A stretch of 32,000 bases of DNA. Origin: Pirellula staleyi DSM 6068 (lineage in GTDB: Bacteria > Planctomycetota > Planctomycetia > Pirellulales > Pirellulaceae). Positions 1 to 32,000 of the stretch are shown piece after piece (within the stretch, counting starts at the first letter, position 1; each line of letters begins with the position of its first letter). The notes under the pieces were generated by a model, which ran no database searches, was not told the origin of the DNA, and worked only from the letters and a program-made list of their open reading frames with translations. Made by a program: the position numbers and the translations under genes. The stretch lies in contig CP001848.1 of assembly GCA_000025185.1 (NCBI GenBank), positions 3,540,001 through 3,572,000 of the forward strand, in the 5' to 3' direction.

Positions 1-2072
1 GCATACTCGGCTGGCTGAGGCGGACGAACACTCGCGCCACCAATCTGTGTCGCCAAATCACCCGCCGCAGCGAGCGAAATATCGCGAATCAGTTCCGCTT
101 CAATCCGCCTTCGCACTTGCCGCGCCAGGAGGCTGTTATCAGGATCGATCGCCATGAGTTCTGGCCGCGCAACACTACTTTGGCGATAGGTGTGCGACCG
201 CATGATGGTCCGGAGCAAATGCTTGAGACTCCAGTCGTGCTCGATGAAATCAGCAGCAAGCGCGTCGAGTAGTTCGGGATGCGTCGGTGGCGATCCTTGT
301 TTGCCGAAATCGTCGCTCGAAGTGACGAGCCCTTTGCCAAACAGATGCAGCCAGACACGATTCACCAGCACCCGCGCCACCAGCGGGCTGGCATCGCTGG
401 TCATCCAGTGGGCCAAATCGATCCGGTCGGCTGTGCTGCCGCGCGGTGAGAGTTTTGGCAGCGCGGCTGGAGTCCCCGGCTGCACCACATCGCCGGGGGA
501 AAGAAAATCGCCACGAATGTGCAGCCGCGTTTCGCGCGGCGCTTTGCGCTCGACGAGCGATTGCACTTTCGCTTCGATTCGAAGCGCGGGACGCTTCGCG
601 CGGTGATCGGCGATTTCTTTCGCAAGTTTCGCACGCTCCGCATCATTGTCGCGCACATGCTGCGCCATCACCTCGCGGTCAGCATCGCTCCGAGCTGCGG
701 CGTCACGAGCCAGAATCGCCCGCAGATTTTCCGGTAACTTTTCGAGCAGTTTTTCGTCCGTCTTGGTCGACGTTTCCCAGCGCTCGATGGCCAATGCAAG
801 TTGCTCGGCATCCCATTGAGCTAGATCGCTTTCGAGCTTCTTCAGACGTTTTTCGTAAGCATGCATCGCCTTGGCGAGCTGCTCCTGATCGCTCGCGCGC
901 GGAACATCGGGATTCACTTCATCGGCGCTGTTAAACATCGCGTAGAGCGAAAAATATTCGCGCTGCGTGATCGGATCGTACTTGTGCGTATGACACTGCG
1001 CGCACCCCACCGTGAGCCCTAGAAAAACCGAACCGACTGTATTAATCCGGTCGACTGTCTTCTTGGTCCGATCCTCTTCTGGATCGATTCCCCCTTCGGC
1101 GTTGTGCAGCGTGTTGCGATGAAATCCACTCGCGATGGTCCCTTGCGGATCGGCAGGTGTCGCGAGCATATCTCCGGCGATTTGCAGCTGCGCGAATTGA
1201 TCGAACGGCAGATCGCTGTTGAGCGACTCGATCACCCAGTCGCGATAGCGAAACGCAAACTCGCGCGGCTTATCTTTTTCGTAGCCATCGCTGTCGGCAT
1301 ACCGGGCCAGATCGAGCCAGTGTCGTCCCCACCGCTCCCCAAAATGAGGCGAGGCGAGCAAGCGATCGAGCAACTGCTCGTAGGCATCCGGCGCCGTGCT
1401 GCTGGTGAACTTCGCTGCTTCTTCCGGCGTCGGCAGCAGACCGAGCAGGTCGAAGTAGACGCGCCGCAGCTGCGTGTGCTTCGGGGCTGCTGGTGCAGGT
1501 GCGATCTTCTCCCGCGCCAGGCGCTGCTGAACCCAGTCGTCGATAAAGTTCTCGCGCGCTGCTCCCCTGCCTGCGAGCAACTGCTGATCAACCTCGTGCA
1601 CCACGAGCGGCTGCCAGGCCCAGTGATCGCTGCCAACCGGCTTGGTTGCGTCGCTTTGCGGCCATGTGGCCCCCTCGTCGATCCAGCGTCGAATGAGAGC
1701 CACCTCGCCAGCAGAAAGTGGTTTACCTTTCCCCTCCGGCGGCATCTGCTCTAGTTCGTCGTCGCTTCCATCAAGGACTCGTGCCAGGCGACTATCGGCC
1801 GACTTACCCGCCGCGATCACCGGGCCGAGATCGCCACCCATCATGGCCCGCGCTCGATCGTCGAGCCGCAGCCCCGATTCTTGTACCTCGCTGCCGTGGC
1901 ACGAATAGCACGACCGCCTCAGCAGCGGCTCGATCTCTCGGGCATAGTCGACCTTGGGGAGGGCGCTCTGCGATGGCTCCTCGGCTGAACTGGTCCCCGC
2001 ATAGGTGGCCAAGAGCATGGCCACAAGGAGCGCGAGGGGCCGATGCAGCGAGTGATTCAGTGGAGAAGTCAT
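1..2072 (-). CDS. DUF1549/DUF1553 (PSD1-type) protein with N-terminal planctomycete cytochrome-c domain; partial, C-terminus runs off the window start
   Basis: Absent from the ORF track because there is no stop inside the window. Hand translation of the minus strand from the ATG at 2072 gives MTSPLNHSLHRPLALLVAMLLA (signal peptide), then a CYSCH heme-c motif. GLTVGCAQCHTHKYDPITQRE (about nt 960-1020) is the hallmark DUF1553 motif. The frame is still open at nt 3 (..GGASVRPPQPAEY). Confidence 0.8.
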   Translation of the reverse strand, partial: MTSPLNHSLHRPLALLVAMLLATYAGTSSAEEPSQSALPKVDYAREIEPLLRRSCYSCHGSEVQESGLRLDDRARAMMGGDLGPVIAAGKSADSRLARVLDGSDDELEQMPPEGKGKPLSAGEVALIRRWIDEGATWPQSDATKPVGSDHWAWQPLVVHEVDQQLLAGRGAARENFIDDWVQQRLAREKIAPAPAAPKHTQLRRVYFDLLGLLPTPEEAAKFTSSTAPDAYEQLLDRLLASPHFGERWGRHWLDLARYADSDGYEKDKPREFAFRYRDWVIESLNSDLPFDQFAQLQIAGDMLATPADPQGTIASGFHRNTLHNAEGGIDPEEDRTKKTVDRINTVGSVFLGLTVGCAQCHTHKYDPITQREYFSLYAMFNSADEVNPDVPRASDQEQLAKAMHAYEKRLKKLESDLAQWDAEQLALAIERWETSTKTDEKLLEKLPENLRAILARDAAARSDADREVMAQHVRDNDAERAKLAKEIADHRAKRPALRIEAKVQSLVERKAPRETRLHIRGDFLSPGDVVQPGTPAALPKLSPRGSTADRIDLAHWMTSDASPLVARVLVNRVWLHLFGKGLVTSSDDFGKQGSPPTHPELLDALAADFIEHDWSLKHLLRTIMRSHTYRQSSVARPELMAIDPDNSLLARQVRRRIEAELIRDISLAAAGDLATQIGGASVRPPQPAEY

Positions 2073-2228
2073 GCATTGGCCTCCAACTAGGCCAGCGAGC
2101 CGTGGGCGGGGCGCGGAAGGCCCCAGGCTCGGAAGGTCCAAGTGGCTGGTGGGACGTGCAAGCGGCAGGAGGCTTTGAATCTAAGCTCTAGCCCCCTCAG
2201 GGGTCAAATGCGGGAGTTCAGATTCCCG

Positions 2229-3701
2229 TTAAAGAGCTTCCGGCCTCTTGGCGCCCGATCGCAATTGGTCGATCACCCCCACGATGATCCCCGACACAAT
2301 CACCACGATTCCCCAGGCGAGCGATTCCCAGGTGAGCAGCTCGGTGATGGCGTAGGAAAACGACGAATACGACATCAAGAGACTGGAAATCACGAAGATC
2401 GGCACCACCAGCCAGACTAGCGGGGTGCGATAGAGCGAGGCCTCGGGAAAGCGATAGCGGAGCATCGGCAGCGACAGGCCAATGATCGCAAAGAAGCCCC
2501 AAAAGAAGGGGCCCGTGAAGCAAACCAACCGCTCGAACCCTTTGTCGTAGAGTCCAAACGCGATCACCATCGCCACGGTCGCCAGCCCTTGAATCCAGAG
2601 CGAACGTCGCGGCACACCCCGCTCGGCTTCCCACGATCCGAGCCAGCCGAGCAGCGGATGCTCGTTGCCCAAAGCAAAAGAAACGCGCGATCCGGTGAGG
2701 ATCATGCCGTGAATTGCCCCGAGGCAGCTGACACAAATCAGCACGCTGATGATCACACTTCCGGCGCTCCCAAAGCGTGTGGCGAGCACATCGGCCGCGA
2801 TGCTCGGCGAGCTGTACATTGCCGTTCCGAGCGCTCGAAAGAAGGCAAAATTCACCAGCAGATAAATGACCGCCACCGCGATCGTCCCCAGCACCAAGGC
2901 CCGGGAGATATTACGTTTGGGATCGCGCACCTCGGCAGCGACGTACGACATGTCGCTCCAGCCTCCGTAGGCGAACATCACAAACACCATGGCCAGCGCG
3001 ATGCCGGGCATCGGCGCGGGGGCAAGCGACTCGGGAGCCACCGTTTGCATCACAGGCCAAGGGCTCGTGAGGCCGATCAGCACCACTGCCGAGAGCCCAA
3101 CCACTTTGGCGAGCGTCAGCAGGTTTTGCGTCCATTTACCCGCCTGAATGCCGACGACATTCAGCACGGTCAGGACCAAGATCGAGCCGGCAGCAACACC
3201 GACGGTCGCCAGCTTGCTGGTCCCAATCGGAATGATTTTGCTGGCGTAGGTGGCGAGCACAAACGAGATCGCGCCGACATTACCGGGGCGAATGATCCAG
3301 AACTCGACCCAGGCAAACGCAAAGCCTGCCCAGCGACCGAACGCTTTCCGCAGGAACAAATAGTTGCCACCCGCTTCGGAATGATTGGTGGCGATTTCGG
3401 CGTAGCACAAGGCTCCGGCCAAAGCCACAATCGCGCCGGCTCCCCAAATCAGCCCGATTGCCGCGAGCCCCCAAAACCACTGGTCGGCGGAGGTAAGTTC
3501 GGCACTGGCGAGCTGCTCAGGCTGGTAAAACCACCGGAGCAAATCGCGCAGCGTAAACGCCGCGATGCTGGGGGCTTTCTCGTAAATCGCCGAGCCGATG
3601 ATGATCCCGAGAATGATCGACGTGGAATCGACCAGCGACAGCTGCGCGCGAGCGGCGGCTGTTGAATCCTGGGTCGGTTGGGTCTCGGGCGATGCGTCCA
3701 T
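2229..3701 (-). CDS. APC-family amino acid permease
   Basis: 490 aa, about 12 hydrophobic segments. N-terminal SLVDSTSIILGIIIGSAIY and overall composition are typical of amino acid/polyamine/organocation transporters. Confidence 0.85.
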   Translation of the reverse strand: MDASPETQPTQDSTAAARAQLSLVDSTSIILGIIIGSAIYEKAPSIAAFTLRDLLRWFYQPEQLASAELTSADQWFWGLAAIGLIWGAGAIVALAGALCYAEIATNHSEAGGNYLFLRKAFGRWAGFAFAWVEFWIIRPGNVGAISFVLATYASKIIPIGTSKLATVGVAAGSILVLTVLNVVGIQAGKWTQNLLTLAKVVGLSAVVLIGLTSPWPVMQTVAPESLAPAPMPGIALAMVFVMFAYGGWSDMSYVAAEVRDPKRNISRALVLGTIAVAVIYLLVNFAFFRALGTAMYSSPSIAADVLATRFGSAGSVIISVLICVSCLGAIHGMILTGSRVSFALGNEHPLLGWLGSWEAERGVPRRSLWIQGLATVAMVIAFGLYDKGFERLVCFTGPFFWGFFAIIGLSLPMLRYRFPEASLYRTPLVWLVVPIFVISSLLMSYSSFSYAITELLTWESLAWGIVVIVSGIIVGVIDQLRSGAKRPEAL

Positions 3702-3929
3702 GCGTGGCGATCTTCGTGAATGCGTGGGGCGGAGTGTCGCGAGTATATCGGAAAACGGCGATAGAGACCTGCTCGGTGGGTAGAAGGTTCAGCCCGAGAG
3801 CACACCGGCGCGAAATTCTCGCATCCTGGGAATTGATCCGTTACGATTGGTCCGCCCGAAGCCAACTACATCTGTAGCGGCTCGACTCGCTTCTCTTCTC
3901 ACGCTGCTCGCAATCCCGGAGATCTCGTC

Positions 3930-5219
3930 ATGCTCTCGCGACGCACCTTTGTAGCGCAAACCATTGTCACCGGCTCGCTGGGACTCGCTGGTCAGTTCCT
4001 TGCCCCAGGCCCAGTGCGGGGGGCTGATTGGCTCGGCTTTCGCGGACCTGGTGGACTCGGAGTGGCTGTCGGAAAAGAGCCTCCGCTCGAGTGGTCGGCA
4101 ACCAGCAACGTCCGCTGGACCGCTTCCCCACCCGGCGCGGGCAACTCTTCGCCGATCGTCGTCGGCAGTCAGATCATCCTGGCGGGCTACGACGGGTTCA
4201 ACGTTCCCGGAAGCAGTTCGAGCAGCCCCGAGGCTTTGACGCGCTATCTCGCCGCACTCGACCGCAAAACAGGCAAGCCGCTTTGGAAAACGAACTTCCC
4301 CGCGCGTCTTCCCGAGCAGGAGTCGATTCGTGACGAGCATGGCTATGCGACCAACACACCCGCCTGCGATGGCAAGCTGATTGTTGCCTTCTTTGGTAAG
4401 TCGGGTGTCGCTGCCTTTGATCTTCAAGGAAAGCAACTTTGGACTGCCGATGTCGGTTCGGGTCTTAATGGTTGGGGCTCTGCTGCTTCCCCCTTAATTC
4501 ATAAAGACCTGGTTTATATTAATGCCAGTGTCGAGAGCGAACAATTAATTGCGCTCGACAAGAAGACTGGTAAAGAAGTTTGGCGCGCACGAGGAATGAA
4601 AGAATCGTGGAATACCCCCGTGATTGTTGAAAATCCCCAAGGAAAAGAAGAGCTAGTGCTTGCTATCTTTGGGAAATTGCTCGCCTTTGATCCCAGCACA
4701 GGGACCCCTTTATGGAATTGTGATACCAATATCAGTTGGTATATGGTGCCGGGGCTCGTGTCGCATCAAGGTATTATTTATTGTATTGGTGGCCGGACAG
4801 GGGGATCGCTCGCTGTGAAGTCGGGGGGCTCGGGAGATGTGACCGATACGCATCGTGTGTGGGTTGGTAAGAAAGGCTCGAATGTTTCATCGCCCATCTA
4901 TTATGAGGGTCATCTTTATTTTGCGCACGAGCAATTAGGAATTGTCTACTGCGCCGATGCGAAGACGGGAGAGATTCAGTACGAAGAGCGACTCCCGCGT
5001 GCCGCGCAGTTCTATGCCTCGCCGATCCTGGCCGCTAGGCGGGTCTATTACTTGGGGCGGAATGGCCGCTGCTTTGTCGTCGCTGCCAAGCCGTCGTTTG
5101 AACTGCTGGCGACCAACGATCTCGAGGCGGGGCGCGAGGTCTTTAACGCCAGCCCGATCGCCCTGGATGGCGAGCTGCTGATTCGGTCGGATCGGAGGCT
5201 GTACTGCATCGGCGCGTAG
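3930..5219 (+). CDS. PQQ-like (BamB-type) beta-propeller repeat protein, secreted
   Basis: 429 aa. N-terminus MLSRRTFVAQTIVTGSLGLAG resembles a Tat/Sec signal. Repeated G-x-L/V-W motifs (GKPLWKT, GKQLWTA, GKEVWRA, GTPLWNC) are typical of PQQ-like propeller blades. Confidence 0.8.
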   Translation: MLSRRTFVAQTIVTGSLGLAGQFLAPGPVRGADWLGFRGPGGLGVAVGKEPPLEWSATSNVRWTASPPGAGNSSPIVVGSQIILAGYDGFNVPGSSSSSPEALTRYLAALDRKTGKPLWKTNFPARLPEQESIRDEHGYATNTPACDGKLIVAFFGKSGVAAFDLQGKQLWTADVGSGLNGWGSAASPLIHKDLVYINASVESEQLIALDKKTGKEVWRARGMKESWNTPVIVENPQGKEELVLAIFGKLLAFDPSTGTPLWNCDTNISWYMVPGLVSHQGIIYCIGGRTGGSLAVKSGGSGDVTDTHRVWVGKKGSNVSSPIYYEGHLYFAHEQLGIVYCADAKTGEIQYEERLPRAAQFYASPILAARRVYYLGRNGRCFVVAAKPSFELLATNDLEAGREVFNASPIALDGELLIRSDRRLYCIGA

Positions 5220-5492
5220 CCTTCATTTATCGATCCCTGCCCAGCCAATCGGGGTGGCTGCACGTAGTCTTCAGCAGCACGCTCGATCTTTGATTTTATA
5301 AAAATCGCGACAATTCTTCTTGAAACTTAGCGGAGCGGTTCGGTATAGTGCGGCCATCCGCTGAACGGCTCTCCCCCGTAAGCGAACGATTCTTTGTAGC
5401 GCCACACTCTTTCTGGGGGAGCCAAATTGGCTATGAGAGAGCGGGATGATTCGCAGCTGCGCACGTGCAGTCACAGCCGGGGGTATCGCCCC

Positions 5493-5912
5493 ATGAGGCA
5501 CTATTATGCCGCTCTACTGGCCACCGTTTCGCTGGGGCTTGCCTCCAGTGGCTGTAGTCCCTCCAGCGTCGACGGCCGCTATGGCCTCCAAGGATCGGCG
5601 ACGTTTCAGGGAGCACCTCTGAAAGTCGGAACGATCGAGCTGAGCAACGACGATCAAACCCAGGTGACCGGCGCCACGATCGCCGACGGTTCGTACTCGG
5701 TACCGGCCGCCATGGGCCTCAAGCCGGGCATCTACCGGGTCAAAATCTCTTCTGTGGAAGATGCGCCGGTCGACACGAGCGCGCCTCCTGGCCCCGAAAC
5801 CATGAACGTGGTGGGGAAGGAGCTGATTCCAGCCGAGTTCAATGTGCAAACCAAACTGACGGCGGAAGTGACCGAAGGTGGTTCGAATACGTTCGACTTT
5901 GCGATTCCGTAG
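5493..5912 (+). CDS. Small lipoprotein upstream of a DUF1559 gene, beta-sandwich-like
   Basis: An internal ATG at 5493 gives MRHYYAALLATVSLGLASSGC with a lipobox (ASSGC). Small lipoproteins commonly accompany DUF1559 genes in planctomycetes. The upstream extension to 5427 has no signal-peptide logic. Confidence 0.6.
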   Translation: MRHYYAALLATVSLGLASSGCSPSSVDGRYGLQGSATFQGAPLKVGTIELSNDDQTQVTGATIADGSYSVPAAMGLKPGIYRVKISSVEDAPVDTSAPPGPETMNVVGKELIPAEFNVQTKLTAEVTEGGSNTFDFAIP

Positions 5913-6067
5913 GACGGACAAAAACAGCGCTTAGCGCCAGCGCTTGAACCTAAATCGATAGCGCCCGGGAGGCTGCACATTCGTGTGGCTCCTGCGGGTG
6001 GCCCATGACATAACGCAGTTACCCCCTCTCCAAATTTTTCTATTCCTTTTCTACTTGGGGTGTCTCG

Positions 6068-7003
6068 ATGCGCGCACGTACTCGTTTAGGCTTTACGCTC
6101 GTAGAGTTGCTGGTGGTGATTGCAATTATTGGGGTGCTGGTGGCGCTGCTGTTGCCCGCTGTGCAAGCAGCGCGCGAAGCAGCCCGCCGGACACAGTGCC
6201 AAAACAATTTCAAGCAAATTGCGCTCGGCATGCATAACCACCACGATGTCCATTTGGCGCTACCGGCCGGGATGGGGCCAAGTGGTTGCTGCTGGGGAAC
6301 CTGGCAGGTGCTGATTCTGCCGTATGTCGAGCAGACGAACGTGTTTGATAAGTACGTGAACTGGGGTGGCAACGATTCGACCAACGGTGGTACTCGCTAC
6401 AGCGGCGCGCCAAACACCACGAACGTCACGAACATTCGCTTCAAGGCGTTCACATGCCCGAGCGATCAGCCGAACTCGCCGATCGGGTCGATCACGAATC
6501 ACAACTACGCCGTGAACTTTGGCAACACCAGTGGCGCGCAGCATGCAACGCTCAACAGCGTGACGTTTCAGCAGGCTCCGTTTGCGGTGAGCAAAAATCT
6601 GACCGACAACAAGTTCAAGGGGTATAACCTGGCGCATATCCTCGATGGAACGAGCAACACGCTGATGGTGGGTGAAGTGCTGCAAGGACAAGGGAGCGAT
6701 TTGCGTGGGTTCACCTGGTGGGGCGATGCCTGCCAGTTCACCACCTACTTGGCTCCCAACAGCCCACTTCCCGATCGGATTTACACAGCCGGTTATTGCA
6801 ACAATCTGCCGCTGCGGAATTTGCCTTGCGCTGTTTCGTCGAGCTCCGATCCCTCGATGTTCGCCTCGCGCAGCCGACACCCTGGTGGTGTGCAAGTCGC
6901 ACTGTGCGACGGCTCGTCGCGCTTCATTTCGCAAACGGTGGATATGAACGTTTGGCGGGCCATCAGCACCGCCCAAGGTAGCGAAGCAGTGGCTGTTCCT
7001 TAA
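6068..7003 (+). CDS. DUF1559 domain protein with prepilin-type N-terminal cleavage/methylation domain
   Basis: N-terminus [45 protein letters not shown]-terminal [18 protein letters not shown] is the typical DUF1559 end. Confidence 0.9.
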
Positions 7004-7177
7004 GCTTGCTGAGCTGAGACTTCGTCTGTCGTCAATGTCATGCTGCAATCAGTAGGCTGCCATCCAGTGTGCCACTGGGCTCTGCCCAGTGAGACGTGCG
7101 AGACGCCAGTGGCACCCCAAAACAGCTGACATAGATCGATTGACGGATTACTAAGCCTGAAAATCTCCCCGCGCACG

Positions 7178-7227
7178 AAAAAGGGGCTCGCTGAACGATG
7201 ATTCAGCGAGCCCCTTTTGTTTTTTGA
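7178..7227. terminator. Bidirectional intrinsic terminator between convergent genes
   Basis: Perfect hairpin aaaaggggctcgctgaa / ttcagcgagcccctttt with a 6-7 nt loop. It is flanked by an A-run on the left and gtttttt on the right, and lies between the 3' ends of 6068-7003(+) and 7274-7597(-). Confidence 0.65.
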
Positions 7228-7273
7228 TTCGTGCTGTTTTCTCAGACTTCCATCAGCGTGCTTGAGCGGCTTC

Positions 7274-7597
7274 TTACAGCTGCTTCAGCAGTTCGATTGC
7301 TACGGGACGAGCGGTGGCTGGATTGGCTTTGATTCCCATCAAGCCTTTCTCGAGGATGTCACCCTTGGCGGCATCCTTTTCCTTCACTCGCTTAATGAGA
7401 TCGGGATACGATTCAGCTTCGCTCGTGACAGGCATGCCGTTGGCGTAGTTGGTGAGAATCGCTTTGGCTTCGTTGATCGGGTCAACGACGGTCACTTGAT
7501 ATGTTTCGATCTCGGGAGTGCCACTTTGAGCACAGCCGACTCCGAACATTGCAGCGGCTACGAGAGCAGCTGCAAGCAATTGGCGGTTCATGTTCAT
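7274..7597 (-). CDS. Small lipoprotein downstream of a DUF1559 gene
   Basis: MNMNRQLLAAALVAAAMFGVGCAQ is a signal peptide plus lipobox. Start chosen at the ATG at 7597 (alternative 7591) rather than the track start at 7630. Confidence 0.6.
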   Translation of the reverse strand: MNMNRQLLAAALVAAAMFGVGCAQSGTPEIETYQVTVVDPINEAKAILTNYANGMPVTSEAESYPDLIKRVKEKDAAKGDILEKGLMGIKANPATARPVAIELLKQL

Positions 7598-7704
7598 TCC
7601 TGGAATGGTTCGTAGCGGAAAGGAAAACATCCGATCTCGCGCGGCGAAGCAAAACGCTTGCCGCGCGCTGGATGCTGGTGGGATAGAGCGAGCGATGCGT
7701 GCGA

Positions 7705-8799
7705 TTAGAAGTTGGCCAGAGGCTGTCCGTCGCTACGATTGCCAACGCGCTGCCAGGTGAGCAGATCGATGGTGTTGGTGACGAAGCGGACCGAGCCATC
7801 TCCCATCACGGCATTCACACCGTTGGGGTGCATGGAGCGAGCTGGCAGCACGGCATTGCTCCAGTCGTGAGCACCACCGGGGCAGCAGTTGCCACCGGCC
7901 GAAGGAAAACGCCAGTTTGGTGGAGCGGAGGTGTTGAGGGTCGAGTGACCAGCAGCATACCAGGCCCAGTTGCCACCGTTGTTGCCACGGAAACCACCAC
8001 CCGAGAGAGCCTTGGCAGCAGTGCCGATGGCGTCGAGTTCCGCTTGGGTGGGGAAGTCTTTGTTGACAACCGAGGTGAAAGGACCATCGCCACCATAGAA
8101 GATGTCGAAGGGGTAAGTAGCAGCGCCCGAGTTGACGCCGGTTCCACCGAGGAATTCCGAGGCGAGCAGGGTGTTGCTCAAACCATCGGTGGCATCGCGC
8201 ATGCCACGTTCGTTTTGGTAAGCGATCAAACCGTTGAGGTTCTGACCAGCCCACACCACTTCGGTGCGGCTGCCGGTCGACCAGCCGTAGTTACAGCCAG
8301 GACCACCCCAGCCGACCGAGCGCGTGGCGCGGTGCGTGGCCGAAGGGCATTTGAAGACCTTCAGTTCGACGTTCATCGGGCCGTTGTAGTCGAAGCTCCA
8401 CATCGCCGAGTCACCCACAGCGCCAGCGCCGGTCGATTGACCAGGCAGGGCGGTGGTGGGAATGCGGAACTGCTGAAAAACGGTCTGCTGTTCGATGAAC
8501 GGCAGGATGAAATAGTGGGCGCTCAGCGCTTCCCAAGCGTTCGGGCCGACGAGCTGATAGTTGAACGGGAACTTGTTGTTCGTGTCGCGGAAATTGTGGA
8601 TGCCGATGCCGAGCTGTTTCAGGTTGTTCGTGCACTGGGTGCGGCGAGCAGCTTCGCGTGCAGCTTGCACGGCTGGCAGCAAGAGCGCCACCAAGACGCC
8701 GATGATCGCAATCACGACCAGCAGCTCGACGAGCGTAAAACCGGCGAGCGCGCGAGTGCTCGGCCCCCGCGACTTGCGGGACATTCGGGAGAGGTTCAT
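7705..8799 (-). CDS. DUF1559 domain protein with prepilin-type N-terminal cleavage/methylation domain
   Basis: From the ATG at 8799: [63 protein letters not shown]-terminal [17 protein letters not shown]. The N-terminal 29 aa of the track ORF look like read-through. Confidence 0.9.
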
Positions 8800-9223
8800 G
8801 GGTACACCAGGTAGATGAAGAAAGAATGAAGTGCGAATTCGCGGGCCGAATACCGGCCGCGACACACAATGGAGCCAAACTTGCAAGGGGGCTTAGCGTT
8901 GCCTTAGCCACCCGGGACGGTCTGGAAACCGGCACTCTCAATCGTATCGACGCTGGCGTGCCGATGCTACTGCGCTCACAAAGTTCTGGGCGGTTTTTTC
9001 AAGAAAACGTTTTTCATGAACGTCCATTGAGGGGTGTTTGGTTAGCCAGAAAGAGTGGTTTTGTTTTCGTAATGCTAAGTAGACGCAGCACCCTTAAGCT
9101 ACCGGCTGAGAGAGCAGCGGCGAAGCCTCGTGAGAAGGGGCGTGAGCACTGATTTTGTGCTACACGGTGCACTTGCTGGGGTCATGGCTGTACTTCAGCA
9201 GCGCAGAACAGAGCCACCCAGGG

Positions 9224-9336
9224 TAGGGGCCGGCTCCACCGGCCGAGAATCGATTAGGGCCGGTCGAGGATCGAGTAGAGCCGGTTCTACCGGCCGGAAA
9301 TCTACCTCGGCCCGGCAGCTGGAGCGGCTGCCGGAC
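9224..9336. repeat. Cluster of GC-rich stem-loop repeats (GGCCGG-N5-CCGGCC type) just downstream of the 9363-10355 gene
   Basis: Three hairpins: 9228-9244 (ggccgg ctcca ccggcc), 9280-9294 (gccgg ttcta ccggc), and 9312-9334 (ccggcagc N7 gctgccgg). Units 1 and 2 are about 70% identical over 30 nt (ggccggctccaccggccgagaat vs agccggttctaccggccggaaat). Confidence 0.5.
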
Positions 9337-9362
9337 CGTAAATACTATCGCTGTGGTGGCGA

Positions 9363-10355
9363 TTAATAGCGGATGATGTAGTCGAGCGTCAGGCGGTTCT
9401 GCAGCACGCCGCGCTCGTCGGTCAGGGGGACTTCGAAAGCGACACCGATCTCGCGCAGATCGGAGGGGCGATATTTCAGCCCGAGTGCCCCGGTCACAAT
9501 GTCGGTGCCAGCCACGCCGGTCGAGCCAAAGTTAAACAGGTCGGTCCCTTGGATACCATCGAAAGCGGCGTTTCCGCCATCCTTCATCCAGTGGTACCAG
9601 TTTCCTTCAGCAAAGGCATAGAACCGCGAGTTGCCGATCGGCTGATCGACGTGAGCCGACCAGTAGAAGATCTGGTTTTCGTCGACCGTGTCGGTGGGGA
9701 GGCGAAAGCCGGCGGTCGTGATCAAGTGATTGCAGTTGCCGAACTCGGCACCGTAGGAAGCAAACAGGTTGAATTCGCCCGAGCCGTTTCCTTGCAGCGC
9801 TTGGGGGCTGCCGATCGGCAGTTCGAACGTCACACCGGCGCTCAGAATCCGCTGGCACTCCACATCTTTCCAAAGGTTGTATTTCAGACCGAGCGCGACA
9901 TCGGCCCAACCGTCGTCGAGCGGGGCGATACCGGTCGGGAAGATATAGCCATCTTTGGTGGCGATCAGCGACAGGTCTTCCGTCAGCGCGGCTCGCAGCT
10001 GCACCGCCAGCACTTGCAACTTGCTCGCCGGGATTGCTCCGCCAGCGAGATCAGGAATTTGGTGATCGATGAAGATGAAGCGGGCCTCGGTGAGGGTCCG
10101 CGGGTCCTCGAAAAAGACCGGGTTGGTCATCGGGCTAATGAAGTTGGCCCAGCGCGTGTCGGTGGGAGCGATGAACCCGAGCAGCAGATCTTTCGAACAG
10201 CAGTCGCAACATTCGTCGCACGCCGGGGGGGCATAGGCAGGAGCAGGGCTCTCCTCTACGGCCGGGTTATAAACCCATTCTTCGGCCATCGCGGAACTAC
10301 TGAGTAAAAGAGCGAGCAAACTTCCTGCGAGCGAAAACTTCCAACGCTTAGTCAT
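9363..10355 (-). CDS. Secreted protein, putative outer-membrane beta-barrel
   Basis: Signal peptide MTKRWKFSLAGSLLALLLSSSAMA. Cys cluster CDECCDCC near the mature N-terminus. Alternating beta-strand-like pattern with a C-terminal aromatic residue (..LTLDYIIRY), typical of OMP barrels. Confidence 0.6.
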   Translation of the reverse strand: MTKRWKFSLAGSLLALLLSSSAMAEEWVYNPAVEESPAPAYAPPACDECCDCCSKDLLLGFIAPTDTRWANFISPMTNPVFFEDPRTLTEARFIFIDHQIPDLAGGAIPASKLQVLAVQLRAALTEDLSLIATKDGYIFPTGIAPLDDGWADVALGLKYNLWKDVECQRILSAGVTFELPIGSPQALQGNGSGEFNLFASYGAEFGNCNHLITTAGFRLPTDTVDENQIFYWSAHVDQPIGNSRFYAFAEGNWYHWMKDGGNAAFDGIQGTDLFNFGSTGVAGTDIVTGALGLKYRPSDLREIGVAFEVPLTDERGVLQNRLTLDYIIRY

Positions 10356-10771
10356 GGGTGAATCCTTCCATCCGATTGCCTGACCTGTATCCCTACGCGC
10401 AAAAAATCTGGCTACAGCAGGCCAGTTGGTGGGCGTATCGACGGTGCTCGATGTGTGCGATGAATCAAATAGCCGCGCGCCGCTAAAGTCCCTTCAATGC
10501 ATGCGGAAGGAACCTTAATCCCCGATGAACTGAGCGGTTTCGCGCACGAAAACCCCTCGCGAGAACTGATCGCACATCGAGACAAAATGACGCATATCGG
10601 CAATGGAAGATCGCCCCAGTCCGCTGCTGATCACCAAGCATCGCCGCGCGACTGTCGGCTGTAACGACCTGCGTCTGGCTGCTGCATCCGCAGCGCATCA
10701 CCTTGGCGGGAATCTTTATCGAGCAACCTTTCTTTATGCCCACCCAAGAGGGCGCGATAAGCGTGTGTACC

Positions 10772-10811
10772 TACAAAAAAAGAGCTTCCCGGCGGCAGGG
10801 CCGGGAAGCTC
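10772..10811 (-). terminator. Intrinsic terminator of katG
   Basis: 12-bp perfect stem (gagcttcccggc / gccgggaagctc, 10782-10811) followed on the minus strand by TTTTTTT (10775-10781). It lies about 70 nt after the katG stop. Confidence 0.75.
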
Positions 10812-10879
10812 CAAGTGTGTCAGCAACTCAAAGATCGCCGACGACTATCCTTCAAAAAGAATCAGCACCAAGCAGCTTG

Positions 10880-13432
<2,553 letters not shown>

Positions 13433-13449
13433 TCATGCAGTATTGTAGC

Positions 13450-13512
13450 CTGCCGTCGATATATCCAATGCATTTTGCTAATATGTGCTATGCATACAAT
13501 GCATCGATACTT
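13450..13512. promoter_or_regulatory. Candidate OxyR operator / divergent katG-oxyR promoter region
   Basis: AT-rich stretch in an otherwise GC-rich intergenic region, with three ATGCAT palindromes (ccaATGCATttt, ctATGCATac, caATGCATcga) and flanking tcgat/atcga arms. Divergent LysR-target gene geometry. Confidence 0.35.
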
Positions 13513-13523
13513 GTGAGGGATTT

Positions 13524-14390
13524 ATGGAACTGGATCAGTTGCGCTACTTCCTGAAGGTCGCCCAGCGGGGCAATTTCACCCGCGCCGCCGAAGAGCTGAT
13601 GATTTCGCAGCCCGCCCTCAGCCGATCGATTCAGAAGCTGGAAGAAGAACTCGGACAGCCTGTGTTTGAGCGAAAAACCCGTTCGGTGCTACTCACCGAC
13701 GCCGGAACGCTGCTGCAAGCCCGTTCGCAACAAGTCCTCACCATCCTGGAGGACACCAAGTCGGAAATCACCGACGACGGACAATGTGGGCGGGTGCGGG
13801 TAGGCGCCATCCCCACCATTGCTCCCTATTTTCTACCCGAAGTTTTGCAGCGTTTCTCTGCTAAGTTTCCCAAAGCGAACCTCATCGTTCAAGAGAATAC
13901 GACCGACGTTCTCATCAAAAGCTGCCGCCAAGGAGAGATCGATTTGGCGATCTTGGTCCTTCCTGTTCCGGCCAAGTACCTCGAAGTCGAAGAGCTGTTT
14001 GAAGAAGAGCTGCTGCTCGTTCTCCCCCCGCATCACGCGCTGGTGGAGAAAGACAAAATCCGTGTTGCCGATGTCGAGCCGTTTCCCTTCGTGCTGCTCG
14101 ACGAAGCGCATTGCCTGTCGGACAACATCGTCTCGTTCTGCCGTCAGCGATCGTTTCAGCCGGTGGTGGTCGAACGCACGAGCCAACTCACCATGGTGCA
14201 AGAGCTTGTTTCCCTCGCGCACGGCATCTCGCTCATCCCCGCGATGGCCCGGCAATGCGACCAAAGCCAGCGTCGCGTCTATCGTTCGTTCACCGGACGC
14301 AAACCGACGCGCACCGTCGCCGTCGCCTGGAACCCCTACCGTTTCCAAAGTCGGCTGCTCGTCGCTTTTCGCGAATGCCTGCGCCGCTGA
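13524..14390 (+). CDS. oxyR: LysR-family redox regulator OxyR
   Basis: From the ATG at 13524: [44 protein letters not shown] (LysR HTH). The redox Cys pair has E. coli OxyR C199/C208 spacing ([11 protein letters not shown]). The gene is divergent from katG. Confidence 0.85.
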
Positions 14391-14518
14391 GCCCCGGTTT
14401 CTCTCAAAAATCTCGCGTCGCTGTCGATCTCGGCCACAGCCGTTCGACTACCGCATGACACGCTGCACGGGGCAGCTTCGCACACCTTCCGCGAATCGCA
14501 CTTCACCGAGGAATCGCC

Positions 14519-14905
14519 ATGAAATTCGTCTGTTTAGGTTTTATCGACGAGAACAAGTTCGCCGCGCTGCCACAGCCAGAGATCGAGCGTCTGATGCAGG
14601 AATGCTTGGCCTACGACAAAGAACTCAGCCGCGGCGGACATTTCATCGGTGGCGAAGCCCTCGACTCGGCTCGTAAAGCGGTGACCCTCCGGATCAAAAA
14701 CGGCGCTGTCGACGTCACCGATGGCCCCTTCATCGAAACCAAAGAAACGCTCGGCGGCATTCTGCTGCTGGAAGCCCGCGACCTCGAGCACGCTATCGCC
14801 CTGATGTCGAAGCACCCCGGGGTCCGCATCGGTCCGTTCGAAATCCGTCCCGCCAACGAAGCGGTCAACTGCCTCATCGCCGAGCGTATGAACGCCCCAG
14901 AGTAG
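14519..14905 (+). CDS. YciI-like (DGPF-motif) family protein
   Basis: 128 aa. [34 protein letters not shown] matches the YCII-related/DGPFAETKE signature. Confidence 0.8.
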
Positions 14906-14998
14906 TTCTCCCCGCGATCGATCCCTGGCCATTCGCACCGCTGCTCCCCCGCGCGAACTTCACCCGCCGCCGGCTGTCCTCTCTTCTGCATCGCCAAA

Positions 14999-15031
14999 AC
15001 CGGAGAGTCTTCCTAAAAAAGAGTCTCCGGT
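14999..15031. other. Imperfect 13-bp stem-loop downstream of the YciI-like gene
   Basis: accggagagtctt / aagagtctccggt with one central mismatch and a 7-nt loop. There is no clear U-tract, so a terminator role is uncertain. Confidence 0.3.
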
Positions 15032-15250
15032 AGCAGCAAGTCGCTCGAAGTAGCCAAACGACTAGCCAGGCAATTCTTCGACAGCAGCGCGACACGAGTG
15101 TGGCGCGACTTCGAAGGGGCGTGACACGAGTGTGCCGCGATTTTTGATAGCAGCGCGACGTAAGAACGATAAATCTCAGAAAACGGAGGCGGGGTTTTGC
15201 GAAGATCATCCGCCGCTTAAAATACCTTTCTAAGCTCTACAAGCTAAGCC

Positions 15251-15337
15251 GGATGGGTGGCCGAGTGGTTTAAGGCAGCAGTCTTGAAAACTGCCGTAGT
15301 CGAAAGGCTACCGGGGGTTCGAATCCCTCCCCATCCG
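15251..15337 (+). tRNA. tRNA-Ser (anticodon UGA), class II with long variable arm
   Basis: Acceptor GGATGGG/CCCATCC plus discriminator G. D-arm GCC-GAGTGGTTTAA-GGC. Anticodon stem GCAGT/ACTGC with loop CTTGAAA. Variable arm CGTAGTCGAAAGGCTACCG. T-arm GGGGG-TTCGAAT-CCCTC. Confidence 0.9.
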
Positions 15338-16604
15338 CTGGGTATGTCGCACCAATTAGCAGGGTGTCGTTTTCCCTAGGAATATCGCACTTTTCATTTT
15401 TGCGGTGCGATTCGGTGCTAGTGTACACGGTAGTGTACTGCTTCGGATTCTGCTTCGCCTTTTCGGGGCTGGTTTCGGGCTCGTTGGTAGCCTTGGCGAA
15501 GTGGTCTTCGGTTGTCTGAAAGTAGTGTTTGCGGGCGACTTCTTCGCTGTTTCCCAGCCACTCGCAAACCACATGCGAGGGGAATTGCTCGGCTAGTTCT
15601 GTCTGGCGTGAGCTTCGCAAGTTGTGGAACAGGCGCGGCCAAGGTTTCAGGCCAGCGCGTTTGACGATCTTCTCGAAGGTTGTCCGCAAATTGCAATTGC
15701 GCCAGCCGGTTTCGATCTTCTGCCGCGATACGAGCTTGTCATCAATAACGTGCACGGCTCCTTCGGGAGCCAGGGCGAAGGATGTCTCGAGGTGCTCGAG
15801 CAGTTCGGGGAATAGCGGGATCGTGCGCGATTCCTTGCCGACGTGGTGCTCGGTCTTTGGCGAGCGGACGTTGATTCGTTTGGCGGACCAATCGACATCT
15901 TGCCAGCGGAGCGAGAGAACTTCACTAGGGCACCGCAGGCCACCGAAACGCGCTAGGGCGACAATCAACCGCCAATGATGGTCGGGGCAGGCCTCGAGCA
16001 GTTTGGCGGCATCCTGAGGCGTGATGAAGTGGCTACGGTCGGGCATCGAGGCTTGAATCGAAACGTCGGCAAAAGGGCTTTCCAGAATCAGCCGACGGCG
16101 CACCGCGGCGCGGAATACCATCGTCGCAAACTGCAATCGCTTCCGAACGGTCATCGGCGCGAGCTTCGTCCCCAGCAGGAACAGCTTGTAGTTGTCGGCA
16201 TCCCCAGCGGAAATATCGCGCAGCTGTTTCGACTCGCCAAAGTATTCGAGCAAGCTTCGCTCCCCCTGCTTCCAAATTACTTTGGTCGCTGGTTTGACGT
16301 CGGTTCGACCGGCGACGTACTCGGCAATGAATGGGCCAAGGTTCGATGCCGCGCGGCTGGGGCAAAGTCCTACCGCTGCCACCTTATTCTGTAGCGTGGC
16401 GTCGATGCTCGAGAGCCATGCCGACAAATCGCGGTCGTGAGCGTTGCCGGTCATCTTGGCCGATAGCAACTGCTCGACTCGCGCACAAACCGTTTCGGCG
16501 GTTTTCTGTGTTGCCTTGCCAAGTCGGATCGTTTGCCGCTTCTCGCTATCGTCGACAAATTGAATCCACCGATGCCCATCAGGGCGTTTGACGATGCTTG
16601 CCAT
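15270..16604 (-). CDS. Tyrosine-type site-specific integrase
   Basis: 444 aa. N-terminal SAM-like/arm region. Catalytic-domain motifs are RFGGLRCPSEVLSLRWQDVDW (Arg), HNLRSSRQTEL (H-x-x-R) and VARKHYFQ (Tyr). The 3' tail of the ORF crosses attL and overlaps the tRNA on the opposite strand. Confidence 0.9.
   Translation of the reverse strand: MASIVKRPDGHRWIQFVDDSEKRQTIRLGKATQKTAETVCARVEQLLSAKMTGNAHDRDLSAWLSSIDATLQNKVAAVGLCPSRAASNLGPFIAEYVAGRTDVKPATKVIWKQGERSLLEYFGESKQLRDISAGDADNYKLFLLGTKLAPMTVRKRLQFATMVFRAAVRRRLILESPFADVSIQASMPDRSHFITPQDAAKLLEACPDHHWRLIVALARFGGLRCPSEVLSLRWQDVDWSAKRINVRSPKTEHHVGKESRTIPLFPELLEHLETSFALAPEGAVHVIDDKLVSRQKIETGWRNCNLRTTFEKIVKRAGLKPWPRLFHNLRSSRQTELAEQFPSHVVCEWLGNSEEVARKHYFQTTEDHFAKATNEPETSPEKAKQNPKQYTTVYTSTESHRKNEKCDIPRENDTLLIGATYPADGEGFEPPVAFRLRQFSRLLP
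15318..15347 (+). repeat. attL core: 30-nt direct repeat (tRNA-Ser 3' end plus 10 nt)
   Basis: ttcgaatccctccccatccgctgggtatgt is identical to 22850-22879. Confidence 0.85.
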
Positions 16605-16607
16605 AGC

Positions 16608-16835
16608 TTATTTGCTTTCCTGATCGGCTTTGCGACCGAGTGTAATTTTGAGTTCGAGGAACTGCCCGATCGCGTTCAGAGCTTCGGTCGAGAGTCCACG
16701 TTGCCCGTTATAGAACAAAGCGAGCGTTGCTTCGCTGATGCCGGTTTCCTTCGCGATTCGATAGCGGGTAAATCCCGAATCGTCGATCGCTTGGCGAATC
16801 TGATCGGTCACAAGTTTGGTTCGCTTCTTGGCCAT
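16608..16835 (-). CDS. XRE-family helix-turn-helix DNA-binding protein
   Basis: 75 aa. TRYRIAKETGISEATLALFYNGQRGLSTEALNAIGQFL is a classic HTH_3-type motif. Its stop codon ends 3 nt upstream of the integrase start. Confidence 0.7.
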   Translation of the reverse strand: MAKKRTKLVTDQIRQAIDDSGFTRYRIAKETGISEATLALFYNGQRGLSTEALNAIGQFLELKITLGRKADQESK

Positions 16836-16906
16836 AGCCTGCTAGCCTACTAGTTACTTTGCGCTGTGTAAAGCTGTTTGCTGGTGGTGATTGCCGATAG
16901 CTTGTC

Positions 16907-18892
16907 TCACCCCGCTTCTAGTGCCGGTGGTTCCTCGAGGCTATCCGACATGGCCATCTTGGCAATCTTGGAACTGTTGCCATCGAGATACGCCAGATTT
17001 CCCGCAGTTTCTTCAACATTGCCAAGAGTGCCAAGTTCTGTCGCTTCGGCTGGGCTGGCATTGTTGTCGGGCCATCGCCACCACCAAGGGCCAGGGATTT
17101 CGTGGCGCTCGGAGATAATTCCTAGTTCTCGCTTGGCTCGCCCTAGCGTTCGTTTGCTTCCCGCTTCGCCGTTCTTCCATTCGTCTTCAAGTTCTTTTGC
17201 CAAGCGAGGGCCACTTGCGAGCGCCGACGTCAGCCAATCCACTGCTTCGCTACGTGTTGCCGCTATCGGGCCGGGTTTGCCTCGAGTCGATTGTTTGTAC
17301 TGAAGCGCGAGAGCATCGTCGGCACTCATCGCCACACTATCCGCTTCCCAAACAATTCGCGCAGGTTCGCCGCTGATTGAATAGGCTAGCCCCTCTCCTT
17401 CGTGGGCAAGGTTGTTTTTGCCAGGAAGAAACAGCCGACGTTCCTTGTTGTCGGGATCGCGGGTGATATGCCACACCGCTCGGGCAATGCCGGTGAACGC
17501 GCGGCTACCTAGGGCCAGTTCGTCGGCACTTGTTCCGGCTCCCTTCCGTCGATGGGCAACGATCAAAACAGCTGCGCCAACTTTCTCAGCAAGCTTGAGA
17601 ATAGGAGTGAGCACCGATCGCACTTCGTTGTCTCGGTGGGCGTCGGTCTTCCCACCAAGAAAGCTGCCGATAGGGTCAATCACAATCAGCTTGCAGTCGG
17701 GGTATCTCTCTAGGGCCGATTCGATGGCATCGACATCAGCAAGCGTTATCAGCTTTTCGTACCGCTGCCCCTCACCATCAACGCGGCGAACCGCAGCAAG
17801 CAGTTGCACCTTTCGTGCGTCGGCTCCATGAGCATCGAGTCGGGGGCGAATAGTGTCAGCTGGGTCGTCTTCGGCAGAAATGAGAATCACCGACCCTTGG
17901 GGGCAGGGGCGACCATCGGGCCAAGGGGTGCCGGTAGTAACTCGCGAAGTGGCGTCGATCGTCATGAACGACTTTCCCTCGCCAGGACTGCCGACTAGCA
18001 GTGTGATTCGTCCCATCGGAATACGGCCGGGCCATAGCCAGTCGACTTCGCGGGCTTCAACATCAGCAAGGCAAGTTAGAATCGGGCCGGGCTCGAGTGG
18101 TTGCTCGGACTCGGGAATTGGCGTCGGTTCCCACATGGGGGTTGCTTTCAATAGTTGGGCGAGTTGTTCGAGGGTTCCTCCTGCTGCAATCCAGTCGCTT
18201 ACGTCTCCTTTCAGAGGCAGGCCGGGGAGTTTGACCACTCGAATCGACTTCGCGATTCCTTCAAGGGTATGGGCCACTTGCTGGGCGTGATTGCGGCCGG
18301 GCTCGTCATTGTCGGGGAAGATCACGACATCGCGACCAGCGAGAAACGCGGCGTGCTCGGCGGTCCACTTTCCAGCGCCGCCAGCGTTGCATGTGGCAAG
18401 CATTCCAAGGTCCTTAAGGTTGTCGACGTCTCTCTCCCCTTCTGGAATACCGACGTCCACACCGGGGTTGCCGACGATGTCAGGGAGGCTATAGGGGATC
18501 ACTCGCACACCTTTCACGGACCAATCCCAGCCACCACCCTCGCTCGGCTTTCGCTGCCGAAAGTCTTTAGGCTCGAAGCGCACCACTTGGAAAAGCACCT
18601 TCCCCGTTTCGTCGCGATAGTCGTACTCGGCGACAATCTTGCTACTTGTCTTCGGTCGCTTTTGTGGTCGATCACGCTCGGGCCAAAGGTCGCGCTTTTC
18701 GATGCCCATGGCTTGGCAGATTTCCTCGAGCGAGCACTTGGCGTGGCAGGTGAGAAGCACGTTCCCTTGGTCCCCTACCGCAATCGAAAGGCTGGGGTTT
18801 CGGTCGTTATGCGCGGGGCAACAGGCTTTCCACCTATTGCCTGATTGCCTCACGTTTTCAAGCTTGGCGAGCACTTTATCGATGGGGCTCAT
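16907..18892 (-). CDS. Primase-helicase: CHC2-like zinc finger plus Toprim primase fused to a RecA-like (AAA_25/RepA-type) ATPase
   Basis: From the ATG at 18892: MSPIDKVLAKL. Zinc motif CCPAHNDRNPSLS...LLTCHAKC. Toprim DVVIFPDNDEPGRNHAQ. Walker A LLVGSPGEGKS, Walker B-like LIVIDPIGSFLGG. The ATGA overlap with the upstream Xis-like ORF (18889-18892) supports this start over 19012. Confidence 0.85.
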   Translation of the reverse strand: MSPIDKVLAKLENVRQSGNRWKACCPAHNDRNPSLSIAVGDQGNVLLTCHAKCSLEEICQAMGIEKRDLWPERDRPQKRPKTSSKIVAEYDYRDETGKVLFQVVRFEPKDFRQRKPSEGGGWDWSVKGVRVIPYSLPDIVGNPGVDVGIPEGERDVDNLKDLGMLATCNAGGAGKWTAEHAAFLAGRDVVIFPDNDEPGRNHAQQVAHTLEGIAKSIRVVKLPGLPLKGDVSDWIAAGGTLEQLAQLLKATPMWEPTPIPESEQPLEPGPILTCLADVEAREVDWLWPGRIPMGRITLLVGSPGEGKSFMTIDATSRVTTGTPWPDGRPCPQGSVILISAEDDPADTIRPRLDAHGADARKVQLLAAVRRVDGEGQRYEKLITLADVDAIESALERYPDCKLIVIDPIGSFLGGKTDAHRDNEVRSVLTPILKLAEKVGAAVLIVAHRRKGAGTSADELALGSRAFTGIARAVWHITRDPDNKERRLFLPGKNNLAHEGEGLAYSISGEPARIVWEADSVAMSADDALALQYKQSTRGKPGPIAATRSEAVDWLTSALASGPRLAKELEDEWKNGEAGSKRTLGRAKRELGIISERHEIPGPWWWRWPDNNASPAEATELGTLGNVEETAGNLAYLDGNSSKIAKMAMSDSLEEPPALEAG

Positions 18893-19095
18893 TGGTTGCC
18901 CCCTTGTCGCTGCGAGGCAATCCAGCGTTCGATGTCGACAATCGAATAGCGCACCAATCGACCACACCGCACATACGGCAGGCCGGGCGTTTCTTCGAAG
19001 GTCATCCCCCAAAGTTTGCGAGGCGAAACAGCAAGCATCTTGGCCGCTTCGCGAGGGTCAACTAACAACTGCTTGGTAGGCTGTCGATCGTTCAT
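18889..19095 (-). CDS. Excisionase-family / AlpA-like helix-turn-helix protein
   Basis: 68 aa. LLVDPREAAKMLAVSPRKLWGMT...LPYVRCGRLVRYSIVDIERWI matches the HTH_17/excisionase pattern. Translationally coupled to the primase. Confidence 0.75.
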   Translation of the reverse strand: MNDRQPTKQLLVDPREAAKMLAVSPRKLWGMTFEETPGLPYVRCGRLVRYSIVDIERWIASQRQGGNQ

Positions 19096-19160
19096 CTTCG
19101 TTCCCTTCGTGCATGAGTTACTAGCGAGTGTTTCTCGTCAGCTCCCAAACTAAGGGACGT

Positions 19161-19278
19161 TCCGACAGATCGAATTTGTCGGAGAGAATTGTCGGAAAGA
19201 TTCGCGTCAGAGTGCGAGTATTTGTAGGGGAAAGCAGGGGATAGTTTTTCTCTCCGACAATTGTTTTGCTTGTCGGAG
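19161..19278. promoter_or_regulatory. Iteron/operator array: five TGTCGGA/TCCGACA heptamers upstream of the Xis-primase-HTH-int operon
   Basis: TCCGACA at 19161-19167 and 19253-19259. TGTCGGA at 19177-19183, 19190-19196 and 19271-19277. Two pairs form inverted repeats with 9-nt spacers (19161-19183, and ctccgacaa-N9-ttgtcggag at 19252-19278). Confidence 0.5.
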
Positions 19279-20583
19279 TCACTTGCCAGAAGCACGCTTT
19301 TGTCGCTGGTACACACGATCGAGCAGATTATCGAATTCAGCGATTGACATATCTAATCCGCGAGCGAAATCACCTTTGTAAGTACCCACTTCCTTCGCAT
19401 TCTTCCAGTCGTCTGCAATCCGCTGTTCGTCGTATTCCTCTCGCTCAGTTTTTTGGGGGCCTCGCTTCTTTCGAGTTTGCTTCACTTTGGAAGGTGCTGC
19501 TTCTGGTGGCTTGGTGATTTCTAGCAGCATCCCTAGGAACTCTTTGACGGTTGTATTCTCATCAACCACAGCGCCCCGGATTTTTAGCATTCCACGAATC
19601 ACTTCCCATTCGGGCTGGTGCTTATCCATGCCAGGGGCGAAGACTTCGAGGCGAGCGAGATCGTCGGCACCTATCACCATGGACGGAAGTTCAATCGTCG
19701 GAAACATGCTGGGCGTTACGTTCTTCACCTTCTCACTCTCGCGCGTCATCGGCGCGAACGGCTTTTCGAGCCATCGCACCGGGCGATTGGGGTCGAGAGG
19801 TGCGGCTTCACTCTGCGAGGCCTTGTAGGTGGTTACACGAATCGGCTGAAGTGATTCGCGTGGGTCCGCTTTGGTAGTAAAGCTGGTGAATTCAACCGGC
19901 CTCATCGACTCATCAAACTTGCGGCGCAGGGTGCTCGATGCAAGTCGCAGGTATTGAACTGCCTCGAGCAGATCGTTGAATACGATCGTATCTTCTTCAT
20001 AGACTTCAAAGTGAACTCGCTGGAAATCCGGTGGCATCTCTTCCGGTTCGGGGTAGCTTTCATGGTTGGGGAAAAGCTTCTTTAACTCTTCGTAGTGAAG
20101 GTCAATCAGGAACTGCGGAGCGTAGTGAATCTCGATCGTTTGCTTCTTTCCGACATCGCCGTTGAGAATCTGCGATGCCGTGAAATTGAGCTTCGCAAGT
20201 CGTTTCCATGGTGTGTAGAGCTTCTGCTTGAACTCGTTCGCGTAGTCGACTCCGACGTTCACTTTGAGCCACTCGATGCCCCGCTCTACTTGATATTTGC
20301 GGAAGAGAATATCGAGGTCGAGTGCTTCCAGGGGCAATCGCAGCTTGGCCAGTTGTTGCGATATAGCTTCGAGGCGTTGCCTTTGGTGGTCGGTGAGCTT
20401 CTCGAGTTGTTGCCAAACAGATTCGCGAATCGCTCGCGCTTCGTTGGATAGTTTGCGATGCTTCGCATGATCGGCAGGACGATGATAGTCAGCTGCGATG
20501 GTGCCAAGGTCTTTGGCAAGTGGGTCGAGACAATCGTCGCAAAGGTGCCAGGAATCAGAAGCTTTAGCCATCGTGCTCGACAA
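19279..20583 (-). CDS. Hypothetical protein (434 aa), no recognised domain; basic C-terminal tail
   Basis: Long ORF with normal amino-acid composition, unlike the Arg/Pro-rich spurious frames. It lies within the island, co-oriented with the replication/integration module. I recognise no family. Confidence 0.65.
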   Translation of the reverse strand: MSSTMAKASDSWHLCDDCLDPLAKDLGTIAADYHRPADHAKHRKLSNEARAIRESVWQQLEKLTDHQRQRLEAISQQLAKLRLPLEALDLDILFRKYQVERGIEWLKVNVGVDYANEFKQKLYTPWKRLAKLNFTASQILNGDVGKKQTIEIHYAPQFLIDLHYEELKKLFPNHESYPEPEEMPPDFQRVHFEVYEEDTIVFNDLLEAVQYLRLASSTLRRKFDESMRPVEFTSFTTKADPRESLQPIRVTTYKASQSEAAPLDPNRPVRWLEKPFAPMTRESEKVKNVTPSMFPTIELPSMVIGADDLARLEVFAPGMDKHQPEWEVIRGMLKIRGAVVDENTTVKEFLGMLLEITKPPEAAPSKVKQTRKKRGPQKTEREEYDEQRIADDWKNAKEVGTYKGDFARGLDMSIAEFDNLLDRVYQRQKRASGK

Positions 20584-21140
20584 TCCGCAAGGGTGGTGGG
20601 CTACTACCTACAACCCCAGCAAAATGAAGCATTCGCGAGCAACTGGCAAGCGTAGCTTTGCCATTAGGTGCGACAATAAACGAGCAGAAGCAACACGCAG
20701 CAAATACCGATACTGACAGCAAACCCCATTCAAGAAACTATGGCCGTAAAATGTCCCCGCTATGCTCGACGGTCTCGGCACTTCCCTAGCGCCGGATTAT
20801 CGCCCCTAGGGCCTCGCATCACCGGATGCCGGGTTTCCCACTTTCCCGAAAACTCTAGCCTAGGTTCACGTTCGGTCTAGTGCTCGTCAGTCGCCACAAA
20901 ATGAACGTAGGGGGGCTGGGGTTGGGTGATTGCGGGCGTGGTGGTTTACTTGCTGAACTTGCCGCGGGATTCGCGGGCGAAACCGAGATCGGCCAAGGCG
21001 TCGAGAATTTCTTCGATCTGCTCGGCATTTCCGCGGGTGAATTGCATGGCAAGTAATCCGGGGTTAGGTTAGCCAACTTATCTAGGAATTTCAGATCCGT
21101 ATCGACCGTCCCACGTTACGCGCTTTTGGGAAATAACTTA

Positions 21141-22220
21141 ATGAGTCTTCGGCCGCAGCAAGACGTCCACAAAAGTCTAATATCGACCACAAGTCGGCTA
21201 GTTGGTGAGTACGAGACGGACTGTGCCTTGCTCTCTCATGCATGGCCTGACTTTAGGGATCGAAGCGCTTTTATTCGCAGGGAGGAAGGACCCGCTTCAC
21301 GAAGCGCCTTCATTTTTGCATTTCGAACCGTTGTGTCCGAGGAAAGAATGGGGCCAGTTCCCAACTACAACCCTGTCGGTGAAATGATCTGTTCGTACCT
21401 TGCAGTTCTTTACGGAAAGCGATTTGACTCTCACGGGCAAATAGAGGGAAGCGGTTACTTTCGACTCCCCGATCTAAGTGAGTTTGGGCATTTATGCCGA
21501 AGTGATCTATCGTTCAACTCCCATAAAGTGCGAGTCGACTACTCTGTGCCCCTCAATCTAGTAGAGTTCTCGCGTATTGAGCGACTACTAAAGGCTGGAG
21601 CAATTGACATAAAGTTTCTGCGGTCGTTTCAGACTATTTGCAAGTTCTACCTTCAATCGTTGCAAACAGCTGAGCATGATCCAGAAGTCGCATACCTTCA
21701 TTTGATTACTGCAATCGAGGTGCTTTCGAACTTCTTTGAGTTCGAGAAGGATGAGTTGCTTGACGACAGAACATTGAATGCGTTGAGTGAGATCGAAAGC
21801 GGATTGACCGACGGAAAGCAGATCGCTGCTTTGTTTCGCAGTAGGATGTTGCAAGTTAAACGTCGTTTTTTGAAGTCTGTTCTTCGGCTAGTCGACGACG
21901 ACTTCTTTACGCGATCAGAGGCAACTGAGCCACTATTTGCTCTGAAGCTTGACAGTTTTGAATCATGTATGGGCGCTGCCTACGACCTTCGAAGCAGATA
22001 CGTGCATACAGGAGTACCGTTCGGGTCCTGGGTTTCGAGAGGAATTGGCGGGCCAAATACAGAAGTGCAAGTTGGTGCGCCTGTTGTCGACGAAGATCGA
22101 GAACTTGGGAAGCTTATTGGGAGGGCCCCAACGTTTGCGGGATTGGAACGTGTAACGCGATATGTGATTCTCAGATTGGCAGAATCACAGGGTGTATACG
22201 TGGCACCGCCTTCGACTTGA
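21141..22220 (+). CDS. Island cargo protein with C-terminal HEPN-like domain (R-x4-H motif); putative RNase/abortive-infection-type effector
   Basis: Start at the ATG at 21141 (the track start at 21126 is TTG). The motif AAYDLRSRYVHTG places R-x4-H at nt 21990-22007. It is preceded by the helix AYLHLITAIEVLSNFF. My spot GC counts of 60-nt lines are about 45-50% here versus about 63% in katG. It is the only plus-strand gene in the element. Confidence 0.6.
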   Translation: MSLRPQQDVHKSLISTTSRLVGEYETDCALLSHAWPDFRDRSAFIRREEGPASRSAFIFAFRTVVSEERMGPVPNYNPVGEMICSYLAVLYGKRFDSHGQIEGSGYFRLPDLSEFGHLCRSDLSFNSHKVRVDYSVPLNLVEFSRIERLLKAGAIDIKFLRSFQTICKFYLQSLQTAEHDPEVAYLHLITAIEVLSNFFEFEKDELLDDRTLNALSEIESGLTDGKQIAALFRSRMLQVKRRFLKSVLRLVDDDFFTRSEATEPLFALKLDSFESCMGAAYDLRSRYVHTGVPFGSWVSRGIGGPNTEVQVGAPVVDEDRELGKLIGRAPTFAGLERVTRYVILRLAESQGVYVAPPST

Positions 22221-22248
22221 AATAGCCAGTCAAACTGTGATTTAGCAA

Positions 22249-22503
22249 TCAACCAAACAACAGGAAGTGTGCAATGAACTCACTTAGCTGGGTGAGGAAC
22301 AGAGCATAGTTAGCACGCTCGGCCGCTGCCGACGATTGCCAATCGGCGATGAACTTCTCGAGGTCAACGGCGGGGCTGGTGGGCTGATTCACGGGAGAGT
22401 CGATACCGATGGTTGCTTGCGAGCTAGAAAGGGGGCTCGCTGTTATACCATCCATCGGAAGGGGGCGACTAGGAATCGCGATTAGCTCGCCTACCCACGG
22501 CAT
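22249..22503 (-). pseudogene. Truncated N-terminal fragment of an MmeI/PglX-like (type IIL/IIG) DNA methyltransferase
   Basis: VDLEKFIADWQSSAAAERANYALFLTQLSEFI matches the conserved N-terminal F-I-x-x-W...ERANYQLFL-x-x-L motif that I recall from MmeI-family/BREX PglX enzymes. The ORF stops after about 84 aa, 29 nt from the end of the HEPN-like gene. Confidence 0.5.
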
Positions 22504-22849
22504 CGGGTCCTATGGCTGAACCTTTGCAGCTGGGGATATCCGGAACTAGCGACGGTGCCAAGTTCCTTAGATGGATCGGGCAGAGCAAAAACAGTTCAGT
22601 GTCCTGCTAGTTCGTCACTGCGTCGCATGCGTTGGAAGCGGGAAAGAACCTAAGCCCTGGGGCCTAGGCCGATGGTCGTGAAGCTTTGACCATGGCCAGA
22701 ATGCCCGCGCGGAGAGGCTCGGGGAGTGTGGGCCAAGCTTCGAGCAGGGCTCGCAAACGGGGATCGGCGGAAACTGCTTCGGATTCTGCTTCGCCTTGCT
22801 TTTCAGAATGACGTAAGTTGTTTGTGTGACAATGCTTTACGTCGATCGC

Positions 22850-22879
22850 TTCGAATCCCTCCCCATCCGCTGGGTATGT
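22850..22879 (+). repeat. attR core: partial tRNA-Ser 3' end copy
   Basis: ttcgaatccctccccatccgctgggtatgt is identical to 15318-15347. The upstream sequence (gtcgatcgc) does not match the tRNA body, so this is not a second tRNA. Confidence 0.85.
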
Positions 22880-23006
22880 TGCGCCGAGAATCGCAGGGTC
22901 TCGTTTTCCCTAGGAATATCCCACTTTTCATTTTTGCGGTGCGCGAAAAGATTGATGCGCGGGTGCTAGTGTACACGGTAGTGTACTGCTTCGGATTCTG
23001 CTTCGC
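22880..23006 (-). pseudogene. Remnant of an integrase 3' tail (homologous to 15348-15460)
   Basis: About 127 nt aligns with the integrase-tail region right of attL, with scattered substitutions and one ~14-nt indel. The minus-strand translation keeps AKQNPKQYTTVYTST. Homology ends at about 23006. Confidence 0.6.
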
Positions 23007-23467
23007 TCCATCTAGCATCGATTGGGGATCGGCTTGAGCCGTGGCGAAGAACCTGCCCCCATTGGCAGATTTTGTTCGCGCAGAGACCTCTCACGAATTC
23101 GAGATATCGTCGAAAGCCTCGGGGCCTACTAGCAAGGCTTTTTAACGATTCGCTTGATGCGGGTTCTGACCGATTCCGCGGGACTGTGCCACTGCAGCAC
23201 AGCAGGGTGTGCGGAACTGATTCGCTCAAGAAGAATTGCACGCCCATGGCTCCCTGCGGTTGCTGGGCCGAGGTGCGTTTTTCTAAGCATTTTTCTTAGC
23301 ATACTTCCCCGGACCGACGCCTGATTCTTCGCTCCATTGGAGCCAACAACGTCGTAATGCGAGGAGTGGCTCAGCACCACAATTCAGCATGGCACAGTTA
23401 TTGCGACACTAGAGCCTTGGGTTCATCACTGGGGAGTGTTTCGCTCTGCGAAAGGTGCGGTGTGGCC

Positions 23468-24601
23468 ATGCGTAACCTCATGCTTTGGTTCGTGTTTCCT
23501 GCGGCTCTTTTAGGAGCCACTTACGCGCATGCTGACAATCAACAATCGTTTGATCAGCTTGGAAAAGAACTCGGTGAAATTGCTGCCAAAGCGTCGGCCG
23601 AAGCCGATCCGAAACTGCGTTCCCAGCTACAACAGCAGGCCATCGCAAAGCAGCAAGAGCTAACGCAGTTTCTTGCAAAGCTTGACGTTGATTCGCGATC
23701 AAAACTGCGAGTCCATAATGACCCGCTGGCCATCTTAAAAGAAAGACTTGAGCAAGGGCGTGCGCTCTACGCCAAGAATGAAGATGCCGCTGCCCTGGCC
23801 ATAAAATTCTGTCAGGAGGCAACTGCAGAAACGGACCCTCTCTTAAGGGAGGGAAAACTGCAGAAAGCCGAGCAGCAAATCCGCAAGTTAGGTGTGCGAC
23901 TAACGAGCATTCCTGACTATGCCATCATTGCCACCGACGTGGAGCTCTCTAGTGACTTGCTGGAAACCTTCACCAGCATCGCCAAGAATATTCGTCTTCG
24001 CGTTTACAGCAACACCATTCTCGAGAACCTGGAAGCACAGCTGATCGCTTTTCGTGAAAAGTTGAGTGCGGCACAAGACGAGAACCTTGTCTGGATAACC
24101 ACACAACATCAAGAGTTTGGAGATACCCTCGCGACCGCGGGACTTCTACCTCAAGGGACATTTGAGGGCATGATAACGGTCAGCAGTGCCCAACTGGTGA
24201 TGGTCGGTAATGAGAAAGAAAACGTAAAGTTCACAGAAGGGGCATTCACGGGGCGAATCAAACTGGTGCTGAAGGGAACTGTCGCTACGGGAGTTGTTTC
24301 TTTTGGGGAGGAGGAAGGTAGGTCGGTAGCAAGGCTGAATGGCACTATGAACGCAGCTTCTGGCAAGATCATGTTTCACCTTAACGCCCCAACTTTAGGG
24401 GCGATGCCTGGGGTGGTTGTTACACAGTTTCGTGGATTGGGTGATGGCACATCGGTGATGGCTAGCCGCATTGTTGGTAATTTGAGTTTAGATGTCAGCC
24501 TAACAGGTACTTGGGAAGAAGATGGTGAAACAAAGACTTCAGAGTTTCGTTTCACGGCTGTCGGCAAGTGGGAAGCAGATCAGCCTTTGGCTGTGAAATA
24601 A
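23468..24601 (+). CDS. Secreted hypothetical protein (helical N-terminal half, beta-rich C-terminal half)
   Basis: An internal ATG at 23468 gives MRNLMLWFVFPAALLGATYAHA (signal peptide). GC is patchy and lower than surroundings. I recognise no family. Confidence 0.65.
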   Translation: MRNLMLWFVFPAALLGATYAHADNQQSFDQLGKELGEIAAKASAEADPKLRSQLQQQAIAKQQELTQFLAKLDVDSRSKLRVHNDPLAILKERLEQGRALYAKNEDAAALAIKFCQEATAETDPLLREGKLQKAEQQIRKLGVRLTSIPDYAIIATDVELSSDLLETFTSIAKNIRLRVYSNTILENLEAQLIAFREKLSAAQDENLVWITTQHQEFGDTLATAGLLPQGTFEGMITVSSAQLVMVGNEKENVKFTEGAFTGRIKLVLKGTVATGVVSFGEEEGRSVARLNGTMNAASGKIMFHLNAPTLGAMPGVVVTQFRGLGDGTSVMASRIVGNLSLDVSLTGTWEEDGETKTSEFRFTAVGKWEADQPLAVK

Positions 24602-24659
24602 TTTGTATCTCCGATTACGGTGTCGCCACTCATCGGCCATTTTTAGGGAGTAACTACCT

Positions 24660-25127
24660 ATGAGACATTTCATTCCTTATGTCATCACATTAATGGTAAT
24701 GGGGGGCGTAGTAACCTCTAGCTTACGCGCAGAGGCACCACCGCAAGGGCAGCCCAAACTTGGGTTTACAGGAACGATTGTCGATATGCCCAAGGACTTT
24801 GAGATTCCAGCGCCCGAAGGGCTGCCGAATCGGGGCATACGGGTCGATCGTGTTAATGCCAGCGGACCAGCGGCAAAAATGGGGCTCGAGCGAGGCGACA
24901 TCATTGTTGCCATCGACATTTGGCGATTCACAACACTCGAAGGTTATCTTCAAGCTTTGCGATGCGCCGAGCAGCGTCCATCGATCTACATTCGGAACGT
25001 GAGAAATGGAAAGCTTATTCGCCGTACCATCGATTTGCCACATCAAGTCAACGAGGAAGAATGTATGGCTAAATCTCCCCACACCTATTGGATTGCCATC
25101 GATCTCGAAGAGGATATGCGTGAGTAG
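24660..25127 (+). CDS. Secreted PDZ-domain protein
   Basis: Signal/TM segment MRHFIPYVITLMVMGGVVTSSLRA. The PDZ core is GIRVDRVNASGPAAKMGLERGDIIVAIDIWRFTTLEGYLQAL. An agggag sequence lies about 10 nt upstream of the ATG. Confidence 0.75.
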   Translation: MRHFIPYVITLMVMGGVVTSSLRAEAPPQGQPKLGFTGTIVDMPKDFEIPAPEGLPNRGIRVDRVNASGPAAKMGLERGDIIVAIDIWRFTTLEGYLQALRCAEQRPSIYIRNVRNGKLIRRTIDLPHQVNEEECMAKSPHTYWIAIDLEEDMRE

Positions 25128-25409
25128 AACCCATAGCCAAGCCTTCTGAGACAGATGAGTGCGCAGGCGAGCTGGAGGAAGGCTTGGTAGAGGTGATGAT
25201 GATATTCGCGGTGCTTGCTGGAGCGTGCTGTAGGCGAGCGTGACTTCAGCAGGCGACGCGCTCGAGGCGGAACAAGCCCAAGGAATTCCTTGGGCATCTG
25301 CCTCGACCATTCACATCGCTGCTTTTGCCGAGCATCGGTGACCGGTTCCCATGAACTTCGTTAGCGTTTTGGCAACGAGCTAATTGAGGAACAGGGGGGT
25401 GATGGGTTC

Positions 25410-27218
25410 TTATGGGGTTGGCTTACCGAGCGTTTTGAGACGCTCGATGATTTCGAGCGCGCGTTTGGCCTCTTCGGTGCGGCGGTATTCGAGACGGGCT
25501 TTTCCGTCTTCTTGCCACTCTTTGGAAAATTCCCTGGTAAGGCCTTTGTCGGTTAGATCCTCGCTTTCAGGAAGATCCCAGGAATCCGTGCGGAATTCGG
25601 GAATCGGCATTTCCGGTAAACCTGCTACCTTGAGATTGCCCATTGGAGAGTGCCCCCAAGCATATCGAACGTGAACCGGCTGAGGCACCAGCGGGCTCCA
25701 GACATGGACGGTCTTGGCTGCTTCCCAGATATCGCCTTTGGTCGAGCGGCGGGCGTAGGCTTTGTAGTATTTGCCATCCTCCCCCGCGAGGGCAAAGCCT
25801 TCGAGGATGTTTCCCCAGTCGACACGTTGCACCCGTTTGTCAAAAGTGAGGATCATCTCGTCCCCTTCCGTTTTGACCGAAAGCAATTTCGCCTCCTCCC
25901 ATTGCGCCTTCTGGTCGTAAAACTTGTTCAGAGCCCAACGCGCTGCACGTTGGCCGAGTTCGACCTTCTTGGGAGGATGGAGTCCGGGCGACTGCACATC
26001 GTAGGCGGGGATGTATCCGTTGGTGAGCGGATCCTTGAGATCTTCCACACCTAGACGCTGGGCCTCGCGGATAAACGGAGGGCCTGGAGGTTGGAGTTCG
26101 AAATCTTCCTCGCTCTGGGGATTGCCGCCGGCGCAGAAACCAATCACGCCATAGGCGATCGTTGGGTCTTGGAAATCCTCACGCACCCCTTCGATCAGGG
26201 CTTTGGTCATCCAACGGTAGAATTTCGGACGGCAGTTGCCGGTCATCGCGTTGTTGTAGCCGTGGTGGAGCAGCACGCCCTTGATGTTGTAGCCTTTGAA
26301 AACGCCGAACATGCCGTTGTAAACGCTGCCGGGGTGGCTGGGGCTTTTGCCGGGAATGTTCCAGGAGCGAACATTGTCTCCATTTTCCGGTTTTTTTGGC
26401 CACTTGTCTTCCGGCAGCTTTTTGTCCTGGGCTTGTTTCAGCTCTTTTTCATATTGCGCCATGGAAACGGCTTGGAGGTCGAAGGTGGCACGCTGGGCAT
26501 TGATGTTCTCGACCAGCGCCTTGCCCGAAGGGATTTCCTGAAACTTGTGGGGAGGCACCAAAGCCTCCATCGAGGCACCACCGCGAGAGTTCTTGATCAG
26601 GCCGATCGGGATTCCCAGAGAAAGCTGAACCTGCTTGCCGAACACGAAGCCGATGGCGGAGAATTCGAGCGCGGTTTCCGGGGTGGAAGTCACCCAGCCA
26701 CCGGTGTCGATGGTTTCGCGGCGGATGTCCTCCTGCGGATCGGCCTGCTCGTTGGTGGTGATGGAAAACAGGCGCAGGTTAGGCAGATTCGCCTGCGCGG
26801 ATTCCGTGTCCTTGTTCAATACGTTCTTGAGCGGAAACGCCATGTTGCTCTGACCATACATAACCCACACATCGCCGACGACGATGTTGGTCATTTCCAC
26901 TTTCTCGCCACCGGCGGTGACAGTCAGGTTCTGTGGCTCCGCACTTGCATCGCGGGCGGGGAAGGTGACTTCCCAGCGGCCTTTTTCGGCCGCAGCCTTG
27001 GCTTCGGCTTTGTCCTGGCCGAGCTGCACCGAGACACTTTCACCGGGGTTCGCCCACCCCCAGATGACGATAGGTTTGCCGCGCTGGAGCACCATGTTGC
27101 TGTCGAAGATGGCGTGGAGTCTGAGTTTGCCCGTTGGCGCGGCTTCTTGCGCGATGCCGGGTAAAGTAAGGCAGGCCATGGTGAGCAAAACAGCAAGGGA
27201 GAGGATGTTGGTTCGCAT
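25410..27218 (-). CDS. Sialate O-acetylesterase-family (SGNH-like) carbohydrate esterase, secreted
   Basis: 602 aa. Signal peptide MRTNILSLAVLLTMACLTLPGIA. VGDVWVMYGQSNMAFPL is the GQSNM catalytic-Ser motif typical of 9-O-acetylesterases. Confidence 0.85.
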   Translation of the reverse strand: MRTNILSLAVLLTMACLTLPGIAQEAAPTGKLRLHAIFDSNMVLQRGKPIVIWGWANPGESVSVQLGQDKAEAKAAAEKGRWEVTFPARDASAEPQNLTVTAGGEKVEMTNIVVGDVWVMYGQSNMAFPLKNVLNKDTESAQANLPNLRLFSITTNEQADPQEDIRRETIDTGGWVTSTPETALEFSAIGFVFGKQVQLSLGIPIGLIKNSRGGASMEALVPPHKFQEIPSGKALVENINAQRATFDLQAVSMAQYEKELKQAQDKKLPEDKWPKKPENGDNVRSWNIPGKSPSHPGSVYNGMFGVFKGYNIKGVLLHHGYNNAMTGNCRPKFYRWMTKALIEGVREDFQDPTIAYGVIGFCAGGNPQSEEDFELQPPGPPFIREAQRLGVEDLKDPLTNGYIPAYDVQSPGLHPPKKVELGQRAARWALNKFYDQKAQWEEAKLLSVKTEGDEMILTFDKRVQRVDWGNILEGFALAGEDGKYYKAYARRSTKGDIWEAAKTVHVWSPLVPQPVHVRYAWGHSPMGNLKVAGLPEMPIPEFRTDSWDLPESEDLTDKGLTREFSKEWQEDGKARLEYRRTEEAKRALEIIERLKTLGKPTP

Positions 27219-27776
27219 GGGATGGTGCTGGTCTCAAATGGCGGCGAAGGATGTGTTGGGGATTCGGGTATTAACGGCGGTTGAAAAAGGAGGCGCGGGG
27301 TGCCCGAATATGGTGACGCTTGGTTAGGAACGGGGCTCCGGTCGGGGTGTAGGTGGCGTGGTCGCGATCGGTTTTTACAGCCGCCGGAATGTGGGCAGCG
27401 TTCGGCGTCCTGGAGGCAGTAGCTTCATCAGTGTAATTGGATGATCAACGTATTTCAGTCCCTGCTGCGAGAGCCGGTTGCAAATCCCTAGTTTGCCAGC
27501 TAAGCCTGCTAGGAACGTGGAGCGTAGGAAGCAACGAAAGGAGTTTTGCGATGGGCTCACGATCCCGCGACATGGCGGGGTCCAGGATGGAACCCGAGCG
27601 GTTTGACTTCCGCCCCCAACTTGATGATGAGCTGTGGACGTGGATTGCTGATCTGTCGCCTCCCTCGTGGCGGAGTTGGAACAGCAGCGCGGGAAGGTGG
27701 CTGATAGTTCAGTCGGGGGTGGGCTGAGTGTAAAGATGCAAGCAGTGGCAGATCTATCGATTTTTTCTATCTATGA

Positions 27777-27794
27777 AATCGATAATTATCGATT
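27777..27794. promoter_or_regulatory. Perfect 18-bp palindrome AATCGATAATTATCGATT in an AT-rich patch; candidate operator
   Basis: Self-complementary over all 18 nt. A third ATCGAT lies at 27756-27761. It sits in a ~1 kb gene-poor region upstream of the ABC/HlyD/TolC operon. Confidence 0.3.
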
Positions 27795-28207
27795 TGCCTA
27801 AGGGTGGCCGGGGCGTAATAGTTCTAAGTTATAGTGAACTTATCTAAGCGCTCACATTTCCTTTTTAGGGCCCTCTAGTTGTGCGAAAACGCGCGGCTGG
27901 GTGATGCAGGCTCATCAGCTCTTCAAAGCCTCGATGTCAGCTGGGTGTGTCAAAATGGCGCGCTCGGCTTGTTTTGCTCGTCGAGTAGGGGAGTGAATGC
28001 GGCTAACTTTATGTGGCTGGTGGCTGGTTTTCTCGGAAGCTGCTCGAAAAGGTGCTCCCAAGGCGGGTTGAGCTTTAGTTTTGGGGGGGATGGGCCGAAT
28101 TTAACGAAGCGAACCTATTTTCTAACGCGTACGTAACACTCAGCGATGCCAGCAGTGCTAGCCGGTCGGATGGTGCGGACGCCCTAGAAAAAGCGAGGGA
28201 GAGACGA

Positions 28208-29977
28208 ATGGCAGGAACCAAACCGATGCATGGGAGCCACGGCGAAGCTCCGTACGTTGGTCCGCTGGGCCAGCTGCTGCGGCTGCTTCGTCCTGACCTG
28301 ACCGATATCGTCGTAGTGGGCATTTTTTCGCTCGTGGTGGGGCTCCTTTCGCTGGCGACTCCGATCACGGTCGAGGCGCTGGTCAACACCGTCACGTTCG
28401 GCCGCTATCTGCAGCCTCTCGTCGTCCTGGCGATCATGCTGTTTGCCTTTCTCGGGTTTGCGGCGCTGCTGAAGGGTCTGCAGACCTACATCGCCGAAAT
28501 CATGCAGCGCCGAGTGTTTGTGCGGGTGGTGATGCAGCTGGCCGAAAAATTGCCGCGTGTGAAGCGCGATGCGTTTGCCGAGCAGCATGGTCCGGAAATG
28601 ATCAATCGCTTCTTTGAAGTGATCACGGTTCAGAAATCAGCCGCTCTGCTGGTGCTCGATGGAATCGCCATCGTCATCACAGCGATCATCGGCATGATTG
28701 TGCTCGCCTTCTATCACCCTTATTTGCTCGGATTCGACCTTGTCTTGATGGGGAGCGTGGCGTTTGCCGTCTTTGCGCTCGGACGCGGGGCTGTCGATAC
28801 GGCCATTAACGAATCTTATAAGAAATATGCGGTTGCTTCGTGGCTTGAACAGCTGGCGATGTTTCCGACCACCTTTAAGCTCGATGGTGGCCGACAGCGT
28901 GCGCGCGAGCGAGCCGATGAACTAACCGTCGATTATCTCAAAGCTCGTCAAAATCACTTTGCGATTCTCATACGTCAAATTATTTTCTCCCTGGCGCTAC
29001 AAGCAGTTGCCGGGGCATCGCTGCTGGGGATCGGCGGTTTTCTCGTCATCAATGGTCAGCTCACGCTGGGCCAGCTTGTGGCGGCCGAGCTGATTGTGGC
29101 AGTGATTGTTGGCTCGTTTGCCAAGCTCGGCAAACATATGGAAAGCTACTACGACTTGCTCGCCGCTTGCGACAAGCTGGGACATCTGTTCGATCTTCCG
29201 ACCGAACGCGATGAAGGGGTGAACCCGCAACGTTTGTCGCTCGGTGCCCGTGTAGCGCTTCATCGTGTCACGCTGCAAGGTGGTCATCACGGGGCCACCG
29301 CGCCCCATGCAAGCAATCCTCTGTCGCTGGTGATTGAGCCCGGGGAACGTGTCGCCATTAGTGGCCCGCCTGGCTCGGGAAAAAGTCATCTCCTCGAAAT
29401 GCTGTATGCGCTCGACGATCCCGCGCACGGCTATATCGAATTCGATGCGCTCGACCTACGCAGTGTTTCGCCTGCTGCACTGCGCGAGCAAGTGGCACTC
29501 GTGCAATCGATCGAAGTTTTCGAAGGGACCGTGGCCGAAAACATCGATCTCGGTCGGGCTGGAATTAACTACGAAGATGTGCGGCAAGTGCTCGAAGATC
29601 TCGATCTTTGGAACGAGGTGATGCACTTGCCCGAAGGGTTGCAAACGAAGCTGTCGCCGACCGGTAATCCCCTCTCGGGAAGTCAGCTGATTCGTCTGGC
29701 GCTCGCGCGAGCGCTCGTCAGCAAGCCGCGGCTGATGATGGTCGATACGATCCTCGATCAGCTAGCCGATCATCAACTGCGACGGGTTCTCGATGCGCTC
29801 ACCAGCGCCGATCGCTCGCGTACGCTCATCATTGTCTCGGGACGAGATGGGTTGCTCTCGAGCTGCGATCGTGCGATTCATCTCGGTCCGGATTTTCACA
29901 GCGATGGCACCTCGCCTGAGGAAGATCCCACGAGCTCAGGCACAAAGAATCGGCTCGGACTCGTTTCGGTTCGCTAA
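28208..29977 (+). CDS. ABC exporter (fused TMD-NBD, HlyB/type I exporter-like, no peptidase domain) with a degenerate catalytic site
   Basis: 589 aa with six predicted TM segments. Walker A GPPGSGKS, Q-loop VALVQS, signature LSGSQ. Walker B is LMMVDT (canonical hhhhDE) and the H-loop position is IIVSGRD (canonical IAHR). Confidence 0.85.
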   Translation: MAGTKPMHGSHGEAPYVGPLGQLLRLLRPDLTDIVVVGIFSLVVGLLSLATPITVEALVNTVTFGRYLQPLVVLAIMLFAFLGFAALLKGLQTYIAEIMQRRVFVRVVMQLAEKLPRVKRDAFAEQHGPEMINRFFEVITVQKSAALLVLDGIAIVITAIIGMIVLAFYHPYLLGFDLVLMGSVAFAVFALGRGAVDTAINESYKKYAVASWLEQLAMFPTTFKLDGGRQRARERADELTVDYLKARQNHFAILIRQIIFSLALQAVAGASLLGIGGFLVINGQLTLGQLVAAELIVAVIVGSFAKLGKHMESYYDLLAACDKLGHLFDLPTERDEGVNPQRLSLGARVALHRVTLQGGHHGATAPHASNPLSLVIEPGERVAISGPPGSGKSHLLEMLYALDDPAHGYIEFDALDLRSVSPAALREQVALVQSIEVFEGTVAENIDLGRAGINYEDVRQVLEDLDLWNEVMHLPEGLQTKLSPTGNPLSGSQLIRLALARALVSKPRLMMVDTILDQLADHQLRRVLDALTSADRSRTLIIVSGRDGLLSSCDRAIHLGPDFHSDGTSPEEDPTSSGTKNRLGLVSVR

Positions 29978-30003
29978 ACTCGCCAAGTCCAGGATGAAAC
30001 GTC

Positions 30004-31383
30004 ATGTCGGCTACCACCACGATGCCAACCGCGGTTGAAAACGTTTCCGAGCGAAACGCCACAGCCAAAGCGCGCACCTGGCAGTCGCAGATGCTCGTTC
30101 GGCCCTCCATTGGTGTCCGCGTTTTGGCGTTCGGGCTCTTCCTGGCCCTCTTCGTCATGATTGTCGGCATGCTCTATCTACCGTGGCAACAAACGTCGCG
30201 TGGAGCGGGGCGAGTCGTGGCGTACGATCCGACCGAACGTCCTCAAACGATCGAAGCGCCGATCTATGGTCGCGTCGCTAAATGGGGAGAAGGAATTTAC
30301 GAAGGAGCCTCGGTCACCAAGGGGCAACTCATTTTGGAGATCGCCGACAACGATCCCGAGCGAGCCTTGCGACTCGAGCAGCAAGTCGAAGCGACGAAAC
30401 AGAAGCTCGCCTTCGCGACCGACAAGGTGCAGTCGTACTTTTCGCAGATCGAAGAGTACCGAGCATCGCGCACGCTGATTGAGGAATCGTACGCGCAGCT
30501 GATCGCCGTCGCCGAGCAAAAAATCGCCGCGAGCAAAAGCGATCTCGCCGCAGCGAAGGCCTCCGAGTGGCAACTCGAAATCGACTTCCAGCGTCAAGAT
30601 ACGCTCGCCAAGGAAGGGATTGTGGGGGGGATCAAAGGTCAAGAAGCGAAAGCCAAGTACGAGCAAGCGGTTGCCAAACGGCAAGCCAGCGAGAGCTACG
30701 TCGAAGCTGCGGAGCGCGAACGAGAATCGAAGCTCGCCGAGGGTAAGGCCAAGGTGCGCGAGGCAGTCACCAAGGTGCAAGAGGCTCAGGCCAAGCATCA
30801 AGCAGCCCAAGGTGAAGAGGCACTCGCTCGCAAAGAACTGGCTGAAATTCAAGGGAAACTCGCACAATTCGGACAGCGTACGGTGGTCGCTCCGCGCGAT
30901 GGCATCTTGCTTCGCATCTACGTCGCCGACAACACCCAAATGCTCAAAGAGGGTGATCCTCTCTTCATGATCGTTCCTGAAACGACGGAGCAAGCGGTGG
31001 AGTTGTGGGTCAATGGAAACGACATTCCGCTCATCGAACTCGGTCGCGAAGTGCGGCTTCAGTTCGAAGGTTGGCCCGCGGTGCAGTTTGCTGGATGGCC
31101 GAGCGTGGCGGTCGGTACTTTTAGCGGCGAAGTGGTGGCGATTGATGCGACCGACGACGGCAAAGGGAATTTCCGCGTCCTCGTACAACCTCGACCCAAT
31201 CAGCCGTGGCCCTCGAAACAGTTCCTCCGCCAAGGGGCTCGTGCCAATGGCTGGGTGATGCTTAACGAGGTTCGGCTCGGCTATGAAGTGTGGCGACAAC
31301 TCAACGGCTTCCCGCCGGTAATCGCCATGGAAGAACCGAAAAGTGACTCTAAAGAAAAGACGAAAGTGAAGCTCCCCAAATGA
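30004..31383 (+). CDS. HlyD-family membrane fusion (periplasmic adaptor) protein
   Basis: 459 aa. N-terminal TM segment (VLAFGLFLALFVMIVGMLYL), a long coiled-coil (A/E/K/Q-rich, about aa 130-290), and a beta-barrel end (VVAPRDGILLRIYV, GTFSGEVVAIDA). Confidence 0.85.
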   Translation: MSATTTMPTAVENVSERNATAKARTWQSQMLVRPSIGVRVLAFGLFLALFVMIVGMLYLPWQQTSRGAGRVVAYDPTERPQTIEAPIYGRVAKWGEGIYEGASVTKGQLILEIADNDPERALRLEQQVEATKQKLAFATDKVQSYFSQIEEYRASRTLIEESYAQLIAVAEQKIAASKSDLAAAKASEWQLEIDFQRQDTLAKEGIVGGIKGQEAKAKYEQAVAKRQASESYVEAAERERESKLAEGKAKVREAVTKVQEAQAKHQAAQGEEALARKELAEIQGKLAQFGQRTVVAPRDGILLRIYVADNTQMLKEGDPLFMIVPETTEQAVELWVNGNDIPLIELGREVRLQFEGWPAVQFAGWPSVAVGTFSGEVVAIDATDDGKGNFRVLVQPRPNQPWPSKQFLRQGARANGWVMLNEVRLGYEVWRQLNGFPPVIAMEEPKSDSKEKTKVKLPK

Positions 31384-32000
31384 CATGGAAGTCATGGATG
31401 GTGCTCGCCCTCGTGCTCGCTGGTGGAACCGGTTGTGGCACGACACGCTCCCAAACAACTCCGCCAACGGCACCAATGCCGCAGGCTGCTTCACGCGCCC
31501 CGAGCGAGTCGTCTCCTGCTGCGCACGATCCGTCGCGGCGTACGGCTTTTCTCCCAGCCGTCAGCCAAGTATCGATGCAAGTCCCCGTGCAGCCTCCAGA
31601 CGCAGCGCCACTGCCGCCACCCCTGTCTGGCCCCATGCTGGCACCCATTCCTGCGCCGATGCCTCGGCCCATGAACGGTCCGCCGACGGGACCTATGCCA
31701 GCCCCGAGGATTGTGCCCCTTCCTGCGCCGGATCCTGATCCCAACAGCCCCGCTGGCGGCGCGCCGGAAGTCCTTCCTCTGCCGCTGGGAATGGGCGATC
31801 GCAGCCCCACACTACCCGAGCGTAGCCCTGCCGATCGTTTGCAAAATCTGATCGAGTCGGCTGATCCAAGTGCTGAGAATTTCGAGAAGGCACCCCTCTC
31901 GCTCGAGCAATTGATGGGGAGCGTGGTGCAGCAATTTCCACTGGTGCTCAGTGCGCTCGAAGAGCAGCAAATCGCATCGGGTCGCGCGCAAGCAGCGCAA
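31380..32000 (+). CDS. TolC-family outer membrane factor lipoprotein with long Pro-rich linker; partial, continues past the window end
   Basis: Not in the ORF track because there is no stop in the window. The ATG at 31380 overlaps the HlyD stop (ATGA). Translation gives MTWKSWMVLALVLAGGTGC (lipobox), about 110 aa of Pro-rich linker, then LSLEQLMGSVVQQFPLVLSALEEQQIASGRAQAAQ, typical of the first TolC/OEP repeat. Confidence 0.7.
   Translation, partial: MTWKSWMVLALVLAGGTGCGTTRSQTTPPTAPMPQAASRAPSESSPAAHDPSRRTAFLPAVSQVSMQVPVQPPDAAPLPPPLSGPMLAPIPAPMPRPMNGPPTGPMPAPRIVPLPAPDPDPNSPAGGAPEVLPLPLGMGDRSPTLPERSPADRLQNLIESADPSAENFEKAPLSLEQLMGSVVQQFPLVLSALEEQQIASGRAQAAQ

Follow-up and report, generated by a model that had tools for sequence, protein, structure and literature searches.

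A compact integrative element at a tRNA-Ser gene of Pirellula staleyi, with an integrase reading frame that crosses the reconstructed attachment site

The window analysed here is a 32,000-nt stretch of the Pirellula staleyi DSM 6068 genome (contig CP001848.1, positions 3,540,001 to 3,572,000), in which a 7.5-kb island adjoins a tRNA-Ser gene. We conclude, with a probability of about 0.7, that this island is an intact and probably still active member of a compact, self-replicating integrative family that is widespread in Planctomycetota and apparently undescribed. Literature searches found nothing on planctomycete elements of this type, in agreement with the original prediction that they are uncharacterised in the phylum. 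To our knowledge, mobile elements, phages and horizontal transfer are almost unstudied in Planctomycetota.

The integration target is an intact tRNA-Ser(TGA) gene on the forward strand (15251-15338; ARAGORN; Rfam RF00005, 59.3 bits), which was the sole match in an Rfam scan. The island is bracketed by two copies of a perfect 30-nt direct repeat, TTCGAATCCCTCCCCATCCGCTGGGTATGT, composed of the 21 nt that form the 3′ end of the tRNA gene followed by 9 further nt. These copies, the attL core (15318-15347) and the attR core (22850-22879), were the only two found, where 100 shuffles gave an expectation of 0. A discrete mobile element at tRNA-Ser, bordered by a repeat derived from the 3′ end of the tRNA, had been predicted and is supported by these data. 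The 30-nt repeat was correctly seen as perfect, but it does not mark the end of the similarity, which runs on for ∼145 nt into a decayed right-hand element: 15318-15461 and 22850-23009 share 130 of 144 positions (90%), with 16 additional gap columns. In the circular form, the predicted junction is 22849|core|15348, and the predicted empty site is 15347|22880.

A 25-nt repeat, GCGAAGCAGAATCCGAAGCAG, which includes CAGAATCCG, is present on both arms. The int-proximal copy (15437-15461) lies within the coding region of the int 3′ tail and the int-distal copy at 22773-22797. The same arm motif occurs on both arms of a Fontivita element (L040). Such matching short direct repeats on the two arms are candidate arm-type integrase sites.

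A third copy of the arm site (22985-23009) is located beyond attR. Because both the repeat similarity and a weak similarity to the integrase C-terminus, which extends to ∼23105, run past the 30-nt core, we interpret the right flank (22880-23105) as the remnant of an older, related element, comprising an arm region and a decayed int 3′ end. No third att copy that would delimit this remnant was found. Further to the right, two forward-strand genes of foreign composition (23357-25127; GC3 0.51) encode a secreted-looking protein of 414 aa and a PDZ protein of 155 aa, and were probably left by the older element; the foreign-looking codon composition continues up to ∼25.3 kb (GC3 of 0.51 versus 0.69-0.76 in chromosomal genes). 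The original prediction was silent on this remnant, as it was on the conserved orfX slot and the integrase ORF across the attachment site. Of the flanking families that it named, DUF1559 is represented by two genes in the left flank, but DUF1553 was not detected among the scanned flanking proteins.

In its integrated-state form, the tyrosine integrase gene (15270-16604, reverse strand; PF00589, PF13102, phrog_1) encodes 444 aa. The PF00589 match scored 49 bits (cut-off 27) over residues 193-364, and the catalytic tyrosine is residue 361. The final 23 codons are read antisense to the tRNA gene, and the ORF ends inside the tRNA. At the opposite end of the island, 61 codons on the reverse strand (22667-22849), ending in DPRLRALLEAWPTLPEPLRAGILAMVKASRPSA, constitute a detached int 3′ end, the frame of which is continuous with int only once the element is circular. 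In the reconstructed attP circle, the int ORF crosses attP and specifies a 490-aa integrase with a conserved helical peptide at its C-terminus. Integration cuts the last 61 codons from int, yielding the 444-aa protein. The split falls ∼70 codons after the catalytic tyrosine, and the integrated gene retains the full PF00589 domain, leaving the catalytic domain intact.

This arrangement recurs across the family. The int stop codon lies inside an antisense tRNA or tmRNA gene in 18 of 20 loci, a motif HMM detected the conserved far-end peptide in nine loci, and the peptide was in frame with int in all seven delimited elements. When the three reading frames were compared, the int frame had eight synonymous and eight non-synonymous changes, versus 2:14 and 4:12 in the other two. 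Moreover, int and the peptide form one uninterrupted ORF, with no adjacent tRNA, in three viral contig sets (L105/L106, L115 and L120; five records), and one of these contigs has a portal-like gene beside int. The int-tail codons upstream of the core had a synonymous:non-synonymous ratio of 4:5 relative to a sister genome (L001), with no clear constraint at the protein level; part of the tail conservation may therefore stem from DNA sites and not from the protein. A single-sequence AlphaFold model of the long integrase was uninformative (pLDDT 38). The 490-aa and 444-aa forms may be unequal in activity or stability, or may favour different directions of recombination; such a difference between the long and the clipped integrase would let the element sense its own integration state.

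The five genes orfX, the alpA-like gene, the primase-helicase gene, xre and int are co-directional and point toward the tRNA gene. The XRE/Cro-type HTH regulator (75 aa; 16608-16835, reverse strand; PF13443 HTH_26) is kept in relatives at 41-71% identity, and its stop codon lies 3 nt ahead of the int start. The primase-helicase (661 aa; 16907-18892, reverse strand; PF01807, PF13155, PF13481; phrog_239) combines a CHC2 zinc finger, a Toprim domain and a RepA-like hexameric helicase, likened to the RSF1010 RepA structure 1g8y; its only Pfam matches were Zn_ribbon_DnaG, Toprim_2 and AAA_25. The AlpA/Xis-like protein (68 aa; 18889-19095, reverse strand) matched PF12728 HTH_17 with 30.1 bits (cut-off 27) and phrog_66, an excisionase/regulator family, making it a candidate excision directionality factor or activator. 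Its stop codon overlaps the primase start as ATGA, in accordance with the translational coupling proposed originally. The gene content proposed at the same time, an integrase, an XRE protein, a zinc-finger/Toprim/RecA-like primase-helicase and an AlpA/Xis-like protein, was likewise recovered in the Pfam and PHROG matches.

The first gene of the operon, orfX (19279-20583, reverse strand), encodes a two-domain, all-helical protein (N-domain, residues 5-230; C-domain, residues 360-431), both domains of which were modelled by AF2 with pLDDT >90. Originally described as a large orphan, orfX proved to have 168 HMMER relatives and to occupy a conserved gene slot: all 14 loci had a positional equivalent ahead of alpA. 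OrfX and ten relatives had no match in Pfam, PHROGs, NCBIfam or PADLOC, and Foldseek searches of the PDB and BFVD with the AlphaFold model returned nothing below E 0.05. We also considered a single conserved C-domain; a C-domain-only model matched just L001 and L019 among the loci, and a mosaic slot was preferred.

Codon comparisons with L001 yielded synonymous:non-synonymous counts of 24:8 for int, 50:26 for the primase-helicase gene, 8:2 for xre and 3:0 for alpA. These four genes thus appear to be under purifying selection. The corresponding count for orfX, 37:41, indicates relaxed or diversifying change. The intergenic region upstream of orfX (20584-21125) presumably contains the operon promoter, and includes the left edge of the cargo slot at ∼20915-21044. 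Scans for sigma-70 promoters and terminators gave nothing above chance, and no replication origin was identified in the island. In Pfam, PHROGs and PADLOC scans, none of the island ORFs matched a structural (capsid, terminase or tail), lysis or conjugation family, in keeping with the earlier view that the island is too small and gene-poor for a prophage or ICE.

The cargo slot is located between the region upstream of orfX and attR; homology with L001 stops at 21044 and that with a third strain (L104) at 20915. In P. staleyi, the slot contains a forward-strand gene (21126-22220; GC3 0.47) for a putative Apea-like HEPN-family protein, listed in the database as 359 aa. The protein sequence includes an RSRYVH (Rx4H) motif, and it has 533 homologues spread across many phyla, to some of which JGI and NCBI give the name Apea-like HEPN or HEPN domain-containing; it had no Pfam, PHROG or PADLOC match. 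Next to it lies the N-terminal remnant of an MmeI-type IIG restriction-modification gene (84 aa; 22249-22503, reverse strand; PADLOC PDLC03627, E 7e-5), which is 90% identical to the start of an intact, 1199-aa MmeI-family gene in L001. The HEPN gene has taken the place of an MmeI-type restriction enzyme. The three strains differ in cargo, with HEPN in P. staleyi, the intact MmeI enzyme in L001 and a different set in L104. For a 338-aa fragment in L104, a type I restriction subunit was considered, but this assignment found no confirmation in Pfam, PADLOC, NCBIfam or a PDB sequence search and was abandoned.

Across the family, defence-type neighbours comprised type IIG restriction-modification, Cas3, PD-T4-6, reverse transcriptases, methyltransferases and an Abi protein, in surveyed neighbourhoods of 8 kb, part of which may fall outside the elements. 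Capsid, terminase, portal and tail families were absent among the listed PHROG matches of these neighbourhoods, and the cargo of several small relatives had no match to a defence model. Overall, the slot appears from these comparisons to carry fast-turnover anti-phage genes.

The island is one of many. The primase-helicase has 233 relatives in species-representative genomes, mostly from Planctomycetota by record title, and the same gene order is repeated in many loci beside at least 20 different tRNA or tmRNA genes. Six relatives were delimited by tRNA-derived repeats and span 5.6-10.2 kb. Reference phages and plasmids had only distant relatives of the primase-helicase (∼31-33%) and the integrase (<30%).

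Related contigs were obtained through a YciI flank protein. In L001, the island occupies the same site; identity was 98.7% in the flank, 100% in the tRNA gene and 92-97% in the island. The island is thus 3-6 times more diverged between the strains than its flanks, with the step located exactly at the tRNA. In a further contig, L002, the tRNA gene is joined to right-flank-type sequence, which suggests an empty site, although the contig ends 128 nt past the tRNA. No attP junction and no unambiguous empty attB was recovered from metagenome scans or IMG/VR: a metagenome scan with the 414-aa right-flank protein gave nothing, the sole match to the core sequence in a second scan was a distant tRNA-Ser accompanied by a related integrase, and the attP junction had no match in IMG/VR.

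Based on these gene families, the tyrosine integrase and the AlpA/Xis-like protein would integrate and excise the element at the 30-bp core, the excised circle would be copied by the element's own primase-helicase, and the XRE protein would be the likely repressor. For OrfX, a role in origin binding or early regulation is conceivable. Hitch-hiking in phage capsids is one candidate route of transfer.

The alternative in which that route defines the element is a minimalist phage satellite (PICMI-like, or a "Type C PICI"): the three core functions of the island would excise and replicate it upon infection or induction of a helper phage, the capsids of which would package it without a remodelling or terminase gene of its own, while the defence cargo would protect the host and the relationship with the helper. 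We regard this reading as possible, although rather unlikely. The layout of int, an alpA-like gene and a primase with a few unassigned genes in 5.6-10 kb is that of PICMI (PMC10803314), and defence-gene hotspots are typical of P4-like satellites (PMC13586616). In addition, phage-sized viral contigs share with the compact elements the integrase family, an orfX-network protein, an alpA-like gene and the primase zinc finger, and so related phages able to act as helpers or ancestors exist; one 10-kb relative also carries an RCC1/Peptidase_S74 tail-fibre-like gene. By contrast, the P4 markers Psu, Delta, Sid and Ash/epsilon had no PHROG or Pfam match among the island ORFs, with orfX, the HEPN gene and the small ORFs matching nothing in either database, and neither a capsid-morphogenesis protein nor a small terminase (TerS) was matched by any of them. 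Moreover, no helper phage was found, comparison of non-coding sequence with viral contigs gave no hint of a shared packaging site, and no virion-derived copy was detected, close copies of the island being absent from IMG/VR. The combination of int, alpA and primase alone is considered ambiguous by the authors of SatelliteFinder (PMC10085698). The satellite identity asserted in the original prediction was therefore not sustained.

It is unlikely, in our estimation, that the element moves without a capsid, be it by conjugative mobilisation in trans via a cryptic oriT or by vesicle export and uptake as proposed for tycheposons. Such transfer would fit the key traits held in common with tycheposons (a recombinase, a primase/helicase, tRNA-Ser(TGA) among the targets, cargo and remnants), the RepA-like helicase, as in the mobilisable plasmid RSF1010, and the distant homologues on small Streptomyces plasmids. 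However, neither a relaxase or coupling protein nor a recognisable oriT is present in the island, and its replication and integration backbone is also common to phages. Equally doubtful is a more elaborate scenario, in which Planctomycetota harbour an undescribed lineage of minimalist satellites derived from, and helped by, temperate phages with the same integrase family, and in which attP within int, in phages and satellites alike, serves as an integration-state switch that sets the direction of recombination, as the first bacterial instance of att within int.

That the island is a fixed relic, a former prophage or island stripped of its other genes, immobile and kept for its HEPN cargo, is very improbable: the directly adjoining decayed copy, the remnant among the cargo genes, the occupied site in L001 and the existence of phages with the same integrase family agree with it, but none of the five core genes is truncated and, the orfX ratio apart, they read as under purifying selection, the att cores are perfect across 30 nt, the excess divergence of the island begins exactly at the tRNA, and random decay would not leave the same compact five-gene module intact beside many tRNA genes of many species.

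An active integrative element, the reading we prefer, would have several implications. Present in hundreds of species, the family offers a handle on the exchange of anti-phage genes in Planctomycetota. An attP inside a bacterial integrase gene challenges the published view that such an arrangement is confined to Archaea (PMC8371274). The self-clipped integrase gene makes it testable whether an element reads its integration state via its own protein. Finally, the small size of its integrase, attachment sites and replication module would allow them to be developed into genetic tools for a tool-poor phylum.

The predicted resemblance of the int/alpA-like/primase-helicase/cargo layout to those of P4, PICI and PICMI is evident. 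P4 integrates at a tRNA gene, as the island does, and its alpha protein carries an SF3 helicase. The helicase part of the island's protein is instead RepA-like, and the island differs further from P4-like satellites in the absence of Psu, Delta, Sid and Ash; it shares with them an integrase, an AlpA-type protein, a fused primase-helicase, a size of ∼10 kb and a defence hotspot (PMC10085698, PMC13586616). P4-like elements are confined to Enterobacterales, and the P4-like model in SatelliteFinder requires at least five of seven markers: int, Psu, Delta, Sid, an AlpA-type regulator, Ash/epsilon and alpha (PMC10085698). The island has counterparts of three of the seven, namely the integrase, the AlpA/MerR-type regulator and, as a candidate counterpart of alpha, the fused primase-helicase (phrog_239) with its AAA_25/RepA-like helicase. 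PICI Types A and B require at least four of five markers (int, regulator, pri-rep, capsid morphogenesis and terS), whereas int, AlpA and primase alone constitute "Type C PICI", which may equally represent other mobile elements and was excluded as ambiguous (PMC10085698). Like Gram-negative PICIs, the island has int, alpA and pri-rep in one direction and lacks tail and holin genes; unlike them, it lacks the capsid-morphogenesis and small-terminase markers. With int, regulator and pri-rep, it has three of the five PICI markers and is "Type C" at most.

PICMI is a proven satellite of only six genes and ∼6 kb that integrates next to fis, its hallmark, and confers anti-phage protection (PMC10803314). 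It resembles the island in its core of int, alpA-type regulator and primase, its few unassigned genes, its short border repeats and the absence of capsid-remodelling and terminase genes. The two differ in target (fis versus a tRNA gene) and primase (DUF3987/DUF5906 versus the CHC2/Toprim/RepA-like fusion), and for PICMI a helper has been identified and packaging proven. The tycheposons of Prochlorococcus and other marine bacteria are enriched in vesicles and carry mostly nutrient-acquisition cargo (bioRxiv 10.1101/2020.12.28.424599). Compared by description, they share with the island a tyrosine recombinase, a replication module and cargo, tRNA/tmRNA targets, tandem integration, tRNA-distal remnants and a patchy occurrence among close strains, but belong to another phylum; the cargo of the island is of the defence type.

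The split integrase gene has two partial precedents. In the SSV-type suicidal integrases of Archaea (PF16795), integration detaches the N-terminal from the catalytic part, leaving the gene inactive; according to the same review, self-disrupting integrases are known solely in Archaea (PMC8371274). The two arrangements have in common a recombination site within the integrase ORF, so that integration splits the gene. By contrast, the integrase of the island had no match to PF16795, and its split leaves the PF00589 catalytic domain and removes only the conserved C-terminal peptide. In the mycobacteriophages BPs and Brujita, attP lies in the repressor gene, and integration removes a C-terminal degradation tag (PMC3694055). 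The island is similar in that attP falls within a coding sequence and integration removes a C-terminal segment, such that the form of the protein made differs between the viral and the integrated genome; the split gene encodes a repressor in these phages and the integrase in the island.

The sole tRNA gene of the window is tRNA-Ser(TGA), at 15251-15338 on the plus strand (ARAGORN, with Rfam in agreement). According to the original prediction, a 30-nt perfect direct repeat copies its 3' end and brackets the island. The first part was confirmed: the repeat TTCGAATCCCTCCCCATCCGCTGGGTATGT occurs exactly twice, at 15318-15347 (attL) and 22850-22879 (attR), shuffled sequences gave zero matches, and the 3' end of tRNA-Ser makes up its first 21 nt. 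As a bracket, the two perfect copies hold, but the similarity runs past 30 nt: 15318-15461 aligns with 22850-23009, with 130 of 144 positions identical and 16 gap columns. A translated search further revealed, to the right of 23009 and out to about 23105, a decayed match to the last ~50 residues of the integrase. The long repeat and this match indicate that the DNA directly outside attR stems from an older, related element, of which it forms the int-proximal end. Its remnant (22880-23105) comprises an arm region, a third copy of the arm repeat and the decayed 3' end of int. Codon composition agrees with this assignment: beyond the remnant, two genes of foreign composition (23357-25127) have a GC3 of 0.51, which returns to 0.69 at 25410, as compared to 0.69-0.76 in chromosomal genes to the left and right, 0.58-0.67 in the core of the island and 0.47 in the cargo gene. 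A search of the window for a third att copy found none. The locus thus comprises an intact 7.5-kb element beside the tRNA and ~2.4 kb of remains of an earlier occupant, displaced outward. The same pattern of older remains pushed outward is described for tRNA-targeting elements in the tycheposon paper. Outside the island, two tandem 25-nt direct repeats (GCGCGACACGAGTGTGGCGCGACTT, GCGTGACACGAGTGTGCCGCGATTT) lie at 15087-15143, ~110-165 nt upstream of tRNA-Ser. Further left, 10880-14390 holds a gene for an 814-aa catalase-peroxidase (PF00141 peroxidase family) and a divergently transcribed LysR-family regulator, an ordinary chromosomal context that is 98.7% identical in a sister MAG.

The island encodes, on the minus strand, a tyrosine integrase (15270-16604; PF00589 and a SAM-like domain), a 75-aa XRE/Cro-type HTH protein (16608-16835), a 661-aa primase-helicase (16907-18892), a 68-aa AlpA-like HTH_17 protein (18889-19095) and the 434-aa product of orfX (19279-20583), which is without a family match. 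A 364-aa cargo gene (21126-22220) lies on the strand opposite to these core genes. The primase-helicase joins a CHC2 zinc finger with Toprim and AAA_25 domains in a single fused protein; its top PHROG is "DNA primase/helicase" and its helicase portion resembles RSF1010 RepA. The stop codon of the HTH_17 gene overlaps the primase start as ATGA. ORF calls, Pfam and PHROGs therefore support the predicted gene list. Capsid, terminase, portal, tail, lysis, relaxase and type IV secretion families had no match in Pfam, PHROGs, NCBIfam or PADLOC, consistent with the predicted absence of capsid, terminase, tail, relaxase and T4SS genes. The planctomycete-type host deduced from the flanks was likewise correct: the 364-aa protein matches one from Pirellula staleyi DSM 6068, a planctomycete, with 100% identity, and the left flank carries two DUF1559 genes.

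In general type, the element is a replicative island that integrates at a tRNA gene and carries cargo. The original prediction was more specific, proposing a P4/PICI-like satellite. The int/alpA/primase layout favours this proposal, but at most three of seven P4 markers (int, Psu, Delta, Sid, regulator, Ash and alpha) have counterparts in the island, where the P4-like satellite model requires at least five; three of five PICI markers are present, which corresponds to "Type C", a class that the authors of the model regard as ambiguous; and no defined satellite family fits. That the island is a phage satellite is possible but doubtful. Full-text literature searches found no paper linking Planctomycetes with phage satellites and none linking Planctomycetota with integrase, primase and tRNA elements, in keeping with the claim that such elements are essentially uncharacterised in this phylum. 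Two features of the element stand out: its integrase gene is clipped by integration, and its orfX slot is conserved.

The int ORF has no stop ahead of the tRNA and ends 69 nt into the antisense strand of the tRNA gene. Its stop falls within the tRNA or tmRNA in 18 of the 20 family loci having one adjacent, 70-137 codons past the catalytic tyrosine. When the ends of the island are joined as in excision, the ORF stays open for 61 further codons (22849 down to 22667, minus strand), yielding a circular-form integrase of 490 aa, as opposed to 444 aa when integrated, that ends ...DPRLRALLEAWPTLPEPLRAGILAMVKASRPSA. The added C-terminal peptide, whose codons the integrated element carries at its far end, has the motif D..L..L...WP.LPE.I+.AI.A[LM]V. 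A profile of this peptide matched ~80-100 nt inside the far end in nine loci, whose targets are tRNA-Ser, Lys, Thr, Tyr and Arg and tmRNA. The peptide shares the frame of int in the circular form only, and does so over the joined core in all seven elements for which both repeat copies are known; tblastn with the window integrase misses the integrases of three of these (L011, L025 and L030). Besides the window, the arrangement was noted in L011, L016, L025, L030, L042, L052 and L070. Between the window and the sister MAG, the peptide frame has eight synonymous and eight non-synonymous differences, versus 2:14 and 4:12 in the two alternative frames, and the motif itself has three conservative replacements. 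An integrase profile search of IMG/VR returned 73 loci. In five of these (L105/L106, L114/L115 and L120), on contigs of 36-64 kb without an adjacent tRNA, int and the peptide form a single ORF of 479-504 aa. The conserved in-frame peptide and the uninterrupted gene on viral contigs establish that the full-length integrase is real. Integration therefore removes a conserved tail and leaves the catalytic domain intact (PF00589 at residues 193-364, Tyr361), an unexpected feature worth follow-up. On the 35.7-kb contig L106 (genes of interest at 1411-4416, minus strand, and 6001-7479, 7721-9550 and 9682-10400, plus strand), a portal-like gene adjoins the full-length integrase, with an orfX-network protein, an alpA-like gene and a primase zinc finger downstream. 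L106 is a candidate Planctomycetota phage, either a relative or of the helper type.

Each arm carries a copy of a 25-nt repeat that includes CAGAATCCG: one is set ~90 nt in from the int-proximal end (15437-15461), the other ~53 nt in from the far end (22773-22797); the copy in the remnant is at 22985-23009. The motif GC.CAGAATCCG..CAG also occurs on both arms of the Fontivita element (L040 7520, 13004 and 13058), although the two integrases are just 43% identical, and two other relatives have their own pairs of arm repeats. We infer that the 25-nt repeats are candidate arm-type sites, their geometry fitting an integrase with an N-terminal arm-binding domain. The motif overlaps a conserved KAAQNPAQQ stretch of the integrase tail, such that DNA-level and protein-level constraint are inseparable.

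The primase-helicase has 233 relatives in one-per-species genomes, mostly titled Planctomycetota, many of which show the gene order alpA-like, primase-helicase, (xre), int. Family integrases adjoin tRNA or tmRNA genes of many different identities. Six relatives, one in the complete genome of Fontivita pretiosa, are delimited by tRNA-derived direct repeats and span 5.6, 5.8, 5.8, 8.0, 10.2 and 10.2 kb. The integration target is a tmRNA gene in L016, L017, L042 and L122, and the int ORF overlaps 137 nt of it in the first three. The 10.2-kb member at tRNA-Tyr, L030, encodes a 628-aa protein (4858-6744, plus strand) with RCC1 repeats and a Peptidase_S74 (endosialidase chaperone) domain, as seen in phage tail fibres or spikes.

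Using the flank protein YciI as a query, we identified the sister MAG contig L001 (GCA_002483025.1), which has the same flank and island with all five core genes. Identity to the window is 98.7% in the flank (10.7 kb) and 100% in the tRNA, falling within the island to 94.5% in the arm, 96.8% in int, 95.7% in the primase-helicase gene and 92.4% in orfX. Because this step falls exactly at the tRNA, the island copies have a history separate from that of the chromosome, via exchange or re-acquisition. Synonymous differences exceed non-synonymous ones in int (24:8), primase-helicase (50:26), xre (8:2) and alpA (3:0), indicating purifying selection. In a metagenome contig, L002 (ENA ERZ27292800 k141_499674, 7640-7855), tRNA-Ser is joined to right-flank-type sequence including a diagnostic 14-nt insertion. 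This suggests the empty site that the original prediction had called for, but the contig stops inside the arm repeat, soon after the junction, and is too short for proof; an assembly break from mixed strains is a possible alternative. It is unlikely that the island represents a fixed relic.

The window and L001 cease to be homologous at 21044 and match again from 22285. In L001, the intervening cargo is an intact gene for a 1199-aa MmeI-family type IIG restriction-modification protein; in the window, just the first 84 codons of such a gene are left (22249-22503) and the 364-aa gene is in its place. The 364-aa protein carries an Rx4H motif; its 533 homologues are spread over many phyla, and some of them are designated Apea-like HEPN in their source records. 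In a third strain, L104, whose orfX is 92% identical, divergence from ~20915 leads into another gene pair, a TPR protein and a gene fragment for which a search found no family. Three close strains thus carry three cargoes in one slot, two of a recognisable anti-phage type. The 8-kb cargo-side neighbourhoods of 24 family loci, which may partly lie outside the elements, contain 126 ORFs. Among these, recurrent PHROGs matches were helicases, reverse transcriptases, methyltransferases, a kinase and an Abi protein; PADLOC matched type IIG restriction-modification, Cas3, PD-T4-6 and DrmMI. No structural phage families were among the matches listed.

Far from being the large orphan of the original description, the orfX product has 168 relatives in a full HMMER scan, each sharing its N-terminal (residues 5-230) or C-terminal (residues 360-431) domain. 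Moreover, wherever alpA and the primase gene occur as a pair (14 of 14 loci), a co-directional ORF of 166-444 aa lies directly upstream of alpA; eight of these ORFs group by similarity into a single cluster, with mosaic links to the rest. No Pfam domain was found in the proteins of this slot. In an AlphaFold model based on an alignment of 26 sequences, both domains of the orfX product are confident and all-helical, with no structural match in PDB or BFVD. Between the window and L001, orfX has 37 synonymous and 41 non-synonymous codon changes, a protein change far above that of neighbouring core genes and therefore indicative of relaxed or diversifying selection. orfX occupies a conserved gene slot worth follow-up.

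The analysis itself provides the borders, gene set, family, cargo turnover, separate island and flank histories and attP-spanning integrase gene; family knowledge suggests how these might operate. The integrase would recombine the 30-bp core with the tRNA-Ser 3' end via the arm sites, the HTH_17 protein would act as an excision factor and/or activator, like AlpA and Xis proteins, the primase-helicase would replicate the excised circle, and the XRE protein would repress the operon. More speculatively, the long and short integrases may differ in activity, stability or directionality and thereby serve as an internal read-out of integration state. Such a read-out would follow the same logic as in phage lambda, in which integration separates int from sib, and phage P2, in which it splits an operon. 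A further parallel is provided by some mycobacteriophages, whose attP is located within the repressor gene; there, integration strips off a C-terminal degradation tag (PMC3694055).

Among other known systems, PICMIs prove that int, alpA and primase can suffice for a satellite; these differ from the island in their hallmark integration next to fis and in their primase family. The lifestyle described for tycheposons matches that of the island. By markers and lifestyle, the island works like a minimalist satellite or a tycheposon, outside every defined satellite family. Finally, integrases with an att site inside the gene are described in a review as exclusive to Archaea. The SSV-type integrases of Archaea share this arrangement with the island; in those, however, the split destroys the enzyme, whereas the split in the island integrase is C-terminal and benign.

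What the first reader, a model, noticed from the sequence alone, without database searches (positions are those of the whole stretch)
21141..22220. Lower-GC cargo gene with HEPN-like R-x4-H motif: candidate single-gene defence or abortive-infection effector
This 364-aa ORF is the only plus-strand gene of the element. My spot counts give about 45-50% GC here against about 60% or more in neighbours. It sits at the att-distal cargo position next to a decayed restriction-type methyltransferase. Its C-terminal half is helical and carries AAYDLRSRYVHTG (R289-x4-H294 of the track ORF, nt 21990-22007), the HEPN RNase signature. An earlier conserved-looking helix is AYLHLITAIEVLSNFF. The N-terminal ~180 aa match nothing I recognise. 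An unknown N-terminal sensor-like domain plus a C-terminal HEPN domain recalls ApeA-like and Abi-type single-protein systems, but that assignment is inference.
Basis: partly seen in the sequence, partly recalled or inferred. Interest (0 to 1): 0.75.

Follow-up and report, generated by a model that had tools for sequence, protein, structure and literature searches.

The report
Mobile single-gene HEPN-like RNase candidate
A foreign-looking gene at the far end of a small integrative island in Pirellula staleyi encodes a member of a large, uncharacterised, horizontally mobile protein family whose C-terminal half looks like a HEPN RNA-cutting domain, so it is a reasonable but untested candidate for a one-gene anti-phage or toxin system.

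Summary
The ORF is real (ATG 21141 to stop 22220, 359 aa; 364 aa from an upstream TTG) and 100% identical to a Pirellula staleyi DSM 6068 hypothetical protein. It is 48.8% GC against 57-59% for host genes. It is the last intact gene of a 7.5-kb tRNA-Ser island bounded by ~190-nt direct repeats.

It belongs to a family of ~900 clusters (50% identity), nearly all ~360 aa, in at least 12 bacterial phyla and one archaeon. Across 241 members R284 (100%), H289 (99%), S285 and E193 (100%) are essentially invariant. A confident AlphaFold model places them as the HEPN definition requires: Glu in helix 2, a variable insert, and Rx4H at the end of helix 3.

Homologs are single-gene integron cassettes, plasmid genes or island cargo, often beside defence, toxin-antitoxin or recombinase genes. 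No partner gene recurs, and none was found in phages.

No fold search gave a significant HEPN hit. Similarity to ApeA is limited to the catalytic motifs (hhalign E 0.02). PADLOC finds no known system, and the N-terminal domain matches nothing.

Verdict: a probable HEPN RNase with a new architecture. The defence role is inferred, it is not an ApeA member, and the "decayed methyltransferase" neighbour is unverified.

The parts
21141..22220 (+). CDS of the 359-aa protein (an alternative TTG start at 21126 gives 364 aa); stop codon included
   Evidence: ORF list. 100% identical to a P. staleyi DSM 6068 hypothetical protein, P0001. Homolog N-termini align to the ATG start.
21141..21587 (+). N-terminal alpha/beta domain (aa 1-149) with no recognisable fold or family. 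It carries a near-invariant basic set: R54, K93, R94, H98, R131.
   Evidence: AF2 secondary structure. 13 positions are >=90% conserved. No Pfam, NCBIfam, PADLOC, PDB or BFVD match.
21414..21437 (+). GKRFDSHG block (aa 92-99), the most conserved motif of the N-terminal domain
   Evidence: G92 100%, K93 100%, R94 92%, F95 98%, D96 90%, H98 95%, G99 99.6% in 241 sequences.
21588..22217 (+). C-terminal all-helical HEPN-like domain (aa 150-359). H1 is 157-176, H2 is 181-196, a variable helical insert spans 203-257, H3 is 273-290 and H4 is 332-349.
   Evidence: AF2 models with pLDDT 88 (full) and 92 (domain). The topology matches the HEPN description in PMC3710099. The insert is the least conserved segment.
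21717..21719 (+). Codon of E193, the invariant acidic residue in helix 2 (within AYLHLITAIEVL)
   Evidence: 241/241 Glu. It aligns with the invariant E389 of ApeA in the co-linear hhalign alignment.
21990..22007 (+). R284-S-R-Y-V-H289, the Rx4H motif at the C-terminal end of helix 3
   Evidence: R 241/241, S285 98.8%, H 239/241. Position on the helix.
15251..15338 (+). tRNA-Ser(TGA), the integration target of the island
   Evidence: ARAGORN.
15318..15501 (.). attL-side direct repeat (tRNA 3' end plus about 150 nt)
   Evidence: Repeat families D1, D2 and D4, 80-96% identical to 22850-23049.
22850..23049 (.). attR-side direct repeat, which closes the 7.5-kb island
15270..16604 (-). Tyrosine integrase of the island
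   Evidence: Phage_integrase plus SAM-like domain.
16907..19012 (-). Primase-helicase-type replication protein (CHC2 zinc finger, Toprim, AAA_25)
18889..19095 (-). HTH_17 (AlpA/excisionase-type) small DNA-binding protein
19279..20583 (-). 434-aa island protein of unknown function, transcribed divergently from the HEPN-like gene
   Evidence: No family at E <= 10 beyond noise.

Best explanation
The gene encodes a self-contained two-domain protein of a widespread, horizontally mobile and so far uncharacterised family. It was brought into P. staleyi as cargo of a 7.5-kb tRNA-Ser integrative island.

Shown here: the C-terminal half (aa 150-359) has the sequence hallmarks and predicted helix topology of a HEPN domain. 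E193 lies in helix 2, a variable insert follows, and R284-S-x3-H289 lies at the end of helix 3.

Inferred mechanism:
- The domain homodimerises to form a composite metal-independent RNase site, as in other HEPN enzymes.
- The equally conserved N-terminal alpha/beta domain keeps the nuclease silent until it binds a nucleic-acid or nucleotide-type signal of infection or stress. Its cluster of invariant basic residues (R54, K93, R94, H98, R131) would form the binding site.
- RNA cleavage, with tRNA or mRNA as likely targets, then arrests the cell in an abortive-infection type outcome.

The protein travels as a single-gene integron cassette with no recurrent neighbour. Any control of toxicity must therefore be built into the protein itself rather than supplied by an antitoxin.
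For: Family size and shape. There are 533 hits in the 5.8-billion-protein collection and 913 clusters at 50% identity, nearly all about 360 aa and matching full length.

Conservation. In 241 members R284 is 100%, H289 99%, S285 99% and E193 100%. H4 residues G334, E336, R337 and R340 are 97-100%.

Structure. AF2 models are confident (pLDDT 88 and 92). Their helix order, insert position and motif placement match the published HEPN definition. The H2-H3 insert is the least conserved segment, as in other HEPN families.

Resemblance to a known HEPN family. The best and only hhalign match to the ApeA family is the catalytic helix. A co-linear alignment pairs H1, E193/E389 and R284/R521-H289/H526. 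The score of 21.7 compares with a permutation null of 14.1 +/- 2.4, reached by 2 of 150 permutations.

Fold hints. HEPN RNases HepS (3 chains) and Csm6 (2 chains) are among the top 31 Foldseek hits of the C-domain, all non-significant.

Context.
- The Vibrio homolog is a single-gene cassette ending at an attC-type repeat.
- Integron-type arrays occur in Marinobacterium and in two MAGs.
- Plasmid copies lie next to XerS/SMEK/TIR or Phd-YoeB.
- The closest relatives lie next to HNH/HigBA/ParE, or HepT-MNT and AIPR.
- Nearest neighbours in 71 loci include Septu/Gabija/OLD-like ATPases, type I RM, RhuM-Fic, PIN and integrases.
- No partner recurs in about 80 loci.

Distribution and composition. 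The family is sparse and patchy, in about 98 of 185,579 species representatives across many phyla. The GC content is foreign and the gene sits at the island cargo position.
Against: - No significant structural match to any solved HEPN protein. Foldseek E >= 0.13 for the full model and >= 1.3 for the C-domain.
- No hit to any Pfam, NCBIfam or PADLOC model for any member, even at E <= 10.
- Profile-profile probability against ApeA is only 2%.
- The typical E-x3-[KR] form of the helix-2 acidic motif is absent; the sequence is E-I-L-S-N.
- In Nostoc and Caulobacter the gene sits in lineage-conserved chromosomal positions beside housekeeping genes.
- There is no experimental evidence for RNase activity, toxicity or phage protection for any member.
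- Expression in P. staleyi is unknown, and no sigma-70-like promoter was found upstream.
Confidence: 0.55

Rival explanations
1. It is a true but streamlined member of the ApeA anti-phage family, a 'mini-ApeA'. It would work like ApeA as a ligand-gated HEPN tRNA anticodon nuclease that assembles into ring oligomers.
For: - UniRef and JGI label family members (P0097, P0004) 'Apea-like HEPN', the same label UniRef gives to a genuine ApeA relative, P0273.
- The catalytic motif Y-x-x-R-[NS]-x3-H-x-G and the helix-2 A-[ILG]-E-x-L core are shared, and they align co-linearly.
- The hhalign score beats 148 of 150 permutations.
- Integron cassettes are reported to hold streamlined versions of known systems (bioRxiv 10.1101/2024.07.02.601686).
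Against: - ApeA proteins are 536-614 aa with all-helical N, Mid and split-HEPN domains. This family is about 360 aa with an alpha/beta N-domain.
- The PADLOC ApeA model gives no hit, although that model also misses Thr1ApeA.
- hhalign probability is 0.2-2% and only about 21 columns align confidently.
- The N-domains show no similarity (E 0.66).
- ApeA's invariant Trp (W385) is absent.
Confidence: 0.15
2. It is a HEPN-type RNase whose role is not anti-phage defence. It could be a stabilisation or addiction factor for mobile elements, or a stress-induced dormancy factor, as Anantharaman et al. proposed for integron-borne HEPN proteins. It could also be a competition factor between mobile elements.
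For: - It occurs on integron arrays, plasmids and islands alongside many TA modules.
- PMC3710099 proposes stress and dormancy roles for integron HEPN cassettes.
- No family member has been tested against phage.
- Only about 10% of nearest neighbours are recognisable defence genes.
Against: - No cognate antitoxin-like partner recurs, so classical addiction is hard to explain.
- 18% of tested V. cholerae cassettes of unknown function, including a HEPN-like one, protect against phage.
- Neighbours such as AIPR, Septu/Gabija-like ATPases and type I RM point to defence islands.
Confidence: 0.2
3. The C-terminal domain is not a HEPN nuclease. It would be a helical domain that happens to carry a conserved R-x4-H as part of another site, for example a phosphate or ligand site formed with the basic N-terminal residues. 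The protein would then have an unrelated enzymatic or binding function.
For: - No significant fold or profile match to any HEPN protein or model.
- The N-terminal domain is as conserved as the putative catalytic core and has its own invariant K, R and H residues.
- One R-x4-H is expected by chance in a protein of this composition.
Against: - The co-occurrence and order of an invariant Glu in H2, a variable insert, and Rx4H with a polar +1 residue at the end of H3 running into a loop is exactly the HEPN signature.
- The only above-noise profile match to ApeA falls on these same elements.
- HEPN proteins are over-represented among the top non-significant structural hits.
Confidence: 0.1

Closest known systems
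ApeA (single-protein HEPN anti-phage system; Gao et al. 2020; structures and mechanism in bioRxiv 10.64898/2026.01.26.701840)
   Same: - A single gene with no partner.
- A C-terminal HEPN-type domain with a long insert before the catalytic helix.
- A near-identical catalytic motif: Y-x-x-R-[N/S]-x3-H-x-G.
- An invariant Glu in the A-[ILG]-E-x-L helix.
- Non-catalytic N-terminal part(s) that in ApeA form a ligand pocket together with the HEPN domain.
- Some databases give both the label 'Apea-like HEPN'.
   Different: - About 360 aa versus 536-614 aa.
- An alpha/beta N-domain instead of all-helical N and Mid domains.
- No PADLOC ApeA hit.
- hhalign probability of 2% or less.
- No Trp at the ApeA W385 position.
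- Oligomeric state, ligand and target are unknown.
Other single-protein HEPN abortive-infection nucleases: HepS (Gifsy-1 prophage), DARNA/PD-T7-3, PD-T4-2, AbiJ/Taranis, and 'Esos' of the V. cholerae integron
   Same: - The same design principle of one polypeptide combining a HEPN RNase with a sensing or regulatory domain.
- Carried on mobile elements, including integron cassettes.
- HepS chains are among the top (non-significant) structural hits.
   Different: - DARNA has the reverse domain order, with an N-terminal HEPN and a C-terminal alpha-solenoid, and is 456 aa.
- No PADLOC model of any of these systems hits this family.
- HepS is only about 200 aa.
- The relationship to Esos could not be tested because no sequence was available.
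HepT-MNT (HEPN toxin / nucleotidyltransferase antitoxin) modules
   Same: A minimal HEPN core with Rx4H, and a toxic RNase logic.
   Different: No MNT or other antitoxin gene accompanies this family in about 80 loci. The protein is three times larger and has an additional conserved N-terminal domain.
P4-like or PICI-like small integrative islands that carry defence cargo
   Same: The carrier element has an integrase, an AlpA/excisionase-type HTH and a primase-helicase. Variable cargo sits at the att-distal end, and the island is integrated at a tRNA gene.
   Different: No capsid-hijacking or packaging genes were recognised. The host is a planctomycete. Satellite status was not tested.

Membership tests
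HEPN superfamily (Anantharaman et al. 2013, PMC3710099) | Conserved Rx4-6H motif | tested here: met
   R284 in 241/241 and H289 in 239/241 sequences, with a spacing of 4.
HEPN superfamily (Anantharaman et al. 2013, PMC3710099) | Motif located at the end of core helix 3 and the start of the H3-H4 loop | tested here: met
   In both AF2 models the helix spans residues 273-290, the motif is at 284-289, and a long loop follows. This rests on predicted models, not an experimental structure.
HEPN superfamily (Anantharaman et al. 2013, PMC3710099) | Polar residue immediately after the conserved Arg | tested here: met
   S285 is 98.8% conserved. Typical families have N, D or H here, and ApeA has N.
HEPN superfamily (Anantharaman et al. 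2013, PMC3710099) | Conserved acidic residue in helix 2, typically E-x3-[KR] | tested here: inconclusive
   E193 is 100% conserved in predicted H2 (181-196). The +4 position is Asn or Ser, not K or R.
HEPN superfamily (Anantharaman et al. 2013, PMC3710099) | Four-helix up-down bundle that superposes on solved HEPN domains | tested here: inconclusive
HEPN superfamily (Anantharaman et al. 2013, PMC3710099) | Homodimer with a composite active site; metal-independent RNase activity | not testable with these tools
   Requires a multimer prediction or biochemistry.
ApeA defence system | Match to the ApeA family model (PADLOC PDLC02157) | tested here: not met
   No hit for the window protein or for P0103, P0027 or the Bacillus homolog. 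The positive controls Ec1ApeA (E = 0) and P0296 (1e-94) hit. The model misses Thr1ApeA, so it is narrow.
ApeA defence system | Three-domain all-helical architecture (N, Mid, split HEPN) of about 540-610 aa | tested here: not met
   The protein is 359 aa with a beta-containing N-domain of about 150 aa and a helical C-domain of 210 aa.
ApeA defence system | Detectable profile-profile homology to ApeA family alignments | tested here: inconclusive
   hhalign gives E 0.37 for the full-length A1 (44 sequences) versus A3 comparison, 0.069 for the full-length 241-sequence alignment and 0.022 for the C-domains. Probability is <= 2% and only the catalytic helix aligns confidently. The empirical p is about 0.013.
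Pfam HEPN_Apea (PF18739) | Hit above the gathering threshold | not testable with these tools
   The Pfam copy returned no HEPN_Apea hit even for genuine ApeA proteins, so the negative results for this family are uninformative. Only third-party labels exist.
Other PADLOC-catalogued HEPN systems (PD-T7-3/DARNA, PD-T4-2, Abi families) | Match to any PADLOC-DB v2 model | tested here: not met
   Zero families at E <= 10 for the window protein and at E <= 1 for the three other members scanned. The DARNA domain order is reversed.
HepT-MNT type toxin-antitoxin | Adjacent cognate nucleotidyltransferase or antitoxin gene | tested here: not met
   No recurrent neighbour in about 80 loci. The Vibrio copy is a one-gene cassette.
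Integron gene cassette (applies to homologs, not to the window copy) | Single ORF followed by an attC recombination site within an array | tested here: met
   In L002, 12-15 attC-type repeats are present and the first starts at the homolog's stop codon. An IntI fragment lies upstream in L007. The window copy is instead in a tRNA-Ser island.

The most novel reading that the evidence does not exclude
This is the founding example of an unrecognised, very widespread single-protein defence family: a compact, integron-cassette-sized, ligand- or nucleic-acid-gated HEPN RNase. Its previously undescribed N-terminal alpha/beta domain would sense infection through its invariant basic pocket (R54, K93, R94, H98, R131) and release an ApeA-like catalytic core. 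If so, it would be a convergent or extremely streamlined counterpart of ApeA, with a new sensor fold.
Probability: 0.3. Interest if true: 0.65.

Novelty: new variant of a known kind. Interest (0 to 1): 0.45.

Why it matters
If the inference holds, this family adds a compact (about 1.1 kb) self-contained HEPN immune or toxin module. It occurs in at least a dozen phyla and travels as integron cassettes, plasmid genes and island cargo, yet current defence-system catalogues (PADLOC v2) miss it.

Its N-terminal domain has no recognisable relative and is as conserved as the nuclease core. It could therefore reveal a new way of sensing infection, which is the least understood step for most single-protein systems.

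For P. staleyi itself, the finding shows a small tRNA-Ser island delivering foreign cargo into a planctomycete genome. The practical value is a well-defined set of point mutants and a short gene that can be tested directly.

Tried and rejected
Family and sequence searches
- Pfam, NCBIfam and PADLOC scans of the window protein, 44 aligned members, divergent Firmicute and Pseudoalteromonas homologs and unusually long members found nothing. Controls showed that the Pfam copy does not report HEPN_Apea even for real ApeA, and that the PADLOC ApeA model misses Thr1ApeA. These negatives are therefore weak.
- A profile search of PDB sequences gave only a spurious IcmQ hit.

Structure searches
- Foldseek of the full model against the PDB and BFVD, and of the C-domain against the PDB, gave no significant hit.

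Comparison with known systems
- hhalign against an ApeA alignment built from sequences recovered via the preprint supplement showed motif-level similarity only.
- I considered DARNA/PD-T7-3 as the same family and rejected it, because its domain order is reversed and there is no PADLOC hit.
- I considered 'Esos', the V. cholerae HEPN-like anti-phage cassette, as a relative. I could not test this because no locus tag or sequence is held.

Context and carriage
- No conserved partner or antitoxin gene exists.
- I found no phage carriage: none in 50,697 phage records or in IMG/VR (pattern-limited).
- The upstream 33-aa ORF (20946-21047, - strand) was considered as a possible partner. It has no family support, and homolog cassettes leave no room for an equivalent gene.

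Local features
- The 'decayed methyltransferase' was tested by Pfam at E <= 10 and by tblastn against plasmids, with no support.
- An attC-like hairpin downstream of the window gene is not evident.
- A promoter and terminator scan around the gene was uninformative.
Full report
**1. The observation**

The window contains an intact + strand ORF from 21126 (TTG) or 21141 (ATG) to 22220. The protein from the ATG is 359 aa and is 100% identical to a 'conserved hypothetical protein' of Pirellula staleyi DSM 6068. Homologs start at the equivalent of the ATG (M-x-LRP...), so 359 aa is the likely product.

The ORF is 48.8% GC (GC3 47.5%). Flanking host genes are 57-59% GC (GC3 64-70%).

A lone R-x4-H is expected about 0.7 times by chance in a protein with 31 Arg and 8 His. 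The motif only gains meaning from its conservation, covered in section 3.

**2. The carrier element**

tRNA-Ser(TGA) lies at 15251-15338. Its 3' end plus about 150 nt (15318-15501) is repeated at 22850-23049 with 80-96% identity. These repeats delimit a 7.5-kb island. In order, the island carries:
- a tyrosine integrase (15270-16604, - strand);
- a CHC2/Toprim/AAA_25 primase-helicase (16907-19012, - strand);
- an HTH_17 AlpA/excisionase-type protein (18889-19095, - strand);
- a 434-aa protein with no family (19279-20583, - strand);
- the ORF of interest, the only + strand gene;
- an 84-aa ORF (22249-22503, - strand).

I could not confirm this with Pfam at E <= 10 or with tblastn against plasmids.

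**3. The family**

The protein has 533 significant relatives in the 5.8-billion-protein collection. In the exhaustive search there are 913 clusters at 50% identity (323 at E <= 1e-30). Almost all are about 360 aa and match end to end, so the two-domain architecture is fixed.

A scan of one genome per species found it in about 98 of 185,579 species. These include Planctomycetota, Alpha-, Beta- and Gammaproteobacteria, Desulfobacterota, Myxococcota, Acidobacteriota, Chloroflexota, Cyanobacteria, Bacteroidota, Firmicutes, Verrucomicrobiota, Patescibacteria and a Methanothrix archaeon. Copies at about 33% identity occur on Bacillus, Exiguobacterium and Pseudoalteromonas plasmids. I found none in phage genomes, in IMG/VR contigs or among viral structure models.

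In a 241-sequence alignment the following are conserved:
- R284 at 100%, H289 at 99.2%, S285 at 98.8%, Y281 at 98% and G291 at 99%;
- E193 and Y170 at 100%;
- H4 residues G334, E336, R337 and R340 at 97-100%;
- N-terminal residues G92 and K93 at 100%, R94 at 92%, H98 at 95%, G99 at 99.6%, P110 at 99%, R131 at 100% and R54 at 94%.

**4. Is the C-terminal half a HEPN domain?**

AlphaFold models are confident: pLDDT 88 and pTM 0.90 for the full length, and pLDDT 92 for residues 150-359. They show an alpha/beta N-domain (about residues 1-150) followed by these helices:

| Element | Residues | Notes |
|---|---|---|
| Helix | 157-176 | H1 |
| Helix | 181-196 | H2, contains E193 |
| Helical insert | 203-257 | Least conserved segment |
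| Helix | 273-290 | H3, R284...H289 at its end |
| Loop | 291-331 | Long loop |
| Helix | 332-349 | H4 |

The published definition of HEPN is a four-helix up-down bundle. It frequently has an insert between H2 and H3, carries Rx4-6H at the end of H3 running into the loop, has a polar residue after the Arg, and has an acidic residue in H2 (PMC3710099). The family meets each sequence and topology criterion. Its least conserved segment is exactly the H2-H3 insert.

No Pfam, NCBIfam or PADLOC model hits any member. Controls weaken these negatives. The Pfam copy reports no HEPN_Apea even for bona fide ApeA, and the PADLOC ApeA model misses the experimentally studied Thr1ApeA. RefSeq, UniRef and JGI label some members 'HEPN domain-containing' or 'Apea-like HEPN', but I could not reproduce those labels.

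**5. Relation to ApeA**

I recovered ApeA sequences from the supplement of bioRxiv 10.64898/2026.01.26.701840 and expanded them into a 31-sequence family alignment.

ApeA's invariant residues are W385, E389, R516, Y518, R521, N522 and H526. Its motifs are ...W-I-A-L-E-S-L... and ...Y-x-x-R-N-x3-H-x-G. Ours are ...I-T-A-x-E-I-L... and A-Y-D-L-R-S-x3-H-T-G.

hhalign's best and only match is this catalytic helix. E was 0.37 full length with the first alignment. With the 241-sequence alignment it was 0.069 full length and 0.022 for the C-domains, with probability <= 2%. Cross-domain controls gave E 0.1-0.7.

A relaxed co-linear alignment pairs H1 (KFY with LRY), E193 with E389, and R284/H289 with R521/H526. 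A column-permutation null gives 14.1 +/- 2.4 against the observed 21.7, reached by 2 of 150 permutations.

The resemblance is therefore above chance but confined to the catalytic core. ApeA proteins are 536-614 aa with all-helical N, Mid and split-HEPN domains. This protein is not a demonstrable ApeA member. DARNA/PD-T7-3 has the opposite domain order.

**6. Genomic context of homologs**

- In V. parahaemolyticus the gene's stop codon abuts the first of 12-15 attC-type repeats, in an array that also holds Tae4 and SUKH cassettes. It is a single-gene integron cassette.
- In Marinobacterium it lies downstream of an integron-integrase fragment. Two MAGs show similar same-strand arrays with IS110 insertions.
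- On a B. cereus plasmid it sits beside XerS, a SMEK protein and a TIR protein. In Pseudoalteromonas it sits beside Phd-YoeB.
- The closest relatives (68% and 59% identity) sit between KfrA/HigBA/ParE/UmuDC and an HNH nuclease, and between HepT-MNT and an AIPR abortive-infection gene.
- Clustering of flanking ORFs from about 80 loci found no recurrent partner. The only multi-locus clusters were lineage-specific synteny in Caulobacter and Nostoc, plus recombinases and reverse transcriptases.
- Among 134 nearest neighbours there are three integrases, three Septu/Gabija/OLD-like ATPases, two type I restriction R subunits, a RhuM-Fic protein, and PIN_12 and DUF2726 proteins.

This is a mobile, defence-leaning and partner-free context. 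Integron cassettes of unknown function have been shown experimentally to be rich in anti-phage genes, including one with only a HEPN-like domain (bioRxiv 10.1101/2024.07.02.601686).

**7. Most likely mechanism**

Shown here:
- a fixed two-domain protein;
- invariant Glu, Arg, Ser and His residues placed as in HEPN enzymes;
- an equally constrained N-domain with a basic residue cluster;
- single-gene mobility.

Inferred from established HEPN biology (PMC3710099; the ApeA and DARNA preprints):
- dimerisation creates a composite metal-independent RNase site;
- the N-domain holds the enzyme off until it binds a phosphate-bearing signal (nucleic acid or nucleotide);
- RNA cleavage then arrests growth.

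I put about 0.7 on 'HEPN-type RNase' and about 0.5-0.55 on the full 'self-contained defence or abortive-infection effector' statement.

**8. Novelty and score**

Single-protein HEPN defence nucleases are a known kind (ApeA, HepS, DARNA, AbiJ-like). This family has a different architecture and an N-terminal domain with no detectable relative. It is absent from PADLOC v2 and, as far as I could find, has not been characterised experimentally. I rate it a new variant of a known kind.

Interest is moderate at 0.45. It is a good, cheap experimental candidate from a very widespread family, but it would not surprise a specialist, and nothing here is functionally demonstrated.

Noticed in passing
window 22700-23049 (also 22773-22797 and 22985-23009): Beyond the tRNA 3' end, the attR-side repeat copies about 150 nt of the 3' end of the integrase gene (encoding ...AKQNPKQYTTVYTST...). 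An extra 25-nt copy lies at 22773-22797. A fragment reading ...DPRLRALLEAWPTLPEPLRAGILAMVKA is also present on the - strand. This looks like remnants of an earlier or tandem related island at the same tRNA-Ser site.
   Followed up: partly
window 23357-25127: Just outside attR lies a 414-aa ORF that is also low in GC (50.8%, GC3 50.8%). It has a hydrophobic, signal-peptide-like N-terminal stretch on inspection (not tested) and no family match. A small PDZ-domain ORF (24660-25127) follows. The region 23.0-25.5 kb is 50-55% GC, so it may be further foreign DNA or the remains of an older island.
   Followed up: partly
window 15270-15338: The integrase reading frame runs through attL into the tRNA-Ser gene and overlaps it by 69 nt. 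Its C-terminal tail is therefore encoded by att and tRNA sequence.
   Followed up: no
window 19279-20583 (- strand): A 434-aa island protein with no Pfam match beyond noise, transcribed divergently from the HEPN-like gene. Its function is unknown, and it is not found next to homologs elsewhere.
   Followed up: partly
window 20946-21047 (- strand): A 33-aa ORF (MQFTRGNAEQIEEILDALADLGFARESRGKFSK) lies in the 550-nt gap upstream of the HEPN-like gene. It has no family support and is possibly a gene fragment.
   Followed up: partly
window 16907-19095: The longest primase ORF (TTG start at 19012) overlaps the HTH_17 ORF (18889-19095). The true primase start is probably further downstream.
   Followed up: no
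tools / controls (P0267, P0268, P0273): The Pfam copy reports no HEPN_Apea hit for genuine ApeA proteins. The PADLOC ApeA model misses the experimentally studied Thr1ApeA. Negative scans for ApeA-type HEPN domains with these libraries should not be over-read.
   Followed up: yes
L082, L084, L085, L086 (Nostoc) and L049, L050, L055, L056, L057 (Caulobacter): Within these genera the homolog sits in a conserved chromosomal position; in Nostoc it is next to chlL/chlN-like genes. This shows stable vertical retention in some lineages, in contrast to the mobile contexts elsewhere.
   Followed up: partly
L046 6001-7035: A full-length homolog (42% identity) is present in a Methanothrix (archaeal) MAG chromosome, which implies inter-domain transfer or a binning artefact.
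   Followed up: no
L021/L007, L022/L009, L089: Reverse-transcriptase genes (RVT_1, some with a GIIM domain) recur near the homolog in three loci. They are probably group II introns in cassette arrays, but a defence-associated RT was not excluded.
   Followed up: no
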